Part shown: piece by piece, positions 1 to 64,000 of the stretch
Position numbering within the stretch: position 1 is the first letter of the stretch
How the letters are laid out: each line of letters begins with the position of its first letter
Source of the DNA: a phage
Length of the DNA: 64,000 nucleotides
Direction: 5' to 3' (one strand)
Sequence record: PZ445443.1
Translations under genes and position numbers: made by a program
Notes under the pieces: generated by a model
What the model was told of the DNA's origin: nothing
Seen by the model: only the letters and a program-made list of their open reading frames with translations
Database searches by the model: none

Positions 1-1
1 A

Positions 2-355
2 TTGGAAGATGCTGAAAAAGAGCTTGCAGAAGTTCTGAACAGCGGGTATACTTTTCTATCATGCGCCTGCTCAGACACCTACGTTGTGTGGACACTTATC
101 CGGAAGGAAGATCCTGCAGGGATCTTGGTGCCAAATCCTAAGATTATTAGTGAGGTGGATGACTACTCTCAGGACGGCCTGCCAGAAGGTTGGGAAGTAT
201 GGGAAGGTGGTGAAAACCCTGCACCAGGTAAGTGGGTAAAATACAAACTACGTAGCGGTGCACAGTACGCTGACTACTCTGATGACCTAGACTGGAGTCA
301 TTCTTCACCAGGATCATCTGCAAGTTCATATGATATCGTAGCTTTTCAGGAATAA
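2..355 (+). CDS. hypothetical protein (5' end outside window)
   Basis: Open frame from window edge to stop at 353-355, co-oriented with downstream genes; no recognisable motif. Confidence 0.4.
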   Translation: MEDAEKELAEVLNSGYTFLSCACSDTYVVWTLIRKEDPAGILVPNPKIISEVDDYSQDGLPEGWEVWEGGENPAPGKWVKYKLRSGAQYADYSDDLDWSHSSPGSSASSYDIVAFQE

Positions 356-367
356 GGAGAAGAAGGT

Positions 368-850
368 ATGTCAGATTTTATGTGGAAAGTAGGTTACGCA
401 ACCCCTGAAATGTGTGAGGCTTGCTTTGTTAAAATAGGCCGCGAGGATATCGACAAAGTGATCCTTAAGTTTCGTGATGTGGCTGTGATCGGCAACCGAG
501 TGCTTAAGCACTTAAAGAATCTGAAGCTCACCAAAAAGAAGTTCTTCGGACTTTTCGAAGAGAAGGTTGATGCTTGGACTCATTGCATTCAGGAAGCCAA
601 ATCTCACTACAGTGCCATCGTTACTCCAGAACGGGTAGCAAAGATGGAAGGATTCATCAACAGCACAGAATTTGAGTGCCTAAAGGCTGCCCTTGATAGC
701 TATCCAAAGTGCCTCAAACACCTTGACAAGTATGCAGAAAAGGATGGTGAAATGTATCTCACCCTGGACGCATATTATGAGATGCAAGAAATTTTAAATT
801 TAGATTTGACATTGGTATCCACCGAGTATACAATAGGTATCCGGGTTTAA
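368..850 (+). CDS. hypothetical protein
   Basis: ATG 368 preceded by AAGGAG RBS (354-359); followed by intrinsic terminator. Confidence 0.55.
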   Translation: MSDFMWKVGYATPEMCEACFVKIGREDIDKVILKFRDVAVIGNRVLKHLKNLKLTKKKFFGLFEEKVDAWTHCIQEAKSHYSAIVTPERVAKMEGFINSTEFECLKAALDSYPKCLKHLDKYAEKDGEMYLTLDAYYEMQEILNLDLTLVSTEYTIGIRV

Positions 851-856
851 CACTAG

Positions 857-883
857 GCCCTGCCCGAAAGGGTGGGGCTTTTT
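857..883 (+). terminator. rho-independent terminator
   Basis: GCCCTGCCC-GAAA-GGGTGGGGC hairpin (GNRA loop, two G-U pairs) followed by TTTTT; identical copy at 11631. Confidence 0.7.
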
Positions 884-901
884 GCATTAGGAGACAGCAA
901 A

Positions 902-1666
902 TTGAAATTTATCTACAAAGAACACTACCACAAAGGTGTTGTGTGGAGTCTATTTGACGGGTCTGGTGGTGCAGTCATTGACTGGGCAAAAGCTGGGTAC
1001 CTGTGCCTGTGCTTTAATGCAGAAGGTGCTGATCACGGCAGTTATGCAGAGGTTATAACCGATCATCCCAACATTCACTATGTGGATTATTGGATTGACC
1101 CATGGTTCCCTCAGGAAACTTTTTGCATGTACCCAGCTCCAGACTTTATTCTTGCATTTCCTCCGTGCACGCATTTAGCGGTATCAGGTGCTGCACATTT
1201 TAAGAAAAAGCTGGCTAAGGACCCCATGATCCAAATTAATGCTGTAAAGGATGCTCGGGTTGCGGAAGAGCTGGGAGAGATTTACGATTGCCCGTGGCAT
1301 GTAGAGAATCCTGTGGGTGTTATGTCCACACTGTGGCGTAAACCTGATTACCGTTTTCATCCTTCTGACTATGGTGGGTATTTACCGGAGGATGATGTAA
1401 ACCCTTGGTTTCCTGAATTTATAGCTCCACGTGATGCCTATCCAAAAATAACTTGCGGCTGGATAGGTAATGGATTTATAATCCCGCCCACAAAACCTGT
1501 CCCGCAAATAGTTGACGCGGTTAGCGGGTATTCCATGCAACACGCCAAGCTGGGTGGAAAGAGTGCAAGAACGAAGATGATTCGAAGCCTCACACCACGT
1601 GGCTGGGCAAAAGCCGTATTCCTGGCAAACGAGCCTGTAGTAAGGAGCAGAATTAATGGGAAGTAA
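902..1666 (+). CDS. DNA (cytosine-5)-methyltransferase-like protein
   Basis: Motif I LFDGSGG, motif IV-like FPPCTHLAVSGA (Pro-Cys with Thr in place of Gln), ENV motif (HVENPVG); start set at TTG 902 after AGGAGA because the track start GTG 872 lies inside the terminator hairpin. Confidence 0.55.
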   Translation: MKFIYKEHYHKGVVWSLFDGSGGAVIDWAKAGYLCLCFNAEGADHGSYAEVITDHPNIHYVDYWIDPWFPQETFCMYPAPDFILAFPPCTHLAVSGAAHFKKKLAKDPMIQINAVKDARVAEELGEIYDCPWHVENPVGVMSTLWRKPDYRFHPSDYGGYLPEDDVNPWFPEFIAPRDAYPKITCGWIGNGFIIPPTKPVPQIVDAVSGYSMQHAKLGGKSARTKMIRSLTPRGWAKAVFLANEPVVRSRINGK

Positions 1667-3734
1667 ATTTATGGCATCTGCATACAACCGTTTCGGTGAG
1701 CCAAACCCGAAAGCAACTAAGTATAAAAGTGGGGGAAGTGTGAAACGAGACTATCGTGATGAAAAAGAAGTTGAAACTGTAGAGACTGTTTTAGAAAATA
1801 CTAAAATTGTCCCTGTCCCACAACAAAATATCGGTCTGATGGCTGCACAATATTTTGGTGTGCGATCAGCATTGTCACAAGAAGACGGTGTGACAGTCAC
1901 TGCAACATATTTCCCATATTACGACCGCTACGGAAATCTGTCCGGTTTCAAAAAGCGTGACTGGACGATTCCTAAAGAGCAAAGGGGCCATTTCTCAGTT
2001 GTTGGCATAGTAAAGGCTAACTCTCAGATGTTTGGGCAAAAGCTGTGTGCATCTTCCAACAACCGTAAGCAAATTAACGTTTGTGAGGGGGAAGGTGATG
2101 TTATTGCAGCATGGCAGGCTGCATATCAGATACAAGTAAAAGGGATTCTCACCAACGCTAAAGCCCCGGCAAAGGTGAAGCAGTGGGCTAAAGAGGTCCA
2201 GGACGGGATCGACGCAGTTATCAACGGTGGTGATCTGGCAGGAAAACCCTGCCTGCCTTTTGTTGGAATTAACTGTGGATGTGCAAACGCAGTAGATACT
2301 TTTGCAAACAATGAGAAGTTTATCCGTAGCTATGGAACAGTTGTGCTGGCAATGGATAACGATGCAGCTAACGAGGTAGAGAAGCAAAAACACGTCATTA
2401 AAGGTGTTGAGGCCACGCACAATATCGCAGCATTTTTGATGGCCGATAACGTTTACCACGTAGAATACCCTGGTGAAGTAAACGACCCTGACGGTGTAAA
2501 AGATATCCGAGACATGCTGAAGGCTAAAAAGCTGGAAGATATTGTCAACATGTTCCGGCACCCTGTTAAATATGTGCCTGATGCTGTGTCGGATTTAGAA
2601 GACTTCTCTATCGAGTCTTTGCGGAAAAAGACTTCCAACGGGGTAGATATCAGCGCAGAGTTCCCAAAACTGCAAAAAATGCTAAAAGGCTTGCACAAAG
2701 GGACACTCGTAATGCTTACAGGTCCGTCAGGTGGCGGTAAAACAACCGTAGCTAAAAAACTGGAACACTGTATTGCAAGATACCTAATGGACCCGACATG
2801 TCCGAAGGCCGATGACTACGAAGAGGATGATCGTCTATGCATGATCCATCTTGAGGAGGACCCAGAGGAAGCAATTAACTCCTTGTATGCAAACCAGTTA
2901 GGGTTTGATGTTAAAGAGTTTGTTGAAGATCCTAGCCAGTTTTTAACTGATCAAGAACACGCAGAGATTCACCAATCATGGGCAAAAGCTGGAAAAATCA
3001 AAGTGTTCAAACATTTCGGATCTATTCCGGTGGACGAGTTGATTACTAAGCTTAAGCAAATGGTTTGCCTGTACCATTGTCGTTATATTGTACTGGATCA
3101 CCTGTCCATGGTAATTTCAGGGCTTAATGTTAAGGATGAGCGAAAAGAACTGGACATGGCTATGACCCAACTGGCTGCGTTTTGTAAGCAGTTTAACGTG
3201 TTTATCTTGGTGATCGCTCACCTCAAACGTACAGAGATTGTGCCTCCTAAGGACAAGGATGGTAACCCGTTACCTTTCTGGTATCCTGTGCGAAAAGAGA
3301 ATTTGCGAGGATCGGCGGGGCTTGAACAGTTGAGTTGGGTAGTCATAGGTGTCGAGGCCGAAGAAATGGTGGATCGTTCTCGTGGACGTGTCCGTCTGGT
3401 AGGTCTTAAAAACCGTCCAGCAAAAGCTCTAGGTATTGCTGACACTTTGGTTATGGACCCGCACACAGGTAAGTTCCATGATGCCAGTAATTGGTACTGG
3501 GACAAAGAAATGCAAATGTTTACAGATGGAGAAGGTGGGGAGGTTGTTTGGAGACCTCAGGCTATGTTTGAGGATCAGGAGCATGCAGTTGTAGAAACAC
3601 CTATGGGCAAGGTTGTGGCTGATAAGGTTGTAACTCCTACTGTTAAGCCTGTTGACACGCAGGAAGAACTCCAGTACGATGATCCGTCCTCTGACCATGT
3701 TCCTGGTTTTGAGGATGATGAAACACCTTTTTAA
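1656..3734 (+). CDS. DNA primase/helicase (TOPRIM primase fused to DnaB-family helicase)
   Basis: TOPRIM motifs CEGEGD and LAMDNDAAN; Walker A GPSGGGKTT; Walker B-like IVLDHLSMV; AAGGAG RBS; 692 aa. Confidence 0.8.
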   Translation: MGSKFMASAYNRFGEPNPKATKYKSGGSVKRDYRDEKEVETVETVLENTKIVPVPQQNIGLMAAQYFGVRSALSQEDGVTVTATYFPYYDRYGNLSGFKKRDWTIPKEQRGHFSVVGIVKANSQMFGQKLCASSNNRKQINVCEGEGDVIAAWQAAYQIQVKGILTNAKAPAKVKQWAKEVQDGIDAVINGGDLAGKPCLPFVGINCGCANAVDTFANNEKFIRSYGTVVLAMDNDAANEVEKQKHVIKGVEATHNIAAFLMADNVYHVEYPGEVNDPDGVKDIRDMLKAKKLEDIVNMFRHPVKYVPDAVSDLEDFSIESLRKKTSNGVDISAEFPKLQKMLKGLHKGTLVMLTGPSGGGKTTVAKKLEHCIARYLMDPTCPKADDYEEDDRLCMIHLEEDPEEAINSLYANQLGFDVKEFVEDPSQFLTDQEHAEIHQSWAKAGKIKVFKHFGSIPVDELITKLKQMVCLYHCRYIVLDHLSMVISGLNVKDERKELDMAMTQLAAFCKQFNVFILVIAHLKRTEIVPPKDKDGNPLPFWYPVRKENLRGSAGLEQLSWVVIGVEAEEMVDRSRGRVRLVGLKNRPAKALGIADTLVMDPHTGKFHDASNWYWDKEMQMFTDGEGGEVVWRPQAMFEDQEHAVVETPMGKVVADKVVTPTVKPVDTQEELQYDDPSSDHVPGFEDDETPF

Positions 3735-3749
3735 TGTTTAACAAAGAGT

Positions 3750-3778
3750 GGGAGGGGTAGTACAACCGCCTCCCCTTT
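3750..3778 (+). terminator. putative intrinsic terminator
   Basis: GGGAGGGG...CCGCCTCCCC imperfect hairpin followed by TTT, directly after primase/helicase stop. Confidence 0.4.
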
Positions 3779-3792
3779 AAGGAGAACTGTAT

Positions 3793-6570
3793 ATGAGCAT
3801 GTGGTCTTTCGATTTTGAGTCATCCGGTTTGCTGGAAGACCCAGATCTTTATTATCACTGCGGCCTGTTTAAAGAGCTGAATAAGAACCGTTTTATGCTG
3901 TTCCTTCCTCTAAATGACCGCACACACTACTCCGAGGAGGATATAGAGAAGGCTAAGAACTTTATTCTGGCAAAGAAAACTCTTTATAAAGATTTTGAAG
4001 TTCGCATAGCAGATTTTTCGGAGTTAGAAGGTTGGCTTACAGGCAATTCCGACTGGTCACCAACAGCTTTGAACTGCCATAACTGCTACAGTTATGACTT
4101 TATGCTGATGGAAAGATTATCCGGTATTCATTTTGATATGTTCCGTGATCCTAAATGCATGGGGACTATCAACGACCACCAGGTCAACCTGTTTGATACG
4201 TTGGCGATGAGCCGAATCTTATGGCCTGATCGCCCTTTACCAAAAGGTTGTCCGGACTCTGTATTCAACCCGGTTACTAAGAAAATGCAGCCTGTCGGTC
4301 CTCACGGCCTTATGGCATGGGGCTACGCCCTTGGTAACCAGAAAGTTCAAATTGATGACTGGCGCGATCTTCCGTTGTGGAAGTATGTGGATCGTGTATT
4401 CGAGGACGTTATCATCCAGGAGCTGCTCTGGAAAGAGCTGGTAGCGGAATCAAAAGGTGTATTCTACGGCAAATCTGACATGCAGAACTTTATGTACGAT
4501 CCTGCCAAAGAGAAGCCGAAAGGGTTCAAGAAGATCACCTGGAAGAACGCATTACGCCGAGGCATGCTGCAGCACTTCCTGATGGAGCTGCAGGCCCGTC
4601 AGGGTGTGTATTTTGACATAGATGGGGCTATTGCTTTACGTGACCGTTGCGATGCGTGGATGAAAGAAATCGCTGATCGTGTTGAACCGCAACTACCTTT
4701 AAAAGAGCTGTCAATGTCTCAGCGGCCCAAGTTCCCTGAAAAGCCGTTTAACCAAGATGGGACAATCTCCAATAATGGTTGGAAATGGTTAAAAGATAAG
4801 CTTGGCTATCCTGTAGATATGAGCGCTTTAGAGTTCAAAGCCCCGCCTAAGCGAGCATTTACCTCTACAGGAGATGTCAGTAAGATGGGGATAAAATGGT
4901 GTGAAGAGATGGGCTGCAAAGACCCCGATAAGATGGCTGATTTCTTGAGAGGCTATATTAAGGGCACCTCCACACCACAACCTTTACCTAAAGAGCTAAT
5001 GGATCAGGCAATAAGTGATCTACAGCAGAAGCGAATGCCGGACTGCAAGATACCTATGAAAATCAGCAACCAGGACGACATTAAGCGATACCTGATCAGT
5101 GCTGGTTGGCTTCCGACAATGTGGAGAACTAAGGATGTAACTAAAGACAGCAAGAAGAAAGCTCTACCTGATGCAGATGTTGATGCACGAGTATATGCAT
5201 ATATGGACGAGCTTTTAGAGTCAGAGTATTGTGACCTGATTATCAACTTCTGGAACAAAACTGATGCTAAGTTCCAGACAACCGTGCACAAGTTCCGAAG
5301 CTTTCCTAACTCCGAAAGGATTAAAAAGGAAGTATTCGGGAAAATACGTAGAAAAGCTAGGGCACTTATTACTTCTCCGCAACTGAAAGATACGTTTGGA
5401 CACCTATGCCCTAATCTTGAAAAATTGAACGGAGAGATGGCTAAAGATATCGTCTTGTGGTTATCATTGCGAAACCGCAGATCGGTACTTGATCCAATCA
5501 AGGAGGATAAGGTTGATACTGGTCTTCTTAATCACCCACGTTTGAAGATTGACCATAAGCTTCCTGCTAAAAGTTCTGGGTTAACAAACACTTCCCGACA
5601 GAAACACAGTATTTGTGCAAACATGCCTAAACCATCTCCTAAAGTGGTTATGGGTAAAGAGATGCGTAGTCTGTGGGGTGTTCCTCCAGGATACTTTGAG
5701 ATCGGTATTGACGGGTCCAACTTAGAGCAGCTTATCGGGGCTTGGGGTGCCTTTGAGTTCGACAACGGCCTGTATTACGATGTTGTAAGTAACGGGGACG
5801 CACACCAAAACAATGCTGAGGCATATACAAAAGTAGCAGGTAGAGAGGTGTCTCGTAACGACGGTAAACCTATCACGTATGGGGTTATGTATGGGGCACA
5901 AAAAGATAAAGTTGCAGATATGCTGGACATCTCTCCAGAGTTGGGACAAAGGGTAATCGATGCACTCTGGGATGCCAACCCTGGTCTTAAGGGGCGTAAA
6001 GAAGATCTGGAGAAATTCTGGGAAGCAACGGGTAAGAAGTTTATCTACTCTTTTGATGGTCATGCTATCTGGACCCGATCTAAACACTCTTTACTTAATG
6101 CATACCAACAAAATGGCGGCGCATCGTTGTGTGACTTAGTTGGGATACTCATGCACCATCAAATGGTGAAGCGTGGGTGGTACGATGAAGGTGTTCGTCG
6201 TATTATCTATTACCATGACGAATATCAGCTTCAAGTCCCTGACACACCGAAGTATAAGACTGTGTACACCTTCGACACAATCGAAGAACTGGAAGCATTT
6301 AAGGCAGAGCAGGAGGCCAAACTTCATGTGTTCGACGGTCATAAGTACAAAAAGGCACGCAAGGATGAGGACGGAAACGAAGTGGTTGACAGAGACGGAA
6401 ACACGGTGTACGATCCTATCCTGAACGATGACGGAAAGCTTGAACTTATCTGGAGCCCTGTGGGTGAAATGGTGGTGCATTGCTTCTGGCAAGCTTCTAA
6501 AATGATGGGCGTCCCGTTCCAGATCACAGGTGAATACCTGTGTGGTCGTAATTGGGGTGATTGTCACTAA
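3793..6570 (+). CDS. DNA polymerase, family A (T7-like) with 3'-5' exonuclease domain
   Basis: Exo I FDFESSGL; motif B-like KPITYGVMYGAQKDKVADML; motif C YHDEYQLQV; AAGGAG RBS; 925 aa. Confidence 0.85.
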   Translation: MSMWSFDFESSGLLEDPDLYYHCGLFKELNKNRFMLFLPLNDRTHYSEEDIEKAKNFILAKKTLYKDFEVRIADFSELEGWLTGNSDWSPTALNCHNCYSYDFMLMERLSGIHFDMFRDPKCMGTINDHQVNLFDTLAMSRILWPDRPLPKGCPDSVFNPVTKKMQPVGPHGLMAWGYALGNQKVQIDDWRDLPLWKYVDRVFEDVIIQELLWKELVAESKGVFYGKSDMQNFMYDPAKEKPKGFKKITWKNALRRGMLQHFLMELQARQGVYFDIDGAIALRDRCDAWMKEIADRVEPQLPLKELSMSQRPKFPEKPFNQDGTISNNGWKWLKDKLGYPVDMSALEFKAPPKRAFTSTGDVSKMGIKWCEEMGCKDPDKMADFLRGYIKGTSTPQPLPKELMDQAISDLQQKRMPDCKIPMKISNQDDIKRYLISAGWLPTMWRTKDVTKDSKKKALPDADVDARVYAYMDELLESEYCDLIINFWNKTDAKFQTTVHKFRSFPNSERIKKEVFGKIRRKARALITSPQLKDTFGHLCPNLEKLNGEMAKDIVLWLSLRNRRSVLDPIKEDKVDTGLLNHPRLKIDHKLPAKSSGLTNTSRQKHSICANMPKPSPKVVMGKEMRSLWGVPPGYFEIGIDGSNLEQLIGAWGAFEFDNGLYYDVVSNGDAHQNNAEAYTKVAGREVSRNDGKPITYGVMYGAQKDKVADMLDISPELGQRVIDALWDANPGLKGRKEDLEKFWEATGKKFIYSFDGHAIWTRSKHSLLNAYQQNGGASLCDLVGILMHHQMVKRGWYDEGVRRIIYYHDEYQLQVPDTPKYKTVYTFDTIEELEAFKAEQEAKLHVFDGHKYKKARKDEDGNEVVDRDGNTVYDPILNDDGKLELIWSPVGEMVVHCFWQASKMMGVPFQITGEYLCGRNWGDCH

Positions 6571-6619
6571 TGTAAACTATCAACACATGGAAGTGTTGTT
6601 GAGCAAAGAGGAGACTTTT

Positions 6620-6904
6620 ATGGTAGTAGAACCAACAAAAACATTTACATCCATGACTATCCCTGTTATTATGCAGGTGGAGTGTGTTCAGGTATCTCAA
6701 GTGTGGCCAGGCACTAAAATCCCAACAGGGCCTGATTTCTTTCAGGTTGGGAAAGTGTACAATGTCTGGAAGGCACCAGATTGTCACCCTTTCATTAAAG
6801 ATGACCGTGGAATGCTGTGGTATCTTGGAAATGATTTGACACTGCACCTTGGGAATGCTATTATTGCAGTATTCAGACTTAACAAGAAGGAGACTGATCA
6901 ATGA
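6620..6904 (+). CDS. hypothetical protein
   Basis: In-frame ATG 6620 after AGAGGAG RBS; co-oriented. Confidence 0.45.
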   Translation: MVVEPTKTFTSMTIPVIMQVECVQVSQVWPGTKIPTGPDFFQVGKVYNVWKAPDCHPFIKDDRGMLWYLGNDLTLHLGNAIIAVFRLNKKETDQ

Positions 6905-7128
6905 CGACTTTGGTTAAAGCTACCTTTGTAGAAGAAAAGATGACAGACCTGTCATTCTTTAAAGAAGGAAAGACCTACGAGGTTTATTACGATAAAGCTC
7001 GTGCAAACAAGATGATTAAAGACGAGGAAGGGATTGCCTGGTTTATCTCCCATCTGGCAAACGGTGAGTATCATATCTACGGAACCACCCTGCTTGCCAA
7101 GTTTGTAGCTGTTGAAGAGGACCTATGA
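6901..7128 (+). CDS. hypothetical protein
   Basis: ORF with ATGA overlap to upstream gene. Confidence 0.5.
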   Translation: MTTLVKATFVEEKMTDLSFFKEGKTYEVYYDKARANKMIKDEEGIAWFISHLANGEYHIYGTTLLAKFVAVEEDL

Positions 7129-7319
7129 AAGTAAAGTATCTGGCTGAGGGCATGAGTAGGTATTTCACCCTTGGTGAAGAATATTGGCCCTTTACAAGCA
7201 ACGGCGATGTCTACGTGAAAGATAATTTCGGCACGCCGTGGTTTCTGCACTCTAATGGGCTGGGATACTCCATTTACTGCGGTGCAGTGAACAACACAAC
7301 TCTTGCAGAGTTCGTTTAG
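7125..7319 (+). CDS. hypothetical protein
   Basis: ORF with ATGA overlap to upstream gene. Confidence 0.5.
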   Translation: MKVKYLAEGMSRYFTLGEEYWPFTSNGDVYVKDNFGTPWFLHSNGLGYSIYCGAVNNTTLAEFV

Positions 7320-7329
7320 AGGAGGTAGG

Positions 7330-7701
7330 ATGTTAGTAAAAGGTACCCACACAGTCAAACAACGTATTGAAGTTGAGATTGATGATTGTGAGCTGAAGCA
7401 TATTTTACGGTCATGCTCCAACGTTTTGCTCCTTAGTATTCTTCAGGAGCGAGCGGAGAACGAGTTCTTAAATGCATTGGCAGGCCGTCCCGGTGACTTC
7501 TGTGTGCGTAAGCGTGGTGACAACAAGTCATGGTTGTGGGAAATCGATGCCGACTGGGATTACCACAAAAATGAGGGTATAGATGAGCCTATTCGTGAAC
7601 TGACTGACAAAGAGATTCAGATGTACAATGAAGTTTGTCATTGGGCAACACGCCAACAAATTTACCTAGACCCTGTGTGGCTGATTGAAAATAGCCATTG
7701 A
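7330..7701 (+). CDS. hypothetical protein
   Basis: ATG 7330 after GGAGG RBS (7321-7325). Confidence 0.5.
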   Translation: MLVKGTHTVKQRIEVEIDDCELKHILRSCSNVLLLSILQERAENEFLNALAGRPGDFCVRKRGDNKSWLWEIDADWDYHKNEGIDEPIRELTDKEIQMYNEVCHWATRQQIYLDPVWLIENSH

Positions 7702-7726
7702 CAAGAAGTAAGATTAGATATAAGAT
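7698..7726 (+). promoter_or_regulatory. sigma70-like promoter
   Basis: TTGACA (7698-7703), 17 bp spacer, TAAGAT. Confidence 0.5.
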
Positions 7727-7777
7727 GCTTCGCACAAACAGAGTGTTGATTTTTAAATAACTAAGGAGACTGCTAAG

Positions 7778-8032
7778 ATGAAAATTACTTTGAAGTCAGA
7801 ATGCGTTGCAAATGACCGAGCTTTTAAAGATTGCACAGTCGGTGCAATTTATGAAGCAGAGTTTTGTGAGAACCCTCTGGTAAAAGCCCTCCTGGAAGAA
7901 GGGGCCCCTTTATCACAAGAAGAGATCGATGAGCTGGAAAACTCAGCACAGTGCCTTACCTTTAAAGATGATGAAGGAGACTCTGTATGGTGCACTGTTA
8001 ATGAAGTAGTTTTTGTAAAACCTGAACATTAA
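7778..8032 (+). CDS. hypothetical protein (tandem paralog pair, member 1)
   Basis: AAGGAG RBS; shares AF(K/R)DCT and DD(E/N)GD...C(T/T) motifs with 8096-8356. Confidence 0.55.
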   Translation: MKITLKSECVANDRAFKDCTVGAIYEAEFCENPLVKALLEEGAPLSQEEIDELENSAQCLTFKDDEGDSVWCTVNEVVFVKPEH

Positions 8033-8035
8033 TAC

Positions 8036-8064
8036 TTGACAACAGTGATGGGGCCTAATATAAT
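8036..8064 (+). promoter_or_regulatory. sigma70-like promoter
   Basis: TTGACA (8036-8041), 17 bp spacer, TATAAT (8059-8064). Confidence 0.6.
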
Positions 8065-8095
8065 GGCCCTATCAAAACGAAAGGGGACCACAGCA

Positions 8096-8356
8096 ATGAC
8101 CAAACAATACCAACGAATTAAAGCCAAGGTTAAGCCAGACTATCTGGAGAAAGACTTTGCTTTTCGGGACTGCACAGCCGACAAAGTTTACACAGGGGCT
8201 GTCCTGTTGAACGATAAACTTGAAGTAGATGTGCTGGGTAAAGAGGCCGTTATCGAGGATGACAACGGTGACTGTGTTTTCTGCACCACACGGGAGCTAG
8301 AAGTCTTAGAATACTTCGGTGAAATCTTCAACTCTTTAGACGACGAGGAAGCGTGA
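8096..8356 (+). CDS. hypothetical protein (tandem paralog pair, member 2)
   Basis: ATG 8096 after AAAGGGGA RBS; paralogous to 7778-8032. Confidence 0.5.
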   Translation: MTKQYQRIKAKVKPDYLEKDFAFRDCTADKVYTGAVLLNDKLEVDVLGKEAVIEDDNGDCVFCTTRELEVLEYFGEIFNSLDDEEA

Positions 8357-8745
8357 TGAAAAATATTTGGGATATTGATATCTTTGAAGCCTCTAAGCTT
8401 GACGGTGCTGATGGAGTTATTATGGTGTCTGATGGCAAGGCAACACTAACTTCCGGAGATATCATCTATGCCTTGGACGAGCTGGCGCTTCTGAAATCTA
8501 CCGGTAACACTTTAGAGGAGCGTCTTCAAGGCTTCGCCTTCAAAGAAGGCACAAATACAGCCATGATGTGCACCACACGGACAGTTCAGGTGGGTAACGG
8601 TGTCTATATGATCATTGCTGTGTGTCCTAAATTCAGCAACGTCAACAAAGATGATGCTGACGCTGTCAACGATGTGGTTGTTCTCTTCGTGGGTGACGCT
8701 ATGGCAGACCTGATGAATGCAGGAGAAGCGGCAAATGAAGACTGA
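8353..8745 (+). CDS. hypothetical protein
   Basis: ORF with ATGA overlap to upstream gene. Confidence 0.5.
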   Translation: MMKNIWDIDIFEASKLDGADGVIMVSDGKATLTSGDIIYALDELALLKSTGNTLEERLQGFAFKEGTNTAMMCTTRTVQVGNGVYMIIAVCPKFSNVNKDDADAVNDVVVLFVGDAMADLMNAGEAANED

Positions 8746-9037
8746 AAACATTACCCCAGCAGGGTTCTTAAAAGTATACCGTGAACTGCTATATACTACA
8801 GAGGACAGTGTTCTAGAGTATCCAGAATATCTTTTGCTGTATAAGTATCTACAGGAAGCTGGTGAAAATCTGCCAGTTAGTGCAGAAGGCGGTCCGAACT
8901 GGGTATACAGCGCATGGAGAAAGGTTGACATTCTCCCAGATCCAGGTAAAGATATGGTAGTTTGGCAGCTTATCAACAACATCGGGATTCCAATCTTTGA
9001 TGAAGCTGTTAAAATCTATTTTGAACTTGACGATTAA
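8735..9037 (+). CDS. hypothetical protein
   Basis: ATG 8735 after GGAGAAG RBS. Confidence 0.45.
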   Translation: MKTENITPAGFLKVYRELLYTTEDSVLEYPEYLLLYKYLQEAGENLPVSAEGGPNWVYSAWRKVDILPDPGKDMVVWQLINNIGIPIFDEAVKIYFELDD

Positions 9038-9054
9038 TATCAGGAGACCTTAAG

Positions 9055-9300
9055 ATGACTGAAGTAGTTGCTCGCGCAGGACAGAAAGTACGTTGTGTTG
9101 AAGTAGGTTTTGGTGGCAAAGGGTGTCAAAACTTGACTCAAGGTAAGGAATACGCTGTTATTTCTGGTGGTGGCGACGAAAGTATTGTGTTCGAGGGCCA
9201 CATCCTGGATGCTGAAAACTTTGAAATCTTTGACGACGATGGGGATCCAATCACCTGCCTGCTGGACGGGAATTGGGGAACTTTCGAAGTGATTGGCTAA
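9055..9300 (+). CDS. hypothetical protein
   Basis: ATG after CAGGAGA RBS. Confidence 0.5.
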   Translation: MTEVVARAGQKVRCVEVGFGGKGCQNLTQGKEYAVISGGGDESIVFEGHILDAENFEIFDDDGDPITCLLDGNWGTFEVIG

Positions 9301-9383
9301 CAAATACCTATTGTAATTTGCAGAAGGGGATGCTAAAATAGTGTCTCCTTCTATGTTGTTCAAATAAAATCGGAGATTCCATA

Positions 9384-9749
9384 ATGGAACAAATGAACGA
9401 TCAAGCGTCGGTTGCGATGAACGAGCAAGAACAACCTCAAGAATTTTTCTTAGGGTTAAGTAAAGATCAAGTGTCTCTTCTACTAGTGCTTTCTTCTTTC
9501 ATGGGAAGACTTCAGGAGCTCACACAACAACCAGAGGCTGAACAATTATTTCAAGCTCTGCGTGAAGAAGAAAAATATCGTCGTTTGGACTATGCCTTAG
9601 GTTGGGTAGCTCAACAACGAGATATGCTGATGGCCCTCTCTGGGACCACAAGTTTTGCAATGGGGCTGTTGGCTCAAGTTCAGGACAAATTAATTCAAGC
9701 AGGGTTTGCACACACGGCAAACACTAACGAAGAACAAGGAGACAAATAA
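9384..9749 (+). CDS. hypothetical protein
   Basis: ATG after CGGAGA RBS; Gln/Glu-rich. Confidence 0.5.
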   Translation: MEQMNDQASVAMNEQEQPQEFFLGLSKDQVSLLLVLSSFMGRLQELTQQPEAEQLFQALREEEKYRRLDYALGWVAQQRDMLMALSGTTSFAMGLLAQVQDKLIQAGFAHTANTNEEQGDK

Positions 9750-11020
9750 TGAGCGTTATTCAACAATTCGCTAACCCGATGAATCCGCGTGAAACTGTTT
9801 TACTGGCTCACGGCATGATTAAACGTGTCAGCATCAAGCCTATCAAAGGTGCTGATCCTACAACAGGTATTAAAACCACTGTGTGGCAAGGTAAGAAAAT
9901 TGAATCCAGCCACACCATCTCTTTACTGATTTCTGAACTGGATTCCTCTGATAACCTGCTTCAAGGTGGTGAAGAAGTCTGGATCAGTATGGGTGATAAA
10001 CTGCTTAAACCGGGTCATCAAGACTCTGTCTCTGTTAAAATTGATGACAAGTGGGAAACCGTAACACCGGGATGGATCGTAAATATCCCTTTGAAGGCAA
10101 ACGAGCATAACGGTAAGACCTATTACAAAGGCTCACTGGCTAAGATGGTCAAGCTGGGTGCAGGAGAGGCTCCAGCAGCGACTCAGCAGCAAAAACAGCA
10201 ACAAGGTGCACAATCACAAGGCCAGAAGCAGAAACCTCAGCAGAATGCCAATCAGGACGTTTTACGCATCTATGGTGATGTGACTCAGATTGTTGGCAAC
10301 GTGGTTACTGTTAATGACCACAAGATTGGCGAAGGTGCTATGGTTGTCACTGATGAGCAGCTTAAAGACCTGGTGGTAGGTGGTCGTGTTGCAGCCATTG
10401 TTGACAAAGACACCGGAAACATTATCAGTGGTTTCAAAGCCTATCCACCTAAGGCAGAGAACGGCACCCAAGGCTCTGGTGGCAAGCGTAAATCCTCTTA
10501 CGACCCTATTGGTGTGGAGACGGGACATAGCATCAATGCGTTGCAAATCATCCTAGATCGCGGGTTTAAGGTGGACGACCCACTAAGCGTGGCTAAAACA
10601 CTGCACGTAGTCACCATTGAGCTTAAGAAAGAGTATGCTCAAGCCACCAACCGAACTGAAGATGAAGTAGGTGCCAGTGTCGGTAATGCGGTGTTGAACG
10701 CTTGTCGCCGTATTGACAAGAAAACGAAAGTTGATGATTTTGCAGCGGCAATTACTGCAGAAGCAAAAGATGTCTTGACTAATCTGGCTGAGCCGTTGTA
10801 CGATTGGATCAAGAACGGTGCTGGGTCCACTGACCATCAAGAACCTCAAGCTGCCAAACAGGAAGCTGCTTCACAGCAAAATACTGTAGACGCTCCTCCT
10901 GTAAATGACGAGGAAGATGACCCGATGGGTCAGAATCCGGCGCAGTATGACTTCTGTGATGACATACCTTTCGCTCCGGTAGGTTTGCAATATGGCAAAA
11001 GTAGAATCCACGCATTGTAA
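9749..11020 (+). CDS. putative ssDNA-binding protein
   Basis: Gln/Gly-rich low-complexity linker ([20 protein letters not shown]) and acidic tail with DFCDDIPF resembling the bacterial SSB DDDIPF tip; sits in the replication module; inference only. Confidence 0.35.
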
Positions 11021-11615
11021 GAGGTGCATCAAGTGCGGAGAGGTGAAAGACCTCTCCGAGTTCTACAAACACCAAAAGATGTCTGACGGTCATCTTAATA
11101 AGTGCAAAGAGTGTTGCAAGAAGGCCAGTAGGGAGGCTGACCAATTTTCCTACGACTCTTCAGAAAAAGGTGTAATACGCGTGCTGTACAAGGCTCAAAA
11201 GTGCAACAGCAAGCAAAGAGGTCACCCGCCTCCGACTTACACCAAAAAAGAGTTTAAGGAGTGGCTATACCTAAACGGTTACAAAGAGTTGTATGATCAA
11301 TGGGTAGCCAGCGGATACGACAAAAGGAAAAAGCCTTCTTGTGACAGGATAGATGATTTCAAAGGGTACTCTTTTGATAATATCCGTTTAACGACTTGGG
11401 GAGAAAATAAAGACAAGCAGACAGAGGATATTCTGTTGCATAGAAGCACCAGCGGTAGACGGTGTAAAAATGTAAGGAGGCTGGACATGAATGGCAACGT
11501 TCTTAAAGAATGGGTGTCCCACAACTCTTGTAGAAGAGAAACCGGAATATGTGTTGATTACTACATTCATGAAAAAATTCCAGCCCCAGATGGATACCTC
11601 TATGAATACTTTTAG
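10992..11615 (+). CDS. putative HNH-family endonuclease
   Basis: N-terminal Cys cluster (CKRCIKCG...CKECC) and C-terminal [23 protein letters not shown] resembling HNH_3-type motifs. Confidence 0.4.
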
Positions 11616-11630
11616 CACCTAACTAACATA

Positions 11631-11658
11631 GCCCTGCCCGAAAGGGTGGGGCATTTTT
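11631..11658 (+). terminator. rho-independent terminator
   Basis: Exact copy of the 857 hairpin GCCCTGCCC-GAAA-GGGTGGGGC followed by ATTTTT. Confidence 0.7.
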
Positions 11659-11677
11659 GTATAAGGAGATCTGAAAA

Positions 11678-12094
11678 ATGACATTAGAAGATATCATTGT
11701 TAAGCCTGAGAACTATGACCAATACAACCTGTCAACTCAATCTGTAGACCTTGGATGCGCCACGGTCAGTGCGTGGCTGGTTAACGGAAAAGAGCTGGAT
11801 AAATGCTTAGAAGCTCACATGTCTATTAACAAGTTTCTGGATGAAAATACTCACTGGCTTGATGGTGCAGGCGTATATGCTTCATGGTTGGAGAGTATGG
11901 GATTCGACTACCAATCTGAAGAGGGGTGGTGGAGCTATTTAGCTATCTGTCCAGAGACGCTACAATGCTTCATGAAATATTCTGAAGATTTGGAGTACCG
12001 GGCGGTGGTTGATAGTGCTATTGCCCGTTATAGCCGTAAACCTTTTTCCCACGACATTAAAACTGTGGAAGAATTTGTTGAAGTTTTCTGTTGA
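11678..12094 (+). CDS. hypothetical protein
   Basis: ATG after AAGGAGA RBS. Confidence 0.55.
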   Translation: MTLEDIIVKPENYDQYNLSTQSVDLGCATVSAWLVNGKELDKCLEAHMSINKFLDENTHWLDGAGVYASWLESMGFDYQSEEGWWSYLAICPETLQCFMKYSEDLEYRAVVDSAIARYSRKPFSHDIKTVEEFVEVFC

Positions 12095-12122
12095 CATAGA
12101 TTGAAAGGTGTGCAATTATAAC
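12091..12122 (+). promoter_or_regulatory. putative sigma70-like promoter
   Basis: TTGACA (12091-12096) with weak AATTAT/TATAAC -10 candidates. Confidence 0.35.
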
Positions 12123-12190
12123 TTCATAGAACGGGAGGACGTGATGAACGAAGAAAACTGGGATGTATAACTAACAGGAGGCCACTGCCC

Positions 12191-12388
12191 ATGATTTATC
12201 GAATCCGTGTAAGAGAAGATGCACCAGGCTGTTACTTTGACTGGCGTGGGTGGTGGTTTCTCCACCCAATGGATGGACTCACAGATAGAATGCTGGATGC
12301 TGCCCTTTACACAGATACCGACATAGAATATAATCTCTATCTGAAGGACGGTATAGATAACGGCCTGTTTGAAGCAATTCCTGCGTAA
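12191..12388 (+). CDS. hypothetical protein
   Basis: ATG after AGGAGG RBS. Confidence 0.5.
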   Translation: MIYRIRVREDAPGCYFDWRGWWFLHPMDGLTDRMLDAALYTDTDIEYNLYLKDGIDNGLFEAIPA

Positions 12389-12456
12389 GAGACTGTGATA
12401 GCTATGTTTTATGATCTTCCTGTAGCGCCACCACCTGTTGAACCCGGAGAACTAAG

Positions 12457-12882
12457 ATGATCTATGAAATGCCAAAACTGATTCGTGACGATGCCCAAAA
12501 CGCTCACACCATTATTATGGGCAAACGCATGGATATTATTTGTCATAAAGATTTCTGGGAAGGAAGTTACTTCACAGAGTATTTTGGTAAACTGGACAAT
12601 GGTCTGCTGATCCAGTTCTACACCGATGCGGAAAACAACATTACCTGGGAGTTCGAAACTGAAGATGTCCATAAACTTTTCACCTTCCTCGGTATTAAGG
12701 TTAAGGCCAAGTTTGAAGAAGGTGAGTGCGACGATTGTGGATTTTATGAGGTAACAGATTTCTACCTTCCTAGCGGTAAGAACCTTTACTATGAAAGCCA
12801 CTTCGGTAACTCCAATATGCCACAGTGCTGGACTGAGTTTTTTGAAATTGCGGAAGAGGAGCTGGCTTACCGTGATTATTGA
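12457..12882 (+). CDS. hypothetical protein
   Basis: ATG after CGGAGAA RBS; directly upstream of and overlapping the macrodomain gene. Confidence 0.5.
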   Translation: MIYEMPKLIRDDAQNAHTIIMGKRMDIICHKDFWEGSYFTEYFGKLDNGLLIQFYTDAENNITWEFETEDVHKLFTFLGIKVKAKFEEGECDDCGFYEVTDFYLPSGKNLYYESHFGNSNMPQCWTEFFEIAEEELAYRDY

Positions 12883-13330
12883 TACTGTGGAGGGAGATTT
12901 AATCTCCCTTTTTAAGATCGGTGCTGGTCACCTGATCCACGGTTGTAACTGCTTCCACACAATGGGCAAGGGTATAGCAAAACAGATTGCCCGTGAGTTT
13001 CCTCAAGCACTGTCAGCCGACAAAGAGACTAGATACGGTTGCCTAAGTAAACTGGGTGCGTTCTCCCGATGGGAGCACTTATCTCCGATAGGTATTGTCT
13101 ACGGAATCAATCTATATACCCAGTTCTACCCAGGACCTAATGCTGAGTATTTCTCAATCCTGAAAGGCTTTGAGCTAGTCAATGAAGTATTCAGCGGATC
13201 GACTTTACCATTCTACATCCCTAAGATCGGGTGCGGCATAGGCGGTTTGAAGTGGGAACACGTAGAGGACGTTATCAACCTTGCCACTTTCGACATAGAT
13301 ATTGTCGTGGTGGAGTACAAAAAGTGTTGA
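12872..13330 (+). CDS. macrodomain protein, DarG/TARG1-like ADP-ribosyl hydrolase
   Basis: GDLISLFKIGAGHLIHGCNCFHTMGKGIAKQIAREFP and PKIGCGIGGLKWEHVED match the DarG macrodomain segments [25 protein letters not shown] and PPLGVGNGGLDWEDVE; start set at GTG 12872 after GAGGAG. Confidence 0.8.
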   Translation: MIIDTVEGDLISLFKIGAGHLIHGCNCFHTMGKGIAKQIAREFPQALSADKETRYGCLSKLGAFSRWEHLSPIGIVYGINLYTQFYPGPNAEYFSILKGFELVNEVFSGSTLPFYIPKIGCGIGGLKWEHVEDVINLATFDIDIVVVEYKKC

Positions 13331-13355
13331 CGACCATCTTCTGAGGTGATATAGT
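13327..13355 (+). promoter_or_regulatory. sigma70-like promoter
   Basis: TTGACG, 17 bp spacer, TATAGT. Confidence 0.45.
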
Positions 13356-13384
13356 TTCCACGACAACTAAGAGAGGAGAGCACT

Positions 13385-13555
13385 GTGGAGACTAAAATCT
13401 TAATTCTTGCTGTGGTAGATACAACCGAAGGAGCTATATTCGAATCTGCAGGAGGGTATTTCTACCTACCATACGGAAAAAGAACTTCCGAGCCAAGTAA
13501 AGATTCAATCCTCAAAGTGTTCCCGTGTGCTTTCTGGCTGGAGATTTTGGTATAA
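13385..13555 (+). CDS. hypothetical small protein (56 aa)
   Basis: GTG start after AGAGGAGAG RBS, downstream of promoter 13327; below the 60 aa ORF-track cutoff. Confidence 0.35.
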   Translation: METKILILAVVDTTEGAIFESAGGYFYLPYGKRTSEPSKDSILKVFPCAFWLEILV

Positions 13556-13581
13556 GATTGCAGAGGATTTGGGAGAGAATT

Positions 13582-13776
13582 ATGAGAAACAAGAAAGAAC
13601 TTTACTCTGGTGAGTGGATCAACGATCAACAGGTGGGAGAGGTAACCTGCTTCCGATGTTTTACCAGGTACAATCTTAAAACTGCACCAAAAAGTGTTCC
13701 AAAGACTGACGGTTACTACATAAAAGAACCTCATTGCCCAAAATGTAAATGCCGATTGTACTGGAGCAATCTGTAA
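13582..13776 (+). CDS. zinc-ribbon protein
   Basis: CFRCF...CPKCKC Cys pairs; ATG after GGGAGAG RBS. Confidence 0.45.
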   Translation: MRNKKELYSGEWINDQQVGEVTCFRCFTRYNLKTAPKSVPKTDGYYIKEPHCPKCKCRLYWSNL

Positions 13777-13780
13777 GAGG

Positions 13781-13808
13781 TTGACATCTGAAAACTGCAG
13801 TGTATAAT
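13781..13808 (+). promoter_or_regulatory. sigma70-like promoter
   Basis: TTGACA, 16 bp spacer, TATAAT with TG extension. Confidence 0.6.
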
Positions 13809-13839
13809 ATACGCATAAACTAACAGAGGGCGATGTATT

Positions 13840-14031
13840 ATGGTAATTTTTAACCGGGATGGTATCATAGTTAGACAGCACCCGTTCCTTGAATACTATC
13901 AAATTGAGCAATGGTGCTACGGGGATTGCAGTCACTCCTATGGGCAAAGTTGGGGATATCGTACAGTTTTTGAATCCACAGACCTTGACAAAGTAAAACA
14001 GAAAGTTTTAGAACTTCTTAACAACAAGTGA
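13840..14031 (+). CDS. hypothetical protein
   Basis: ORF downstream of promoter 13781. Confidence 0.5.
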   Translation: MVIFNRDGIIVRQHPFLEYYQIEQWCYGDCSHSYGQSWGYRTVFESTDLDKVKQKVLELLNNK

Positions 14032-14041
14032 GTATCGTGCC

Positions 14042-14374
14042 ATGGTAACATTGGAAAGACGTAAAGCTATTGCCGCCACACTGGCAGACATCTTTTGGGA
14101 TTGTAATTTAAAATCTACCCGAAATTGTGGTGCATCTGTAGATGTATTATTCCCACGGCCTACTATTGTTGCAATGGGCAACCTGCTCGATGTGGTATAT
14201 GGAGCATGGGACAAGGAAGGTGGATTCTATATCTGGCAACCTGACTACGGGACTTGGAAAGAGGTTAGTGGTTCTTCGGACTTCACTCCTGCAGTGGCTA
14301 AAATGGATGGCTGGAAAATCTATGTCGGTAACGACATGGAACTGAAAGGCGAAATTGTTTACTGGTTACCTTAA
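14042..14374 (+). CDS. hypothetical protein
   Basis: Co-oriented ORF, compact spacing. Confidence 0.45.
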   Translation: MVTLERRKAIAATLADIFWDCNLKSTRNCGASVDVLFPRPTIVAMGNLLDVVYGAWDKEGGFYIWQPDYGTWKEVSGSSDFTPAVAKMDGWKIYVGNDMELKGEIVYWLP

Positions 14375-14395
14375 GAAAGTCCAGGAGATAAAGTT

Positions 14396-14641
14396 ATGAA
14401 CAAAGGGTGGACATTTGTAGACGGCGTTAAAAACATGCCTCTAGGAAAGTATATTGTAGCCATGGCAGATGAGAATGGCAAGGTGGATTTCGGAGTTTGC
14501 GAGGTTGTTCTTGCAGGATCTGGTGACTATGCTCACAAAACTGGGATAATTAACGGTCATTTCTACTTTGATTACAACCCTGTTGTGGCGTATATGGCTA
14601 TGCCAGAGTTAGAGCTCCCAAAGGAGGGTGCAGATGTTTAA
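14396..14641 (+). CDS. hypothetical protein
   Basis: ATG after CAGGAGA RBS. Confidence 0.5.
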   Translation: MNKGWTFVDGVKNMPLGKYIVAMADENGKVDFGVCEVVLAGSGDYAHKTGIINGHFYFDYNPVVAYMAMPELELPKEGADV

Positions 14642-14831
14642 GCTTAAATCTGCATGGAACATCGCTGTAGGGGACGAGATCCGCATCCCAGGTGGAAAGA
14701 CCATTATGAAGATATCACGTATCGAGTATGAAGGTGATCGTGTATTTCATATCTTTGCAGAAGATGGTCGAGAAATTTATATACAGGCAGGCTCTCACAT
14801 CTATATCCGTAAGAAAGGGGACGACAAATGA
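14628..14831 (+). CDS. hypothetical protein
   Basis: Co-oriented ORF overlapping neighbours by a few nt. Confidence 0.45.
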   Translation: MQMFKLKSAWNIAVGDEIRIPGGKTIMKISRIEYEGDRVFHIFAEDGREIYIQAGSHIYIRKKGDDK

Positions 14832-15160
14832 CAGAGATCATCGTTTCAACTGCAGGGTATGTATTCCTGACAATCATTGCGCTGGCTATTCTGGTGGCGG
14901 TGTATGGATTTGTTATCCTGCCTATTCTTGAGACATTTAGTTTGTGTCGGTGTTGGAGAAAAGCTTACGGACCACAACCGTGGAAAGACTGGTTCCATTT
15001 GGTGCGTATAGCGTTCTCTTATGCCTATGACCACTCCAGCAGTGCATGCGTAACCGGGTACCATGCCTACAACTGGAACTGGGAAGGTGTGGGAAGGTGG
15101 ACTGTTACAAAAACTATACCCTTGCGTTTATATAAAGGAAAGAACAAACTGGGCACCTGA
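14828..15160 (+). CDS. putative membrane protein
   Basis: Hydrophobic stretch IVSTAGYVFLTIIALAILVAVYGFVILPIL; ATGA overlap with upstream gene. Confidence 0.45.
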   Translation: MTEIIVSTAGYVFLTIIALAILVAVYGFVILPILETFSLCRCWRKAYGPQPWKDWFHLVRIAFSYAYDHSSSACVTGYHAYNWNWEGVGRWTVTKTIPLRLYKGKNKLGT

Positions 15161-15187
15161 TATTTTTAAATTGCCAAGTTGCCAGAA

Positions 15188-15228
15188 ATCAGGAGAATTT
15201 CTAAAATGGATTTTCTCCTGATATTTTG
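15188..15228 (+). terminator. putative intrinsic terminator
   Basis: 10 bp inverted repeat ATCAGGAGAA/TTCTCCTGAT followed by ATATTTTG, just after the last gene of the sub-block. Confidence 0.4.
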
Positions 15229-15469
15229 AACACATAGATATTTTAAAATTCTTAGAAAATCAGAAAATGGATCGAAAACTAAAATGGATTTTTTCAACAC
15301 AGGCGCGGAAAATTGTGCCAATCTATCTAGCCGTTTGCACCATATTCGAGATCACCGTTCCAGATTTCCTACACATACACACCTCTCCACCATACCTTTC
15401 TCCACTCACTCTTAGTGATTTATGACGGAAAACCCATCACTATCTTGAAGTTGCGGTGCAGTTTTCCAA

Positions 15470-15556
15470 GTACTCGATCTGTTTTTCGTTTCAAAGATTG
15501 AATTTTCTGAAAATTTTTCTCGATAAATTTCTCAGTACTCGATCTGTTTTTCGTTT
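15470..15556. repeat. direct repeats AGTACTCGATCTGTTTTTCGTTT (two copies, 65 bp apart)
   Basis: Identical 21-23 nt copies at about 15470 and 15535 inside a non-coding AT-rich region with further AAAATGGAT repeats. Confidence 0.6.
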
Positions 15557-15761
15557 TCTGAATCGGATTTTCTGGAAATCGTTCCGGCTCTCGACCTGAA
15601 ATTTTTGGGGACGAAATCGATTTTTCGTTTTCAGAAATGGATTTTTAAAATTTCTATATAGGAATATTTTAGTGGATACTATTTTATAGGAAATTGTTAC
15701 GGAGGGTAATTAGCGTGCTAATTAAATTTATTAAATGTGAGGAGTTCTCATTTAGAATTTT

Positions 15762-15778
15762 GAATGATAATCATTCTC
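15762..15778. promoter_or_regulatory. Fur-box-like palindrome
   Basis: GAATGATAATCATTCTC matches GATAATGATAATCATTATC at 15 of 16 aligned positions. Confidence 0.4.
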
Positions 15779-15892
15779 GTTTGCAGAATAACGGGCAGGC
15801 CCGGTGATTGTCTCCCGGCCCCTGTTGCCCCGGCTTGTTATTATAGTATCACACAGGACAAAGAAAGCAAGGATTTTTTGCATAAATTTTTA

Positions 15893-15917
15893 AATGATAA
15901 TGATAACCGTTCTCATT
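15893..15917. promoter_or_regulatory. Fur-box-like site
   Basis: AATGATAATGATAACCGTTCTCATT contains GATAATGATAA (about 16 of 19 to Fur consensus); second copy of a diverged tandem unit. Confidence 0.35.
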
Positions 15918-16302
15918 TTATGCAGCGCCCATCCCCGGTGGTTGTCTCCCCCGTCACCGGTGCCTGCCGTCCTTTCGATAGGTATATTGTGCTACCTGGC
16001 GGGGCCGCTGTCAACACCTTTCAAAAAAAAAATTATAACCAGGTGCGCCCACTGCCAGTACCTGGCGGGGCCAACCTGGCAGGTCCGCGCTATAAAGTGA
16101 ACAGATGAAGAAGAGGTACATAAATGAAAGGTAATATGATCCCCTGGAAAATGTAGCTATTAATGACGCTGAGGCTATCGCCCTGGTTGAAAAGGCTATG
16201 GCGGGAGCGTTGGAACATAAAGAAGAGTACGAAAAAATGATGGTTAACCTGGCAGGGGCGGCGGCTGGAGAATTCTGCCCAAAAAATAATTTTAACTAAT
16301 GG

Positions 16303-16331
16303 TTGACAGCTCGGACAGTTCTTGTTATTCT
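16303..16331 (+). promoter_or_regulatory. sigma70-like promoter
   Basis: TTGACA, 17 bp spacer, TATTCT. Confidence 0.5.
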
Positions 16332-16383
16332 TATCCTCGCAAGGTGAACAACACCACACTAATTAACAGAGAGGATAAAAATC

Positions 16384-16581
16384 ATGAACGCCTACGGAAT
16401 CAAAGTACGTCGCAGCACTCGCCAGGTGGTCACCGATCAAATGGTTTGCCGGGTGGATGTAACCATCAACAACGGGCAAGGCCTTTATAAATTTCGTCGC
16501 GGTCATAGCTATACCCTGCAACAGCTTAACCGTTGCTCCCTGACAAAAGGTCAGATCAACCACTGGTTTAATAAAAAATAA
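16384..16581 (+). CDS. hypothetical protein
   Basis: ATG after AGAGAGGA RBS, downstream of promoter. Confidence 0.55.
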   Translation: MNAYGIKVRRSTRQVVTDQMVCRVDVTINNGQGLYKFRRGHSYTLQQLNRCSLTKGQINHWFNKK

Positions 16582-16584
16582 ATA

Positions 16585-16613
16585 TTGACATGTGGTCTGA
16601 CACAAAATATACT
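16585..16613 (+). promoter_or_regulatory. sigma70-like promoter
   Basis: TTGACA, 17 bp spacer, TATACT. Confidence 0.55.
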
Positions 16614-16645
16614 GAAATCACAAAAGACACTAAGAGGATAAAATC

Positions 16646-17044
16646 ATGAAAACCACAACCTTTAATTTTGATAATGCCGACTTCTCTTTTTCTGATGTTA
16701 AAAGCTGCCGCCGTGATCGCGGATTCTACAAGGCCTATAATCTGGTGGGCCTGGACGATGACAATAATTTGCACGAAGTAGCTGAGATCCGGTATTATGC
16801 CGCCGCCAGCGGTAACACTCATTACTGTGTATTTTGGATTCACGACAACAAGAACAATAAGTACGGTTATACTGGCGGCAAGGCGAGCGGTCACGGTTAT
16901 GATAAAGCCAACGCTGCACTTGAAAGCGCATTAAGTGCCATGGGAATCACTGCCGACGGCTGGATCTATGAAGAAGAGTTTTTGGCGGCACTTGCTAACC
17001 ACTTGGGCTATAAAAAGCACATTGTAACATGCGCCCACGAATAA
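16646..17044 (+). CDS. hypothetical protein
   Basis: ATG after TAAGAGGA RBS. Confidence 0.55.
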   Translation: MKTTTFNFDNADFSFSDVKSCRRDRGFYKAYNLVGLDDDNNLHEVAEIRYYAAASGNTHYCVFWIHDNKNNKYGYTGGKASGHGYDKANAALESALSAMGITADGWIYEEEFLAALANHLGYKKHIVTCAHE

Positions 17045-17058
17045 AAAAAAAAAAATTA

Positions 17059-17086
17059 TTGACACGCTGCAAAATTCAAGTAAACT
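17059..17086 (+). promoter_or_regulatory. sigma70-like promoter with upstream A-tract
   Basis: A12 tract, TTGACA, 16 bp spacer, TAAACT; followed by hairpin GGCGGGAAACATCCCGCC. Confidence 0.55.
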
Positions 17087-17131
17087 AGGCACAAAAGGCG
17101 GGAAACATCCCGCCAACACAGAGGAAAAGCT

Positions 17132-17527
17132 ATGAATAAGAACGTACGCCGCATCATGAACGAACTGGCAAACGATGAAAAAATTATTGACATGCATTTG
17201 GTCAACATTTGCCGCCGTTGTGTAACATATAACAACCGCGCCGCAAAAGCGCGTGAGATGAACGCAAAAGGCACCTTAAAGCCCTTTCAGGTGGTTGTAA
17301 AATCTATAACTAATGCAGCAGGCCAGGCGCATGATCACAACAACGAGAGCACTAATATTGATCCGTCTTACGTAATGAAACGGATCCGGACTTGCAAGAA
17401 TAAAGAGCAGGTGTATAACGTCATAGATTGGCTTGATTCCATGGGCGACGTGGTTTATAATAGGTTTTCTGCAGCTATCGAGATCCAGCTTGACAGGTTG
17501 GACGGGAAAGTACTAAAAACTTATTAA
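17132..17527 (+). CDS. hypothetical protein
   Basis: ATG after AGAGGAAAAG RBS. Confidence 0.55.
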   Translation: MNKNVRRIMNELANDEKIIDMHLVNICRRCVTYNNRAAKAREMNAKGTLKPFQVVVKSITNAAGQAHDHNNESTNIDPSYVMKRIRTCKNKEQVYNVIDWLDSMGDVVYNRFSAAIEIQLDRLDGKVLKTY

Positions 17528-17528
17528 G

Positions 17529-17576
17529 CTTATTTTTAGATGGCCTTGACTCCAGGGCCATCAATAAAGTAAACTA
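17529..17576 (+). promoter_or_regulatory. repeated promoter/operator-like cassette, copy 1
   Basis: TTATTTTTAGATGGCCTTGACTCCAGGGCCATCAATAAAGTAAACT: T-rich tract, TTGACT, imperfect inverted repeat, TAAACT 18 bp downstream. Confidence 0.45.
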
Positions 17577-17608
17577 ACCACAGTTAAGCGGAAAAGGGGG
17601 GCTTGAAG

Positions 17609-17728
17609 ATGAGTACTACACGCCAACACACAAAGGTAACTATTATCGTTTGCATCATTGGTTACATCCTGGCGCAAATGTTGATGGGTAGCGCCAATGA
17701 TTTCGCAAAATTTTTCTTAAACTTTTAA
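17609..17728 (+). CDS. small hydrophobic peptide (39 aa)
   Basis: ATG after AAAAGGGGGG RBS; MSTTRQHTKVTIIVCIIGYILAQMLMGSANDFAKFFLNF; below ORF-track cutoff. Confidence 0.4.
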   Translation: MSTTRQHTKVTIIVCIIGYILAQMLMGSANDFAKFFLNF

Positions 17729-17756
17729 TTGACAAGCTAACTTAAATCAGTATAAT
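17729..17756 (+). promoter_or_regulatory. sigma70-like promoter
   Basis: TTGACA, 16 bp spacer, TATAAT. Confidence 0.6.
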
Positions 17757-17809
17757 ACTAAGCACATAAACGGGAAAACTTCCCAGAACACACAAAAGGA
17801 GAAAACATT

Positions 17810-18160
17810 ATGAATACTTCCATCACTATGACCACCGAAGAAAAAGCCCTGCAGATCGCCGCTCTGAAAAAACAGATTGCAGAACTGGAAGACAAGATCG
17901 ACAATTTTGAAATCGACGAAGACAAATACGATGATAAATATGATGAATGGTTGGACGAGATCCACGGCGAAATTATGATCGGTTGTATCTCTTTCCTCCC
18001 TTCACGTATCCTTAGGGAGCTGGATCCTATCGCTTACCGTTGCGGCTTTAGCGATTATATTGATAGCCTAGATATTGAAGATGACGAAGAATACCAGGAA
18101 TTGCAGACAGAGCTTGAAGAAGCAAAAGAAGAGCTTGCAGAACTGGAAGAAAACGAGTAA
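17810..18160 (+). CDS. hypothetical highly acidic protein (116 aa)
   Basis: ATG after AAAGGAGAA RBS; Asp/Glu-rich coiled-coil-like sequence. Confidence 0.55.
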   Translation: MNTSITMTTEEKALQIAALKKQIAELEDKIDNFEIDEDKYDDKYDEWLDEIHGEIMIGCISFLPSRILRELDPIAYRCGFSDYIDSLDIEDDEEYQELQTELEEAKEELAELEENE

Positions 18161-18210
18161 ATTTATTTTTAGATGGCCTTGACTCCAGGGCCATCAATAA
18201 AGTAAACTTT
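18161..18210 (+). promoter_or_regulatory. repeated promoter/operator-like cassette, copy 2
   Basis: Near-identical to 17529 copy. Confidence 0.45.
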
Positions 18211-18249
18211 ACACTGTTAACACTGAACTAATACAGAGGAGTTAAAACC

Positions 18250-18495
18250 ATGGCAGCACTAATCACCAAATATTATGCCCCTACCAACACCAAAAGCGCC
18301 CGTATCATGGTAAAAGGCTTCGGACGTAAAAAGGTTTACACCTGGGATTATTCCCTAGACATGGAAGACAACTACACCAACGCAATGACCGATTTTATTA
18401 ATGAACTAAATAAGCAGATCTTGACAAGTTATAAAGTGACAGATATTGCTTATATAGGTGAAGGCGGGATCTGTTTTGTGGGCATTGTGAAATAG
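18250..18495 (+). CDS. hypothetical protein
   Basis: ATG after AGAGGAG RBS. Confidence 0.55.
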   Translation: MAALITKYYAPTNTKSARIMVKGFGRKKVYTWDYSLDMEDNYTNAMTDFINELNKQILTSYKVTDIAYIGEGGICFVGIVK

Positions 18496-18545
18496 TTATT
18501 TTTTCGGTGGTCCTGGCTGCAGGGCCATCTATAAAGATAATTTAT
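18496..18545 (+). promoter_or_regulatory. repeated promoter/operator-like cassette, diverged copy
   Basis: TTATTTTTTCGGTGGTCCTGGCTGCAGGGCCATCTATAAAGATAAT shares the CAGGGCCATC(A/T)ATAAAG core. Confidence 0.4.
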
Positions 18546-18569
18546 TAACACCATGAAAGGAGAAAGTAC

Positions 18570-18923
18570 ATGATCAGCGGGGCTAGTTTTATTATTGGCG
18601 CTATTGCTACGGCTTTAATTGTAAACAAGATCCAGGATAAAAAGGAAAGAGGAAGTACCGCCCTTGCAGAATATCCATTTTGGACATTTAACGATAACGA
18701 AGATTATATTATAAAGTATAAAAATAAAGAGGGTGACCAAGTAACACCGCGACCGATCCCAGCTTACAAGATGCAGGAAACACTATACCGCCTGGAGGCG
18801 GGGGGCGCAAAAATTGTAGACTTTTGGGGATACGACCACACAGATCAGGAAGTTATAAAGCGCCGTATCCGGGCTATTCAGGCCAATATTGAAGTTAGCA
18901 AGGGGGGAATATATGAAAATTAA
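18570..18923 (+). CDS. hypothetical protein with N-terminal transmembrane segment
   Basis: ATG after AAAGGAGAAAG RBS; MISGASFIIGAIATALIV hydrophobic start. Confidence 0.5.
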   Translation: MISGASFIIGAIATALIVNKIQDKKERGSTALAEYPFWTFNDNEDYIIKYKNKEGDQVTPRPIPAYKMQETLYRLEAGGAKIVDFWGYDHTDQEVIKRRIRAIQANIEVSKGGIYEN

Positions 18924-19110
18924 TTTCGAGAAAATTGTAAAGCGCCCTCATGATTCCGAAGAGCTGCCAGAACGCCGCCAGCGTAACAATAAACTGAATA
19001 AGCCAAAAAGGTTTGGGAAGATCTGGCGTAATCATTATGATCGTAAATTGCCCGGCCTACTTTTGGAGCGTGAACGACAGGCAGAACGATACCGCCATAA
19101 AGACAAATAA
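18913..19110 (+). CDS. hypothetical basic protein
   Basis: ATG 18913 after AAGGGGGG RBS; Arg/Lys-rich. Confidence 0.45.
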   Translation: MKINFEKIVKRPHDSEELPERRQRNNKLNKPKRFGKIWRNHYDRKLPGLLLERERQAERYRHKDK

Positions 19111-19117
19111 CAACCAA

Positions 19118-19146
19118 CGCCCAGCCATTGTGCGGGGCTTTTTATT
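19118..19146 (+). terminator. rho-independent terminator
   Basis: GCCCAGC-CATTGT-GCGGGGC hairpin followed by TTTTTATTT. Confidence 0.6.
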
Positions 19147-19268
19147 TCTATCCTACGAATAGCGCCCCTGGTTGGCCCTGTAAGCGCCAAAAAGGCCCCC
19201 ACCTATGCAATCGCCCCCTTTAACCTGAAAACATCGCCCAGGGCCGTTTCATGGCGTTAAAAATATCA

Positions 19269-19296
19269 TTGACATCGTCAACAGGTTAGCTATACT
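19269..19296 (+). promoter_or_regulatory. sigma70-like promoter
   Basis: TTGACA, 16 bp spacer, TATACT. Confidence 0.55.
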
Positions 19297-19328
19297 AACC
19301 ACATCAAAGAGAGAAAGGAGTAAACGCC

Positions 19329-19601
19329 ATGCGTAAATTAAAAAATTTTGATAAAGTTGATGTTATCCTGAATAATTTTTACTACTGCAACAACAAGGCT
19401 ATTTGGTGGCGTGATAGTTCCACCGATAAAGTCAGGGCGCGCTTTCTTCAGGGGCACTGGCAAGGCCGCCCGGTGATTAAAATCATGGGGCAATTGGTAG
19501 CGTTTAAAAATTGCCGCCGTGTTGATGACGTTGAGGAGATTTTAAACATTTTGCGCCACAATAATTTAAAAAAAATAGTGTTGACAAGTAAGCCTCAATA
19601 A
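19329..19601 (+). CDS. hypothetical protein
   Basis: ATG after AAAGGAG RBS. Confidence 0.55.
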   Translation: MRKLKNFDKVDVILNNFYYCNNKAIWWRDSSTDKVRARFLQGHWQGRPVIKIMGQLVAFKNCRRVDDVEEILNILRHNNLKKIVLTSKPQ

Positions 19602-19608
19602 GTATACT
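19581..19608 (+). promoter_or_regulatory. sigma70-like promoter
   Basis: TTGACA, 16 bp spacer, TATACT; followed by hairpin GGCGGGAAAACTTCCCGCC. Confidence 0.55.
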
Positions 19609-19665
19609 TAAACACACAGGCGGGAAAACTTCCCGCCACTAACAAAGAAAATAGGAGAAAATATC

Positions 19666-20289
19666 ATGACCACCGTTAACATTACCGCAGGTTACAATTT
19701 ATCTTTCGACGTGCTGACCGACGAACAAAAAGAAAAAGCCGTTGAAATGGTCCGCGAAAGAGAAGAACACAGCGGGGATAACTTTTTTGCAGAAAGTGTA
19801 ATTGAATACTATAAAGAATATGTTTTTCCAGAGTATGGCCTTGAAGATACCGAAGTACATTGGTCAGGCTTTTGGTGCCAGGGTGACGGCGCGTCAATCA
19901 GTGCTGAAAACGTGGATTTAGAAAAATTTTTGCGTAAAGTAAAGGCCCTGACCAAGTTCCGATCAATTCGTCACTTGTTCGGCACAATGCACGATGGCGA
20001 GTTATCAGCCAGTGTTGAACGCGACAAGTACAGCCATTACAGCCATGAAAACACTGTAAGCGGGTACATTGATACCACTTGGCTAGATCTGACCGCCAAA
20101 CAAGAAAACAAAGTTGAAGAGCTGGAAGAGCTGATCACCGAGACGGTACGGGAGCTATCCCGCAAGGTTTACGTAGACCTGGAGGAGGCCTATCTTGAAC
20201 AGTTTACTACCGAAAACCTGATCGGCCTTATTGAAGCCAATGATTGGCGGTTTGATGTGGATGAATATGGGGAGATGAGTTTTTCATAA
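19666..20289 (+). CDS. hypothetical protein
   Basis: ATG after ATAGGAGAA RBS; 207 aa. Confidence 0.55.
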   Translation: MTTVNITAGYNLSFDVLTDEQKEKAVEMVREREEHSGDNFFAESVIEYYKEYVFPEYGLEDTEVHWSGFWCQGDGASISAENVDLEKFLRKVKALTKFRSIRHLFGTMHDGELSASVERDKYSHYSHENTVSGYIDTTWLDLTAKQENKVEELEELITETVRELSRKVYVDLEEAYLEQFTTENLIGLIEANDWRFDVDEYGEMSFS

Positions 20290-20297
20290 ATAAAGTG

Positions 20298-20325
20298 TTG
20301 CAATAATCTAAAAACCTGCTATATT
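20298..20325 (+). promoter_or_regulatory. sigma70-like promoter
   Basis: TTGCAA, 16 bp spacer, TATATT; followed by hairpin GGGGCGAGATGACTTGCCCC. Confidence 0.5.
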
Positions 20326-20378
20326 AAAACTCAAGGGGCGAGATGACTTGCCCCACACAAAACAAAGAGGATAACATC

Positions 20379-20759
20379 ATGAAAAACACCACCAAGGCCA
20401 TTGACACCGTTATGTTTAACCTGGTTACATTCCGTGAAGATATGAAAGATCTTCCACGTGAAACAGTGTGCGACCATATCGAAAACTATCGCAAACTTAT
20501 TAAAGAATTGCCATTGAAACGAGATCAGTACGCGGCTAACGCCATGCTTAACGCCATGATCAAAAAGATGATTCAGTGTGATTTAACTCTGGCCTATGAT
20601 TATGCAGGTGGTCGTTTTGCAGTATACAATCAGCCCGTGCCTGGTATGAGCACCACCGAAGAATTGCACGCGCTCAATCTAAAACAAGATGTGTGGGATA
20701 GTATGCCCCGCGTGGTGGTATGGGTAGAAAGCGGAAAGATTTACGGCGATAATTTTTAA
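20379..20759 (+). CDS. hypothetical protein
   Basis: ATG 20379 after AAGAGGA RBS. Confidence 0.5.
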   Translation: MKNTTKAIDTVMFNLVTFREDMKDLPRETVCDHIENYRKLIKELPLKRDQYAANAMLNAMIKKMIQCDLTLAYDYAGGRFAVYNQPVPGMSTTEELHALNLKQDVWDSMPRVVVWVESGKIYGDNF

Positions 20760-20826
20760 TCAGGTAACAGGCGGCGGCATATTTGCCGCCTTATTGTTAA
20801 TCAGAACTGTAAAAGAGGTACATAGA

Positions 20827-21198
20827 ATGGAATTTATCATTTTGGCTATATTAGTTGCCTTGTTTAACGCCTGGATCGCTGGCAAGATGGGTAGATCCGC
20901 CTTTTTATGGTTTATTATATCTATCTTCCTGGGAGTGGTTGCAACTATTGTATTGGTTATCCTTGCAATTGTTGACAAGGGGAATAATAGAAAGGGTAAA
21001 GTATTTTCAGACCTGTACGACGCTCAAACGTTTGTCAACGCCTATTATAGTGATCTTCCAGTCTCCCTACGTTGCAGCCTTGCACAACAGGTTTTCGATG
21101 AAGCTAAAACCAGAGATCACGCCCATGAGATTTGTTTAACTGAGGCGGATCGCCTATTTGAGAGGAATAGAAAATATGTGGACCAGCCGTTTAAATAA
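20827..21198 (+). CDS. putative membrane protein
   Basis: ATG 20827 after AAAGAGG RBS; two hydrophobic segments. Confidence 0.5.
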   Translation: MEFIILAILVALFNAWIAGKMGRSAFLWFIISIFLGVVATIVLVILAIVDKGNNRKGKVFSDLYDAQTFVNAYYSDLPVSLRCSLAQQVFDEAKTRDHAHEICLTEADRLFERNRKYVDQPFK

Positions 21199-21397
21199 TG
21201 CCACGTTAATTAACCCCTTTAGTGAAGATTTGAAGCCAGCCGCCTGGCGTGATGGATTCAATAACGAAAGCTTTATTTTCAGGCCTGATCTTAAGGAATT
21301 TTATAACAATGGATCGAACAACGACAGAGATAATTTTTCTTGTAATGTGCGTGGTGATAATACTCCTGGGGGCCATTGCAAACCACGTCACTGCTAA
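21176..21397 (+). CDS. hypothetical protein
   Basis: ATG 21176 after GAGGAA RBS. Confidence 0.4.
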   Translation: MWTSRLNNATLINPFSEDLKPAAWRDGFNNESFIFRPDLKEFYNNGSNNDRDNFSCNVRGDNTPGGHCKPRHC

Positions 21398-21417
21398 CAG
21401 GAGGGAAGGGGGAGACG

Positions 21418-21537
21418 ATGACACCCAAGGATAAGCCCCGCACCGATAAGGCGCGCCGTGTTATGGTATGGCTTGAGATCATCGCCCTTGAAATATTGTT
21501 AGGCGTAGGGATGTATTTTATCGCTGTAAGTAACTGA
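21418..21537 (+). CDS. small hydrophobic peptide (39 aa)
   Basis: ATG after AGGAGGGAAGGGGGAG RBS; followed by terminator. Confidence 0.4.
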   Translation: MTPKDKPRTDKARRVMVWLEIIALEILLGVGMYFIAVSN

Positions 21538-21541
21538 TAAC

Positions 21542-21578
21542 GGCCCCCGATCCCTGGGGGCCTAACTTTTTAATTTTT
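21542..21578 (+). terminator. rho-independent terminator
   Basis: GGCCCCC-GATCCCT-GGGGGCC hairpin followed by T-rich run. Confidence 0.65.
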
Positions 21579-21592
21579 TTTCTCCCTGGGTG

Positions 21593-21620
21593 TTGCAATC
21601 CGATCCAGAATATGGATAAT
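21593..21620 (+). promoter_or_regulatory. sigma70-like promoter
   Basis: TTGCAA, 16 bp spacer, GATAAT; spacer shares AATATGGATAATAA with promoter at 22759. Confidence 0.45.
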
Positions 21621-21679
21621 AACAATCAACGGGGAGACACTCCCCACCGCACAGACAAAGTTCCAAAAGGAGAAACAAA

Positions 21680-21880
21680 ATGAGCAATAATATCCGCGTT
21701 ATTAACTTCAAAAAAGAAGAAAAAATTGCTGTACTGGTTGATGGTCAAGAAATCTTCAAGGGCGATTATGAAGATCATCAAACGGCGATTAGTATCACTC
21801 GCGTGATTGGTTACCATAATTTCTACCCCCAAGGCGCTGAGGCAGCAGTTAAACGAATCAAAGAGATTGTAGGCCTGTAA
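21680..21880 (+). CDS. hypothetical protein
   Basis: ATG after AAAGGAGAAA RBS. Confidence 0.55.
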   Translation: MSNNIRVINFKKEEKIAVLVDGQEIFKGDYEDHQTAISITRVIGYHNFYPQGAEAAVKRIKEIVGL

Positions 21881-21930
21881 AATTTATTTTTAGATGGCCT
21901 TGACTCCAGGGCCATCAATAAAGTAAATTT
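21880..21930 (+). promoter_or_regulatory. repeated promoter/operator-like cassette, copy 3
   Basis: Near-identical to 17529 and 18161 copies; -10 candidate TAAATT. Confidence 0.45.
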
Positions 21931-21973
21931 AAACCCTGTTAAAATACCACGCAGTTAACAAGGAGTGATAGAC

Positions 21974-22273
21974 ATGTTTATCCAGGCTAATAATCTTTAT
22001 TTCTTTGATGGTCAGATCGTAGATGGTGTGGAAGTGGAGATCACCGGGTGCCCTGGCGGTCAGGCTATGACTTTCCGGAATAATGCCTTTGATGATTCTC
22101 ATATCGTTATGAAAATGGAAGTTACGAAGCTGGACGACAAGAAAGCACTCATTGACTATTCTGTGAAAGATCATCCAGACTACCACATGATCTATGGTGA
22201 TTTGTGCATTGTTGACCGTGACAAGGTAGGCGGCATTGTGATCGCTATTGTGAACGATGTTTTCTCAAACTAA
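21974..22273 (+). CDS. hypothetical protein
   Basis: ATG 21974 after AAGGAG RBS (track start GTG 21965). Confidence 0.5.
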   Translation: MFIQANNLYFFDGQIVDGVEVEITGCPGGQAMTFRNNAFDDSHIVMKMEVTKLDDKKALIDYSVKDHPDYHMIYGDLCIVDRDKVGGIVIAIVNDVFSN

Positions 22274-22290
22274 TTTCAGCAGGTGATTTT

Positions 22291-22641
22291 ATGAAAGTCA
22301 AACTATATTACCTTAATGAGCTTAACCCCCTTGCCCAGGTCCGCGCCCTGGCTAATACCTTGATTTGTGAGAAATCTGTATATTGTGTTGAGCTTAACGC
22401 CATGCGTGAACGTCTCAAAGGTGGTTACTTTGACATCCATGCTGCAATCAACGGCCTGAATATGGAATTTATACGCCTACGTAACAGCCGCCGGAATCTG
22501 GCAAGAATGGAACAAGATCCGGCCCACCTTCGTAAACTGGTTATTGAAAATCATCTGATGTTCAATGCCGAGGGTGATTATTACCATTTTAACCGCAAAC
22601 GTTGGTACCGTGGCGGCAATACAGACAAGGATGCAAAATAA
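22291..22641 (+). CDS. hypothetical protein
   Basis: ATG after AGGTGA RBS. Confidence 0.5.
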   Translation: MKVKLYYLNELNPLAQVRALANTLICEKSVYCVELNAMRERLKGGYFDIHAAINGLNMEFIRLRNSRRNLARMEQDPAHLRKLVIENHLMFNAEGDYYHFNRKRWYRGGNTDKDAK

Positions 22642-22677
22642 GGCCCCTAGCAGGGCCTGCAGCGATATAATCACATA

Positions 22678-22710
22678 AAGGCCATGCAACCGCATGGCCT
22701 TTATTATTTT
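22678..22710 (+). terminator. rho-independent terminator
   Basis: GGCCATGC-AACC-GCATGGCC hairpin followed by TTTATTATTTT. Confidence 0.7.
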
Positions 22711-22758
22711 GGCGTTACAACGGCATACGGAGCGCTTAAAAATTTTTTAAATAAGTAC

Positions 22759-22786
22759 TTGCATCATGTCCGACAATATGGATAAT
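22759..22786 (+). promoter_or_regulatory. sigma70-like promoter
   Basis: TTGCAT, 16 bp spacer, GATAAT. Confidence 0.45.
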
Positions 22787-22845
22787 AAGAGTTGTCGAAG
22801 GGGCTATGCCTCCAATCATTAACCGGATAGATAGGAGTTAAAATC

Positions 22846-23130
22846 ATGGCTATTGTTACCGCTGGTGATGTAGTAGAAATGGAAGCAAAATACTTAAAAA
22901 CTGGTATGCATATCCTACGCAACGATCTTGAACTGGTCCTGACAATGGTTGACTATAACCCAGGGCAAGATTATCCAAGTGTTGACTACTTTTTTGAGTA
23001 TGTCGATGAAGAGCTAAAAGAGGATGAGGCCTACTGCGGAGAATTCTGCAACTACTTTTGCCCTGACGAGGTTGTAAAAGTTATCTACCAACCTGGCGTA
23101 CCTTTCCCGCTACACGCTATCAATAAATAA
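22846..23130 (+). CDS. hypothetical protein
   Basis: ATG after ATAGGAG RBS. Confidence 0.55.
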   Translation: MAIVTAGDVVEMEAKYLKTGMHILRNDLELVLTMVDYNPGQDYPSVDYFFEYVDEELKEDEAYCGEFCNYFCPDEVVKVIYQPGVPFPLHAINK

Positions 23131-23185
23131 ACCTGGCGGGGCCGAAAAGGCCCCCAATTATGAAAATAAAGAGAGGCAAATCATC

Positions 23186-23419
23186 ATGATGGAACAAATT
23201 AAACGCGCCGAGGCTATTAATGGCAACGTGATCTATTTTGTCAGCAAAAACGAAAAAGGCGTACCCTATGCGGCGGTAATAGTACAGCCTGACGGCGATT
23301 ATTGGTGCACTGTGTACGGCGCTTATTCTTTTGGGCGTCCAGTGCATGATAAAATTTTGAAAGTAGCGAACCCTACCGGGAAAAATATCACAGCAGAAAA
23401 ATTTTTTGAAAATAGTTGA
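23186..23419 (+). CDS. hypothetical protein
   Basis: ATG after AAGAGAGG RBS; 5' UTR hairpin GGGGCCGAAAAGGCCCC. Confidence 0.55.
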   Translation: MMEQIKRAEAINGNVIYFVSKNEKGVPYAAVIVQPDGDYWCTVYGAYSFGRPVHDKILKVANPTGKNITAEKFFENS

Positions 23420-23443
23420 CACGACCATATAAGACTGTAGTAT
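23416..23443 (+). promoter_or_regulatory. sigma70-like promoter
   Basis: TTGACA, 16 bp spacer, TAGTAT. Confidence 0.45.
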
Positions 23444-23496
23444 ATAAATCAAAGGGGGGCAACAAGCCCCACCAACCACAAAGAGGATAAAAAATC

Positions 23497-23676
23497 ATGG
23501 CTATTATTGCAAAGACTGAGATCGTAGGCTTAGATTCTATTCTTCTCGCATATGAGGAAGCTATAGAAATGTATGTGGTTTCCTATGGTGAATATATCCG
23601 TGAATATAAATCTATTGATCTAGCTTTTGAATGTTATATTCGCCAGGTCAATAAAGCATATGATGATTATCGTTAA
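23497..23676 (+). CDS. hypothetical small protein (59 aa)
   Basis: ATG after AAGAGGATAA RBS with promoter and 5' hairpin; below ORF-track cutoff. Confidence 0.5.
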   Translation: MAIIAKTEIVGLDSILLAYEEAIEMYVVSYGEYIREYKSIDLAFECYIRQVNKAYDDYR

Positions 23677-23682
23677 AATAGT

Positions 23683-23710
23683 TTGACAACAGTCAACAAT
23701 CTGGTAAAGT
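23683..23710 (+). promoter_or_regulatory. sigma70-like promoter
   Basis: TTGACA, 16 bp spacer, TAAAGT; followed by hairpin GCGGGAATACTTCCCGC. Confidence 0.45.
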
Positions 23711-23758
23711 GTACTACATAGCGCGGGAATACTTCCCGCCATTAATGAGGATAATTTA

Positions 23759-23896
23759 ATGAAAACTTTCAACGCAACAGTCTCGACAATTGGTTATATT
23801 ATTACAGTACAAGCCGTGGATCTGGTAGCAGCAGCAAACAAGATTAAAAAGATGATTCCGCCAGGCAGTGAATTTTCCGTTTGGAAAGTAAAATAA
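23759..23896 (+). CDS. hypothetical small protein (45 aa)
   Basis: ATG after TGAGGA RBS; below ORF-track cutoff. Confidence 0.4.
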   Translation: MKTFNATVSTIGYIITVQAVDLVAAANKIKKMIPPGSEFSVWKVK

Positions 23897-23899
23897 ATC

Positions 23900-23927
23900 T
23901 TGACAATAGTTTATTACTTGATAGACT
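23900..23927 (+). promoter_or_regulatory. sigma70-like promoter
   Basis: TTGACA, 16 bp spacer, TAGACT. Confidence 0.4.
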
Positions 23928-24094
23928 GTATTTCGTAGGGCGGGGCAATAAGGCAACGCCCATTAATGATGGTAGAATCATGTTAGATAAAATTTTCACG
24001 GTTGTAGTAGTTGGCCTGGCATTATAGGTTGGAGTGGTTGCAACTATGGCTAACATGATCCTATCTTCCCATGGTATCGGTTAAGGTGAATCAA

Positions 24095-24310
24095 ATGATC
24101 ACGAATAAGACAGGTAAAACGGAATTCTTGCGCGGCTTGCAGATCGGCAAGCCAGAGATCTGGTATTGCACTAAAACACCACGTGACGAAATGAAAGACT
24201 TCACCGCCACGCTGCAACGGGTAAAGATATCCATCACGCAGAAAAAGGCCTTGATAGTGGTGGAAGGTGAGATCCCTCAAACCGTTGTTATAGTTGAGCG
24301 TACAGCATAG
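24095..24310 (+). CDS. hypothetical protein
   Basis: ATG 24095 after AAGGTGA RBS. Confidence 0.45.
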   Translation: MITNKTGKTEFLRGLQIGKPEIWYCTKTPRDEMKDFTATLQRVKISITQKKALIVVEGEIPQTVVIVERTA

Positions 24311-24401
24311 TTTAATTTATAGCGATACCTGAAAATTAACCAATAAATCATAAACAGGCGGTTACCGCCGCCTTAAACGTAGCAGAAAGAGGCTAGACAC
24401 A

Positions 24402-24686
24402 ATGAAAAAGATGATCGCAGTAGTTGCCCTGGTTGTTGGACTTAATGCACCTGTAATGGCTAAAGAGCTGGCAAAAGAGGTTAATCTAACGGATATCCAT
24501 GCCGTCAATCAAATCGGGGTTACTTATCGCTTATGCCTTGCCGCTAAAACTTTTAATGACGGTACAACAGAGTACTACGGATTCGAAGGTATCCGGTGCG
24601 GTGAGCTTGCTCGCGACCTTAAGGAAGATCCAGACCTGGAAGATCTGCCCATCACCGTAAACGGTAAAGCTTACGTAAACCGTTAA
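24402..24686 (+). CDS. putative secreted protein
   Basis: N-terminal signal-peptide-like MKKMIAVVALVVGLNAPVMA; ATG after AAAGAGG RBS. Confidence 0.55.
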   Translation: MKKMIAVVALVVGLNAPVMAKELAKEVNLTDIHAVNQIGVTYRLCLAAKTFNDGTTEYYGFEGIRCGELARDLKEDPDLEDLPITVNGKAYVNR

Positions 24687-24688
24687 CC

Positions 24689-24823
24689 ATGAGAAAGATA
24701 ATCATCACCTTGGGGATTGTGGCGGGATCGCTGGCGCTCTTTCCCCTTATGGTTAGGTATGTGCTGATCAGTATTGTCCTGGTAGTCAGTGATCTATTGG
24801 AAACGGTTGGCACCTTGTTTTAA
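24689..24823 (+). CDS. small hydrophobic peptide (44 aa)
   Basis: ATG 2 nt after upstream stop; MRKIIITLGIVAGSLALFPLMVRYVLISIVLVV...; no strong RBS. Confidence 0.3.
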   Translation: MRKIIITLGIVAGSLALFPLMVRYVLISIVLVVSDLLETVGTLF

Positions 24824-24835
24824 AGAGCGGTAAAA

Positions 24836-25027
24836 ATGAATATCGAACAAGTTAGAAAAGTATTAGCGGTACTGCGTTATCATAATCATAGAAAGGTCAT
24901 AGACGATCCTGATTATGTTGATTCAAGCCTGGAAGGGGATACACTACAAGCTATAAGTAACATGCAAGAATTGCTAAAGCGCATGACAGAGAAAAACCGA
25001 CCGGACTACATAGGCGAAAAAATATAA
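24836..25027 (+). CDS. hypothetical protein
   Basis: Co-oriented ORF followed by hairpin. Confidence 0.45.
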   Translation: MNIEQVRKVLAVLRYHNHRKVIDDPDYVDSSLEGDTLQAISNMQELLKRMTEKNRPDYIGEKI

Positions 25028-25043
25028 TATTTATAAACTACAA

Positions 25044-25071
25044 AACAGGGCTTGCAATGGTCCTGTTTTTT
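25044..25071 (+). terminator. putative intrinsic terminator
   Basis: AACAGGG...CCTGTT imperfect hairpin followed by TTTTTTG. Confidence 0.4.
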
Positions 25072-25155
25072 GTTATACTTGTTTCACGGCAGGCACCTGG
25101 CGACGGGTGGAGACAATCACCGGGCCTGCCTGTCATATAAGAACTATAAAAACCG

Positions 25156-25184
25156 TTGACATCTGCCATGGGGTGGGGTAACAT
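25156..25184 (+). promoter_or_regulatory. putative sigma70-like promoter
   Basis: TTGACA with weak TAACAT -10. Confidence 0.35.
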
Positions 25185-25238
25185 TTATCTTGAAGGGGCA
25201 AAAGTGCCCACACAACAACCAGGAGAGAGGAAAACACT

Positions 25239-25511
25239 ATGTCAAGCTGGATTAATCAAGAAGTCGAATCACGTTTTAATGCTATTTGGGATCTCATCGA
25301 AAAAGAGGACGGAACATCAAGCCCCTACCTCAACAATTTGGAATTCCATTTTGTGGAAGCGATGAACGCAGAACATGATCACGAAGGTGGCGCGGATGAG
25401 TTCGCTAAAGGTTATGGCTTTAACAATGCCAACGAAATGATCGAGGCGGTAGTACTCCAGGCTGAGGAAGATTATCAATTAAAAACGCTTGAATTCTGCC
25501 GCCATAAGTAA
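25239..25511 (+). CDS. hypothetical protein
   Basis: ATG after AGGAGAGAGG RBS. Confidence 0.55.
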   Translation: MSSWINQEVESRFNAIWDLIEKEDGTSSPYLNNLEFHFVEAMNAEHDHEGGADEFAKGYGFNNANEMIEAVVLQAEEDYQLKTLEFCRHK

Positions 25512-25571
25512 TAAGATAATGACACGGGCCAAAAGGCCCACTAATCAGAACCGCACAAAGAGGTAAACATC

Positions 25572-25835
25572 ATGAAACGTCTTGACCAGCTCAAACTAGT
25601 TCAATATATGGCTTATCGTGTTCTTGAAGTCCAGAAAGGTAGCAAAAAAGAGGTTTGCGAGAAAGCTTATAAGATCTTTACCCGCAAAAAAGATGACTGG
25701 ATGCTACGCCAGACCAAAAAAGCCGATATACTGGGGTACCTGGAAGAAGAGATCCGCCTTGAAGAACAAGAAGAGATCCGCCGTAGTGAGGCAGATTATC
25801 AGGCAGCTTGGGAAAACTGGATGAGCAACAAATAA
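25572..25835 (+). CDS. hypothetical protein
   Basis: ATG after AAGAGGTAAA RBS; 5' hairpin GGGCCAAAAGGCCC. Confidence 0.55.
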   Translation: MKRLDQLKLVQYMAYRVLEVQKGSKKEVCEKAYKIFTRKKDDWMLRQTKKADILGYLEEEIRLEEQEEIRRSEADYQAAWENWMSNK

Positions 25836-25903
25836 TACAACAAGTTACATGGTCAGGGGGGCAATAAAGCCCCTTGATCGCATGAAAATTATGCTATCTC
25901 TGG

Positions 25904-25932
25904 TTGACAGGGATCGGCAGTTTTGCTATATT
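25904..25932 (+). promoter_or_regulatory. sigma70-like promoter
   Basis: TTGACA, 17 bp spacer, TATATT. Confidence 0.55.
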
Positions 25933-25981
25933 CTTTTTTAAAGGGAAGTTGTAAGAAAATTAACTAAGAGGTAAAAACACC

Positions 25982-26401
25982 ATGAATATTAAATCTGATA
26001 ATCCGGCATATAGCTTTGATAACGCTTTTTGTCACGGTCCGGCGGCGAAAGGTTTTGAAATTGATGGTAAACTAGTTATTGTCAATGTTGACGGGGAAGA
26101 GGTTGCAGTGTATCCGGTGGCAGACGTTAAAAGCCGTTTACAATGCCGCATCGATGTTACCGCATATCAGCTTGATCCGGTCCGCGTAGTCTCCCTGGTC
26201 CTGGAGGAAGAAATCAAAGCAATGCACCACAGCAATAAGTTTATCGGTGACGCGCAAGATAATATGAAGGTATGCCGCTATAAAGTTAATGAAGTGCTTA
26301 AAGAATATGGATTTAAGGATCTGATGATCAAACGTGATGAAAAATTTCGTTATCGTAACGACCTGGCAAATCGAATCTATGAAATATACGAATCATTATA
26401 A
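25982..26401 (+). CDS. hypothetical protein
   Basis: ATG after TAAGAGGTAAA RBS; last gene of forward block. Confidence 0.55.
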   Translation: MNIKSDNPAYSFDNAFCHGPAAKGFEIDGKLVIVNVDGEEVAVYPVADVKSRLQCRIDVTAYQLDPVRVVSLVLEEEIKAMHHSNKFIGDAQDNMKVCRYKVNEVLKEYGFKDLMIKRDEKFRYRNDLANRIYEIYESL

Positions 26402-26420
26402 TTTTTTAACTGAATTATCA

Positions 26421-26444
26421 AGGGGCTTAGGCCCCTTTCTTTTT
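26421..26444 (+). terminator. rho-independent terminator
   Basis: AGGGGC-TTAG-GCCCCT hairpin followed by TTCTTTTT. Confidence 0.7.
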
Positions 26445-27052
26445 GTCTGCTCTTCCCCTACCATAAACGGCCATACATGGCAAGTGGAATAATTGACGAG
26501 CCATCAATCCCACACACTGTACAAATATACATGTAAAATAACTATTGCATAACTTTTCATTGTGTGGTAGCAGGGCCATTTTTACACGTTTTTCCTTCCA
26601 AAATTGCACGTAATGCAGCATTTGCACAAAATTTAACCTGATGCATATCTTCAATAGCTTGTCAACAACTAAAAATCTTTATAAGTCATACACTTACATA
26701 ACTACAAAAGCGTTTTCTACGTGAAAAATCGAGTATAACTATAGCCGCCAGACCTCAGAATTTACGTACGCTCGACATTCTATAGCCTGCTAAGCATTTA
26801 TTCCAACCATAGAATAACGGAATAGTCAATACCTGCATAAAATAATTATTCGTGTAAACTGCATAACATAAATCGGCCCAGGTGTCAACATTTTTCGTAA
26901 ACAGTCCGAAATTATCACTATGAGTTATCATAAACAGGGAAATCTTTAGTCGTCTAATGTTTACTGTACATTACTATACTGACTGGAATCATTAGATGAC
27001 TAAGAGAAAGATAAGAAATAATTAACAATACAATTATTTTATCTGTAACAAT

Positions 27053-27322
27053 AAGGCAACTATGCAAACGAATGGCATGGCGCGACGGAGTCGCGACATA
27101 ATATAAAAGCAGTAACCATCACCCCCGTGATAGTTTGTCTGCAAACTATTAATCAGATCATAGTTGCCTTGTATTTAGTTAATCATGACATAACAAGCAA
27201 GGCAACTATAGATCTGCTAATAGTTGCCCTGCTTTTATATTATGTCATAGAAACACCCGAAGGGGTGACCAAAGGTCACCTGGCATGGCCAGTGAAAGAT
27301 TATTAACTTGCTAATAGTTATC
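27053..27322. repeat. array of 11 bp motif AAGGCAACTAT in both orientations (about 5 copies)
   Basis: AAGGCAACTAT at 27053 and 27199; reverse complement ATAGTTGCCTT at 27160; close variants at 27220 and 27314; flanked by duplicated GCAAACGAATGGCATGGC (27064, 27325). Confidence 0.6.
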
Positions 27323-27354
27323 ATGCAAACGAATGGCATGGCTGATTATCGGTG

Positions 27355-27440
27355 TGTAAACAGTCAATCATGTAAATGGTTAGCATGTGAACAATCAGGA
27401 ATGTAAACAATCCAGTGTGTAAACTAATAGGTGTGTAAAA
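27355..27440. repeat. six phased TGTAAAC-like repeats at about 16 bp spacing
   Basis: TGTAAAC 27355, TGTAAAT 27371, TGTGAAC 27386, TGTAAAC 27402, TGTAAAC 27418, TGTAAAA 27434. Confidence 0.6.
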
Positions 27441-28029
27441 GTGTCATGTTGTGTCAGTTAGGTCACATTATGTCATATTGTGTCAGACAAGTTTTTCTCC
27501 TCTTTGTCAAGTGCTGCATGAAAAATTTACAATCTGGTATGGTAGCATTTTTGCGGCCCTGTTTACATTCAGGGGTGTATGTATAATCCTTGTTGTGTGG
27601 GCGTTTAGACGTCTGGACGGTCAGAAGTCTGCAGGTTAATATCTAATCTATTGGCTGCTAACTATATCCCACACAAATAGTAAGAAATATGATTGTTATA
27701 TGCGTAAACTGTAACTCATGTTATCAATCCCTGTATGTATCGCCAGTGGTGCGCATAATGGGTATTATGTTAAATTGCCCGTAATGATAAAGGTTCTCAC
27801 AATGATAGGTATTCTCATTCACCCCCACAAAATAGATTGCAAATGTTGTGCCACTGTGTGAACGGCCTAGCCTATTAATTTGCCTCACTGCCTCGATATT
27901 TGAGAATTGTTATAAGAATGAGAAGTATTCCCATTTCGTCCGCCTGGCAGCACTCCTGTAGGTCAGGTCAAAATCGTGGTAGAACTGGACCTGTTCAGAT
28001 ATTTCTGGCTGACTCTTCAGGTCTGTGTG

Positions 28030-28555
28030 GGAAAAGCCAACCTCTCCGGCGGGGCAGGGGATAGGTCAATTAAAAAATTTACGTGGTGTATGAAGCGCTC
28101 TTCAGGTAAGGCAGGTATTATGGGATGAAACCCTCTTCAGGCAATGATATTTGTGGGTGTGATATTTGCTGGAAAGCCAGATATGACGGGACTCCCGGCG
28201 GGGCAGGGGTGGTACAGACAGGGAAAATATGAAGGATGTGGTTGGGTAGATTGATCAGACAGGTAGAGTATGGAATATGTTACAAGTATGTTAAATATGG
28301 AGGTTGAATATCTGTAGGATTTGTGTGTAAAATCAAAGACTTAAGTGGTGTTGTGGTATTTTCTATAAATAATTCAAGTTTAATAGGTGATATTTGTCTC
28401 TATCCGCTTTGTGTGGTAAACAGATTCAGATGAGATTGGTTTACAAGTGTATACATAATATACAAATTAAAGATACAAGAAACCCCCCTCCCCCTTCGGC
28501 TACCATTCACCTTTTCCTCTGACTGGTACTTAAACACTTATTCAGACTCTTCAGG
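28030..28555. repeat. dispersed direct repeats CTCTTCAGG (x4) and CCGGCGGGGCAGGGG (x2)
   Basis: CTCTTCAGG at 28030, 28115, 28150, 28547; CCGGCGGGGCAGGGG at 28063 and 28212, each preceded by AAAGCCA. Confidence 0.55.
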
Positions 28556-28905
28556 TTATCACCTATATATCATATGGCAGTGACTGGTGTCCTCCGGCCC
28601 CTCTTTCGTCACCCGTCCGCTTCGCCATGCTAATGCCATAGCCAATGGTTCGGTTGTTCACCCTGTTCACTCAGGTGTATCTCCATACCCCTTCAAACCG
28701 AAGAGAACAGAAAACCCGAATTACTCGGTAAAAGAAAAGAGAAGAACTTAATTTTATCAGGATAGGCAAGAATGTCAAGGCATGACTGCTCACTAAACAA
28801 GCAAACAGTCATGTGTGGGAGGTAAGTGATTGTGGTGGTAGGAAATTTAGTTGAAAGATGTGTTATAGGTGCTTCCAGCACTTTAGCCGGGCAGCTAATT
28901 GTGTG

Positions 28906-29121
28906 TCAGTCCAGCGGTTCATCCTCTACTTCACTGAAATCAATGTTCATGGTCTCCTCCCAACCATCGATCTCAGCACAAGAGTGGAGTTCTTTAGGGT
29001 TTACTCCCAAAGCCTCAGCAACAGAGTCTATATTTAACACCTCTGGCAGGTATGATTCATCAAATTCAAGGTAAATCAGGCCACGAGTGTTGTCAGCCCC
29101 ACCAAATATTTCTATCTTCAT
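28906..29121 (-). CDS. hypothetical small acidic protein (MKIEI-type N-terminus)
   Basis: ATG after AGGAGA RBS; last gene of reverse block. Confidence 0.5.
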   Translation of the reverse strand: MKIEIFGGADNTRGLIYLEFDESYLPEVLNIDSVAEALGVNPKELHSCAEIDGWEETMNIDFSEVEDEPLD

Positions 29122-29242
29122 GAAATCTCCTCTGGAAATGAGAGTGTGAACAGGGTTTTATGCGTTCCAATACGCTGGAATTATACACGTTTGCCTCTTC
29201 AGGCCATGCTTTAGCATGAGGAACCTGTGTGGGCTCGGTGCT

Positions 29243-29656
29243 TCATAGTCTACCACCTCTGAACTCTTCGTGCTCAGGCATAATAGAGAACCAGATATCT
29301 ACGATGTCTCCCCACGTTAGGTCATCAGCCTCAGGATCTACCTGGAGCGAAGATGGAGAATCTTCAGAATCGAAGTTTTCCTCTTTCACTGGCTCAGCCA
29401 AGGGACATATAGCCACTCCTTTGGATGTCTCTTCAGATGCATGTGTGTTTATCATGTTCCACCCGTGAGTATTCCGGCAACAGCCACTATGGACGTAATG
29501 ATCATCAGAATCACCACCAAAACCTCTGACAATGTTTTCATTGTGTATCCCATATTCTCCAAACGATGTGTGGATACTATCACTGGAGCGACAATGTGTC
29601 AACAGAAACGCCGCGAGGGTTTGGTTAAAATCCGAGCGTATGGTGATTTGGGTCAA
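29243..29656 (-). CDS. hypothetical protein (start uncertain)
   Basis: Co-oriented ORF; acidic C-terminal half; alternative ATG at 29455 would give 70 aa. Confidence 0.35.
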   Translation of the reverse strand: MTQITIRSDFNQTLAAFLLTHCRSSDSIHTSFGEYGIHNENIVRGFGGDSDDHYVHSGCCRNTHGWNMINTHASEETSKGVAICPLAEPVKEENFDSEDSPSSLQVDPEADDLTWGDIVDIWFSIMPEHEEFRGGRL

Positions 29657-29815
29657 AACGGACGTGCGTTCTCGCTACGCTCGAAATATAGAGTTGTTTG
29701 CAGGAAGCTCTTAAACGCTCTGTAATGAGATTAACTACCCAAGGTATGCAATCGTGCACCAGATAAAGAAAAGGACGCCACAGAGCGTCCTAGGTGTCTT
29801 AAATTTGATATTTTG

Positions 29816-30115
29816 CTATACCCACGAGGGCTTATCAAGATTGGAGTAGCTGAAAGGTGTCAAAAGGTGACTGTCAAAATCTCTCAAACTATCCAAATCT
29901 TTTTCCTCGTCCTGACACCATCTGTGCCTACATTTATTGTTGTAGTGCATGGAATGCATAGCGTTCTGCAACTTAACAGGCACAAGTGATTCAGGAGTAG
30001 ATAGTATTGTAGGGTATGCCAGAACCACCTCAAACAGTGGAAACACATCGAAACTAAAGTCTACCTCTGCAGAGGTTGATGGCATATAGGAGTATTTAGC
30101 CGCCTTTGTAGACAT
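29816..30115 (-). CDS. hypothetical protein
   Basis: ATG 30115 after GAGGTGG (track start GTG 30127). Confidence 0.45.
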   Translation of the reverse strand: MSTKAAKYSYMPSTSAEVDFSFDVFPLFEVVLAYPTILSTPESLVPVKLQNAMHSMHYNNKCRHRWCQDEEKDLDSLRDFDSHLLTPFSYSNLDKPSWV

Positions 30116-30123
30116 AATCCACC

Positions 30124-30450
30124 TCACACAGGTTTGATAATACCTTCACCGAATAACTCTTCATATCTAATCTTATCCGGATCCCACTCCTGGATAATTT
30201 CGAAGACAATATCCAACCCAGGAATAATCACTTCTCCAGTGTCAAGTTTGGCAAGAACAAAACCAGAAGGCTGAATGGTTTCCCAGTTGCGACGATTGGA
30301 ATAGAAGACCTCGAAAATATCACCGACCTTGATCTGTTGATCAAGATGTTCAAGATTCTCTTTCATATAGACGCAGCGGATTTTTCGTGCAGGCCATAGA
30401 CCACCTGCATCACGTTCATTTAGCTCTTTCACAGTGATTGGCATTCTCAT
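30124..30450 (-). CDS. hypothetical protein
   Basis: ATG 30450 after AAAGGAA RBS, downstream of terminator hairpin. Confidence 0.5.
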   Translation of the reverse strand: MRMPITVKELNERDAGGLWPARKIRCVYMKENLEHLDQQIKVGDIFEVFYSNRRNWETIQPSGFVLAKLDTGEVIIPGLDIVFEIIQEWDPDKIRYEELFGEGIIKPV

Positions 30451-30465
30451 AGCTGGTTCCTTTTG

Positions 30466-30496
30466 CAAATAGTGAAAGAGGGGCCGTAGCCCCTCT
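30466..30496 (-). terminator. putative intrinsic terminator (reverse strand)
   Basis: AGAGGGGC-TACG-GCCCCTCT hairpin followed on the reverse strand by TTTCACTATTT. Confidence 0.45.
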
Positions 30497-30502
30497 GCCA
30501 TA

Positions 30503-30808
30503 TTATTCTACAGAGCGTTTGAACAGAATGTCTGCCTCAGACATGTGCTCAACCTCTTCTTCAATCTTAGCGCGACGTTTTTCAGCTTCGTAGCGGATAT
30601 CAAACTCTGTAGCCACCAAAGATTTGATGAATTTAGGAGAATACAGATGATCCTGCTTCTCAACAAGAATGATATCCTTGATGGCATCTTTCAAATCTTT
30701 AATCTGAAGCTGGAGTTCCACCAGTTCTTCAATTGTTTTGCGAAGGCGATCACGTTCTGCAGTGTCAGAAGGAAGAGAGGTGAACAGTTCAACTTTAGAT
30801 TTAGCCAT
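30503..30808 (-). CDS. hypothetical coiled-coil protein
   Basis: ATG after AAGGAG RBS. Confidence 0.5.
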   Translation of the reverse strand: MAKSKVELFTSLPSDTAERDRLRKTIEELVELQLQIKDLKDAIKDIILVEKQDHLYSPKFIKSLVATEFDIRYEAEKRRAKIEEEVEHMSEADILFKRSVE

Positions 30809-30836
30809 AGTAAGAGTCTCCTTATGTTGTTTTAAA

Positions 30837-31088
30837 TTAACGTTCTACAAAAATACCGTTCAGTTCAATAACCAGGAATTTCTGGTCTTCACTATCGTCT
30901 CGTGCCAACACCTCACAGACGTATCGGTCATCCCCATCATCATCGCAGTCAAATACAAGACTGAGGACTTTATCATGATAAACCTTCGCCACTATCGCCT
31001 CGTAAGTATTGCCGATTGTGAATCCAAGATAATCTCCAATGCATTTGACAACAACATGATCGCCAGCATTCAAGTCAATCTTCGTCAT
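30837..31088 (-). CDS. hypothetical protein
   Basis: ATG 31088 after AAGGGG RBS. Confidence 0.45.
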   Translation of the reverse strand: MTKIDLNAGDHVVVKCIGDYLGFTIGNTYEAIVAKVYHDKVLSLVFDCDDDGDDRYVCEVLARDDSEDQKFLVIELNGIFVER

Positions 31089-31243
31089 TACTGCGCCCCT
31101 TGGGTAATAATACTGTATGTAAAACTTTAACCAGAGATGTGAATAACGCCCCAAAACACACCGATAGCGCTAAAACAGACAAGGCCATCATTAAAGCTTC
31201 AGTAAAATCAGTCACCCCTCACCTCTTGTTAGTCACTATACTG

Positions 31244-31507
31244 TCATTTATCCTTGCCGTCAAGAACTTTTTTAAATCTTTCAGGGATATCGCCTGTTCT
31301 TAGATAGCTCATGACCTCACAAGGTTCCCACTTAAATTTCTTACAAAGCAGGGCGGCTGAGATTGTTTCATTGCGAAAAGAAAGGATATTAATATCCCAT
31401 TCTGAGAACCCCAACTTCCGAAGGGTAGCTACAGAAATCCTCACCGCAACCCAGCAGCAAAAACATGCAACAAACGCCACTGCTATAACCCACATCAGGA
31501 TGTTCAT
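31244..31507 (-). CDS. putative membrane protein
   Basis: ATG after GAGGTG RBS; N-terminal hydrophobic WVIAVAFVACFCCWVAV. Confidence 0.5.
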   Translation of the reverse strand: MNILMWVIAVAFVACFCCWVAVRISVATLRKLGFSEWDINILSFRNETISAALLCKKFKWEPCEVMSYLRTGDIPERFKKVLDGKDK

Positions 31508-31596
31508 ACAAGCACCTCACTGAAATACAAGACACAGTGTTAAGGTTACTGACCAGCAAATAATTAACAGTGCCGTTGCAACCTTGGCAAGATTTA

Positions 31597-31884
31597 TCAT
31601 AGTGCCTCTAAGATTTCATATCCTTCGGGTCGGAATACAAGCCACTCCGTGGCTCCGTTTGGTCGATACGCTTTATACAGAACAACCTGATCTCGGCACA
31701 TGCACATAGCTACATAGTTTTCATCCACACCTGCAGCCTGCATTGCAGCTTCTTCTCCGGCAACTGCTTTGCTTACAACCTCCTTGGTAGGCAGGTGTGC
31801 GATCAGCTCGTCACCATCATTAATTCCAAAATGACTGAGTTCTCCATTGGTATCTTTAATCTTAATCTTAACCAGATCTTTCAT
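31597..31884 (-). CDS. hypothetical small protein
   Basis: Co-oriented ORF, ATGA overlap with upstream gene. Confidence 0.5.
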   Translation of the reverse strand: MKDLVKIKIKDTNGELSHFGINDGDELIAHLPTKEVVSKAVAGEEAAMQAAGVDENYVAMCMCRDQVVLYKAYRPNGATEWLVFRPEGYEILEAL

Positions 31885-32213
31885 TAGTCTTCCTCCAGGT
31901 TCAAAGGCCCTAAGATTTCATATGCCAGATTAGAAGTTACCAGAGGGTCTTCTGCATCTTTAGTATTGTACCACCCGTGAATAACCAGAGTCCCACTTTG
32001 TTTCATGTCCAACTGGAACTCTTCTGCCGTTTCCTCATCCAGCTCCAAGATTTCCATGAGGTATTTGATGTTAGGAAGGTATGCAGCTGTTACAGTTCCC
32101 TCCACCAAACCTTCGGGCCAACCTACATCCGGATGACAAGTAGGAACCAAGTTGGTCAACTTAATGGTGTACGCTTTTTCTGCACGAGCCTTCAGTAACG
32201 GGTCAATCTTCAT
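31884..32213 (-). CDS. hypothetical small acidic protein
   Basis: Co-oriented ORF, start/stop overlap with neighbours. Confidence 0.5.
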   Translation of the reverse strand: MKIDPLLKARAEKAYTIKLTNLVPTCHPDVGWPEGLVEGTVTAAYLPNIKYLMEILELDEETAEEFQLDMKQSGTLVIHGWYNTKDAEDPLVTSNLAYEILGPLNLEED

Positions 32214-32563
32214 TATTCGTCCTCCTCTTCGGTGCCTGCTTCCAGTAATAAGTTAAGAATATCTTCTGCACAAGGCTCATAGAACTCTTGGCCTTCATTA
32301 TCGATGATTTTGTAGTCATCTCCGCGAATAATCAGAGGATCACTCTCAAAATTATCGAGACCTTTAACAACGACAACACGATCGATTGCCATCATTGTAA
32401 GAACTTTATCGACATCTTCCTCTGCTACACCATACTGCAGCAGAATGTCTTTGGTAGGAGGAACAGCATCCACCACAACACCGTTACCAAAACCTTCCGG
32501 TAAGTTAGCTAAAATATCTTCCGGAACCACACTAACATCAAAACCAGTAATTTCTACTTTCAT
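32213..32563 (-). CDS. hypothetical small acidic protein (paralog family B)
   Basis: MKVEITG start, GFGNG motif, acidic C-terminus; similar to 32564 and 33985. Confidence 0.5.
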   Translation of the reverse strand: MKVEITGFDVSVVPEDILANLPEGFGNGVVVDAVPPTKDILLQYGVAEEDVDKVLTMMAIDRVVVVKGLDNFESDPLIIRGDDYKIIDNEGQEFYEPCAEDILNLLLEAGTEEEDE

Positions 32564-32824
32564 TTACAGCACCTCTTCGTCAACTACTTCATAAAAATGG
32601 CCTGGGATTGCAATAGCGTTCTCACCTTCACCTACAAACACAGTTCCGTCAAGAATCAACATCATAAGAGTTTCTGGAATATCCTCTTCCTGAACGTTGC
32701 CAAAACCTTTAATCAGCTCGTAGGTTGGAAGATTTACCTCTAAGATGTCACCATCTTTAGAGCGGAAATCAACACCATCCTGAATCTCTGCCATTTCAAG
32801 GTTTTTCAGTTTAATCTTCATCAA
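32564..32824 (-). CDS. hypothetical small acidic protein (paralog family B)
   Basis: MMKIKL start, GFGN motif, C-terminal FYEVVDEEV. Confidence 0.5.
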   Translation of the reverse strand: MMKIKLKNLEMAEIQDGVDFRSKDGDILEVNLPTYELIKGFGNVQEEDIPETLMMLILDGTVFVGEGENAIAIPGHFYEVVDEEVL

Positions 32825-32900
32825 TCAGTCTCCCGTCTTGTTAAGATGAAGGTATTATTTCACACAGGGTTGGTGTTGTCAACACCTGTGTGCAAGAAAA

Positions 32901-33293
32901 TTACTGAAACAGTGCGGATAAATTACCTTCTGGTGGGAACTTATCTGCCAAAAACGGTGTTAGCACAGTAGCCTTCTGAAGATCTGGGGTCCACTCGTTG
33001 TTCAGAACATCCCAGTAGTACGCAATGTTGCTGTGTGGGTGCCGCATTACGAACTTTTTCCCTTCGTAGTCATCTGAAACCTCTACAGAAGAAATGACAA
33101 CAGAATCTTCAAGTTCTTCATAGAAAGATCCGCCTTCAAATTTCCAACGAGATGCAAGAGCCCCTGCCTTGAACGCTGCAGATAACGGACTGTCGGCAAG
33201 AACATACATTTCTTGCACTCTGTCGCTGCGATCTTTGCTTCTTACGTTGTATACAGTATCTGAGCTATACTCAACACGGTATAGGCTTACCAT
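32901..33293 (-). CDS. hypothetical protein (paralog family C)
   Basis: Shares HP...YWxxxxxxWTP segment (VMRHPHSNIAYYWDVLNNEWTP) with 35100-35498. Confidence 0.5.
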   Translation of the reverse strand: MVSLYRVEYSSDTVYNVRSKDRSDRVQEMYVLADSPLSAAFKAGALASRWKFEGGSFYEELEDSVVISSVEVSDDYEGKKFVMRHPHSNIAYYWDVLNNEWTPDLQKATVLTPFLADKFPPEGNLSALFQ

Positions 33294-33652
33294 TACCGCA
33301 CCTCCTCAATAACTTCCACATCTGAACCCACCACAAATGCAAAAGGACAGGTTTCATGAAAGACATCCGGATCGCCGCCAAGCTTGCTAACAATTTCTCC
33401 ACCACTAATAAACACAAGCTCACCGATATTCATCAGATTGCTGAAATAGTATCCATAATGATTAAAGAATGCAGCAGGGTCAGGTAGACTAGTAGCCTCA
33501 AGCACTACATCGGTTGAGGTTACTTTCTTATCATAGCCTCTCGCCTTCTGAGATGCAAGATCTGCAGAATCCTCAGGCGACCGGAGATGCACAGGAATTG
33601 TTTCACCAATAAAGCGTACTTTCATATTATCACCCAACAACCATAGCTTCAA
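33293..33652 (-). CDS. hypothetical protein (paralog family A)
   Basis: Contains MKVRFIG and C-terminal FAFVVGSDVEVIEEV like 35511, 35755, 39410. Confidence 0.5.
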   Translation of the reverse strand: MKLWLLGDNMKVRFIGETIPVHLRSPEDSADLASQKARGYDKKVTSTDVVLEATSLPDPAAFFNHYGYYFSNLMNIGELVFISGGEIVSKLGGDPDVFHETCPFAFVVGSDVEVIEEVR

Positions 33653-33893
33653 AAGGGGTCATGAACGAATAAACGGCATCATCATCTGCTTCAGGGAATG
33701 CTCCCAAAGACTTCATGTCAGATCCCTTGACAAATACAAGGTTTTGATCAAAGGCTTCTTGGGGATCAATCCGATACATATTTCGTAGAATATCTCCTAC
33801 CTCCTCATCAAGAGGTGAGTATGCTGTGCACGTTTTTCCGATCAAGCTTTGAGAATCAGGGTATCCACCTGAAGTTTTAAAATAAACAATCAT
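33630..33893 (-). CDS. hypothetical protein (paralog family A)
   Basis: ATG after GAGGTG; LIGKTCTAY and VFVKGSD...AVYSF segments resemble family A. Confidence 0.5.
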   Translation of the reverse strand: MIVYFKTSGGYPDSQSLIGKTCTAYSPLDEEVGDILRNMYRIDPQEAFDQNLVFVKGSDMKSLGAFPEADDDAVYSFMTPFEAMVVG

Positions 33894-33984
33894 ATAGTAT
33901 CACCTCTGGTAAGAGATTGGGATTCCTTTCCCACAAATAATTACAAACCTTCCTTGTCGAGGAAGTATGCTAATCCAAGCAGGA

Positions 33985-34254
33985 TTATTCCTCTACAATC
34001 TCATACACATCCGGAGTTACAATCAACTCTTCTCCGTTACCCGGTGCAACAAACACCACCAAACCTTCAGGTGTGTGCTTTTTAGCCATCTCGATAACAT
34101 CTTCTCGCAGAGCTGGCTCCATCAGATCAAAACCTTCACCCAGGGCATCACGAACCACCTTCATATAGTCAACTGGTTGTGCTTCGACAATCATGCCTTC
34201 AACCAGTCCACAGTTTTTGTCTGCCAGCTCAGTTTTGAATAATTTAATTTTCAT
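33985..34254 (-). CDS. hypothetical small acidic protein (paralog family B)
   Basis: MKIKLF start, C-terminal VYEIVEE. Confidence 0.5.
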   Translation of the reverse strand: MKIKLFKTELADKNCGLVEGMIVEAQPVDYMKVVRDALGEGFDLMEPALREDVIEMAKKHTPEGLVVFVAPGNGEELIVTPDVYEIVEE

Positions 34255-34280
34255 TTAGAGGTCTCCTCAATTATTTGATA

Positions 34281-34382
34281 TTAATAGCCGTAACCTAACA
34301 CATTAACTACAACTGCGATTGCAAACATAATTTCAAAGCATGCAATCTCTACATTTGGGACTAATTTCTTAATCACGCCCAT
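34281..34382 (-). CDS. small hydrophobic peptide (33 aa)
   Basis: ATG after GAGGTG; MGVIKKLVPNVEIACFEIMFAIAVVVNVLGYGY; RBS overlaps the hpf stop. Confidence 0.3.
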   Translation of the reverse strand: MGVIKKLVPNVEIACFEIMFAIAVVVNVLGYGY

Positions 34383-34391
34383 TGTAGCACC

Positions 34392-34709
34392 TCATTCTCC
34401 AAAGTCAATCTTTACTTTGCCTTTCCCCTTACCTTTCTTTCCACCGCATTTAGCCAGCTGACGTGCTGCAACATCTACCATACGGTCAGTTGCCTCGTAA
34501 GCATCACTACCTTTAGCCTTGGCAATAACTTCTTTTCCAGAAGTGTCAAAAATGAACGCCATAACTTCCTGGTGATCATTTTCAACTTTTACACTTACAC
34601 GTGCATGATTTACAGAAGGATGTAGACGCTCCAGTTTTGACATTTTGTGGGAAATGAAAGACACCATGCCTTCGGTGATTTCTACGTTGCCAGTGATCTC
34701 AATTTGCAT
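34392..34709 (-). CDS. hpf: ribosome hibernation promoting factor / RaiA (YfiA) homologue
   Basis: MQIEITGNVEITEGM...KLE...VKVE...G.E.IAKAKGSDAYEATD...ARQL aligns along its length with E. coli HPF (MQLNITGNNVEITEAL...KLEQ...LKVEK...EGQDMYAAIDGLIDKLARQL); own promoter and RBS. Confidence 0.8.
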   Translation of the reverse strand: MQIEITGNVEITEGMVSFISHKMSKLERLHPSVNHARVSVKVENDHQEVMAFIFDTSGKEVIAKAKGSDAYEATDRMVDVAARQLAKCGGKKGKGKGKVKIDFGE

Positions 34710-34756
34710 AACGTGTTCCTTTTAAAGAAGAGGGAATAACTCTCTCTTTGAAAACA

Positions 34757-34785
34757 ATAATACTATAGCTGAAGCGTTGTGTCAA
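34757..34785 (-). promoter_or_regulatory. sigma70-like promoter for hpf (reverse strand)
   Basis: Reverse strand reads TTGACA, 17 bp spacer, TATTAT. Confidence 0.55.
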
Positions 34786-34791
34786 CAGTTT

Positions 34792-35082
34792 TTACAGATT
34801 GTTGTCGATAGTATTTAAAATATCCACAGCAAGATTTGCCATTTTTCGAACATACTCTGCAAACTCAACAGGATCCTTGATCAAAGAATTTACAGGGTCG
34901 TACCCTAGAGCGTTCAAAATGGCTGCAGCATCTACAACCTTTTCATCATTTGCAAAGATCTCTCCGTCAAACTTATAGGTCCATTTTGAGTCAATCTTGG
35001 CAGGGCATGGCTGGTCCATGCTTGTTACACCATCGTCTTTAACCTCTCCTGCGTTATCAATATTCAGAACTAAATCCATCAT
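34792..35082 (-). CDS. hypothetical protein
   Basis: Co-oriented ORF upstream of hpf promoter. Confidence 0.5.
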   Translation of the reverse strand: MMDLVLNIDNAGEVKDDGVTSMDQPCPAKIDSKWTYKFDGEIFANDEKVVDAAAILNALGYDPVNSLIKDPVEFAEYVRKMANLAVDILNTIDNNL

Positions 35083-35099
35083 AGTGGCACCTCACTGTT

Positions 35100-35498
35100 T
35101 CAGTTTAGCTTTTCTTCAACAACCCCATAGCTCGGGGCAGAGTCAAGAGCTTTTTGGTTTAAAAGTGGTGTAGCAGAATCTGCAAACGGTGTCCAAGTTT
35201 TTGTTCTGGCATTCCAGTAATGCTTCACTCTGGAATCTGGATGCACTATAACAAAAACTTTTTCACTTGTCAACACATTAATTTCTTCTACACCCTTGCT
35301 GATAATTTCTCCGTCATAGCCCCCAGTCTGGTATCCTTCGTACCAGGTTCTTGCATAGGCATAGCCAGCCTGCCAGCATGCAGCCTCCTCCGAGGTGGAG
35401 ACTACGTAGAAGTCTTTCTCAAATTCTGGAATACGCCCTTGCTTTACGCTCCAAGCTCCGCGAATTTTCATTGTAACTTTAAACAGTTTATTTTTCAC
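35100..35498 (-). CDS. hypothetical protein (paralog family C)
   Basis: VIVHPDSRVKHYWNARTKTWTP matches the 32901 paralog. Confidence 0.5.
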   Translation of the reverse strand: MKNKLFKVTMKIRGAWSVKQGRIPEFEKDFYVVSTSEEAACWQAGYAYARTWYEGYQTGGYDGEIISKGVEEINVLTSEKVFVIVHPDSRVKHYWNARTKTWTPFADSATPLLNQKALDSAPSYGVVEEKLN

Positions 35499-35510
35499 AA
35501 CGGTTACCCA

Positions 35511-35765
35511 TCACAGCTCTACAATATCTGCATCTGACCCTACCCCAAAGGCATAATAGGACTCTTCCCCGAAATAATATTCAGGTGCACCAGCGGTGAT
35601 CAGGTCTGATCCCAAGATAAACACCACGTTGTGGCCTACATAACTGTGATGTTGCCGCACAGGATCATCCCACGGCAACCCTTCAAAGTATACCGCAGGA
35701 ACTACCTTTCCCTTCAGGAAGGATTGTCCCAAGTAGACGTTAGAATCAAGAATTTTAACCTTCAT
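35511..35765 (-). CDS. hypothetical small protein (paralog family A)
   Basis: MKVKILD, GKVV, DLITAGAPEYYFG motifs. Confidence 0.5.
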   Translation of the reverse strand: MKVKILDSNVYLGQSFLKGKVVPAVYFEGLPWDDPVRQHHSYVGHNVVFILGSDLITAGAPEYYFGEESYYAFGVGSDADIVEL

Positions 35766-35982
35766 GATCGTCCTCCACTACCTCTACATCCTCGCCTAGG
35801 GCAAAGTTGTAGGTCCACTGACTGTCAAAGCAGTCCTGAGGTGCACCAGCGGCAATAAGATCTGCTCCTTTTATTTTTAAAAGGTCAGGGTAATCTTCGT
35901 TAGGGACAGCAGTAAACACTTTTCCTACTAAAGGCTCCTGACCAATATAGAAGCTTGAATCTAAAACTTTAACTTTCATCAA
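35755..35982 (-). CDS. hypothetical small protein (paralog family A)
   Basis: MMKVKVLD, GKVF, DLIAAGAP, EVVED motifs. Confidence 0.5.
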   Translation of the reverse strand: MMKVKVLDSSFYIGQEPLVGKVFTAVPNEDYPDLLKIKGADLIAAGAPQDCFDSQWTYNFALGEDVEVVEDDHEG

Positions 35983-36266
35983 CGGTCTCCATCAGGTGGT
36001 TGTGGGACGTAAACACTGTTACGAATATCGTCCGCAGTATAGTAATAAGTGTCTCCAACCCTATCTCTGGCTGCAATGTACTCTGCTATACCAATAAGTG
36101 CCATTGATTTGGTGGCGTATCTTCCCAGCTCGTTAGCTCCCCAGTAGAATTTAGACCAATAGGGAATAAGACCGAACAAATATACCTTTTGACGAACTTC
36201 CCAGTAAGTGCCTTTCCCGACAAGTTTAAACTCAACTTCACCACTGTTAATCTTTTTCATTATCAA
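35979..36266 (-). CDS. hypothetical protein
   Basis: Co-oriented ORF, ATGA overlaps. Confidence 0.5.
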   Translation of the reverse strand: MIMKKINSGEVEFKLVGKGTYWEVRQKVYLFGLIPYWSKFYWGANELGRYATKSMALIGIAEYIAARDRVGDTYYYTADDIRNSVYVPQPPDGDR

Positions 36267-36559
36267 TCTCCCTCCACCGTGGTTGGATTGTCAGTAAGAA
36301 ATTGAGCATTAGCTGGAGGCACGCCTGACATTTTCCACACAACCATAAGTTTGTAACCAGGCACTCTATTAAGTGCAGATCGAGTAGAGTTTGTGCACGT
36401 ATATTTTCGCTTTCCAAACCCGTTCTCCATCATAATCCAGTACCCAGTATCTTTGTCACCAGGTATTGGTAGACCACCTTCATCAACCCACTGAATGGAC
36501 CACGGCACGATGGCTACAGCTTTATATTTAAACTTTTTAAACCACTCAAAAAGTTTCAT
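36263..36559 (-). CDS. hypothetical protein
   Basis: Co-oriented ORF. Confidence 0.5.
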   Translation of the reverse strand: MKLFEWFKKFKYKAVAIVPWSIQWVDEGGLPIPGDKDTGYWIMMENGFGKRKYTCTNSTRSALNRVPGYKLMVVWKMSGVPPANAQFLTDNPTTVEGD

Positions 36560-36562
36560 AAT

Positions 36563-36652
36563 TCAGCCTCGCATAGACATAATCACTATAAACAGGCAAA
36601 CAATGAATCCGAATGCCACGCCACCCATAAACGTTAATATTGATGCAATCAT
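36563..36652 (-). CDS. small hydrophobic peptide (29 aa)
   Basis: ATG 2 nt after upstream stop; MIASILTFMGGVAFGFIVCLFIVIMSMRG. Confidence 0.3.
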   Translation of the reverse strand: MIASILTFMGGVAFGFIVCLFIVIMSMRG

Positions 36653-36654
36653 AG

Positions 36655-36840
36655 TCAATCAGCCTCGCTTGGCAATTCTTCCACCTTAACATGCCGAAAA
36701 GTGTTACCGTAATGGTTGATCCATGACATCAGCTCACTTTCTTGCTCTTCCTCTGGGATGAACTCTCGAATACTGACAAGTTTTAAGAAAACCCAATCAC
36801 AATCTGCACCCATTCTACCAGACAGACAATAGTGCTTCAT
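36655..36840 (-). CDS. hypothetical protein
   Basis: Co-oriented ORF. Confidence 0.45.
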   Translation of the reverse strand: MKHYCLSGRMGADCDWVFLKLVSIREFIPEEEQESELMSWINHYGNTFRHVKVEELPSEAD

Positions 36841-36859
36841 AAAAACCCTCCACCCTGGT

Positions 36860-37060
36860 TTAGAATACTGCCTCTTTTAATGATCCAAGGAGCAGCAGGT
36901 GTGAAATCTGATCCACATTCATGGTAGATTCAATCTCCTCTCTTTTGAAAGGTTCTCGGCAAAACAGTACTACATTCGGGTTTTCGCTACGCACTATATA
37001 ATACAGATCGTTCAAATCATTCTCATAGTAGGTATTAAATTTAAGAATTTTGTCACTCAT
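36860..37060 (-). CDS. hypothetical protein
   Basis: Co-oriented ORF. Confidence 0.45.
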   Translation of the reverse strand: MSDKILKFNTYYENDLNDLYYIVRSENPNVVLFCREPFKREEIESTMNVDQISHLLLLGSLKEAVF

Positions 37061-37344
37061 TTTCTAATCCTCTTCTTAGATTTTTGGGGAGAAACGCTTT
37101 CTGCAATACGAGACAAACGTTCTTCTGAAGCCTTGCCTATTCCAGGTTTTTTGAGTGGATTATCTTTATGACCACAATCCAATTGGATATTGGATACCTC
37201 TCCAACCTTGTAAGTCAATTCTAGCAAAAGGTTGTCGTCCTTGTCAAATGTTCTTACGATAAATTTTTTATCGTTCTCCTGAACTTCGTATCTGGTACCT
37301 GCAGTATACAGCATGGTGCCATCAGCATAGGATATCCAGATCAT
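37057..37344 (-). CDS. hypothetical protein
   Basis: Co-oriented ORF, ATGA overlap. Confidence 0.5.
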   Translation of the reverse strand: MIWISYADGTMLYTAGTRYEVQENDKKFIVRTFDKDDNLLLELTYKVGEVSNIQLDCGHKDNPLKKPGIGKASEERLSRIAESVSPQKSKKRIRK

Positions 37345-37688
37345 TGAACCTCCTTCTGCTGCAACAGCATTAACTCTTTGTTAGAGATCTTTACTGCTGT
37401 TTTTATTGTTCCATCTTTACGGAACCACGACCAGAACTCTACAGTGTCCCCACTATCAAGCAAAGCATACCCGTGGTAGAAGTCTTTGTCCTTGGACAGT
37501 TTCTCATCTATGTCTGCATCGACACATTCGTGATCCATAGCATTTTGCCTGAATGCATCGGTTATGCCAATGCACGCCTTGCTCTCAAAACTGGCATATC
37601 CGATATCTTTTAATTCAGTTTCCCAAACCCAGAACCCTATAAAAGCCACAACAGCTACCCACATTAATATCGATTTAATCTTTGACAT
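37341..37688 (-). CDS. putative membrane-anchored protein
   Basis: N-terminal hydrophobic ILMWVAVVAFIGFWVW. Confidence 0.5.
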   Translation of the reverse strand: MSKIKSILMWVAVVAFIGFWVWETELKDIGYASFESKACIGITDAFRQNAMDHECVDADIDEKLSKDKDFYHGYALLDSGDTVEFWSWFRKDGTIKTAVKISNKELMLLQQKEVQ

Positions 37689-37748
37689 TCTCTCTACCTC
37701 TTTCTTAGTTTATTTAGTTATGGCACATCCTTTGTGCCTTATTGCACG

Positions 37749-38210
37749 CTACTTAAACAACAGTTCAAGATAGTGCAAAATTAACAGAAGTTGAATTACG
37801 CCTAGCACCACGGCAAGTATGTTAATCTTAGAATCAAAAAACTTCTTAACTTTTACCCTAAAAGGCTCCTTGATGTCCTTTACGATCCTATTTATAGATG
37901 ATTTCATATCCCTGATTACCATCCTAAACATTAGAGACGGATCTTCCTTCTCTGTAATAGAATCGAAAACATACTCTCTTCGGTCATAAGGACCTCCAGA
38001 TCTGCGTATTAACCTCTCCACAGAGACCTCGTACGACACACCTGTAACGTAATCATCTATGACAAGTAGTGACGGGTCTTTATCATCTAAGGGTATCAAA
38101 GTTATCTTTCCAGATTTTGTTAAAATTTCTCCTTTTTCAAGCAAGGTGTACCAATGCTCTCTACCAAGATTGTTGAGGCACGTTTTTACATATTTAACAA
38201 ACATCGTCAC
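37749..38210 (-). CDS. hypothetical protein with C-terminal transmembrane helix
   Basis: C-terminal ILAVVLGVIQLLLILHYL. Confidence 0.5.
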   Translation of the reverse strand: MTMFVKYVKTCLNNLGREHWYTLLEKGEILTKSGKITLIPLDDKDPSLLVIDDYVTGVSYEVSVERLIRRSGGPYDRREYVFDSITEKEDPSLMFRMVIRDMKSSINRIVKDIKEPFRVKVKKFFDSKINILAVVLGVIQLLLILHYLELLFK

Positions 38211-38392
38211 CCCTCATCGCACGTCTGATATAACCATTCTATGAAATCTTGATACCATTCGCCCTCTGAGCGCTCCGTAGGCCAATAATCTTCACCCTCT
38301 CGTGCATTAAAATCTGAGTATTCAACTTTCCACTCCTTTACCAGTTCGTGTAGAAGGTTTTCAGCCTGTTCTAAGGATTTATTTTTTGTCAT
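38207..38392 (-). CDS. hypothetical protein
   Basis: ATG 38392 after AAAAAGGGGA (track start TTG 38410). Confidence 0.45.
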   Translation of the reverse strand: MTKNKSLEQAENLLHELVKEWKVEYSDFNAREGEDYWPTERSEGEWYQDFIEWLYQTCDEG

Positions 38393-38498
38393 TACTGTCC
38401 CCTTTTTCAAGATAATTATACATTAGCGCCGCACCACCCAAAATGGCTACCAGCAGTAATACTCCTGAGAGCATTTCAATAAACATGGCTTGAAACAT
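38379..38498 (-). CDS. small hydrophobic peptide (39 aa)
   Basis: ATG after AGAGGGGA; start overlaps stop of 38498-38629 ORF (TAATG). Confidence 0.3.
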   Translation of the reverse strand: MFQAMFIEMLSGVLLLVAILGGAALMYNYLEKGDSNDKK

Positions 38499-38629
38499 TA
38501 GAAGGTCCCCTCTAATTTCACGCACCATTTTAAATACACACTCTTTTCCCATGAAGATACTGAACTAAGGTCTGTATAGAATGCAATCTCCCTAAGAACA
38601 GTATAAACAGTTTCAGTCACTGTTACCAT
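38498..38629 (-). CDS. hypothetical small protein (43 aa)
   Basis: ATG after AGGAGG RBS lying within the 3' end of 38613-38849. Confidence 0.3.
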   Translation of the reverse strand: MVTVTETVYTVLREIAFYTDLSSVSSWEKSVYLKWCVKLEGTF

Positions 38630-38849
38630 TCTTATCTGCCTCCTTCATTTTTCTGACGGTTTTACAGTGATCTACCAAGCACATAACAACAATGAAGAGA
38701 ACGACAGGCCAAAAAGGTGCGGCAGTGATTATAATTATAAAGTCGTCAAACTTCACCCTTCGTGTGAACACGATGCATACACCTGTCAAGAATACAGCCG
38801 TTATAACGGCTATTACCAGGTAACCTATTAGCACAACATTTATACTCAT
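38613..38849 (-). CDS. putative membrane protein
   Basis: Two hydrophobic segments (VLIGYLVIAVITAVFLTGVCIVF; PFWPVVLFIVVMCLV). Confidence 0.5.
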   Translation of the reverse strand: MSINVVLIGYLVIAVITAVFLTGVCIVFTRRVKFDDFIIIITAAPFWPVVLFIVVMCLVDHCKTVRKMKEADKNGNSD

Positions 38850-38879
38850 TAGTCCTCCCTTTGTAGGTTAAATTATATA

Positions 38880-39413
38880 CTACAGATGGTTGCTGATGGT
38901 GTCAAGAAAATTATCTCGTTCTTTCTCGGAGTTTTCACGGGTGTAGCTGAAAAACATATCTAGAATAACCTTATTGATATATTCCAGCTCCTCTGTGTTC
39001 AGGTACTTAGCAGGATCTACAATGACATCCCAAATATCATACAGACCACACTCATGATATCCATAACGCCACTCAATTGTCAAGCTGAGCGGCAAATCTT
39101 TACCGTCACAAACAACCTTCCATCTACATATGTTGGTATCTGGGCGTATCTGTGCACGGTATACCTGTACAAAATCCAATTTGAATTTGAGGTATTCGTC
39201 ATGCAATTTAAGCACAAAGCTCTCGATTTGTGGAGACACTTTTGCAGCAAACTGTGCGTATTTGTATTTGCACTGGATGATCTTTCTGCGTTTTGCAGTT
39301 AAATTTTTTGCCGCCAGTTGTTCTTCAGTGTATCTCCACCTACGATCAATAAACGCAACAGGGTCTTTGTCCCCATAGAGGTCTTCCCAGTTAATCAGAA
39401 GCATACCTGTCAC
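38880..39413 (-). CDS. hypothetical protein
   Basis: Co-oriented ORF, 177 aa. Confidence 0.5.
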   Translation of the reverse strand: MTGMLLINWEDLYGDKDPVAFIDRRWRYTEEQLAAKNLTAKRRKIIQCKYKYAQFAAKVSPQIESFVLKLHDEYLKFKLDFVQVYRAQIRPDTNICRWKVVCDGKDLPLSLTIEWRYGYHECGLYDIWDVIVDPAKYLNTEELEYINKVILDMFFSYTRENSEKERDNFLDTISNHL

Positions 39414-39643
39414 TCCTCCACAACTTCAAGGCCTTTGCCGCCTCGCTCTGGCAGATTACTTAAAGACAGGTAATACGTATAGTCAGGAGAGATCCTGCCA
39501 GACTCTGCACCTGCAGCTAGTAAATCTTTTCCCTTAACCATGACAGCATTATCGTTTGCAGATAGTCGTTTTGCTTCCACAATTTTACCAACGCAGTCAA
39601 CCAAGGAAGGGTACCCTAAATCTGTAAGAAATTTAACTTTCAT
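39410..39643 (-). CDS. hypothetical small protein (paralog family A)
   Basis: MKVKFL, GKIV, DLLAAGAE, EVVEE motifs. Confidence 0.5.
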   Translation of the reverse strand: MKVKFLTDLGYPSLVDCVGKIVEAKRLSANDNAVMVKGKDLLAAGAESGRISPDYTYYLSLSNLPERGGKGLEVVEE

Positions 39644-39682
39644 GCTACCTCCTACTTCTACCGTCCCTGGTAAGATAAATTA

Positions 39683-40081
39683 TTACTGAACAGAGCGCGG
39701 AGCTGGGAAGGATAACTCTTCTAAAGAGAAGATTTCATTTCCCACAATCCATGTTGCAGGATCATCTGGGTTGACTGGATAGATAATCATCACCTCGTCA
39801 GTGTTACATACCCGCTTTTTACCTGTGGAGTCATCAGCAACCAGCATGCGCGGTTCTTCAGAAATGCACAGGTAGCCTCCTCGGCCCACTGTTCCTTCCA
39901 CAGGGTCTTGTCCTTTGATCACGATGATTATCTTCTCTCCTGAGGCGATATTACCTTGCACACTCACCGTTTGACCAACCTTGGATGTGCCAATCTTAGT
40001 GACTTCGAACATTACATCCCGAATTACTGTTGCATAATCGCCAGACACTTTCTTACCTTCTTTAGTGATCTCAATCTTCAT
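39683..40081 (-). CDS. hypothetical protein
   Basis: MKIEIT start; co-oriented. Confidence 0.5.
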   Translation of the reverse strand: MKIEITKEGKKVSGDYATVIRDVMFEVTKIGTSKVGQTVSVQGNIASGEKIIIVIKGQDPVEGTVGRGGYLCISEEPRMLVADDSTGKKRVCNTDEVMIIYPVNPDDPATWIVGNEIFSLEELSFPAPRSVQ

Positions 40082-40344
40082 ACACTAGGCTCCTTAAATG
40101 AATCTATGTAATCAATTAAATCCCAAGCATCCCTATGACCTGTCAGAGGGTATACTTCTCCAAGAGGGATCATAGCAATAAGCCTATCAAAAACCCAATC
40201 TGGACGCAACATTTTATGATGATATTCCCACTCACCTTCTACAGATTTTTTCTGAGTGATCAGAATCTCTGTGTAGTGTTTTGCCTGTCTTGAGTAAATT
40301 GAAAATGACTTATACATAGATGACCCCCCTCTTGTTGAAAACAA
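40078..40344 (-). CDS. hypothetical protein
   Basis: Co-oriented ORF. Confidence 0.45.
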   Translation of the reverse strand: MFSTRGGSSMYKSFSIYSRQAKHYTEILITQKKSVEGEWEYHHKMLRPDWVFDRLIAMIPLGEVYPLTGHRDAWDLIDYIDSFKEPSV

Positions 40345-40353
40345 AATACACTA

Positions 40354-40638
40354 CTACCAAGTCACTGTCAAGTAGGCAACCGTGTTATTTTTCTCCGGAG
40401 AGATGCCAACAACATCCACCTGCAGACCTCCTGCCCTCAAATCCCCAACAATGTGTGGGAAGTAGTCTGAGAGGTGTGATGGGAGATTTATCGAAAATCC
40501 GCATCCCAGAAAGCCTGCTACCGCTTTATTTTGTATCTCCCCTACAATCGCATCATAAATAGAGTTAAGCTCGTCAGGAAGCGTTACAGGGCGTTTTAGC
40601 GCTAACTGGTGCAACTTGTCCTTAGCACTCATTTTCAT
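40354..40638 (-). CDS. hypothetical protein
   Basis: ATG 40638 overlaps the methyltransferase stop (ATGA). Confidence 0.45.
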   Translation of the reverse strand: MKMSAKDKLHQLALKRPVTLPDELNSIYDAIVGEIQNKAVAGFLGCGFSINLPSHLSDYFPHIVGDLRAGGLQVDVVGISPEKNNTVAYLTVTW

Positions 40639-41168
40639 TTCAAGTCTGCCTCTGGAGGTGCCAACCACATAAATGGCGGCAGGTCTAAACGGTTCTTCTT
40701 GTCCCACACAAAATATGCATATGCTTGCCCGTCAGTTCTGCCATTCGATTGGAATGATGGACGCTTAGATATTGTGATCACAGTGGTAGGTGCATTATCA
40801 AGCCACCATTCAAATCTGGCTTTGCTTTCCAGAAAATTAAGACGCAAAAGCATAATAACTACGTCAGCATCTTTCAACGCCTTGTCTACAAACTCACGAG
40901 CCAAGCTGTACGGTGGGTTGGTGATAATACAGTCAACATGGTTGTATTCTGTATTCAGATAGTCAACACCTTCTTGGATTTCTCCCCATGCAGATCCTAA
41001 CGGCATACGGGAGTAGAACACGCCTGAGGCGCTATTTCTGCAAGGCTCCAAATAGGTCCAATCTTCTGGGAACGGAATGAGGTCATACAGCCCTTCTGCA
41101 CACCACTCCGGTGTCACATACTCATCGTAGGCGTTACGTTGTTCATCAGGTTTTCTAGCACAAGTCAT
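40635..41168 (-). CDS. DNA N6-adenine methyltransferase (small phage Dam-like)
   Basis: Catalytic NPPY motif (DCIITNPPYSLAREFV); 177 aa; GGAGA RBS. Confidence 0.6.
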   Translation of the reverse strand: MTCARKPDEQRNAYDEYVTPEWCAEGLYDLIPFPEDWTYLEPCRNSASGVFYSRMPLGSAWGEIQEGVDYLNTEYNHVDCIITNPPYSLAREFVDKALKDADVVIMLLRLNFLESKARFEWWLDNAPTTVITISKRPSFQSNGRTDGQAYAYFVWDKKNRLDLPPFMWLAPPEADLK

Positions 41169-41182
41169 GCAAATCTCCAGAT

Positions 41183-41208
41183 CATAAAAGCCCTCCGAAG
41201 AGGGCTTT
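41183..41208 (-). terminator. rho-independent terminator (reverse strand)
   Basis: Reverse strand AGCCCTC-TTCG-GAGGGCT followed by TTTTAT, after the ClpP-like gene. Confidence 0.6.
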
Positions 41209-41219
41209 AGAATTAATGT

Positions 41220-42269
41220 TTAAGCTTCTTCGACAATTCCTGCGCCCAGGATTTTTTCATTAAGCTCTTTTGCTGTTTTAATAATATTGTCCACCAGACG
41301 CTTGCGAGTCTTATCTTTCACCTGAACTTCTTCACCTCCGTTCAGGGTAGTTTTCAATTGGGACAAAATGTCCTGAAGCTCTACCACAGAGAATCGCTGC
41401 AGATCTTCCGAGGTAATCTCACCTAGTGCAATCTTAACGGTCTCACCACTCTCCATCTGCAGATTCAGGAACACAGTGTGAACATCACCTTTCATACCAT
41501 TTTCTTTTGCAGACTCAACAGCATGAACCAGCTCGTCCAAAGATGTGCATTGGTGAATCTCTGGAAGGCCTGCTTCACCTAACACACCTTCTTCATCGCT
41601 TTTTTCCAAAAGCTTTTTCGGTTTCTGTCCATTCTGAATGCGCTGAATGTTTTCATCGTCCAAGATGATAGCACCAGTTCTAGATGCCAGCTCTTCTCCA
41701 TCCAACCACACTTCGCCACCAGCTGTGATTGATGCAATCTCATCTTCTGTTAGCACTCCACCATAGTATTTTTCAATCAGGCGTTCAAAACGTTTCTTCC
41801 AGTAGTTGACCTGGGTATTCATGTTCACACCATTGCCATAAGTACCGCCTTGATAGTAGTGGAACATAAATTCTGTGTCCGGAGCCACAGTCCGTTCTTT
41901 GCAACCCAGCCATAAGATTGTTCCTGCTGAGCAGCACATCCCTTCAGCGTGTACGACAACGCTTGCCTGAGACTCTCGGAATGCCTGCAAATACGCCATA
42001 GCAATGTGAACGCAACCACCAGGACTGTTAATGATTACACGAATGCTTTCTTCCGGCTGAGCCATACGGATCGTCTGCAGACGAGACATATGATCTTGTA
42101 AGTCTTCCAAATCGTCGATATAAAGAACGTGGTCAACAACAGGCGTTGGGTAGCTGTATGTTTCCATAATACCACCCGGCATACCAAACATTTTATTACT
42201 CATAGGTTCGAAACCGTTCTGTTTTTCTTTCATGCCGTGTACCATGGTTCTGCGAGGTGTTAAATTCAT
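41220..42269 (-). CDS. ClpP-family serine peptidase with N- and C-terminal extensions
   Basis: INSPGG, Ser-site GMCCSAG and His-site MFHYYQGG match ClpP INSPGG / GQAASMG / MIHQPLGG; about 140 aa C-terminal extension; AAGGA RBS. Confidence 0.65.
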   Translation of the reverse strand: MNLTPRRTMVHGMKEKQNGFEPMSNKMFGMPGGIMETYSYPTPVVDHVLYIDDLEDLQDHMSRLQTIRMAQPEESIRVIINSPGGCVHIAMAYLQAFRESQASVVVHAEGMCCSAGTILWLGCKERTVAPDTEFMFHYYQGGTYGNGVNMNTQVNYWKKRFERLIEKYYGGVLTEDEIASITAGGEVWLDGEELASRTGAIILDDENIQRIQNGQKPKKLLEKSDEEGVLGEAGLPEIHQCTSLDELVHAVESAKENGMKGDVHTVFLNLQMESGETVKIALGEITSEDLQRFSVVELQDILSQLKTTLNGGEEVQVKDKTRKRLVDNIIKTAKELNEKILGAGIVEEA

Positions 42270-42329
42270 GAGAAATCCTTAATATTGGAAGTTGAAAGCT
42301 ATTTATTTAAACCTGATTAACATTTACCT

Positions 42330-42641
42330 TTATTTAGCAATCACTATAGAATACTTACGATTGTCAGAAGCATCCCAGCTCAATGATTGCCAGTCTACCA
42401 CATACCACGTATCATTGTCAACAATTACTTTATCGCCTGTTCTGTAGCAGGTGCTGCTTTCAATAATCCGAGACTCGATAAAGAATCTGTGTCTGCGCTC
42501 ACGTAGCAACGCTAAGTTGATTATATTACCACCACTGTCCTTGATCCACACATTCTTGGATCCTTTATTTGCCAAAATTGTCTCGCCGTTATAGACAAAC
42601 AGGCAGTATATTTTATTCAGTCTCTCTTGTATTGTAGCCAT
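42330..42641 (-). CDS. hypothetical protein
   Basis: Co-oriented ORF. Confidence 0.45.
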   Translation of the reverse strand: MATIQERLNKIYCLFVYNGETILANKGSKNVWIKDSGGNIINLALLRERRHRFFIESRIIESSTCYRTGDKVIVDNDTWYVVDWQSLSWDASDNRKYSIVIAK

Positions 42642-42744
42642 ACTATTTCCTTCTCCTTGTCTTGTCCGATAATAATATCTAAAGCTTACCTGTTTGTCAA
42701 CAACTGTTTTAGATATTTAAGGGTGGAATAACCACCCTTCTGTA

Positions 42745-43533
42745 TTACTCAGAAACAGGGGTCCAAATATGATTTGCACGATCCTCAATAAGATTGAGTG
42801 CAATCTGACGACCCAACCCGGAACGAACGACATCGTCTGGACTATCAAAGCTGATCATTCCAACCTCAGGATCTGGATGACGAGTAAAGAAATCCGTCAC
42901 CCATGCAAGGCCAGATTTACCAGGGATGTCACGTTGGCTATTATCGCCCATAATTACAAGGGTGGCCTGATCAGAGATCCTTGTGATAATTGACAACATT
43001 TCTTCAGGGTTAGTTTGCTGTGCCTCGTCAATCAGGACAAAGCATCGCTCATCGAAACTACGACCACGAATGCTTTCAACTTCACAAATCTCGATACGGC
43101 TGTTCTGACCGTCTCCCAGCATTGCGGCAAAAGCACCTTTGCCAACACGACGACAAATCGTGTCCATCATACTACGAAGGTAAGGCCAAAGCTTCTGCAT
43201 TGACGTTCCCGGTTTGTATCCGCTTGATTTTCCGGTCTGTACATAAGGACGTGCAACAATGATCTTATCAATCTCATTCTTACGCAGAAGATCACCTGCA
43301 TATGCAGATGCCATGAATGTCTTACCGGATCCAAACACACCGTTTACAATAATAATCTTACGTGACCCTAGATAATCAAGATACTTTTGCTGCTTTTTAT
43401 TCATTGGTCGGAGAGCTGGAGCGGTGTGCTCTCGTTCGTCAGCAAATTTCTCAGCAGCCTTACGCAGGCGATCAGATTTGCGAGCCTCTCTAGCTTCATC
43501 ACGCATGCGTTTTGTTTCTTTAGCTCGACCCAT
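42745..43533 (-). CDS. phoH: PhoH-like ATPase
   Basis: Walker A GVFGSGKTF; Walker B CFVLIDEAQ; AAGGAG RBS. Confidence 0.75.
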   Translation of the reverse strand: MGRAKETKRMRDEAREARKSDRLRKAAEKFADEREHTAPALRPMNKKQQKYLDYLGSRKIIIVNGVFGSGKTFMASAYAGDLLRKNEIDKIIVARPYVQTGKSSGYKPGTSMQKLWPYLRSMMDTICRRVGKGAFAAMLGDGQNSRIEICEVESIRGRSFDERCFVLIDEAQQTNPEEMLSIITRISDQATLVIMGDNSQRDIPGKSGLAWVTDFFTRHPDPEVGMISFDSPDDVVRSGLGRQIALNLIEDRANHIWTPVSE

Positions 43534-43571
43534 GTTGGGACTCCTTTCAGATTGAGATGTGCCAAGTACTT

Positions 43572-43922
43572 TTACTGCAACAGTTTTTCAATAGCCGCTT
43601 CCATGCTGCTTGCAACAGCCTGAACTCGGATATTCATCTCTTCTTGGTGGATCAGCTCCTTAAGCTCTTTAATGGTAAATTCTTTAGAGAAACCTTCCAC
43701 CATAATCTTGTGCAAGGCTTCTTGCGTATCTACTTGCAAGAACTTTTCCAGTTTGTTGGCAGAGGCTTCTAAATCAGCCCGAATACGAGGGTCATCTGTG
43801 CGATTCAGCATTAGACGTAAGCCATCAAGATTAGTAGAAATAGCGTCTGCATGTTGAGTAACTAACCGTGGCAAAATGAGATCTACAAACTTATTAGCCA
43901 AATCGATACGTTCTTGTGTCAC
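43572..43922 (-). CDS. hypothetical protein
   Basis: GTG start overlapping upstream stop. Confidence 0.45.
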   Translation of the reverse strand: MTQERIDLANKFVDLILPRLVTQHADAISTNLDGLRLMLNRTDDPRIRADLEASANKLEKFLQVDTQEALHKIMVEGFSKEFTIKELKELIHQEEMNIRVQAVASSMEAAIEKLLQ

Positions 43923-44032
43923 TGTTGCACCCCCTCTTCATCCTCATGATATTTCTTTTCACGCTTGTGTTTTTTCTTAAGCTCAAGCGCAATCTCTTTT
44001 TTGTACGCCTTCTTCAAGGCTTTTTTAGCCAT
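43919..44032 (-). CDS. small basic protein (37 aa)
   Basis: ATG after GAGGAGG; MAKKALKKAYKKEIALELKKKHKREKKYHEDEEGVQQ. Confidence 0.35.
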   Translation of the reverse strand: MAKKALKKAYKKEIALELKKKHKREKKYHEDEEGVQQ

Positions 44033-44094
44033 TTGGCACCTCCTCTGCTCTTATTACGCTAATTATAACCAACTTAACAAAGCTTTGTCAACGA

Positions 44095-44568
44095 TTAGTC
44101 AACCTGAACCCAACCATCCGCTACCTTTTTAAACATTCTTTGGTTATCACTACCTCTGAATGGTTTTTTGGTGGGGTTATCTTTTTCGTACTTACCATCC
44201 ATAATGTAATCGACACTATCTTTAATGTAATCTGGGACTTCTTCAAACAAATACCCTGTGTACACCCAGATAGTTTTTGTGTTGCCGAAGCGTTCACGGA
44301 TAGCGAGAATGATCGAGTACATACCATCGATATTGTAAGGCGCTAAAGGTTCGCCACCACACAATGTAACTCCGGTAATATGTTTCGGCTCTATAGAGTG
44401 AAGTATACTCTCAATTGTGTCATTTGTTAACGGTTCCCCTTTAGCGGGTGACCAAACACTTTTGTTTTGGCAACCAACGCAGTGATGTGGACAACCAGAA
44501 CAGAACACCGTTGTCCTAATGCCTGGGCCGTCAACCATGCTACACTCTATAATATTAACAACATTCAT
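44095..44568 (-). CDS. nrdG: anaerobic ribonucleotide reductase activating protein
   Basis: DGPGIR and Cys cluster CSGCPHHCVGC; adjacent to nrdD. Confidence 0.75.
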   Translation of the reverse strand: MNVVNIIECSMVDGPGIRTTVFCSGCPHHCVGCQNKSVWSPAKGEPLTNDTIESILHSIEPKHITGVTLCGGEPLAPYNIDGMYSIILAIRERFGNTKTIWVYTGYLFEEVPDYIKDSVDYIMDGKYEKDNPTKKPFRGSDNQRMFKKVADGWVQVD

Positions 44569-44801
44569 TCCTTATCCTCTTTGAGGTAGGGATATTCAGG
44601 CCCACAATAAGCTCTATCTAAGAAAACAGCTTCTTCCCCTCTGGAATCAGTAGATCTATAATACCCATCCCCATGGTAACTAACGAACCAGTAGCACCCA
44701 TCATCGCTTTCTACTGTTGTGGCTCTGTCCGAATGAAAGATAATTTCGTAATCCTTACCGAATGTAAACCATCTGTTAGCTTTTACACAGACACCTATCA
44801 T
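44565..44801 (-). CDS. hypothetical protein
   Basis: Co-oriented ORF, ATGA overlap with nrdG. Confidence 0.45.
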   Translation of the reverse strand: MIGVCVKANRWFTFGKDYEIIFHSDRATTVESDDGCYWFVSYHGDGYYRSTDSRGEEAVFLDRAYCGPEYPYLKEDKE

Positions 44802-44952
44802 AAGGAACCTCTCTTCTGTGGTGTGCTTCTATTCAAGATAAACCTATAAAAGTCCATTTGATGAAGCCGTATAACTTTTTATACTTACGCTTCAGTGCTA
44901 ACAATTTTATCTTGATTTTCTTGATAGATTTCCGCATTTCGCCCCCTTATGC

Positions 44953-45069
44953 TTATAAGTACTCCGCATCGCATTCAGGGCAATGCCAAATAAAATCGTC
45001 CAGTGCCTTGCACCAACGAAGATTGCAACGACAACCACACTTGCAAATTTTATAAATACCTTTAGACAT
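44953..45069 (-). CDS. small Cys-rich protein (38 aa)
   Basis: ATG after AGGAGG RBS; CKCGCRC...C...HCPEC. Confidence 0.4.
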   Translation of the reverse strand: MSKGIYKICKCGCRCNLRWCKALDDFIWHCPECDAEYL

Positions 45070-45130
45070 ACTGTACCTCCTAGTTCACTGTGCCAACAAT
45101 ATGCCACATCCTTGTGGCTTTTGTCAAGTA

Positions 45131-47254
45131 TCAGCAACCACAACTTCCGTAGTGCTTAACCCGTTCTATAACTTCCGCTTGCTTACCTTTATTGTAAGGA
45201 CGGGAGTTAGGACTGGAAAGGTATCCAGACACACGTCGAATTACGCTGATCGTTCCCTCTTCATGGTTTCCACACTCTGGGCATACAAAGCCTTTAGCTG
45301 TTGCACTGAACTCACCAGAGAAACCACACTTGAGACATTTATCCACAGGCTGGTTGATACCAAAATACATAATGTGTTTATATCCGAAATCAACAAGAGC
45401 TTCCAAAGCATCTAAGTTGTTTTTCAGATTTGGTGTCTCTACGTATCCGATGTTGCCACCAGAGGAGATCATAGCAAAACCTTCCTCATACTCCCACTTA
45501 TCAAAAGGAGAGCTATTGATCCATACTGGCTGATGGAAACTGTTGGTGAGATATTCATGCTCGTGCTTCAACACTTCCGGATATTCACGATCCAGACAGG
45601 TTGCAGCTTTATAGCATAGACTCTCAGAAGGAGTGCCGTACAAGCTAAATGCTAGTCTACTTTCCTTCTTGTATCGCTCACAAGCATCTCTCATGTGCTG
45701 AAGTATTCCAAGAGCTAAAGCCTTGTCACCCTCCCTGCCCAAAATCTGACAGGTTTCATACACACCAATATACCCAATACTGATGGAAGCGTACCCGTCA
45801 TAGAAGAGTTTATCAATACTCTCTTCAGGATCCAGGCGAGCAAGAGCGCCTTCACACCACATGATGGGGTTCTGCCCTGCCTTTGTTCCTTTTAGACGGT
45901 TAACCCTTACAAGGTGAGCCTCGTATGCAAGATTCAGGTATTCGTCAAGAACTGCAAAGAAATCAACACCTTCCGTTTTAGCTTTTGCCGCAATCATTGG
46001 CAGGTTAAGGCTAACAACGCCTAAGTTAAATCTGCCAAGGTATTTCTCCTCGCCTGTTTCCAAGTCATTGTATTTGCTAAGAAAACTCCGGCAACCCATG
46101 CTCGTTACTTTGCCATCTGTCGAGCCTGTCACTTTACTATTTAGTGGAACAGAAACAAAGTCAGGATAAATCCGCTCTGCAGAGCATTCCAGAGCTAATC
46201 GTTTCAAATCATAGTTGGGATCTCCAGGGCTCATGTTGACACCCTCTTCTAGGAAGAACAGCACTTTAGGGAACACAGGTGTGATACGTTCTTCACCAAG
46301 ACCCATTTTGTGGACTTTCAAGTAGTTTTTGGTAATCATTCTACCAAAGACCGAGGTATCCAGTCCTAAACTTAATGTGATGAATGGAGTTTGCCCGTTG
46401 ACAGAGGTTAACGTATTGATTTGATATAGCAAAGTCTGCATGCTGTCAAATACGTCTTTATCTGTCATTTGCATTGCAACAGTCTCAGCATCTGGCAACC
46501 AGTGTTCCTGGCAAAATTTAAGGTTCTTCTCATAGGTCGCCTCAGCATACTGTGCCAGATAATGATCAATATGGCTCATAGTCTGACCCCCATATTGAGC
46601 ACTAGCTACTGCACTAGAGATTTGGCTAAGGATTGTTGTTGCAACCCCTATTGACTTCGGCTTACTGACATGGGCGTTACCAATGTTGAATCCGTTTTCC
46701 AACATATCTGGATAATTTACCAAACAACAGTTTGTTAACGGACTGATCAAGTAGTCAAGATCATGCACATGGATGAAGCCTTTATTGTGCTCTTCTGAGA
46801 CACGGTCTGGCAGGATCTGTGTTGATGCAAGGTGTTTGCTAAGGATGCCTGCAAGCAGGTCACGATGAGTGTGTACATGATTGGTAGGCTTATTTGCGTT
46901 TTCTTTTGTAAATTCATCACAAGTTCGATCCAAGAAGCCACTAATATCTGCAAGCAGTTTTCCACCTGCCTCTCTGTTATTATCTCTTGTCTGTCTATAC
47001 TGGATGTATTCTCTGGCTGCACATTTTAAACCCATATCCATAAGAGCATCTTCAACAAGGATATGGATATTTTTTACAGAGATCGTGCACTGATCGGTTG
47101 GTAGATTGTTAGCAACAACTTCATTAACCGCACAAGCGATCCGGTAAGCTTCTTCTTCAGTATGTCCAGACTCAAGTAAGGCGGACTCTGCCGCCTTGAT
47201 CACCTTAATTCCGTTATAGACCTCTTCTCTACCGTCCCGTTTTACAACTTTCAC
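45131..47254 (-). CDS. nrdD: anaerobic ribonucleoside-triphosphate reductase, class III
   Basis: C-terminal CLKCG...CPECG zinc ribbon followed by glycyl-radical motif RRVSGY; 707 aa. Confidence 0.85.
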   Translation of the reverse strand: MKVVKRDGREEVYNGIKVIKAAESALLESGHTEEEAYRIACAVNEVVANNLPTDQCTISVKNIHILVEDALMDMGLKCAAREYIQYRQTRDNNREAGGKLLADISGFLDRTCDEFTKENANKPTNHVHTHRDLLAGILSKHLASTQILPDRVSEEHNKGFIHVHDLDYLISPLTNCCLVNYPDMLENGFNIGNAHVSKPKSIGVATTILSQISSAVASAQYGGQTMSHIDHYLAQYAEATYEKNLKFCQEHWLPDAETVAMQMTDKDVFDSMQTLLYQINTLTSVNGQTPFITLSLGLDTSVFGRMITKNYLKVHKMGLGEERITPVFPKVLFFLEEGVNMSPGDPNYDLKRLALECSAERIYPDFVSVPLNSKVTGSTDGKVTSMGCRSFLSKYNDLETGEEKYLGRFNLGVVSLNLPMIAAKAKTEGVDFFAVLDEYLNLAYEAHLVRVNRLKGTKAGQNPIMWCEGALARLDPEESIDKLFYDGYASISIGYIGVYETCQILGREGDKALALGILQHMRDACERYKKESRLAFSLYGTPSESLCYKAATCLDREYPEVLKHEHEYLTNSFHQPVWINSSPFDKWEYEEGFAMISSGGNIGYVETPNLKNNLDALEALVDFGYKHIMYFGINQPVDKCLKCGFSGEFSATAKGFVCPECGNHEEGTISVIRRVSGYLSSPNSRPYNKGKQAEVIERVKHYGSCGC

Positions 47255-47529
47255 TTTTTCTCTCCAAAACCATTCTTAACAAAAGAGATGAAATCGTCGG
47301 CACCGCCTATATGGACACTTTCAAGATTGCTTTCTAAGAAGATCTGCGGCAACGTTCTGGGTACGATTGGACTGCACTTCTCAATAAGCTCTTCTTTTGT
47401 GTAACCCTCGCCAAGTGTCTTATATACAAAAGGCAGACCTTTACTGACTGCAAATTCTTTTGCTCTTACACAATGTGGGCAGTTATCTTTACCGTAAATA
47501 ATAAAGAAAAAAGATTTTTCACAGCTCAT
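47251..47529 (-). CDS. glutaredoxin/NrdH-like redoxin
   Basis: CPHC active-site motif in a 92 aa protein between nrdD and nrdB. Confidence 0.65.
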   Translation of the reverse strand: MSCEKSFFFIIYGKDNCPHCVRAKEFAVSKGLPFVYKTLGEGYTKEELIEKCSPIVPRTLPQIFLESNLESVHIGGADDFISFVKNGFGEKK

Positions 47530-47532
47530 GTA

Positions 47533-48621
47533 TTAAAACTCCCAAATTTCTTCTTCAGCGTCATTAACAGTTGTGTTGACGCGGTAGTCAGTGTTCGACA
47601 TTTCTTGGTTCGCCGTCTGTTGCAATGAAGGTTTCATCCACACCTGCATAAACGGTAGAGGGTCCTTTGTTGGCGGCACAAAGTCTTTGTCGATGCCGTA
47701 GTAATCATAAATCGGTGAGCAGTTATAGTCAACCCATTCTTTAAGCAACGGTGAGTTAAGACCTATAATCGCTCTTCCTTCGCTGAAAATATAGTCACTC
47801 CAACCGTACTCTTTGGTTCGTACTTCATCAAGAATCTCTTTTAACTCCCCTTTTATCTCAAGGAAGCTTTTCTCCCATGCTGGATCATTAAGCAGGATAT
47901 CAATGATGGCAAAATCACCTTTCGAGTGTAGCATTTCGTCAAGCATGATTTTTTGAACAAGCTGCGCCACCTGAACAAAAATACCCTGTTCAGCTACTGC
48001 GAAAGTGCATGCAAAACTTGCAATAAACTCAATACTCTCCAGAGCTAAAAGTGCAAAAAGCGCTCTAAGAATGCATTTCCGCACAACATCTTCTTCAACA
48101 CTAGAAGGATCCAGTCGGTATTTTGCACCAATAACCTCAAGCTCTTGCATATATTTGACAATAACGCCGGATCTGCTCAGAACGTTTTGGTTTTCCTGAA
48201 TCTCTTCTATAATCTCACGGGCATTGGGGAGGCATTGTCTAACAATCTCTGAGTAAGTTAGTGCGTGAAGAACTTCAATCTCTGACTGTTTCATCAATAG
48301 AGTGAAAAGCTCACTATTGGTGATAAATGGTGAAAACAGACAAATGATAGATCTTGCCGCAACGCTATCAGCCTCCCATTGCCACATCAAGGTCTGCACC
48401 ATCACGTCATAAGTTGACTTTGAGCATGTTACAAAATCTGAAATAGATTGCGACAAATCCACTTCATCCTCTGCCCAGTCTTGTTCTTTTTGTTTTTTGT
48501 ATAGTTCAAACAGTTGTGGATATTTTTTGTTGATAGAGTCGTACATACCCATTTGCTGTCCCAGAAACAGCGGATAGTCACCAGTTTTATGAGCGGTGTT
48601 CTCAGCATTAAATACAGCCAT
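47533..48621 (-). CDS. nrdB: ribonucleotide reductase small (beta) subunit
   Basis: Di-iron ligand segments (LESIEFIASF, LDEMLH); AGAGG RBS. Confidence 0.8.
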   Translation of the reverse strand: MAVFNAENTAHKTGDYPLFLGQQMGMYDSINKKYPQLFELYKKQKEQDWAEDEVDLSQSISDFVTCSKSTYDVMVQTLMWQWEADSVAARSIICLFSPFITNSELFTLLMKQSEIEVLHALTYSEIVRQCLPNAREIIEEIQENQNVLSRSGVIVKYMQELEVIGAKYRLDPSSVEEDVVRKCILRALFALLALESIEFIASFACTFAVAEQGIFVQVAQLVQKIMLDEMLHSKGDFAIIDILLNDPAWEKSFLEIKGELKEILDEVRTKEYGWSDYIFSEGRAIIGLNSPLLKEWVDYNCSPIYDYYGIDKDFVPPTKDPLPFMQVWMKPSLQQTANQEMSNTDYRVNTTVNDAEEEIWEF

Positions 48622-48633
48622 TATTCTAACCTC

Positions 48634-48656
48634 TAAAATGGGGCCGAAGCCCCTTT
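48634..48656 (-). terminator. terminator-like hairpin between nrdA and nrdB
   Basis: Reverse strand GGGGC-TTCG-GCCCC followed by ATTTTA; weak T-tract. Confidence 0.35.
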
Positions 48657-48660
48657 AAAA

Positions 48661-50976
48661 TTATAGTGCACAGCTTTCGCAATACGGATCTTCAACTGAA
48701 CTATCTGCAATCAAAGGATAGTTCTTTCTGGTTTCATCTTCAGCCTGTTTCTTGGCATGAAGTTCCTCTGCCAAGGAGTCACCAGCACCAACCCTAGAGT
48801 TTAAATAATACCATGTCTTCATCCCGAATTTAGTGGCACGGATAAGGTACCCTAGCTGCTCCTTCATTGAAATTTTACCATCTTTCAACTTGGTGTAGTC
48901 TATGTATAAATCCGCGCTGATTGCCTGACCTGTGAATTTTTGAATCACAGCATACATATCGATCATGTCGTTAGTATCAACGTCCCAAGCCGAAGTGTAA
49001 TACTCTTTCAACTCATCATAGTCAGGAACGATAAACAGCACCTGCCCTTGTGGCGACTTTTTAAAGATAATGTGCTCACGGACAGGATAAACCCCGTTAG
49101 TGGTGTTTGTTGCCAGCGAAGAGCTTTCATTAGGCATATATGCTTCAAGAACGCTATTACGTAGCCCACCATTTTCAATGATCTCTTTACGTAACCCTTC
49201 CCAATCCTGTTTAAGAGAAGGATCTTTCACCACGCTATCGACCTCTTTGTTATAGGTGTCGATTGGTAACCAACCTTCTGGATATTTTGTCTTATGCATC
49301 CACTCGCAGACACCACGCTCTTTTGCCAACCGTAAACTTGCCTTATGCAAGCTGTAGCTGTGAAGTTCTGCAAGATCGTGAACAAGCTGTTTACTTTCAG
49401 GAGATCCGTAAGCAACCTTGTGGCTGGCAATAAAATGTGCAACATTGGTAAGGCCAACCCCGATGGATCTGCGTTTTTTAACAGTGCTCTCCATATTTTC
49501 ATACGGATATGTCATGATTTCCATAACATTGTCAATCATAAGCACCGTGTAGTATGCAACATCCTCATACTCCTCTGGGGTAACCCTTCCAGCTACAAGG
49601 GATGACAGGAAGCACAATGCAACCTCACCATCATCAACATCGTACTTGAAGATATTACGCATATCTGAATAGCCTTTTGTCGGGAGGGCTATTTCTGCAC
49701 ACAGGTTACTTGAATAGATCACATCTTTAAAAGGTGTATGTCTATTCATCTCATCTGTCCAGTATACGAACAGCCTTCCAACCTCAGTACGCTGCGTGAG
49801 CAGTTCAACAGCAAGATCTCTAGCTCGGATCCATGTTTTAGGAATACTGTCATCTTTAGCGATACGATCAACCTCTGCATCAAACTCCTCCATAGACATG
49901 GTGAAGATACCCTCATGCAGTTGAGGCGCGTGCTTATAAGAAACAAGCATCCAATCCAAATTCTTAGCCACACGGTTGATAAACGACCTATTAATACCGA
50001 TGGAGTAGTCCATGGTGTTGATTCTTTTTGAAGCAACAGTCATAGGGTTTCTCAAACGGATTAGCTCATCAATCTGCGGGTCCAGTGCAAGGAATGATAC
50101 TGTTGCAGAACCGCCACGTGATTGTTGTCTGTTCTCCTTAACACCAGCATCAATACCTCGATAATATGGAATCTTACCCATATGTTTAATAGTGTTACCA
50201 CGAACACCATCGCCTGCAGATCTTGAGGATAAGTAGTAGCCGATACCTGCTTGGTTAACCGTCATTGTGTACGCAACTTCACGTGCCACACCAATAGATT
50301 TTGCTGTATCATCAGCTTTTATTACACAACAAGATGCATACCCTGTCTTACCTGTACGCAGCCCGTTTAAGTACGGTGTCGGAGCATTGATCTTTAGGTC
50401 GGACAGATAAGTGTATAATTTTACAACATCGTTGATACGACGTTCTTTCGGCATATTCTTCATGACAGCCATTGCTATCCCCATAAACATCATCTGGGGA
50501 GATTCAAACAGGGTGTCTTTAAGAGTATCCTTGATCCCGTATTTGTCGCGAAACTGTTTAAGGACTGCATAGCCATAACCGAGATCTTTACTGTGATCAA
50601 TAACAGTGCCTAAAGTGTTTAACTCGGTAAAGCTATAACCCATATCCTCCCAATACCCTTTCTCAACCATGTCGTTGTAAAATGATGGTAAGGAAGGGAT
50701 CTTTGTAAACCCTCCAAAAGCCTCTTTATAAATCTGACCAATAAGAACACGACCAGCCATACGGGAATGTGCTTCGTCTTTACGGCTAACACAGGAGTCT
50801 ATGATAGCTTGGTTAACTTCTTTGGTCGTACATCCATCATACAGTCGTTTGTATGCATCCAGTGCAATGTGTGACCAATTGCCGTTACCGTCGTCACCGA
50901 AAATAGCTGCCTTATTTAAACGTTCTGGATCGAATGCCACTTCACATCCGTTGCTTTTAATTACCTTGGTGATCAA
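48661..50976 (-). CDS. nrdA: ribonucleotide reductase large (alpha) subunit, class I
   Basis: N-terminal ATP-cone (VIKSNGCEVAFD); active-site SSNLCAEIALP; 771 aa. Confidence 0.85.
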   Translation of the reverse strand: MITKVIKSNGCEVAFDPERLNKAAIFGDDGNGNWSHIALDAYKRLYDGCTTKEVNQAIIDSCVSRKDEAHSRMAGRVLIGQIYKEAFGGFTKIPSLPSFYNDMVEKGYWEDMGYSFTELNTLGTVIDHSKDLGYGYAVLKQFRDKYGIKDTLKDTLFESPQMMFMGIAMAVMKNMPKERRINDVVKLYTYLSDLKINAPTPYLNGLRTGKTGYASCCVIKADDTAKSIGVAREVAYTMTVNQAGIGYYLSSRSAGDGVRGNTIKHMGKIPYYRGIDAGVKENRQQSRGGSATVSFLALDPQIDELIRLRNPMTVASKRINTMDYSIGINRSFINRVAKNLDWMLVSYKHAPQLHEGIFTMSMEEFDAEVDRIAKDDSIPKTWIRARDLAVELLTQRTEVGRLFVYWTDEMNRHTPFKDVIYSSNLCAEIALPTKGYSDMRNIFKYDVDDGEVALCFLSSLVAGRVTPEEYEDVAYYTVLMIDNVMEIMTYPYENMESTVKKRRSIGVGLTNVAHFIASHKVAYGSPESKQLVHDLAELHSYSLHKASLRLAKERGVCEWMHKTKYPEGWLPIDTYNKEVDSVVKDPSLKQDWEGLRKEIIENGGLRNSVLEAYMPNESSSLATNTTNGVYPVREHIIFKKSPQGQVLFIVPDYDELKEYYTSAWDVDTNDMIDMYAVIQKFTGQAISADLYIDYTKLKDGKISMKEQLGYLIRATKFGMKTWYYLNSRVGAGDSLAEELHAKKQAEDETRKNYPLIADSSVEDPYCESCAL

Positions 50977-51224
50977 TTTGCTTCCTCCACTTCATTAACG
51001 TATTTATCAAGGCAGGTATCAGTATCTTGCTGGATAAAGGTATCCTCTTCTACAGAGATATTTATAATTTTACCTGTATACTCGTCATAATAAACATCAT
51101 CATACATTTTAATATCGTTTGTCAGGCCGTTGAACCAAAGCCAACCAACATATTCTGCCCGACTTGCAAAACCAAGATCCTTCCACTTGGAGTTATGACT
51201 CATCTTCACCACCTTAGCTTTCAA
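50973..51224 (-). CDS. hypothetical protein
   Basis: Co-oriented ORF, ATGA overlap with nrdA. Confidence 0.45.
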   Translation of the reverse strand: MKAKVVKMSHNSKWKDLGFASRAEYVGWLWFNGLTNDIKMYDDVYYDEYTGKIINISVEEDTFIQQDTDTCLDKYVNEVEEAN

Positions 51225-51714
51225 TACCGAATAATTTTTCTAGGCGATGCAGATCTTCAAAATTGAAAGGTTCATCAACAATATGAATATCTTCAGCCTT
51301 TTCAGATTGTTTTGTATACTTTCTTACATTAACACGATCCTCTACAGGGATATCATACGGAAGATCTTGAACAAGCATTGCCTCACCGGGTGCTTTATCT
51401 ACATCCAAAATATCTACACCGTTATACATTTGCGGGTATCTAAAGTCTGCACGCATGACACCAGCAAATACATCTGCCTTTCGATAATGTGTTGGCTTAT
51501 TTTTGCATCGAACGTTTTTTCCACGAAGAACATCAATACTTTTTAAATCAAACCCTACGGCAAAGAGTGCAGCTCGGAGACCGTTTCGTGTGCGAACGTT
51601 AAACCCTGGAACGGTAGATAGGAAATCCAAAGTAACTGAAATAAATGTCTTTTTAGGAATCATAACATTACTCATATCTGTCTCCATTTCTGGCTCACCA
51701 ACAAAGTGAGCCAT
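51214..51714 (-). CDS. hypothetical protein
   Basis: Co-oriented ORF, 166 aa. Confidence 0.45.
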   Translation of the reverse strand: MAHFVGEPEMETDMSNVMIPKKTFISVTLDFLSTVPGFNVRTRNGLRAALFAVGFDLKSIDVLRGKNVRCKNKPTHYRKADVFAGVMRADFRYPQMYNGVDILDVDKAPGEAMLVQDLPYDIPVEDRVNVRKYTKQSEKAEDIHIVDEPFNFEDLHRLEKLFGIES

Positions 51715-51773
51715 TATTATAGATTATCTGATACTATTAGTCAACACAAAAGTTACCTATCGCTGTGATAGGA

Positions 51774-52757
51774 TTAACCTTTCACGAAGTGGTTATTAAG
51801 CAGTTGTCTGTGCTGAACCCACCCACAAAAGTTGGCAGACCAGAATTTACCATCACGGTCTTGATGGGTTACACCTTCCTGCCAAGTACTAATGTCTTGT
51901 GTGATTTCACATGAAGACAGGTAGTAGTTTAAACGTTCCATTGCGTTATCATGATCCATAGGTGTTGCCTGGTGTTCGTAAGGGCTTGCATGAATACGAT
52001 CCCCACCAATCAATTTTTTAGCCACACTGTCTGCCTTTTCAAACGTACTGTCAATATTTCGATAAGATACTTGTGCACAGCAACTAGCACTAATAGACAG
52101 AGCTTCTTTAGTATCAAGAATGCAGAGCTTTCCTTCTGTGTCACGTACAGCGTAGTTAAACTCTCCGTCCAAATAAACGTGCTCTACATATGGAGTGTGC
52201 CATTGACCTGGTTTAAGGATTTCAGGAGTGCTATTCACAAGAGCTTCCCACATACAATTAGCCAACATCTGAATCGTAGGATCCGCATCGTGCCAGCAAC
52301 GGAGATGGAAAAAATTATTCCACTCTGTGCTTGTTACAACTGTTTTCATGCGCTGAAACGGCTCCACTAAGCGGTTACATACTTGTTTATGGTAACCAGC
52401 AAGGGCGAACTTCTCTGCATGCCAAGCGGCGTTTTTTGCAGCTTCTTTCCAAAACTCTTCAGGGGTTAGCTCCATGTCAGTGTACTCTACACGGATCTTT
52501 TGATCATGTTCCCCACCATCTTCCATCCCTCGCTTATTTACACCGAAGCGAACTGGCATTGCCGGATTCTCCACAATCTGCTGCAGCATCTTGCCGACAG
52601 GCACTGCACGGGAAGACATGGCGTTTCGGCTGAATACTCGATGCGTCATAAGCTCTGAGTGAATAATTCGAGGATACTCTAGCTCAAAAGTGGTGATGCG
52701 CTTACCTTTCTCGGAAATGCTGTCAGCAATGATCTTTGCAGTGCACAGTTTTAGCAT
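51774..52757 (-). CDS. thyX: flavin-dependent thymidylate synthase
   Basis: ThyX signature region ELMTHRVFSRNAMSSRA (HR-x7-S). Confidence 0.75.
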   Translation of the reverse strand: MLKLCTAKIIADSISEKGKRITTFELEYPRIIHSELMTHRVFSRNAMSSRAVPVGKMLQQIVENPAMPVRFGVNKRGMEDGGEHDQKIRVEYTDMELTPEEFWKEAAKNAAWHAEKFALAGYHKQVCNRLVEPFQRMKTVVTSTEWNNFFHLRCWHDADPTIQMLANCMWEALVNSTPEILKPGQWHTPYVEHVYLDGEFNYAVRDTEGKLCILDTKEALSISASCCAQVSYRNIDSTFEKADSVAKKLIGGDRIHASPYEHQATPMDHDNAMERLNYYLSSCEITQDISTWQEGVTHQDRDGKFWSANFCGWVQHRQLLNNHFVKG

Positions 52758-52957
52758 TATTTAGCTCTCCTTGTTTTAATTTTGGAAATTTCGTCTGGGT
52801 TTATATTGGCCTTAAATGCAAGGTATCTGTTAAACATATCAGAGCACATGTCTTGGGTGATCCTGGAGGCATACACTAGCTTACCCCCCAGATCATATAC
52901 CTCCAGCCAGTCACCGTATCTGACTACAGGATCTCCACCTTTAGAACATCTGCCCAT
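52757..52957 (-). CDS. hypothetical protein
   Basis: Co-oriented ORF. Confidence 0.45.
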   Translation of the reverse strand: MGRCSKGGDPVVRYGDWLEVYDLGGKLVYASRITQDMCSDMFNRYLAFKANINPDEISKIKTRRAK

Positions 52958-52958
52958 T

Positions 52959-53552
52959 TCAAATACCTTCTAAAAACTTTCCTATTTTATACCAACTATT
53001 AGCGATATAGTCAACACTGACCTTTAACTCCTCGAATTGCTCATAAGGCGTATCTTTTAGGATTTTAATAACTTCAGGTCGTGAAGCGAATTGGTTAAGG
53101 TATTCATGCCTGTCGTCAATTATAACATCTACAGCCACATTTCCTTTGAAATGTGTGGCGTAGAAGCCGTGACCCTGGGTGTGATCGTCCAGATCCATAA
53201 AATCACTGGTCCAACGCTTTAAGAACCTTGATTTAGATGCAAGGTGACCTTTCTTGCATACCGAGATAAATGCAAGCTTGTGACCACGAGCCACCAAATC
53301 TTTCATAACCTCAATAGCCCCCTCTTCAGGCTTAAGAAAGTCGTAGAGGAATGGGTCACTCCAGAAATCAAAAGGCCCTATGATGTTTTCTTTGGGGCGA
53401 TCAGGCCAATACTTTGACAGATCGTAATACATCAGCCCATTAGAAGGTTTAGCGACTGCCTTACTGGCTGGACCATACAAACGCTCCAACCACTCCCACC
53501 ATGCTGTTCCTGAATCTACCAGTGTCAAATCTACATCAATTCCGATTAACAT
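52959..53552 (-). CDS. HAD-family 5'-(deoxy)nucleotidase
   Basis: N-terminal HAD motif I MLIGIDVDLTLVD (DxDxT). Confidence 0.55.
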   Translation of the reverse strand: MLIGIDVDLTLVDSGTAWWEWLERLYGPASKAVAKPSNGLMYYDLSKYWPDRPKENIIGPFDFWSDPFLYDFLKPEEGAIEVMKDLVARGHKLAFISVCKKGHLASKSRFLKRWTSDFMDLDDHTQGHGFYATHFKGNVAVDVIIDDRHEYLNQFASRPEVIKILKDTPYEQFEELKVSVDYIANSWYKIGKFLEGI

Positions 53553-54163
53553 TCTTCTTGGGCCTCTTTAGCATCAATATACTTGCACACAATCTCCGAT
53601 GCACACTCCCAAGGTGCACCTTCAGGGTTTACAACATCGAACTCAATCCCTTTTATTCCGTTCTTTTCCAGACTTAGATAGGTTCTGGAATCATTTCCCC
53701 AGTCATATCCGACACGGTGAATACGGAACAACAACAGATCTCCACCTGTGCTGTATGCGTACTCGCTAAGGCATGCCAGCTCCTCTCTGAAGCCACCATC
53801 GGAGTAAACAACAACCCCTTTACCTTTAGGGAAATCTTTCTTCAAAGATTCGACTGCGGCTTTACCGAAAGCATCCTCACCAAAAATAGGTTTAATCAGA
53901 TTTTCACTACAATGGATCATCCATTCTCGCGGAGAAACATGCTTGCCGTCTATCATTAAGAAAGGGCAAGGCTCTTCTTTGTAGTGGCGGTCATAAAGTG
54001 CATTCCAGAGCTGAGGAGTTACACCAGCTGCCTTAATTGCCACACTGAATAGCATCTCCTTAACCTCACGGTGGTGTGAGTTAGGAATAGCTTCCAACAA
54101 GAGATCTGCAATGTGATCCTTACCACTGCTAGGTGGGGCATTAAGAACAATAATATCCATCAA
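53546..54163 (-). CDS. putative deoxynucleoside monophosphate kinase
   Basis: P-loop-like NAPPSSGKD near N-terminus, resembling T4 gp1 (..RSGKD). Confidence 0.5.
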   Translation of the reverse strand: MMDIIVLNAPPSSGKDHIADLLLEAIPNSHHREVKEMLFSVAIKAAGVTPQLWNALYDRHYKEEPCPFLMIDGKHVSPREWMIHCSENLIKPIFGEDAFGKAAVESLKKDFPKGKGVVVYSDGGFREELACLSEYAYSTGGDLLLFRIHRVGYDWGNDSRTYLSLEKNGIKGIEFDVVNPEGAPWECASEIVCKYIDAKEAQEEC

Positions 54164-54363
54164 AAACCTCCGTGGTATTCTTCAACTGCATCAATAATAC
54201 TTTTACACTTATCTACCAGCTCGTTAGCCACTACAGCATCGTCTTCCCAAACAGCTTCCTCAATCTGATCAAGCAATGATCGCATCTTGCCCATCATTTC
54301 TGGGATAAAGTTTTCTGAAAAGCTGTCTGGAATTGTTAACTTTAGTGTCATTGCGGTCTCCAA
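54160..54363 (-). CDS. hypothetical protein
   Basis: Co-oriented ORF, ATGA overlap. Confidence 0.45.
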   Translation of the reverse strand: METAMTLKLTIPDSFSENFIPEMMGKMRSLLDQIEEAVWEDDAVVANELVDKCKSIIDAVEEYHGGF

Positions 54364-54378
54364 CCATACTATGCGTTA

Positions 54379-54837
54379 TTAGAAGTTTGTTTTTACACGT
54401 CCCTTTTCATCGACTTCGTTATTAGCTAAAAGCGTTACAAAGTCTGTGAAACGGACATGAAGAACTCTTTTCTTATCAAGGTATCCTAAAGCCACCCCTG
54501 AGAAATTTAGCATCAAAGGGGCTAAAGAAGCTCTGGCACTGAAATGCTGTTGTTCTACCCTTCCAACACCCTTAGTGTAGGAAGGGTTAAGATTGTAAGT
54601 TCTGAATCCTAGTTTTGTTGGAGCTTTAGAATTAAAAACAACTTTATAGCGTTTCTTACTCAACTTATGCTCCAGGATAAGCATTCCCTTATCACCCTTG
54701 ATAAGTTGAAAATCTGTAAAGTGCTCTTTTAAGACGAAAGGTAGTGCCAGCCCCATCGCCTGCCCCCTTTGTACCGCTGTCTCACCAAAAGCTTTTGCAT
54801 CAGTAAGTTCTTTGGTCAAGTCTATGCTTTTGATCAT
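54379..54837 (-). CDS. hypothetical protein
   Basis: ATG after GGAGA RBS. Confidence 0.5.
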   Translation of the reverse strand: MIKSIDLTKELTDAKAFGETAVQRGQAMGLALPFVLKEHFTDFQLIKGDKGMLILEHKLSKKRYKVVFNSKAPTKLGFRTYNLNPSYTKGVGRVEQQHFSARASLAPLMLNFSGVALGYLDKKRVLHVRFTDFVTLLANNEVDEKGRVKTNF

Positions 54838-55618
54838 ACCTAGTCTCCAAAATGTATTGTAGTTCTTTCTTACCTATACTCTTCATTCCGGCAGTCTTAC
54901 CTGCTTCTTCTTGAAAAGAAGAATAGCATTCAGCAAACACTCTGTCAACACCGTCAACTAAAGATTTTATGAAATATGTTGATTCTTCAGATTTTGGGTC
55001 ATCATCCCCCAATACTTTTCCAGCATTATACCCAACACGTCTTACACAGAAGTCGTAGTCATCTGGTGTGCTAAAAGAAAATAACTTATTCTCTCCAATC
55101 TTTACAGGATCCCTATTGCACTCCTTTTTCTCCCAAATTTGGAAAACACATGGCACGTCATAAGGTTTGCCATTAAGTAAAAACGAGTTCTTAGGGCACC
55201 TTTCGCTGTAGACAAGGTGCATCGACATGTCCAATTTGTTTGCAAAAAATATTTTTTCAAATGTCCGTGGCAAGATGAAGGCTATAGCCCCTCCAAGCTC
55301 TAGCAATGATGCACAATGGTTAAAGAATTTGCAAGCTAAGGATGAATTCTTGCCAAATGGTGGGTTACCTATGAAGACATCTGCCTTGGGATGCACCTCC
55401 AAGAAGTTTGCCTGAATGCACGGTGTTGGTCCTTCAAATTCAGGGTCTGGTACTAAATCGTACGACAGTATCTCTGAAAATAGTTTTGAAAAAGAACCCC
55501 TTCCAGCAGAAGGCTCAACGTATGCACAATTCCCATATTTGTCTTTTACTTTACCAACAAGATATTCTGCATACCCTGGGTTTGTGTAATATTTGTCGTT
55601 AGACTCTTTCTTGCTCAA
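54800..55618 (-). CDS. DNA methyltransferase (N6-adenine or N4-cytosine)
   Basis: Catalytic NPPF motif (FIGNPPFGKNS); 272 aa. Confidence 0.6.
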   Translation of the reverse strand: MSKKESNDKYYTNPGYAEYLVGKVKDKYGNCAYVEPSAGRGSFSKLFSEILSYDLVPDPEFEGPTPCIQANFLEVHPKADVFIGNPPFGKNSSLACKFFNHCASLLELGGAIAFILPRTFEKIFFANKLDMSMHLVYSERCPKNSFLLNGKPYDVPCVFQIWEKKECNRDPVKIGENKLFSFSTPDDYDFCVRRVGYNAGKVLGDDDPKSEESTYFIKSLVDGVDRVFAECYSSFQEEAGKTAGMKSIGKKELQYILETRYDQKHRLDQRTY

Positions 55619-55664
55619 AGTGCCTCCAAAAGGAAAAGGGAGGCTTGCGCCTCCCCTCTACTTG

Positions 55665-56654
55665 TTAGATTATCTGAATCAGGGTGTTTTTCATCTCTTC
55701 TCTGGTACGGATGTTGTTACGATCACGAACAACAGATCCACAACCTTCGCAGCGGTATGTTTTAAATGCACTCAGCTGAGTATACGCCAAAGCTTCTTCC
55801 TCGTGAAGGTGTTCTCCACCACAGCGTGGGCAACGAACCTTTAGCTCCTCGTCCTGGTAGTACAATGACATGTTTGGGTGCTGCTTAGCAAACGGGCGAG
55901 CCAGCAAATACAGGCCTTCCAGAGACAGGATATCACCAACATTATACTCCCGCATCTGTTTAAATGCCTCAAGATCACCGTGAACACACTTGATCCACAT
56001 TTCAAATGTGTGGTCAATCAGTTTCTGCCGGGCTAGTTGGAAGTATTTGCATGCATACTCTAAAGTGTTTGCATTCAAACGGAATGCCTTCTTGATCATT
56101 TTAAGGGTGTCAACCTCTTTGTAGGGGCTTGTTGGAGGCAACCCGTGAAATGCAAATCGTTGGTTGGCCCACCCGCAGTCAAAACCTGAATTGTGGGCTA
56201 CTGCGACATCGCATTTATCCAGATAATACCACAAATCCTGAATCAATTCGAGATCATTGTGAATATCCTCATCCCACATTTTGTAATCGGGAAGAGCGCA
56301 GTCAACCACACTAGGGCTGTCTAACCACTTACCTGCGAAAGTTAGCATATAAGGCATAACTTCAATACCACAGGTTTGAATGTTGGTCTTATAGTGCCCA
56401 AAGAACCAGCCGTTTGTTGGGGATGTCTCTGTATCATACACCCAAACTTTAGCGCCTTTGTGCTCTTCAAGGAAGCGCTCCGTTGCTTCTCCTACAATCT
56501 CTGACATATTCTCTTGTGCACGTTTAAGCTGTAGTCGGATCCAGCTCTCACGTGACTCACGGCCTAAAAATTCACGAGCAATTTGTCTATTAGTGTATCC
56601 CTGTTGCTTTAGTGTTAAAATTTGCTCAAGAGTTAACTTTGTCATCATCGTCAA
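55665..56654 (-). CDS. DEDD-family 3'-5' exonuclease with C-terminal zinc ribbon
   Basis: Exo motifs VWVYDTETS, VAHNSGFDCGW, H...D (HGDLEAF); C-terminal CPRCGG...CEGCG. Confidence 0.55.
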   Translation of the reverse strand: MTMMTKLTLEQILTLKQQGYTNRQIAREFLGRESRESWIRLQLKRAQENMSEIVGEATERFLEEHKGAKVWVYDTETSPTNGWFFGHYKTNIQTCGIEVMPYMLTFAGKWLDSPSVVDCALPDYKMWDEDIHNDLELIQDLWYYLDKCDVAVAHNSGFDCGWANQRFAFHGLPPTSPYKEVDTLKMIKKAFRLNANTLEYACKYFQLARQKLIDHTFEMWIKCVHGDLEAFKQMREYNVGDILSLEGLYLLARPFAKQHPNMSLYYQDEELKVRCPRCGGEHLHEEEALAYTQLSAFKTYRCEGCGSVVRDRNNIRTREEMKNTLIQII

Positions 56655-56660
56655 GATTCC

Positions 56661-56882
56661 TTAGTAAAACTGAAGAATGTCTTTTAAAGCGAAGTCACGA
56701 TATTCGCCCTTGTCTACATCGAAGGCACGCATCAACCACTGCTCTTCTTTATGATACTCTGTAGAGCCAAACCATAAATTAGGCTCAGTAACGCAGCGAT
56801 CTGCAACAACACCTTTCCAGTTACGGTATTTCATCCTGATCAGGACTGAGTCGCAAGGATTGAATACCTTTTTCATCCCCAT
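56661..56882 (-). CDS. hypothetical protein
   Basis: ATG after GAGGAGAGAG RBS. Confidence 0.5.
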   Translation of the reverse strand: MGMKKVFNPCDSVLIRMKYRNWKGVVADRCVTEPNLWFGSTEYHKEEQWLMRAFDVDKGEYRDFALKDILQFY

Positions 56883-57426
56883 AGAAGTCTCTCTCCTCAG
56901 TTTTCTTTATAAACTCCTGCATGTAGGACTCAATAGCCTCATGCTTGGTGCACTCTGGATTAATGACAAGATTGAGATCTGATTCTGCTCGTGCAATAAC
57001 CGTAGCTTTAGAGCATCTCCTCAAGAACTTTGTCATATCATCTCTGTAGTTTTTGTGGAGCGGGAAGTCGCTGTAGTCTTTCTCCAGATAGTCAGCCATC
57101 CGGCGCAACGCCTCTGATAAGCTGCAATCTGTATACTCGTTACAGTATTTCATCCAGTATTTAAGCACATACCCCTCAAAGGTATTAGTGCACTGAGACA
57201 AAACACCCCTGCAACGACCAGTCAGATGATCATGATCTAAACAAGGCTTACGAAGTGGCTCGCACAAGATCGGATCAAGACCATCCTGCTCCTCTGACAA
57301 TTCTTTTCGAAAGTTGGCTATGTCCTTAGAATCTTTTAGCCACCCGCTATGAACGGGGGCTTTGACAGCTTTCTTTCTTATTTTACGCTTTGCGATAACC
57401 CCTCCAGATGCGCCCTGCCTATCCAA
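56821..57426 (-). CDS. endonuclease VII-like (His-Me finger) protein
   Basis: CLDHDHLTGRCRGVLSQCTN matches the EndoVII core HxDHxTGxxRGxLCxxCN. Confidence 0.55.
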   Translation of the reverse strand: MDRQGASGGVIAKRKIRKKAVKAPVHSGWLKDSKDIANFRKELSEEQDGLDPILCEPLRKPCLDHDHLTGRCRGVLSQCTNTFEGYVLKYWMKYCNEYTDCSLSEALRRMADYLEKDYSDFPLHKNYRDDMTKFLRRCSKATVIARAESDLNLVINPECTKHEAIESYMQEFIKKTEERDFYGDEKGIQSLRLSPDQDEIP

Positions 57427-58007
57427 TAAGCATCTGCGAGATCGGCCTTACCTTGTACCAAATTGATCCCATCTAGGAACCCTGGTTCAGATACTTCGCA
57501 GGCCTTAACCATCAACTTTTTATCCATCGTAACAGGTTTCTTCACAGTATGCTCTTTACCTGTCTTTTTGTCAAGCTTTTTCTTCTCCTCAAAAGCAAGT
57601 TCTTCAGGAAGATGACTACGAGCAAACTTTTTGGCAGTTGTTGGTGTCACTGTGTGAACCTTAAACAGGCCGTCATTTTCACAATCAGCTAAAGCATCCC
57701 AAAGCATAACTTCGAGACCGTAAAACAACCCAGCCAGTTCACGTGTGGCATCCCCGCGAGATCCGAAGGAAAGTCCTTCCATAACCACGGTGTCAACGCC
57801 GTGCGTGTGGATATAATATCTGACCTGTTTGCAGATCCAGTCAATACGCTCAGCAGCTGTTGCAAAAGAAACCGTCCCTGGTTTCTTCTCTTTTGCAGAT
57901 GAGCTTTGAGTTCGTAACACAACCTTATGAACAGGCTTTCCATCGTCCCATACAACGCAAGCTGTGTGTGTCAACGACTGGTCTATGGATAATAGACGCT
58001 CTCTCAT
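57378..58007 (-). CDS. putative RuvC-like Holliday junction resolvase
   Basis: RNase H-fold-like acidic residues (SIDQSLTHTACVV; VVMEGLSFG; ADAYWIGRA); inference from motif spacing. Confidence 0.45.
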   Translation of the reverse strand: MRERLLSIDQSLTHTACVVWDDGKPVHKVVLRTQSSSAKEKKPGTVSFATAAERIDWICKQVRYYIHTHGVDTVVMEGLSFGSRGDATRELAGLFYGLEVMLWDALADCENDGLFKVHTVTPTTAKKFARSHLPEELAFEEKKKLDKKTGKEHTVKKPVTMDKKLMVKACEVSEPGFLDGINLVQGKADLADAYWIGRAHLEGLSQSVK

Positions 58008-58339
58008 ACTTCCTCATCCTCCTCTCCTTCATCAGGAGCATAAGCCTTATCTTTGAACAAGACGAGAGAGCAAAGCTTAACATCTGTTTCCACACTGGTG
58101 AACATGCATAACCGCTCGCCCTCAATCAGTTCACAATCCTCTTTTAAAACAGCAGACCATACACGGTCATCTGCGTAATCATCAGTGTACAGGATGTATG
58201 AAATGGTGTCATCTTCATACAACCGCCACATACCTGTGGCAACAACGAATGTATTTTTTGTTTTAAGTGTCCCTGTTGTATGATCATCCTCAAAAACAGC
58301 TTCCATAATTGCACTATCTACAGAATTTTTAGTCATCAA
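58004..58339 (-). CDS. hypothetical protein
   Basis: Co-oriented ORF, ATGA overlaps. Confidence 0.45.
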   Translation of the reverse strand: MMTKNSVDSAIMEAVFEDDHTTGTLKTKNTFVVATGMWRLYEDDTISYILYTDDYADDRVWSAVLKEDCELIEGERLCMFTSVETDVKLCSLVLFKDKAYAPDEGEEDEEV

Positions 58340-59475
58340 ATTGCTCCAACATTTCTAAGAACGTTAACAAGTTTTGTTTGATCATTGAATGTTCGCTTCA
58401 TATACAAACAGTCAAAAATTATACTCATCCATTGACCTACGGAAATTCTACGATCAACACCATTGAAGTCAGTATACTTAACAACACCTTTCGGGAACCA
58501 CTTCTTGTACTGATCAATAATAGCCACCCACATCTCCTTTGGAGTGCTGCACTGAGACAGTAGGTAGAATGCTGAGGCATCCCCGAACTTACCCTTACCG
58601 ATAAGTCCTTGATACGGCTTGATATTGTCAGCAGAGTCACCACACAGCATTTGGTATCCGAAGAACAGCATTCCGTAACCACCAACCTCTCCATTAGGCT
58701 TCATGAAGATGTTTCCCATACCGTTATCGATCAGCATAGGGGTTTCCCTTACAAAATCTCCCTTATCGTTTCGCATGGGATCGAACACAAGCCCCGGTAG
58801 TGTTCTTTGGTCCTTATCAATAGAGATAATAAACTTGTTGAACTTACCTGTTTTTTGGTAGTGGTTCCAACCTTCAAATTGCTGGATAGCTAACCAGTCG
58901 TCAGCCTCGATACCGTTGATCACTTGAGCATTATACTGCTTTTGGAGATACTGTCTTGCATCTCCAAGCAGCAGTGGTCGAAGAGTATTGTTACGGTTGG
59001 CTTTGTATCTTTCCGGCATGGGAAGATCTAGTCTGAAATTACCTGTGCCTCCAAGTACCCCCACGCACCGATCTTCCGGAATACCGAGATAATTAAGGAC
59101 TGCATTAGCTTTACACTTAATTGTGTGCAAGCAGTTCTCTACAGGATCAGGGGTTTGGATATCCAAGACATCGAAATCTTCTCGTGTCCACGGAATAAAC
59201 TCCTTGCCAGCCTTTTTACATGCAGCTTCACGGTTGGTATTCTCAGCTTTTAACCAACCACCAACGGTGTTCTTCTGCCGCCCCCAGAACTCTGTTCGTG
59301 TTTTAAACATCTTCTTACGTCCGGAGGCTTTGTGTGTTACCTCAATTGTCCTTTTTTCACAACTTGCTGCAGCTTGATATGCAACCTGATCGAAGTCATA
59401 ATAAACTATAGCGTCAGGTTCAAGAAGATCAGCCAGACAATCTATGGACTCAATAAGTGGATATTCTCTACTCAA
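58336..59475 (-). CDS. 5'-3' exonuclease / flap endonuclease
   Basis: H3TH motif LCGDSADNIKPYQGLIGKG (T5 D15: GDLGDNIRGVEGIGAKRG) and GIEADDWLA (GVEADDMAA). Confidence 0.65.
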   Translation of the reverse strand: MSREYPLIESIDCLADLLEPDAIVYYDFDQVAYQAAASCEKRTIEVTHKASGRKKMFKTRTEFWGRQKNTVGGWLKAENTNREAACKKAGKEFIPWTREDFDVLDIQTPDPVENCLHTIKCKANAVLNYLGIPEDRCVGVLGGTGNFRLDLPMPERYKANRNNTLRPLLLGDARQYLQKQYNAQVINGIEADDWLAIQQFEGWNHYQKTGKFNKFIISIDKDQRTLPGLVFDPMRNDKGDFVRETPMLIDNGMGNIFMKPNGEVGGYGMLFFGYQMLCGDSADNIKPYQGLIGKGKFGDASAFYLLSQCSTPKEMWVAIIDQYKKWFPKGVVKYTDFNGVDRRISVGQWMSIIFDCLYMKRTFNDQTKLVNVLRNVGAI

Positions 59476-59776
59476 AGACCCTCCTGTTAGTTATTCTGCA
59501 AGATGGTTGGATGCTGTAATGGAATGCATCATCACTTTCTGCAATAAGTGACTCAACATCCCAATACTTTTCAAAAAGGAACGGATTAGAACCCCAGTGA
59601 TGAGTTATTTTCATCAAGGAGTCTGGTATCAGATAACCAGAGATCTTAACTACATCACCAGGTTGAATTGTGTTTTCATGAAGGTTGCTTGCCTTCTTCA
59701 GGATCATACCTTTATGATTCTCGTTTGCATACAACTGGACAATATCTTTATCTTCAACAATAAAAATTTTAAGCAT
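59468..59776 (-). CDS. hypothetical protein
   Basis: Co-oriented ORF. Confidence 0.45.
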   Translation of the reverse strand: MLKIFIVEDKDIVQLYANENHKGMILKKASNLHENTIQPGDVVKISGYLIPDSLMKITHHWGSNPFLFEKYWDVESLIAESDDAFHYSIQPSCRITNRRVFE

Positions 59777-59835
59777 ATCTAGTTCTCCTGGTTTATAAAT
59801 ATCTGAACGATAATATCAGATTAATAACACTTTTG

Positions 59836-60129
59836 TCAAGACTTTTTAGTCTTTCTTGGAGAGCTTTTTGTTGATCTTTTCCTTTTGTGGTAGATTCCAA
59901 GTGCAGCGTTTTCTTGGGCGCACGTTTTAACAGTTCTCAGACAAGAACTTTCAGCTTTAGGCAGGTTTAACTCCCACCAACCAAGCCAGTAAAGTTCTGA
60001 TTCAGACAACTGCTCAGATTCAGCCTTCCGATACAAGGCTTGCATACCTCTAATGATATCGTCCAGAGGTGTATCGAATACAAAAGCTGTCTTATCGAAT
60101 TTCTCTTTTACAGGTCTCTTAGCCATCAA
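59836..60129 (-). CDS. hypothetical protein
   Basis: Co-oriented ORF, basic C-terminus. Confidence 0.45.
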   Translation of the reverse strand: MMAKRPVKEKFDKTAFVFDTPLDDIIRGMQALYRKAESEQLSESELYWLGWWELNLPKAESSCLRTVKTCAQENAALGIYHKRKRSTKSSPRKTKKS

Positions 60130-60583
60130 GGTAACCCTCTATCCACGAAAAGTCAGTCTTCCATTCTGGAACTTTACTAAGCTCACGCCACTCTGCAAAG
60201 CAGTCTCGGTAATACGCCTCTGCCATACCTTTGGTGATCTTATTCACCTTAGCCAACTGATTAACTGCCTGAGCATACTTTCCACGGATATTTGCTAACC
60301 CAGGATGCACCGATGTGTGACAATCTGGGCACAACGCTATCAGTCCGACAAGCCGGATCACTCCCTCTTCGAAAGTGTAAAGTTCATGACACTCCACTGG
60401 GTGTTTGCTGCCTTTACCTCCGCACACCTCACAAGTGTAGTTGGCTTCTCTGTAGCACTTCTTACGGATCTTATCCCACTCACTCTTCTTCACAGCGTTT
60501 CGGAGGTTATTATACCAAGCTGTTTCTGGGATCAGTTGCACAATAAGCCTGCGTTCAGACTTCATTAAACGTCCGTCTTCCAC
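60119..60583 (-). CDS. putative HNH-family nuclease
   Basis: CEVCGG...HPVECHELY...CPDCH zinc/HNH-like arrangement. Confidence 0.45.
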   Translation of the reverse strand: MEDGRLMKSERRLIVQLIPETAWYNNLRNAVKKSEWDKIRKKCYREANYTCEVCGGKGSKHPVECHELYTFEEGVIRLVGLIALCPDCHTSVHPGLANIRGKYAQAVNQLAKVNKITKGMAEAYYRDCFAEWRELSKVPEWKTDFSWIEGYLDG

Positions 60584-60592
60584 GTATCCTCC

Positions 60593-60799
60593 TCATTCAA
60601 AGAAATGGGTGCGAGGGCAGGAACCTGCCTCACCTTGTTTCACAAGTTCGTAGAGCTCACCTTGGCTTGTCTCATAAAGGCAAATACGTTTACCATTGTC
60701 CCGATATACATCGACAAGATACGCTGTTTCACCTGCAAACACGACACCACAGGCCAGACATGCTGCCATGAACAAAATTGCCAACAGAAAATCTTTCAT
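60593..60799 (-). CDS. putative small lipoprotein/secreted protein
   Basis: Hydrophobic N-terminus LLAILFMAACLACGVV with Cys residues; near the lysozyme gene. Confidence 0.4.
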   Translation of the reverse strand: MKDFLLAILFMAACLACGVVFAGETAYLVDVYRDNGKRICLYETSQGELYELVKQGEAGSCPRTHFFE

Positions 60800-60862
60800 G
60801 GTTAAACCCTCCTAAACATTTTATGAGGTAAAAATACCACGTCCGTGTGGTTATGTCAATGA

Positions 60863-61624
60863 TTAATCCTCAACACAAGGTCTTGGATAGCCTCTGGATA
60901 ACTTCCACTCAGTTAGTGACATCCCTCCGTAGAGACAGTTTACTTCCCAAGATTTTCTTGCACAAACTGCCTCCCACCACGGATTTAGCCACTTCCTGTC
61001 GTTGAAGCACCTTAAGTTTCTTCCTTTGTTATCTCGTGCCCTCCAACAGGTATCTTTCTTAGACCAATCAATACCAGGCAGGATATTATTCTTGTGCGGG
61101 TTTGGAACTATCTTTAAAGCCTCTTCAGGGTTAGCTATTGACCATTCAATCCTAGACTTAGCCTCTTCGAAAGTGTCAAAATCTCCCAACCTAACATTTA
61201 CCCTATTTATCCTTCTACTTGCCCTCCACTTACCCTCTCTTTTCAGCCATACCACCCCAGTCACTGTAGAGGTATTATTGCTTTGTACATTTTCCAAGGC
61301 TCTCTTACAGTAGTTATCCCAAGGCTTCAACATTTGAAGGTTTTCTATCTTGTCTACAGGCACCCCGTTAGTAGAATTTTTCTTAGAGACAATATGATCG
61401 ATATGCCAAGTATCTGTGACACATCCGTAAAACATGTCAAAAATTTCCCTATGTCTGCCACGTTTAACATTTGTCAGCTTATTATACACTTGGAAATATC
61501 CAGTCTTTTTGTTGTAGTGTCCAGCCCTATTTCCATTTCTACTGCAGCCAGGTTTCCAAAAGATTAGATCACCATCCTTGTACCAATAAGGATAGTGATC
61601 ATTAAAAAAGAAATGTATCGTCAT
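60863..61624 (-). CDS. HNH homing endonuclease with AP2-like DNA-binding domain
   Basis: GYFQVYNK and WHIDHIVSKKNS...ENLQML HNH core; downstream VVWLKREGKWRASRRINRVNVRLGDFDTFEEA AP2-like segment. Confidence 0.65.
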   Translation of the reverse strand: MTIHFFFNDHYPYWYKDGDLIFWKPGCSRNGNRAGHYNKKTGYFQVYNKLTNVKRGRHREIFDMFYGCVTDTWHIDHIVSKKNSTNGVPVDKIENLQMLKPWDNYCKRALENVQSNNTSTVTGVVWLKREGKWRASRRINRVNVRLGDFDTFEEAKSRIEWSIANPEEALKIVPNPHKNNILPGIDWSKKDTCWRARDNKGRNLRCFNDRKWLNPWWEAVCARKSWEVNCLYGGMSLTEWKLSRGYPRPCVED

Positions 61625-61678
61625 ATCTCAACACACCTCTGGTGTAGCAAGGTAGGCGAGTGGCCTACCTTTTGATCA

Positions 61679-62176
61679 TTAATCCAGAACAACACCTCCA
61701 AACTCTACAAATTTCTTAAGCAACTTGTCAATGGTTTTTGGATTTTGGTCGTACTGGTTGTATGGGAACGAAGCCCAAATATTTGAGGTCTTACGTATAG
61801 CAGATTTAATATGACCGTTATCTATATCTTCAAGTGCTTTACGTTCTCTGATCAACTGGATCGCCCACTTATCCTGACTGTCTGGTCCAAAATCAGGCAA
61901 CTTAAGCTGTTTTTTGTAGTGTTCCCAGTATTTGACAAGAAATTGATATTTACCGCAGGCTGTAGTTCTTTGCCCTTTTGAGTTAAACACTTTACCAGGG
62001 CGACCGTTTGCAAAAGGGTGCGTAGAAAAATCTGTAAAGATTTCAGGTTTTCCGTCCATCCCGTATGCTACAACATCGTATCCTCCACATTTGGTGGCAG
62101 GGTGGGTTGTTGTTCCCTCTGCCCAGCCAATAAGATCCAAGAAAGCTTTTCGTTGAACATTTTTATCAAGTTTCAT
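61679..62176 (-). CDS. lytic transglycosylase (lambda R-type endolysin)
   Basis: About 50% identity by eye to lambda R: QRKAFLD, EGT, GYDV, G.YQ.L, KQL.L.DF.P.SQD, SNIWAS, F.E.GG.V. Confidence 0.9.
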   Translation of the reverse strand: MKLDKNVQRKAFLDLIGWAEGTTTHPATKCGGYDVVAYGMDGKPEIFTDFSTHPFANGRPGKVFNSKGQRTTACGKYQFLVKYWEHYKKQLKLPDFGPDSQDKWAIQLIRERKALEDIDNGHIKSAIRKTSNIWASFPYNQYDQNPKTIDKLLKKFVEFGGVVLD

Positions 62177-62299
62177 TTTTCATACTCTCCAGTTTACTCA
62201 TAACTAACCCGATCAACAACACTGCATAGTGTGGTTATGTAGGTGCCAATTGAAAACCATCATTCAATTGGTTACCGTTACCTACTAGACCTTCCTACA

Positions 62300-63565
62300 T
62301 TATTCCAGCACCTCCCAAGTTTCTGGATTAAGATTGCGGAATGCGATACCCACAGGGAATTGAGGCACACCGTCCACCGTACGCTGTTGGAATTTTATCG
62401 TGATAAATTTGCCAACATATGAGCAGCATTTTTCGTAGTTCCTTACGGCAAAAGTGCCTTTCATTTTGCATTTGCATTGTGTCCCATCTTTCTCTTCGCA
62501 GATAAGAACACCTTCTCCGTTTTTATCTTTTTCAACACCGATCACTTTTGCTTCAACATCGGTGAACAGTTTCCACTTGAGCAGATCAGTAGAGCGTTGA
62601 CCGTATTCGTAGGTGCCACGGAAGTTACGAATAATAGATCCTTCATAACCTTCCTGCATGTACTGTCCGATGGAGTTGCGAACCTCTTCCTCGTTGTAGG
62701 CGATCTTGAAAGGAACACCCTCGACGTTGGTGAGATGGTTAACTTCACAATAATCAATAACTTCCTGAAGATTTGTGGCCCGATCTTCCCAGCGATGGAT
62801 GCAATCAGGAACATCGAACACCATCAGTTTCAGGTCATAAGAGCAGTAACCTCCATACCGATCAGAATCACGGACAGGTTCTTCATAAACCGGATGATCA
62901 ACCTTGTTGAAGTCTTTCCAGGTCTCCTCTCCGGCCTTGATCGCTTTCTCACGGCGTTTTATGTCTGCCATGAAGTCCTTATCAATTTCTTTCTCAATGT
63001 CTTCCAGACTACGCCATTTCTTAACGAGGGAGGTTATTTTCTGCAACGGTAGACCGTGAATGTAGAACTCTCCATCAAATTCATCAAAGCCTGTTTCTTC
63101 ATGCAGGTCTTGTAGCTCACGGAGGATGTTACCTTTCGGCTCATACACTTTGTTACCGCGAGAGATGAATTTAGGTACACCGTCTACGAATTTGACAAAG
63201 CAACGGTTCCCGTCAAGTTTGTGTTGCAGGTGGCATGGATACACAATAGCGTGTGGTTTTTTCGAAGCATCTTGCGCCAGCATAGGTGAAATGTCAATGG
63301 CCTCAAGGTCTTCGACATTTTCTTTGTAACCCAGCCGGACTTGCTTTTCCCATTTAGACTGCGCCTCTAAAACAGCTTGTTCTTCTGCTGTAGTTTCGTT
63401 GGATCGCCCGATGTTTTTGGCTTCACATTTTGTGGTTTTTGATTGTACAGCGCCACCAACCCTGCCGAACACAACAATAACCTCGTTGCCGCTTGTATCG
63501 ACTTTCCACATCTGGATGGACCCGTCTTTATTGCGAGCATAAAGTGTTGTTTTGAATTGATGCAT
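62300..63565 (-). CDS. ATP-dependent DNA ligase
   Basis: Adenylation motif I KxDGxR (HKLDGNRCFV); 421 aa. Confidence 0.75.
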   Translation of the reverse strand: MHQFKTTLYARNKDGSIQMWKVDTSGNEVIVVFGRVGGAVQSKTTKCEAKNIGRSNETTAEEQAVLEAQSKWEKQVRLGYKENVEDLEAIDISPMLAQDASKKPHAIVYPCHLQHKLDGNRCFVKFVDGVPKFISRGNKVYEPKGNILRELQDLHEETGFDEFDGEFYIHGLPLQKITSLVKKWRSLEDIEKEIDKDFMADIKRREKAIKAGEETWKDFNKVDHPVYEEPVRDSDRYGGYCSYDLKLMVFDVPDCIHRWEDRATNLQEVIDYCEVNHLTNVEGVPFKIAYNEEEVRNSIGQYMQEGYEGSIIRNFRGTYEYGQRSTDLLKWKLFTDVEAKVIGVEKDKNGEGVLICEEKDGTQCKCKMKGTFAVRNYEKCCSYVGKFITIKFQQRTVDGVPQFPVGIAFRNLNPETWEVLE

Positions 63566-63834
63566 TACTCTACCTCTTCCTTAAAAATTTTAAACATCTC
63601 TTCTTTACTCATTACCAACCAGTCACCCATAAAATCAACAAGCCAATCACCCTGGTACAAGACTAGGTTACCAAACGGCTCTACAAGCTCACACATACGA
63701 CGAAGATCTCTGGTCCGAACAGGTGACGATGTAAACACACCTGTATCAATCCACCGTTGCAGATCAGATACTGATGAAGAGCTTCCGTCAAACTGGTGTG
63801 CTTCTACAGGTTTAGCAAGATTAAATAACGGCAT
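63565..63834 (-). CDS. hypothetical protein
   Basis: ATG after AAGGAGG RBS; ATGA overlap with ligase gene. Confidence 0.5.
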   Translation of the reverse strand: MPLFNLAKPVEAHQFDGSSSSVSDLQRWIDTGVFTSSPVRTRDLRRMCELVEPFGNLVLYQGDWLVDFMGDWLVMSKEEMFKIFKEEVE

Positions 63835-64000
63835 TGCAGTCCTCCTTATCTAATAGGTCTTTTATCGGGTAAACAAGCAGGTGTGGATCGTAATAATTTA
63901 TAGTTTTATTCTGCCACACTATGAACTTAATTACAACTAAATTTACCACATCTTTATCTCCATGCAGTCCAACACACAGATTTGTCCATATTTTGTGGTT

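Follow-up and report, generated by a model that had tools for sequence, protein, structure and literature searches.

Phased TGTAAAC-like repeats beside the inferred terminal-repeat boundary of a Vequintavirus genome are putative iteron-like binding sites of a packaging region

Introduction

What purpose might be served by six copies of a TGTAAAC-like heptamer, placed every 15–16 bp in a part of a phage genome that contains no genes? The window analysed here, a stretch of 64,000 nucleotides of phage DNA (sequence record PZ445443.1), carries such an array at positions 27355–27440, and a first-pass annotation had taken its strict phasing as a sign of cooperative protein binding or DNA wrapping. 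The 1.8 kb around the array matches 120 phage records with 90–96% identity, nearly all of them Escherichia Vequintavirus, and by its sequence the window is assigned to Vequintavirus, the rV5-like myoviruses (~137 kb) infecting E. coli. Nineteen GenBank records labelled 'Campylobacter phage' (MG0656xx, host C. jejuni, unannotated) are 92–95% identical to the region and are probably mislabelled or contaminant assemblies.

Phages of the rV5-like type find wide use in the biocontrol of E. coli O157 and in therapy collections, and many Vequintavirus records are still treated as circularly permuted. In the rV5 genome paper the zone around the array is drawn as a grey 'non-coding' box with no function given, the replication origin could not be defined and the genome was assumed to be circularly permuted (PMC3606486). 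A search of the literature on the origin, repeats, non-coding region and terminal repeats of rV5 and Vequintavirus found no description of the array.

Results

Six TGTRAAH units are clustered and phased

The array at 27355–27440 consists of six direct TGTRAAH units on the + strand, which start at 27355 (TGTAAAC), 27371 (TGTAAAT), 27386 (TGTGAAC), 27402 (TGTAAAC), 27418 (TGTAAAC) and 27434 (TGTAAAA), and the spacing between successive units is 16, 15, 16, 16 and 16 bp. The six positions that had been reported at first pass were borne out, all being on the + strand and 15–16 bp apart. The narrower pattern that was given with them, TGT(A/G)AA(C/T), describes five of the six units and fails for the last; unit 6 (27434) is degenerate, ends in A, lacks the extended core found in the other units and overlaps the start of a second array of TGTCA units.

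TGTRAAH occurs 43 times on the + strand of the 64-kb window, and six of these motifs fall within 90 bp at the array, compared with a maximum of 1–3 in 200 dinucleotide-preserving shuffles of the window. Autocorrelation of 27341–27445 gave a top peak at lag 16 (z = 4.1) and a weaker peak at lag 31 (z = 2.3). In a sliding scan the lag-16 signal over 27340–27480 was the strongest in the gene-free zone (z up to 5.2). Because the coding background in the same scan sometimes equalled the array, reaching a maximum z of 5.3, the significance is carried by the clustering of the motif and not by autocorrelation alone. The TGTRAAH array was not reported by Tandem Repeats Finder, which found only a 10-bp array at 27441–27485; it was missed because its spacers differ. 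The earlier claim that the phasing was more than chance is upheld by the shuffles, which never exceeded three motifs, together with the lag-16 peak. The array is real, and neither its clustering nor its 16-bp phasing is due to chance.

Secondary structure was absent from the single strand of the array (DNA fold z = +0.47) and an Rfam search of 26300–29100 returned no match at E <= 1, on which grounds an RNA element was rejected. A coding sequence was also rejected, since its indels (10, 15 or 16 bp) do not keep to multiples of three and the variable sites have no 3-periodicity. With no strand structure, no Rfam match and no coding periodicity, the array is taken to be an element of double-stranded DNA.

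The array lies in a conserved gene-free zone

The gene-free zone in which the array sits is ~2.5 kb long (26400–28900). To its left are + strand genes, with a terminator at 26420, and to its right are − strand genes; transcription therefore converges on the zone. In an alignment of 20 genomes the zone was 90–100% identical to the window outside two hypervariable islands, 27251–27325 and 27351–27475, the second of which is made up of the arrays. Identity returned sharply to 92–99% at the repeat boundary, and no other part of the gene-free zone is as poorly conserved as the arrays. Over ~2.3 kb (26476–28750) the variable sites had no codon periodicity and Rfam gave no match; as this DNA is nevertheless conserved, it is constrained as DNA or as an unknown RNA and not as protein.

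No Pfam family scored above threshold in the nine ORFs flanking the zone. A flanking DNA-binding gene was rejected on this basis, and the 'FtsK translocase' label carried by some records was unsupported. The last ORF before the zone, 25982–26401 (139 aa, no Pfam), has ~91% protein identity in Phapecoctavirus, which belongs to another subfamily, and 87–88% in A73 and A5-4; unrelated DNA follows its homologues in those other phages, and the comparison suggests that the ORF has been exchanged as a module. Only three GATC sites are found in 26400–28950 (2.55 kb), compared with ~14 expected from the 346 in the 64-kb window. At the right of the zone a near-consensus sigma-70-type promoter sequence is located on the − strand at 28751–28778 (TTGACA, 16 nt, TAAAAT, with TG; 11/12). 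It is directed leftward into the zone toward the terminal repeat, and no ORF and no known RNA was found downstream of it.

A second array, an anchor and a palindrome accompany the units

The TGTCA array occupies 27441–27485 on the + strand and comprises (R)TGTCA units at 27442, 27452, 27462, 27471 and 27481 with a period of 9–10 bp, the unit at 27462 being a GTCAC variant; Tandem Repeats Finder scored it as period 10 with 4.6 copies. Immediately 5' of the TGTRAAH array is a conserved anchor, ATGCAAACGAATGGCATGGC (27323–27342, + strand), which repeats, perfectly and in direct orientation, a 20-bp first copy at 27062–27081.

The two anchor copies bracket a large imperfect palindrome of ~150 nt (27096–27246; DNA fold z = −8.76), which has a 17-bp perfect outer stem and holds GGCAACTAT motifs, and together they form a 261-bp module (27062–27342). 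Phage FV3 has the array without this module, its first anchor copy running straight into the repeats; the array can thus do without the palindrome, which is regarded as neighbouring context. The module resembles an insertion or deletion between direct repeats. The GGCAACTAT 9-mer is present in four copies, two per strand, at 27055–27228 and nowhere else in the 64 kb, and a related palindrome, AATAGTTACctattGTAACTATT, lies in the Mydovirus phage KPP-1 ~90 bp from its own repeat boundary. The GGCAACTAT and AATAGTTACctattGTAACTATT sequences are possibly a third putative binding-site family common to both genera.

The arrays abut the inferred terminal-repeat boundary

The GenBank record of the Vequintavirus phage Gotham has identical 459-bp repeats at both ends. 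These ends were defined from a region of 2x coverage in a TruSeq library, and the authors stated that the packaging start is the same in all virions (PMC7471380). The annotated Gotham repeat_region aligned to 27486–27944 of the window, a segment that is 89–100% conserved in relatives, and the boundary fell exactly after the last TGTCA (…ATTGTGTCA|GACAAGTTTTTCTCC…). The terminal-repeat boundary, or maturation cut, is placed by this homology at 27485|27486 (…GTGTCA|GACAAGTTTTTCTCC…), and the last TGTCA unit ends at this site. As the homologue of the terminal repeat is present once, the window spans the concatemer-junction form.

A second phage with mapped ends gave a concordant picture. In Klebsiella phage KPP-1 (Mydovirus) a terminal repeat of 514 bp is supported by 2x coverage and a PhageTerm 'T7-type' call (PMC9862379). 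This phage belongs to the same subfamily, its terminal repeat lies at the same convergent junction and its two boundaries align with both of those in Gotham and the window, KPP-1 GGTGCTA|GACGGAC corresponding to window GCTGCCA|GGCGGAC and KPP-1 CTTGACAAGGAGAGAGAATTGTGTT| to window CTTGACAAAGAGGAGAAAAACTTGTC|. Read from outside to inside, all four boundaries follow the pattern TGYYA|RRC, with GTGTCA|GAC and GCTGCCA|GGC in the window (sites 27481–27488 and 27942–27953) and GGTGCTA|GAC and ATTGCTA|AAC in KPP-1 (locus L012; sites 2010–2019 and 2528–2537). The pattern at one end of each repeat is inverted relative to that at the other, as staggered nicking of opposite strands would require, and TGYYA|RRC, a short motif, is a candidate consensus for the nick site. 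With boundaries of the form TGYYA|RRC, the TGTCA array amounts to the outer half of the cut site, repeated in tandem.

Gotham and KPP-1 are the relatives in which physical ends have been mapped, and the corresponding positions in the window follow by homology. In version 2 of the bov11CS3 phage record both ends fall exactly at 27944|27945; this record may have been oriented on Gotham, and its support for the boundary is weak. Two other reports describe Vequintavirus genomes as permuted or headful (Nextera libraries; CheckV 'DTR' plus PhageTerm with defaults). Metagenome contigs gave no proof of a physical end, as five contigs matched and none of the five ended at the boundary. On the homology with Gotham and KPP-1, both arrays would directly abut the terminal-repeat boundary of the phage chromosome, and this adjacency to 27485|27486 is the key context that the first-pass annotation lacked.

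Two further features were observed within the terminal repeat. A 16-bp direct repeat in two copies, AGACGTCTGGACGGTC and AGAAGTCTGCAGGTTA (27580–27640), yields a second lag-16 autocorrelation signal. A AATGAGAA(T/G)(A/T)ATT-type motif is located at 27913–27930, and also at 2414–2467 in L012, at 53–75 in locus L032 and at the end of locus L034. Motifs of the AATGAGAA type lie in or near the terminal repeats of Vequintavirus, Mydovirus (KPP-1, two copies), Justusliebigvirus (BME3) and Phapecoctavirus (Schickermooser) and may represent a conserved repeat element of the wider rV5-like group. Beyond 27945 there was no phased array, just scattered CTCTTCAGG copies and a two-copy 35-bp repeat.

Relatives keep the unit and its period, not its number

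The segment from the anchor to the boundary was compared in 21 relatives, and a common layout was found in which the anchor is followed by GTRAAC units, in some by a short palindrome, AATAACAnnnGTTATT, and then by TGTCA units. The 61 distinct units from these relatives share the core RYGTRAAC(A)RT, in its fuller form RYGTRAAC(A)RT-n-A-R. The core carries 1–2 bits of information per position and three to four spacer positions carry 0.06–0.18 bits; a T at core position 9, which is outside the search seed, was present in 59 of the 61 units (1.76 bits). Spacing is 15–16 bp, or 30–32 or 48 bp where a unit has decayed, all units point the same way and the two arrays always stand in the same order with respect to the boundary.

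The number of GTRAAC units varied from 1 to about 11. FFH2, CM1, EmilHeitz, RudolfGeigy and bov11CS3, all of them viable phages, have a single unit, and ~11 units are found in typing phages 4 and 5, the latter being essentially rV5. Between relatives the indels correspond to whole units (15–16 or 30–32 bp), and in some phages a palindrome module is substituted. TGTCA copy number ranged from 1 to 5 and all arrays end TGTCA|GACAAG. No relative lacks a GTRAAC unit after the anchor, nor the TGTCA at the boundary. At orthologous units in six array-rich relatives, variable columns made up 26% of the core and 38% of the spacer (p = 0.14).

With regard to conservation of the same array in related phages, the core and the 15–16-bp period are kept, and the number six is not; the 'strict' phased set of six seen in the window is not a conserved feature of the relatives. 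From these alignments, it is judged that relatives have maintained the motif in the long term, with its period, its orientation and a minimum of one copy, and that the copy number is fluid. Phased GTRAAC/TGTCA arrays were not found at the corresponding place in KPP-1, Schickermooser (Phapecoctavirus), A73 or BME3 (Justusliebigvirus), although the BME3 record, with its overlapping ends, could not be interpreted, and a search of IMG/VR for further relatives gave three loci only.

Discussion

Putative binding sites at the concatemer junction

The explanation we favour, tentatively and at somewhat less than an even chance, is that the TGTAAAC-like repeats are putative iteron-like binding sites of the concatemer-junction or packaging region. 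The unit looks like a protein-recognition site, with a conserved core, free spacers and a fixed period, and the explanation is supported by the fixed position of the arrays against the cut and by the fact that the proximal array repeats the outer half of the cut motif. Confidence is limited because no Pfam family matches the flanking ORFs, phages with one unit are viable, such arrays are lacking in KPP-1 and the ends were mapped in relatives.

The GTRAAC and TGTCA arrays would form the unique-sequence flank of the terminal repeat, so that the order along the concatemer would be unique DNA, GTRAAC array, TGTCA array, cut, 459-bp repeat, second cut and unique DNA. A phage maturation or packaging protein would load on the repeats, the obvious candidate being either the small subunit of the terminase or an accessory factor for end processing, and once loaded it would position or stabilise a nick at the last TGTCA|GAC. 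A matching inverted nick at the far boundary, with strand-displacement synthesis, would duplicate the repeat, as proposed for T7. Whole units would be gained and lost because the arrays are tandem and lie beside a recombinogenic DNA end, and the minimum kept by all relatives would be one GTRAAC unit and the boundary TGTCA. That a protein binds, which protein it is and how it is linked to cutting and packaging are steps that we infer.

The two periods have different consequences for such a protein. The 10-bp TGTCA array would be expected to put its sites on one face of the helix, as for a small-terminase ring, and the 16-bp array, which alternates faces, would suit a different protein or a zig-zag assembly. 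The proposal of cooperative protein binding that accompanied the first description can be kept in part. The unit is iteron-like, its core being conserved over 61 units, but a six-site cooperative complex cannot be essential, because relatives carry from 1 to ~11 units. Simple DNA wrapping on one face is less favoured; 15–16 bp is ~1.5 helical turns, successive sites lie on opposite faces and a zig-zag or filament fits better.

Several observations count against the packaging explanation. The array is found on one side of the repeat only, the contrast between core and spacer at orthologous units is non-significant (p = 0.14), the arrays are the least conserved sequence in the zone and a multi-site array is dispensable in viable phages. 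A more elaborate version of it, which we regard as doubtful, is that both arrays are the Vequintavirus signal for packaging or terminus definition, in which TGTCA, as repeated copies of one half of the nick site, would load the terminase, GTRAAC would bind a second protein and copy number would tune the outcome. The second phage protein would form a polar filament toward the cut on the GTRAAC array, and copy number would act as a fast-evolving knob that sets how efficiently DNA is packaged or how co-infecting relatives are told apart.

Alternative explanations

The array may instead be a tolerated minisatellite, in which function rests with just one GTRAAC site and the boundary TGTCA, or possibly with neither, and the additional copies are functionless expansions generated by slippage or unequal crossover that the adjacent double-strand end promotes. 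This we consider unlikely, and it accounts well for part of the data: the copy number of 1 to ~11 with whole-unit indels of 15–16 or 30–32 bp, the arrays as a hypervariable island amid a zone that is 90–100% conserved, the weak difference between core and spacer at orthologous units and the viability of single-unit phages. Of the features of a VNTR, whole-unit polymorphism (16 or 32 bp indels) is seen here, and even divergence over the unit is not. Neutral decay of a duplicated 16-mer should be uniform along the unit, whereas the information in these units is strongly uneven; paralogous units keep a core of 9–12 nt, including positions outside the seed, with randomised spacers. The period, moreover, is held at 15–16 bp in all lineages, and long arrays persist in several divergent lineages.

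Binding of a host or phage protein, either a transcription factor or a nucleoid protein, which would control a promoter or would organise or protect the entering DNA end, is improbable. A promoter-like sequence, TTGTCA-18-TACAAT, is located on the + strand at 27504–27533 (10/12), where the terminal repeat starts, 20 bp beyond the arrays, and both hexamers recur in KPP-1 with a different spacer; however, the −10 hexamer ends in G in Gotham and in A in KPP-1, and neither a conserved ORF nor an Rfam RNA was found downstream. The half-site resembles the boxes of TyrR (TGTAAA), CpxR (GTAAA) and PhoP (TGTTTA, on the other strand), but 16 bp is unlike the 10–11 bp of response-regulator boxes, and host-factor boxes were rejected for the array, in which a TyrR palindrome, pho-box spacing, an IHF site and a DnaA cluster are all absent.

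Replication-origin iterons, at which a phage or host initiator would bind the repeats and open nearby AT-rich DNA, are very improbable, since the origin iterons of lambda, P1, F and RK2 have a period of roughly two helical turns and that of the array is 15–16 bp, some relatives have a single copy, FV3 lacks the palindrome module, the nine flanking ORFs (no Pfam above threshold) include no initiator-like gene and there is no DnaA-box cluster, the one DnaA-like 9-mer, TTTTACACA, overlapping unit 6. What speaks for an origin is that none is defined for rV5 (PMC3606486), that direct repeats sharing a core lie in a long stretch without genes, that an 80% AT stretch (27000–27040) and a large palindrome are nearby, and that T7 has its secondary origin phiOL annotated just beyond the left-end repeat array. 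The nearest stretch of at least 80% AT is ~300 bp from the array, and the features of origin iterons that were looked for were absent. Against an origin, too, transcription converges on the zone and the change in GC skew there follows gene orientation (PMC3606486).

Implications

At the boundary, the array would offer a concrete candidate for the maturation or packaging site and a rational way to orient and close Vequintavirus assemblies, and as a hypervariable locus it is usable for strain typing. It also provides a second, independent system for asking what the arrays adjacent to the T7 terminal repeats do. If the packaging-signal explanation is true, it would be the first sequence-level model of end-marking in a large myovirus with T7-style short repeats and would supply a testable function for SRL arrays of the T7 type.

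Comparison with known systems

The arrays resemble the origin iterons of plasmids and phages in being non-coding direct repeats whose core is conserved and whose spacers are free, and differ from them in a period of ~1.5 helical turns and in having no adjacent initiator gene, DnaA cluster or unwinding element.

A parallel may also be drawn with terminase sites. Reiterated motifs near the cut are known from lambda, P1 and SPP1, and wrapping of DNA on small-terminase rings has been proposed. Like cosB R1–R3 of lambda, the pac hexamers of P1 and the pacL boxes of SPP1, the units described here are copies of a short motif within ~150 bp of the cut (27355–27485, against the inferred cut at 27485|27486), and the proximal TGTCA array has the period of one helical turn that is proposed for DNA on small-terminase rings. 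No small terminase gene was identified in the window. Those phages have cohesive ends or headful packaging, in contrast to the short direct repeats found here, and the copy number here is not fixed.

The greatest likeness is to the SRL and SRR arrays of T7, also present in T3, in which a direct-repeat core with variable spacers lies in unique DNA beside a short terminal repeat. In the T7 sequence, read directly, the terminal repeat is nt 1–160 and 12 CCTAAAG heptamers follow from nt 173 to ~340 with a spacing of ~12–13 bp, and a similar array precedes the right-hand repeat. We know of no established function for SRL and SRR. In both systems the arrays are non-coding and in a single orientation; many units of the same orientation are present, and adjacency to a terminal-repeat boundary is indicated in the window by homology with Gotham. 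Arrays on both sides of the terminal repeat, as in T7, are not seen, two motif families in tandem (GTRAAC and TGTCA) being found on one side only. There is no sequence similarity between the two, the core here is 9–12 nt with a period of 15–16 bp, the phage is a 137-kb myovirus whereas T7 is a podovirus, and copy number is highly polymorphic within the genus. The analogy with T7 is thus one of architecture.

Follow-up and report, generated by a model that had tools for sequence, protein, structure and literature searches.

Oriented short repeats beside the terminal repeat of an rV5-like phage as a probable part of a genome-end control region

Which role, if any, is played by the short repeats that lie between two gene blocks of an rV5-like phage genome? 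The DNA analyzed (the window, 64,000 nt of sequence record PZ445443.1) belongs to an rV5-like coliphage of the genus Vequintavirus: megablast of positions 26400-29000 returned 121 phage records at 90-99% identity, and nearly all of the matches were Escherichia rV5-like myoviruses of this genus. Phages of this kind have been isolated widely and are components of therapy and biocontrol cocktails. The ORF layout contains a 2.5-kb gap without genes between convergent blocks, with the plus-strand block ending at 26401 and the minus-strand block ending at 28906. In rV5, the gap was drawn as a grey “non-coding” box without further comment (Kropinski et al. 2013; PMC3606486). The sole published statement that our literature search found for the gap was that the terminal repeat (DTR) is located there; the search found no description of the boxes reported here and no Vequintavirus transcriptome. 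Nothing similar to 27945-28900 was found in E. coli genomes, which argues against a host origin or mimicry.

An initial annotation had described two families of dispersed repeats without coding context, approximately 350-900 bp before the 3′ end of the reverse block. The distance was correct, as the last minus-strand gene ends at 28906, and no ORF of at least 60 aa was found within 27945-28692. In the alignment, relatives differed in the repeat region by 1-nt and non-triplet indels, which argues that this region is non-coding. Both families were real, namely the 9-mer CTCTTCAGG, listed four times, and AAAGCCA with the G-box CCGGCGGGGCAGGGG, listed twice. All four listed 9-mers were present, but copy 1 sits 9-17 nt before the start given for the region (28030), and a fifth copy, which the list lacked, was found at 29195-29203. 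Without exception, the five gap-region copies were on the plus strand and were non-coding. The repeats and their neighbors are the following (positions are those of the window).

28013-28021, plus strand: copy 1 of CTCTTCAGG, reading CAGACCTGAAGAGTCAGCC on the minus strand; invariant in 17 genomes.
28024-28031, plus strand: companion box of copy 1, TGTGTGGG, reading CCCACACA on the minus strand.
28033-28060, plus strand: repeat unit 1, composed of AAAGCCA (28033-28039) and the G-box CCGGCGGGGCAGGGG (28046-28060), an exact 15-mer.
28098-28106, plus strand: copy 2 of CTCTTCAGG; intact in 16 of 17 genomes and broken in FV3.
28133-28141, plus strand: copy 3 of CTCTTCAGG; invariant in 17 genomes; overlaps the minus-strand promoter-like element TTGCCT-16-CATAAT (28144-28117).
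28173-28209, plus strand: repeat unit 2, composed of AAAGCCA (28173-28179) and the G-box CCGGCGGGGCAGGGG (28195-28209), an exact 15-mer.
28485-28499, minus strand: inverted, diverged G-box copy CCGAAGGGGGAGGGG, with an inverted G5AG6 box at 28483-28494; inside a near-invariant block.
28547-28555, plus strand: copy 4 of CTCTTCAGG; within the same near-invariant block; invariant in 17 genomes.
28906-29121, minus strand: 71-aa gene of the ORF list, last of the reverse block and annotated in relatives.
29195-29203, plus strand: copy 5 of CTCTTCAGG; intergenic; intact in 16 of 17 genomes.

The spacing between successive copies of CTCTTCAGG was irregular (85, 35, 414, and 648 bp), and the array spanned 1.2 kb. 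The only ORF downstream of any copy was the 71-aa gene; on the minus strand, TATAAT follows copy 5 at a distance of 9 nt, and the ATG of this gene follows it at approximately 74 nt. Boxes resembling TGTGTGGG were also found after copy 3 (28152-28157) and after copy 5 (29226-29233). Units 1 and 2 shared the order CTCTTCAGG, TGTG(T)GGG, AAAGCCA, and G-box, with spacers of different lengths. On the minus strand, unit 1 reads as a C-rich segment followed by TTGGCTTTTCC.

The 9-mer was far more frequent in the gap than in simulated sequences, with five copies observed vs. a simulated mean of 0.035 (approximately 0.03) and a maximum of 1 (first-order Markov model, 2000 simulations). The whole window contained nine exact copies, all on the plus strand, vs. 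0.43 expected from shuffles. The remaining four were inside minus-strand genes, with CCTGAAGAG on the sense strand, and are probably an effect of coding bias. One CTCTTCAGG, also coding, was present in the first 100 kb of EdH4, approximately 72 kb of which is outside the window (part overlaps it). Across the window and these 100 kb, all non-coding copies found were within the 1.2 kb near the center of the gap. Boxes of the form G5A(A)G4-6 numbered only five in the whole 64-kb window, with three of these in this region. A reading of GAAGAGG as a Shine-Dalgarno sequence was rejected by inspection because consistent start codons do not follow.

The initial annotation had proposed that the repeats could mark a packaging or terminase recognition region or a terminal-repeat boundary. 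The terminal redundancy of Vequintavirus is non-permuted and 458-459 bp long (PMC6563267, PMC6658697, PMC7471380). We located the DTR in the window through two homologous genomes with read-mapped ends, EdH4 and LL12. The EdH4 record begins and ends with an exact 459-bp repeat that maps to 27944-27486, and the LL12 PhageTerm repeat (104966-105424) maps to the identical interval. The Pr121LW record begins at 27486, and several other records start or end at approximately this position.

27486-27944, strand not applicable: inferred 459-bp DTR, representing the physical genome ends, by homology to EdH4 and LL12.
27340-27485, plus strand: left-flank array of approximately 15-nt units (GTGTAAACA / GTGAACA / TGTGTCA), abutting the left DTR boundary; copy number variable among strains.

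By homology to these read-mapped ends, the genome termini map to this gap and not elsewhere. Short palindromes were found at both DTR boundaries (TGTC-A-GACA at 27481-27489 and GCC-T-GGC at 27942-27948), and conservation shifted sharply at 27486, with the hypervariable array to the left and almost invariant sequence to the right. Short-repeat arrays flank the DTR on both sides, the left one abutting it and the right one, formed by CTCTTCAGG, beginning 69 bp away: with the DTR at 27486-27944, copy 1 starts 69 bp beyond the right boundary. The proposed location was therefore right, with the DTR in the gap and the repeats 69 bp outside it. The repeats are not the boundary itself, however, because the distance to copy 1 varies by indels of 29-55 bp (69 nt here, 29 or 55 nt longer in many strains, owing to an indel hotspot just past the boundary) and because the array extends over 1.2 kb.

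Conservation within the genus was assessed in an alignment of the gap from 17 genomes. The boxes were kept in the relatives, and the 9-mer was intact in 83 of the 85 genome-by-copy cases. Copies 1, 3, and 4 (three of five) were invariant, compared with 16% of all non-coding 9-mers and 11% of those in 27945-28480.

For comparison between genera, we used the DTR region of KPP-1, in which a 514-bp DTR is located at 116316-116829 (PMC9862379), together with the homologous region in each of three other phages, namely Proteus phage Mydo (Mydovirus) and the Seunavirus members PVP-SE1 and GAP31. Copies of C[T/A]CTTCAGG numbered four in KPP-1, two in Mydo, five in PVP-SE1, and five in GAP31, vs. a simulated mean of 0.05-0.08 per locus; 14 of these 16 copies were on one strand and on one side of the DTR-homologous block. 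The flanks of the sister loci do not align with the window. A few short blocks do, only after reverse-complementing, and they are then collinear (window 27017, 27494, 27746, and 28007), which implies that the side and the strand of the sister arrays equal those in the window. tblastn of the flanking ORFs of the window against the KPP-1 locus gave no match, so we relied on the DTR blocks to orient the genera relative to one another. The stretch 28007-28023, which comprises copy 1 and its flanks, matched GAP31 (L264, 2856-2872) at 17 of 17 positions. One G5A(A)G4-6 box was present per sister locus, on the equivalent strand and at a distance of 90-145 nt from the DTR. Many of the CCTGAAGAG instances in each of the three genera were preceded by CCACACA(A) at 2-25 nt. 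Judged from these comparisons, an oriented, one-sided motif array with a G-box beside the DTR is a feature of the subfamily; no other observation argues more strongly for a function of the repeats. A phi92-like phage, BME3, was considered as an additional DTR example and was dropped because its record contains no CTCTTCAGG and has multiple repetitions of the junction region, with Ns.

Read on the minus strand, the 9-mer is CCTGAAGAG and is directed toward the DTR. In well-formed instances, CCTGAAGAG lies across the junction of -35 hexamer and spacer in a sigma-70-type promoter, with two bases at the end of the hexamer and seven at the start of the spacer. Three types of instance were recognized in the sister genera.

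KPP-1 1242 and GAP31 1868: type C, TTGACC-17-TATACT, with a ribosome-binding site and a start codon downstream; 10/12 in the promoter scan.
KPP-1 2200, Mydo 2699, and GAP31 2858: type B, TTGACC-17-TATTCT or TATGCT with an extended -10 TG; 9/12 in KPP-1 and GAP31.
KPP-1 1190, Mydo 1991, GAP31 1816, and PVP-SE1 1823: type A, the motif capping a hairpin, then TTTTCTTTT, terminator-like.

No gene follows type B before the DTR, and the type B sequence can alternatively form a hairpin of 8-9 bp that is capped by the motif. By position and sequence, copy 1 of the window is a degenerate homologue of type B. Copy 3 (TTGCCT-16-CATAAT) is a 9/12 match to a sigma-70-type promoter, and copy 5 has a perfect -10 and a poor -35. 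Copies 1, 2, and 4 have no acceptable -10, and the -35 hexamers are poor (3-4/6). Overall, a -10-like hexamer was found at an offset of 9-11 in 7 of 20 motif instances vs. a background of 9.6%, the seven corresponding to approximately four independent instances after allowing for homology. The other 13 instances were not promoter-like and four were in the loops of terminator hairpins, which indicates that the box is not simply a promoter element; in terms of sequence, it is promoter-associated in part. The T4 MotA box, which is centered near -30 and accompanied by a normal -10, is similar in that a conserved box lies at approximately -31 to -23 upstream of a -10 in those seven instances. Unlike the MotA box, most instances here lack a -10, some are in hairpin loops, and the instances do not extend over a class of genes but occur at the DTR flank only.

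Small genes lie between the boxes in the sister genera and none do so in Vequintavirus. Together with the degenerate promoter hexamers of copies 1, 2, and 4, and with the resemblance of units 1 and 2 to an old duplication with indels, this would fit a view of the repeats as functionless leftovers of duplicated promoter and terminator cassettes from a lost small-gene cluster, conserved only because the genus is young. We consider this view improbable. Only 11% of 9-mers in 27945-28480 are invariant, whereas the copies are intact in 83 of 85 cases. Genera whose surrounding DNA can no longer be aligned still share the 9-mer and the 17 nt around copy 1 without a difference.

If the repeats are functional, they may be sites bound directly by terminase (its small subunit or an accessory protein), in a pac- or cosB-like array that marks the packaging side independently of transcription, as the initial annotation had suggested. 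Arrays of terminase small-subunit sites, such as R1-R3 of lambda cosB, the hexamers of P1 pac, and the pacL and pacR boxes of SPP1, extend over 100-300 bp with fixed geometry. The array described here resembles them in having several short oriented boxes near the cut and on one side of it, the arrangement that pac and cos sites reportedly show beside the cut. In addition, it starts 69 bp from the mapped DTR boundary, its copies are all oriented alike and lie on the same side (as do, in equivalent terms of side and strand, 14 of 16 sister copies), it has no non-coding copy away from the DTR flank, and its copies persist in gene-free DNA. In contrast to characterized pac or cosB sites, its span of 1.2 kb is far larger, its spacing is irregular, and the distance from the boundary to the first box shifts by 29- and 55-bp indels between strains; its boxes are candidate sites by sequence. 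In the sister genera, moreover, a box is found at each intergenic promoter or terminator of the small-gene cluster, which is the pattern of a transcription regulator, and the block at 28480-28850 and the DTR-boundary sequences are at least as plausible as candidate sites for recognition by terminase. The candidates for TerS, homologues of EdH4_00128 and 00129, lie outside the window and are, in EdH4, small genes beside TerL. We regard direct terminase binding as rather unlikely; the -35/spacer and terminator-like loop contexts in the sister genera make transcription toward the DTR at least as likely.

The loop contexts also bear on a role for the motif as RNA or single-stranded DNA. A hairpin with CUGAAGA at its apex may be the functional unit, serving as a processing signal, a boxB-like antitermination signal, or a protein-loading signal toward the DTR. 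Two hairpins of the sister genera differ in their stems but have the motif as a common apex; one is GGGAGCC-UGAAGAG-GCUCC, with a U-run behind it, and the other is GGGUUGAC-CUGAAGA-GUCAGCCC. The boxB of lambda nutL is GCCCUGAAGAAGGGC, and the sister-genus copies are similar to it in carrying CCUGAAGAGG at the apex of a GC stem. They differ from lambda nut in that their loop, GAAG (4 nt), is one base shorter and boxA is absent; we know of no N-like protein here. The stems of the five window copies are 3 bp or shorter, yet the 9-mer is strictly conserved. Rfam 15 gave no match at the gathering threshold in the window and none even at E ≤ 1 in 26300-29300, and folding of the conserved 276-nt segment 28470-28745 gave no signal on either strand (z = -0.70 and -0.09). 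A hairpin signal is improbable on this evidence.

In the second repeat family, G-box 1 is 102-116 nt from the DTR boundary; over all three genera, the G-boxes are at approximately 100-145 nt from the DTR. Among the relatives, G-box 2 was well conserved and G-box 1 was variable, being CCGGCGGCGGGGAGGGG or similar in most; the exact 15-nt identity of the two G-boxes is therefore strain-specific. Their hairpins were weak and variable (-8 to -16 kcal/mol), with weak and inconsistent covariation. On the minus strand, the unit formed by AAAGCCA and the G-box has the T-rich tail TTGGCTTTTCC, and the terminator scan did not call these units in the window; the GAP31 counterpart of the unit was called as a terminator, but on the opposite strand.

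Farther from the DTR lies a block that, in 50-nt bins, was more conserved than the flanking genes.

28480-28850, strand not applicable: near-invariant non-coding block of 370 bp; at least 95% identity in 116 of 118 Vequintavirus records.
28751-28778, minus strand: TTGACA-16-TAAAAT with TG present, 11/12, the best sigma-70-type promoter match in the gap.

Identity in this block was 98-99.8% in most rows among those listed. The block holds copy 4, the promoter, and the inverted G5AG6 box, and a 62-aa ORF (28693-28881, minus strand) falls inside it. The promoter faces the DTR and has no downstream ORF. ARAGORN found no tRNA or tmRNA in the window.

Several of these features would also suit a replication origin, in which the boxes would be initiator sites or R-loop-priming promoters, as at oriF/ori(uvsY) of T4, and the AT-rich DNA at 28300-28480 would unwind. 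The gap is gene-free and rich in repeats of several motif families, a transcript from the strong promoter at 28778-28751 would meet the G5AG6 run (28494-28483) and then AT-rich DNA, and the cumulative GC skew peaks at the gap. The turn in GC skew coincides with the switch in transcription direction, however, so that an origin is not needed to explain it. The irregular spacing and the 9-nt core of the boxes are unlike iterons, which recur at regular intervals in units of approximately 17-22 bp, no DnaA-box-like match was noticed when the sequence was read by eye, and no replication-initiator gene adjoins the gap in the annotations of relatives. There is little likelihood that the gap is an origin in this sense.

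Given their position and conservation, the repeats probably belong to a genome-end control region. The reading that we favor, tentatively and at somewhat less than an even chance, is that the boxes lie in largely gene-less cassettes aimed at the DTR, and that the selected function is transcription into the DTR or the protein control of that transcription, in relation to the genome ends. The 9-mer and G-box families would then be conserved cis-acting boxes of one DTR flank in the Vequintavirinae. A cassette would consist of an upstream CCACACA box, CCTGAAGAG, and a C-rich box followed by TGGCTTT. Such cassettes would load host RNA polymerase and direct transcription toward and into the DTR, which is the concatemer junction in replicating DNA, and the near-consensus promoter at 28778-28751 would act likewise. 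The invariant 9-mer is a putative site for a sequence-specific protein that would control transcription toward the DTR. Because most Vequintavirus cassettes have no downstream gene, the selected product would be the transcription itself or a non-coding RNA, either of which may act in priming or in the processing of genome ends, where concatemers would be cut and packaged as with phiOR and CJ in T7. This reading assumes circular or concatemeric templates, as transcription running outward to the nearby end of virion DNA would otherwise not be sensible. From sequence, we infer that the transcription occurs, that a protein binds the box, and that genome-end processing is the purpose. The preference for transcription toward the DTR rests on what was kept: the small genes were lost, but the boxes, the orphan promoter-like elements, and the gene-less promoter were retained, and all of them face the DTR.

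The closest known arrangement is that of T7 and T3, in which the terminal repetition is flanked by the SRL and SRR arrays, phiOR reads into the junction, and the region also contains pacB and the CJ site, where pausing of the polymerase is needed for processing. The sources of this analogy are reportedly the studies of Dunn and Studier in 1983, Chung and Hinkle in 1990, and Zhang and Studier in 2004. The locus described here is like T7/T3 in its short non-permuted DTR, its short-repeat arrays on both flanks, its promoters pointing in, and its gene-free DNA. It is unlike T7/T3 in that the promoters are of the host sigma-70 type, the motif sequence is unrelated, the array extends over 1.2 kb, and the two flanks carry different repeat families; in addition, the phage is a 137-kb myovirus, and the link with packaging is a proposed one. 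No phage RNA polymerase was annotated in the rV5 paper. A more specific proposal is that the CCTGAAGAG boxes, the G-boxes, and the block at 28480-28850 would form the packaging-initiation region of the Vequintavirinae, in which host RNA polymerase would be driven from gene-less promoters into the junction and coupled to terminase cutting, in a T7-like manner without a phage RNA polymerase. We regard this proposal as a long shot.

The kind of element is already known, as cis-acting repeat arrays and promoters flank the terminal repeats of other phages. The box described here is new, in that we found no published account of it, of its orientation on one side across genera, or of its occurrence in both promoter and hairpin contexts. 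The anatomy of the region is now precise, with the DTR boundaries, two flanking arrays, the 9-mer and G-box across three genera, and the invariant 370-bp block, and a limited number of candidate cis-elements emerge from it that may act in end formation, in packaging, or in transcription directed at the junction. These elements are relevant to engineering, namely to the rebooting of synthetic genomes, to transducing particles, and to correct genome start coordinates. If junction transcription proves necessary, a mechanism so far known only in T7-like podoviruses would extend to large myoviruses that use host RNA polymerase.

Two scans of IMG/VR gave little information on the repeats. The scan for two copies of CTCTTCAGG 20-50 nt apart returned at least 120 unrelated contigs and was uninformative; the spacings in these contigs were almost all multiples of 3, which points to coding repeats of the Pro-Glu-Glu type. 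The scan for CCGGCGGGGCAGGGG returned at least 120 unrelated GC-rich contigs and one rV5-like contig, and was of no help in finding relatives. Copy 5 varied in its surroundings, with a -10 of TATAAT that was CATAAT in some strains and, in one IMGVR genome (137 kb), a 46-nt insertion separating the copy from its -10. A small ORF inside the DTR (27718-27861), similar to an ORF of KPP-1, was rejected as coding: its variable sites were distributed 14/17/13 by codon position, a stop was present in A135, and the frame changed in one contig. The similarity of 27718-27861 to KPP-1 is at the DNA level.

Among 118 Vequintavirus records, 116 shared at least 95% identity over the 370-bp non-coding block at 28480-28850, near the right end of the 2.5-kb gene-free stretch between the convergent gene blocks (the gap, 26401 to 28906); most of the matches listed reached 98-99.8%. 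When conservation was measured in 50-nt bins, the block exceeded its flanking genes. Rfam returned no match for the block, and an RNA-fold signal was absent from it. The block may itself be a pac, ori or regulatory site, and the following features lie inside it:

28728-28716: weak hairpin with a T-run
28778-28751, minus strand: the gap's best match to a sigma-70-type promoter
28781-28813: inverted repeat CATGACTG..CAGTCATG
28480-28850 (within): two TGTTCAC repeats

On the minus strand, the strand transcribed from the putative promoter at 28778, GGGGGAGGGGGG (28483-28494) is followed by TTTCTTG and directly afterward by an AT-rich stretch. In mitochondrial CSB II, a G-run/T-run marks the place where transcripts stop and prime replication; the arrangement at 28483-28494 resembles it.

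The remaining features were found in the left part of the gap and in or around the 459-bp direct terminal repeat (DTR, 27486-27944), which was placed by homology to EdH4 and LL12:

27062 and 27323: 20-nt direct repeat ATGCAAACGAATGGCATGGC with identical copies, left part of the gap
27062-27342 (within): several ATAGTTGCC/GGCAACTAT repeats, left part of the gap
27095-27112 and 27229-27246: perfect 18-nt inverted repeat, arms 116 nt apart, left part of the gap
27340-27485: hypervariable array of approximately 15-nt units (GTGTAAACA / GTGAACA / TGTGTCA)
27481-27489: short palindrome TGTC-A-GACA, spanning one inferred DTR boundary
27504-27533, plus strand: promoter-like TTGTCA-18-TACAAT, within the DTR 18 nt from its left end, directed into the repeat
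27746-27780 (overlapping): promoter-like TCGCCA-17-TATTAT
27942-27948: short palindrome GCC-T-GGC, spanning the other inferred DTR boundary

The right edge of the array at 27340-27485 coincides precisely with the left boundary of the DTR (TGTGTCA|GACAAG), and between strains the array varies in copy number and sequence, whereas the adjoining DTR is almost invariant. Just inside the boundaries, TTCTCC..TTGTCAAG occurs at one end and GTCCGCC at the opposite end. Because similar sequences occur at the reported boundaries of the sister-genus phage KPP-1 (approximately 2517 and 3030 of its DTR locus, L138, reverse-complemented), sequence comparison suggests that the cut-site contexts are conserved.

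Within the DTR, a block of approximately 35 nt (27746-27780, ..GTGCGCATAATGGGTATTATGTTAAATTGCC..) was 83-93% identical in the DTRs of Mydovirus and Seunavirus, whereas the remainder barely aligned. A 47-aa ORF overlapping this block was rejected as coding. Read on the opposite strand, bases of the promoter-like element at 27504-27533 give TTGACA. Fur-box-like AATGA(G/T)A..ATTCTCATT motifs were recurrent inside two DTRs, that of the window phage (27780-27935) and that of KPP-1 (2890-2970 of L138); KPP-1 additionally carries four ATGATAA..TTATCATTTG repeats outside its DTR, on the other flank. In BME3, a phi92-like phage, the junction region repeatedly contains a sequence close to the Fur-box consensus (AATGAGAATAATTATCATTTGC).

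In the BME3 record (PP239276.1, L261/L262), the DTR-containing junction segment is present in approximately three copies, one of which contains Ns; the repetition appears to be an artefact of assembly around the terminal repeat. In some records (MiataMamis, NHEP1), the annotation fills the 2.5-kb gap with 15-20 tiny CDS, each of 30-60 aa and labelled "hypothetical protein"; for those in the aligned regions examined, the indel pattern in the alignment of gap sequences from 17 related genomes speaks against their being genes. Across the gap region, approximately 19 "UNVERIFIED: Campylobacter phage" records (MG0656xx), classified as Vequintavirus, shared 89-97% identity with E. coli rV5-like phages, and these records probably represent wrong host labels or mixed preparations.

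Follow-up and report, generated by a model that had tools for sequence, protein, structure and literature searches.

Are the many small proteins encoded around the ribosome hibernation gene hpf in an rV5-like phage truly related to one another, and do they serve to counter host defenses? The window analyzed here (the whole 64,000-nucleotide stretch of record PZ445443.1) derives from a Vequintavirus of E. coli, with 96.6% identity to Escherichia phage nimi and 95.3% to rV5, and its minus-strand block at 28906-40081 has ORF126-163 as its rV5 counterpart. A preliminary description had proposed at least three recurrent small-protein families in this block, and all-against-all BLASTP together with HMM searches bears this out: three paralogous families, comprising 12 genes (five in A, five in B, and two in C), lie on the minus strand around hpf. 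Genes are named below by their first coordinate, and the relevant features are as follows.

39410..39643, minus strand: A member, 77 aa, pI 5.4 (HMM E=7e-21; phrog_5009 E=1.9e-35; dN/dS 0.15)
35755..35979, minus strand: A member, 74 aa, pI 4.05, AlphaFold-modelled representative
35511..35765, minus strand: A member, 84 aa (BLASTP against 35755 E=9e-15; HMM E=1e-15; 11-nt overlap with adjoining 35755)
35100..35498, minus strand: C member, 132 aa from GTG or 123 aa from ATG, pI 7.8 (BLASTP against 32901 E=2e-8; phrog_7379 E=4e-74)
34757..34785, minus strand: sigma-70-type promoter TTGACA-17-TATTAT, 11/12 consensus positions, intergenic, same place as annotated rV5 P144
34392..34709, minus strand: hpf, RaiA-type ribosome hibernation factor, non-family, mid-cluster (PF02482, 50.2 bits against a cut-off of 23.7)
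33985..34254, minus strand: B member, 89 aa, pI 4.4, AlphaFold-modelled representative
33630..33893, minus strand: A member, 87 aa, pI 4.1 (HMM E=8e-7; phrog_5009 E=1.2e-4)
33293..33625, minus strand: A member, 110 aa from MKVRF, pI ~4.7 (HMM E=3e-6; BLASTP against 35755 and 35511 E=4.5e-4)
32901..33293, minus strand: C member, 130 aa, pI 4.7, last gene in the hpf transcription unit (BLASTP against 35100 E=2e-8; phrog_7379)
32854..32882, minus strand: sigma-70-type promoter TTGACA-17-AATAAT, extended TG, 11/12, intergenic, same place as annotated rV5 P150
32564..32821, minus strand: B member, 85 aa, pI 4.1, first in a run of four B genes (leave-one-out HMM E=1e-4 to 1e-3, 0/1000 shuffles; dN/dS 0.32)
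32213..32563, minus strand: B member, 116 aa, pI 4.05 (leave-one-out HMM E=1e-5 to 7e-5, 0/1000 shuffles)
31884..32213, minus strand: B member, 109 aa, pI 4.4 (leave-one-out HMM E=1.1e-3 with 28906 excluded from the profile, 0/1000 shuffles)
31597..31884, minus strand: B member, 95 aa, pI 4.8 (leave-one-out HMM E=1e-5 to 3e-5, 0/1000 shuffles)
29816..30115, minus strand: non-family neighbor inside the block, bas54_0140 orthologue (99% identical)

The similarities within these families are significant, as 37 block proteins compared all-against-all gave five pairs at E<1e-3, compared to ~0.04 expected by chance. All five members proposed for family A are confirmed. BLASTP linked four of them (35511/35755, E=9e-15; 35755/39410, 5e-7; 33293 with 35755 and with 35511, 4.5e-4), and all five were recovered by an HMM that is independent of the window because it was built from 32 unrelated metagenomic representatives alone; against all 732 window ORFs, this profile found exactly five members (E=5e-24, 7e-21, 1e-15, 8e-7, and 3e-6), with the next match at E=0.35. 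One member, 39410, forms a separate subfamily with an 'LPERGGKG' loop, clustering with P0026/P0012/P0040 in a crude NJ tree. The two family C proteins also share phrog_7379, with the proposed HP..YW..WTP motif in aligned columns, and represent a ~130-aa protein unrelated to A and B.

Family B required more revision. Leave-one-out HMMs (E 1e-5 to 1e-3; real scores reached by 0/1000 composition-preserving shuffles) assign to it 33985, 32564, 32213, 31884, and 31597, so that the three members named earlier and the 'possible relative' 31597 were upheld, while 31884 had been missed (its leave-one-out E is 0.03 when the profile includes 28906). The other suggested relative, a 71-aa small acidic ORF at 28906..29121 on the minus strand, was rejected: its 0.6 bits against the B profile were reached by 265 of 1000 shuffles, and it was absent from the leave-one-out B search even at E<10. 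As for the family motif, MK(I/V)K at the N-terminus and YE(I/V)(V/I) at the C-terminus align, but 'GFGN' lies in non-homologous columns of 32213 and 32564 and its resemblance is therefore a coincidence. The description of the proteins as small and acidic holds for A and B (pI 4.05-5.4, with B at 4.05-4.8) and for 32901 of family C (pI 4.7), but not for 35100 (pI 7.8). Acidic C-termini are partly due to embedded or overlapping Shine-Dalgarno sequences of the next gene. The families do surround hpf, with members on either side.

Shine-Dalgarno sequences precede the family ORFs. Sequence comparison indicates purifying selection on all twelve genes: dN/dS against three other Vequintavirus genomes is 0-0.32 for the 11 whose alignments were free of gaps, while 32901 gave no score. 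In the divergent relative L011, 11 of the 12 have orthologues in the same order (34-81% identity; 39% for 32901), the exception being 35100, whose position is occupied by an unrelated gene; all duplications are older than the split from L011 and have been retained. The twelve genes are genuine, old paralogues coding for small soluble early proteins. That they are functionless duplicates or mis-called ORFs, as the lack of known domains and, on the two hosts, of a phenotype in most members might suggest, is highly improbable and already contradicted by their ribosome-binding sites, dN/dS well under 1, long retention, confident AlphaFold folds, and the conditional phenotypes presented below. The promoter at 34757 precedes hpf, B 33985, A 33630, A 33293, and C 32901, and that at 32854 precedes the four-gene B array; such sigma-70-type promoters fit early expression of the family genes. 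A search downstream of ClpP in Seunavirus and Mydovirus, the sister genera, yielded no member of A, B, or C; this, together with the tolerance of insertions on K-12, speaks for an accessory nature.

Searches of Pfam, PDB, and PADLOC gave no match for families A, B, or C. PHROGs contain the window proteins (E=1e-32 to 1e-76) and already unite three of the A proteins, and likewise the two C proteins, but split the five A proteins over three families (phrog_5009, phrog_13920, and phrog_13661, with weak matches to phrog_13367 and phrog_8603) and the five B proteins over five (phrog_11868/12359/12155/12457/12794), and give no fold, function, or expansion; all PHROG families matched are labelled 'unknown function', and a literature search found no paper citing these ids. 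The links across PHROG families within A and within B, shown here by HMM, are absent from PHROGs. AlphaFold models of A 35755 and B 33985 (pLDDT ~93) suggest that both families are single-domain, five-stranded SH3-like barrels. The predicted B fold has a three-helix insertion of ~30 residues between strands 2 and 3, the same loop that carries variable insertions in the divergent A members 33630 (~20 aa) and 33293 (~31 aa, plus 6 aa near the N-terminus). However, hhalign of A against B, with a local P=0.002 at 13% probability over the N-terminal 29 columns only, did not demonstrate that the two families share an ancestor. Resemblance to known SH3-like small beta-barrels (SH3 domains, NusG/Spt5 KOW domains, PsaE, and the retroviral integrase C-terminal domain) is in fold only: sequence identity is 4-25%, and Pfam gave no match to SH3 or KOW. 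In A, strand 3 is followed by a conserved GxDLIxAGA helix peculiar to the family; B is set apart by its helical insertion, and the proteins of both are stand-alone and acidic.

Family A is part of a rare superfamily scattered across unrelated phages. It is amplified again there, with five copies in one metagenomic phage (IMG/VR contig L016) and pairs of copies in each of L004, L015, and L017, and occurs as fused tandem forms of three (P0032) or two (P0053 and P0025) repeats. Clusters of small, fast-evolving, non-essential genes with variable copy number are known as hyperplastic regions in T4-like phages and as gene 'accordions' in poxviruses, and a family A relative occupies one such region, between gene 32 and frd, in the T4-like Citrobacter phage Ursula. 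In contrast to these, the copies in the window are ancient and stable rather than recent, with duplications that predate the L011 split and a single DNA-level repeat, of 30 nt, shared by 35511 and 35755 at the GxDLIxAGAP motif.

Phenotypes come from published HIDEN-SEQ transposon data for Bas54/MaxBurger (10.1101/2025.11.20.689424, supplementary file 9), read across to the window through orthologues that are 94-100% identical. Insertions were tolerated in every block gene on E. coli K-12, with nine family orthologues called non-essential and three (0151-0153) 'Intermediate' (10.1101/2025.11.20.689424). In uropathogenic E. coli CFE311 relative to K-12, reads fell from 108 to 0 in bas54_0150 (32901, C; 98.5% identical; log2FC -6.77), from 71 to 0 in bas54_0151 (33293, A; 99%; -6.17), and from 142 to 0 in bas54_0152 (33630, A; 98.9%; -7.16), while insertions in bas54_0157 (35100, C; 100%) were down ~4.5-fold with both neighbors unaffected (q=0 for all four; 10.1101/2025.11.20.689424); the mapping of these four genes was verified at 98-100% identity. 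The remaining 8 of 12 genes, namely the four-gene B array, B 33985 (-2.78, not significant), and A 35511, 35755, and 39410, had no phenotype in K-12 or CFE311. The gene hpf was non-essential on K-12 and without a significant effect in CFE311 (-0.53; 10.1101/2025.11.20.689424), so its mid-cluster position is no evidence for a shared function. These data are one pooled Tn-seq comparison covering one clinical strain, as the supplementary sheet headed CFE303 repeats the table for CFE311, and the phenotype of 0150-0152 rests on it because the authors' knockouts were confined to bas54_0063 and bas54_0140.

The same operon system holds an anti-defense precedent. The neighbor bas54_0140 (log2FC -5.48 in CFE311), a small protein of unknown fold, was validated by knockout as required to overcome defense system DS-28 (10.1101/2025.11.20.689424); in the window, its orthologue is followed by a strong terminator-like hairpin at 29772-29791. 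It shares the early minus-strand block with the family genes, lying downstream of the promoter of the B array, and is non-essential on K-12 and needed in CFE311. By BLASTP it is not related to any of the three families, and, unlike their members, it has an identified target system and a tested knockout.

The joint depletion of three adjacent genes need not mean that each is required in its own right; it could stem from a local effect in cis or on expression. The whole signal might be such an artefact, caused by a cis-acting element or altered expression of a neighbor, the families then being regulators of phage development or factors in inter-phage competition. The contiguity of the three genes, the partial, non-significant depletion of the upstream-adjoining 33985, and the restriction of knockouts to two other genes are compatible with this; the transposon carries no terminator, and the authors argue that polar effects are not widespread while conceding that locus-dependent effects are possible (10.1101/2025.11.20.689424). 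However, two genes that lie just upstream of other depleted ones, 0158 (12 nt from 0157) and 0141 (8 nt from 0140), showed no depletion of insertions in CFE311, the downstream gene 0149 was neutral (10.1101/2025.11.20.689424), and 0157, an unlinked paralogue of the depleted C gene, was depleted independently. We thus consider an artefact rather improbable.

The acidity of the proteins, above all in family B, recalls T7 Ocr, ArdA, and T4 Arn, DNA-mimicking anti-restriction proteins that are small, strongly acidic, early, and dispensable on permissive laboratory hosts, and B might likewise inhibit restriction or other nucleases that bind DNA. Early promoters, a net charge of -6 to -22 over 85-116 residues (29 D+E against 7 K+R in 32213, which has an additional acidic C-terminal tail), and rapid divergence (34-56% identity in L011 compared to 85-91% for several neighbors) are in keeping with this. 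Yet a Pfam search gave no sequence match to any family, Ocr and ArdA included; the predicted barrel with its helical insert differs from known mimics, the four-gene B array had no phenotype in K-12 BW25113 or CFE311, and part of the acidity at the C-termini stems from overlapping Shine-Dalgarno sequences, so mimicry seems doubtful. Somewhat less unlikely is a general takeover role, in which the barrels would target conserved host machinery, for example RNA polymerase, Rho/NusG partners, nucleoid proteins, or, jointly with hpf, the ribosome, and redirect the cell early rather than oppose particular defense systems. Early promoters, co-transcription with hpf, and the 'Intermediate' calls of bas54_0151-0153 would suit it, but all twelve genes tolerate insertions on K-12, the strong phenotype is strain-specific, hpf lacks a CFE311 phenotype, no Pfam KOW match was found, and acidic proteins are improbable RNA binders.

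The preliminary description took such expansions as a hallmark of host-takeover or anti-defense loci, which is a generalization rather than a test. The early promoters, dispensability on K-12, depletion of four members in CFE311, and the neighboring anti-DS-28 gene lend the anti-defense reading partial support, while the eight genes without a phenotype speak against it. Our preferred reading, to which we give a probability of about one half as a whole, is that the family proteins are accessory host-interaction factors that would bind host proteins stoichiometrically, most probably components of strain-specific anti-phage immunity. The trio A 33630, A 33293, and C 32901, which shares one early promoter with hpf and B 33985, may act together as a functional module required in CFE311, with the paralogue C 35100 perhaps contributing partially. 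These three are uncharacterized, host-specific, and probably counter-defense factors that are indispensable in one clinical strain. More broadly, we hypothesize that duplication and divergence may have given rise to a set of binders that differ in specificity, and therefore most copies would be dispensable on any single host.

Searched against phage records, the region 28906-40081 returned 122 matches, of which the best were Escherichia phage nimi (96.6%) and then rV5 (95.3%), and the window was therefore assigned to Vequintavirus. The equivalent region of rV5 spans ORF126-163, nearly all of which are annotated as hypothetical, and the rV5 genome paper makes no mention of the three protein families (A, B, and C) considered here. 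All family genes (named by their left coordinate) and the neighbours discussed lie on the minus strand, and the sign of the GC skew switches near 28 kb of the window. In the direction of transcription, the block reads A 39410, eleven unrelated small genes, A 35755, A 35511, C 35100, ORF 34792, a promoter, hpf, a tiny ORF, B 33985, A 33630, A 33293, C 32901, another promoter, B 32564, B 32213, B 31884, B 31597, and more small genes including 29816, and closes with a strong terminator-like hairpin. Both promoters and the hairpin coincide with rV5-annotated features, and the hpf gene, which the preliminary description had placed amid the families, was confirmed in identity and position:

34785-34757, minus strand: sigma-70-type promoter, 11/12 consensus positions
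34392-34709, minus strand: hpf, HPF/RaiA (PF02482, 50.2 bits vs a gathering cut-off of 23.7)
32882-32854, minus strand: sigma-70-type promoter, 11/12 consensus positions
29816-30115, minus strand: orthologue of bas54_0140 (99% identity), within the 28906-40081 interval
29791-29772, minus strand: terminator-like hairpin

The window and its close relatives offered several further observations. Six small genes at 36263-38210 (minus strand), also found in rV5, are missing from the closely related phage Bas54 (identified as phage MaxBurger, MZ501093), where the orthologues of 35979 and 38207 are direct neighbours with no six-gene stretch between; this is an indel polymorphism inside the early block. 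Eighteen "Campylobacter phage" entries (records MG0656xx) are at least 95% identical to the window across the whole 28906-40081 region, and their "Campylobacter" host label looks doubtful. Between the convergent plus- and minus-strand gene blocks lies a 2.5-kb, ORF-poor stretch of low GC (0.386) at 26402-28905, in which tRNA and Rfam searches gave no match and which contains these repeats:

27046-27342: iteron-like repeats with the core ATAGTTGCC, direct and inverted
27062 and 27323: exact 20-nt direct repeat
27095 and 27229: perfect 18-nt inverted repeat
28046 and 28195: exact 15-nt GC-rich repeat

Transposon insertions were untolerated in the equivalent region of Bas54 (10.1101/2025.11.20.689424), and the stretch is possibly a replication origin or other essential cis element.

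We compared the translations of 37 consecutive minus-strand genes all against all and obtained five pairs at E<1e-3 (about 0.04 expected by chance), all within families A and C. When 1.84 billion representative proteins were then searched exhaustively with a profile, only 48 relatives of family A emerged at E<=1e-3, nearly all of 60-90 aa. When an independent profile made from 32 metagenomic representatives (zero from the phage's own lineage) was run against the 732 window ORFs, it picked out exactly the five genes proposed as family A, i.e., 35755 (E=5e-24), 39410 (7e-21), 35511 (1e-15), 33630 (8e-7), and 33293 (3e-6), with the next match at E=0.35. The family signature, MKVKLL...GKVV.A...G.(D/E)LI.AGA...Y.F..G.E.E(V/I)(V/I)E, is complete in 39410, 35755, and 35511 and degenerate yet aligned in 33630 and 33293.

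Pairwise scores were weak for family B, and leave-one-out profiles were therefore used; these recovered 33985, 32564, 32213, 31597, and 31884 (E=1e-5 to 1e-3), and 0/1000 shuffles of the left-out protein attained the real score. Three members and one "possible" relative (31597) of the preliminary description are thus retained, and 31884, which it had overlooked, is added. Its other candidate, 28906, was rejected at 0.6 bits against the B profile, a score equalled by 265/1000 shuffles, and family B hence comprises five members. The "GFGN" motif, part of the signature proposed for the family, sits in non-homologous columns, and the relatives of B from the protein search are all rV5-like. For family C, the pairing of 32901 with 35100 was well founded, as the two align by BLASTP at E=2e-8 over 110 residues, match phrog_7379 (a PHROGs protein family) end to end, and have in common the motif HP..YW..W(T/V), which is kept in the orthologue of L011, a divergent relative from a public sequencing run (Logan DRR842919). 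The product of C 32901 is 130 aa long (131 in Bas54) and aligns only with gaps to rV5, Bas57, and Bas54; it gives ~90% by tblastn to other Vequintavirus genomes yet 98.5% protein identity to Bas54, and these oddities suggest a short local indel or compensated frameshift in the window isolate.

The characterization of all three families as small acidic proteins fits A and B (pI 4.05-5.4), with C being mixed (pI 4.7 and 7.8). In six of the ten A and B genes (39410, 35755, 33293, 32564, 32213, and 31884), the Glu-rich 3' codons also supply the GGAGG or GAGG with which the ribosome-binding site of the following gene is formed (GAGGAG, GGAGGA, and AAGAGG serving as its Shine-Dalgarno), so that the acidic C-terminus is doubly constrained and not to be over-read. 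The common "...VVEE" ending is thus imposed in part by translational coupling; distant homologues share the same C-terminal ending, and this segment forms the last strand of the structural model described below.

The two grounds on which these families could have been dismissed, insignificant similarity and untranslated ORFs, were both checked: the scores are significant, a Shine-Dalgarno sequence precedes every family ORF (overlaps of 1-11 nt with the adjacent gene are common), and dN/dS is low. Summed against rV5, Bas57, and Bas54, dN/dS was 0.04-0.22 for A, 0-0.32 for B, and 0.09 for C 35100 (C 32901 was excluded from scoring because of its indel). Gene order is conserved in L011, which retains all five members of A, all five of B, and C 32901, with orthologue identities of 44-81% (A), 34-56% (B), and 39% (C), and carries an unrelated 106-aa gene at the position of C 35100. 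In a crude neighbour-joining tree, each window gene pairs with its own L011 orthologue, which indicates that all duplications predate the split from L011; 35755, 35511, 33630, and 33293 form one clade, and 39410 belongs to a separate subfamily that is also found elsewhere. A single DNA-level repeat among the paralogues was detected (30 nt, at the GxDLIxAGAP motif). Overall, the family expansions are old and stable, and the evidence of selection, conservation, and phenotype excludes functionless ORFs. The order A-A-C is seen twice, and a block duplication is a possible source of it; the two modules are, however, unpaired gene by gene in the crude tree. In L011, an extra 98-aa gene (11389-11685) lies between C 32901 and the B array and has a precomputed Pfam label of PF27050 (Phage_P22_Y8K6), and a Pfam scan of its translated ORF gave no match at E<=0.1. 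This extra gene and the replacement of 35100 show gene turnover at module borders.

AlphaFold2 models were built from small family alignments for A 35755 (pLDDT 92.8; strands 2-5, 21-23, 33-37, 56-61, and 65-69; short helix 38-43) and B 33985 (pLDDT 92.7; strands 2-5, 22-27, 66-69, 76-79, and 84-88; three helices at 30-60). Both are predicted to be five-stranded SH3-like barrels superposable on SH3/KOW/PsaE, a generic fold that establishes nothing more specific. The helical insertion of B falls between strands 2 and 3, and A 33630 (~20 residues) and A 33293 (~31 residues) carry inserts in the same loop. Comparison of A with B by hhalign gave P=0.0085, later 0.002 (probability 5-13%), for the N-terminus (strands 1-2) only; A profiles against B genes and B profiles against A genes gave no match, and hhalign found nothing between C and either A or B. 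Families A and B share this predicted fold, and a common ancestry is plausible.

Reference databases had little to say about these proteins. Pfam scans at E<=1 matched no family member in the window, KOW (PF00467) and eukaryotic SH3 (PF00018 and relatives) among the profiles looked for, and they gave no relevant match among 33 family-A sequences and nothing for fused or longer homologues. PADLOC profiles (E<=0.01) matched none of ten members, and PDB sequence searches with A, B, and C profiles gave nothing meaningful. Foldseek against predicted viral structures returned uncharacterised small phage proteins only, several of them from the same phage; PHROGs records the families only piecemeal, as "unknown function"; and a literature search (PHROG ids, rV5 paralogues, SH3-like anti-defence proteins) found nothing relevant.

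Word-indexed searches with A, B, and C returned near-identical Vequintavirus proteins only, so distant relatives of A were reached only by the exhaustive profile search. By tblastn, A and C occur in Vequintavirus alone, and no A, B, or C member was found within 20 kb each side of ClpP in the sister genera Seunavirus (L002) and Mydovirus (L003). The distant family-A relatives are scattered among a Proteus podophage (with two copies), T4-like Citrobacter and Salmonella phages (between gene 32 and frd), a Pantoea Guernseyvirinae phage, E. coli siphophages, and Aeromonas and Klebsiella phages. Their neighbours are always small hypothetical early or replication-region genes, and no C or B gene was found beside them in the loci compared (L004-L006, L014-L020). 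Five family-A copies flank the DNA polymerase of the IMG/VR contig L016, two copies occur in each of L015 and L017, and certain metagenomic proteins consist of two or three A domains fused together. Judged from these sequences, family A amplification recurs in unrelated phages.

Saturated transposon libraries of Bas54 were reported in the HIDEN-SEQ preprint (10.1101/2025.11.20.689424), and Bas54 genes map one-to-one onto window genes with protein identities of 94-100%. With K-12 as host, 0151-0153 are classed as "Intermediate" and the other nine family orthologues as non-essential (10.1101/2025.11.20.689424). The supplementary resampling of K-12 vs CFE311, a uropathogenic E. coli, represents one pooled experiment.

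Transposon reads in Bas54 orthologues of family genes, K-12 to CFE311 (10.1101/2025.11.20.689424)
0150 (C 32901): 108 to 0 reads, log2FC -6.77, q 0
0151 (A 33293): 71 to 0 reads, log2FC -6.17, q 0
0152 (A 33630): 142 to 0 reads, log2FC -7.16, q 0
0157 (C 35100): 256 to 57 reads, log2FC -2.14, q 0
0153 (B 33985): 142 to 20 reads, log2FC -2.78, q 1.0 (not significant)

In CFE311, 0150, 0151, and 0152 are thus required, and 0157 partially so, compared with a non-essential 0150 and "Intermediate" 0151 and 0152 in K-12; no change between the two hosts is seen for hpf, the B array, A 35511, A 35755, or A 39410. The main text of the preprint mentions none of these family genes, and no knockouts of them were made; the systems cloned from CFE311 were DS-28 and Gao_Tmn alone, and the knockouts tested were limited to 0063 and 0140, the latter being validated as needed against DS-28 of this strain (10.1101/2025.11.20.689424). 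The window orthologue of bas54_0140, 29816-30115, has no Pfam match and is unrelated to families A, B, and C. In supplementary file 9 of the same preprint, the sheet "Data S6: resampling_K-12_vs_CFE303" shows the command line used for CFE311 and numbers identical to S7, and the deposit seems to lack a CFE303 table.

A local Tn-seq artefact is a possible source of these depletions, and what speaks against it is that the genes directly upstream of 0140 and 0157, and likewise 0149, downstream of 0150, were unaffected in CFE311. Polarity is an unlikely cause given the same neighbours and the T4 transposon, which was designed without a terminator to permit read-through; the authors also argue against widespread polar effects (10.1101/2025.11.20.689424). 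General host takeover is another possible role for the families, as is DNA mimicry by the very acidic B proteins, which have high net negative charge in common with Ocr/ArdA-type mimics; charge is the only common feature, however, as the window proteins have no Pfam match to such mimics and differ from them in predicted fold.

The best-supported interpretation is that the families represent a repertoire of small, early-expressed binders, accessory when the phage grows on laboratory strains but required on certain natural hosts. The adjacent trio A 33630, A 33293, and C 32901, downstream of hpf, would act as one module, to which the C paralogue 35100 would contribute partially. A host-takeover or anti-defence role had been proposed for the block, and the strain-specific requirement in CFE311 and the presence of the bas54_0140 orthologue agree with the anti-defence reading; from this strain specificity and from the validated anti-defence gene in the same block, we infer the missing host function to be an immunity system. 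We hypothesize, at a probability of roughly one in four, that the trio, with C 35100 as partial back-up, is an unrecognised multi-component counter-defence or host-range module that lets rV5-like phages infect particular pathogenic E. coli, and that the family-A SH3-like barrel is a widespread phage "binder scaffold". Such a scaffold would have been repeatedly amplified and diversified, with inserts added to a single loop and tandem copies fused, keeping pace with host immunity, and family A would then be a phage-side analogue of a variable recognition repertoire.

Small, fast-evolving, non-essential early-gene clusters with anti-defence roles are already known, and the lead is concrete and testable and not a surprise in kind. 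What is new is the corrected membership, the common predicted SH3-like fold and insertion site, the recurrent amplification of family A in unrelated phages, and the link to an unremarked but strong strain-specific Tn-seq phenotype. With their broad host range, rV5-like phages are candidate agents against pathogenic E. coli in therapy and biocontrol, yet most of their early genes are unannotated. Here, twelve such genes reduce to three families, ten of them with one predicted fold, and three are tied to a strong strain-specific requirement that stands in a public supplementary table and is undiscussed in the text. What had been a run of "hypothetical proteins" thereby becomes a short list of factors that can be tested for a part in host range or counter-defence, and if family A is indeed a binder scaffold recurrently amplified across unrelated phages, it would constitute a new, structurally simple class of anti-defence proteins, with a sequence profile for finding it in other genomes.
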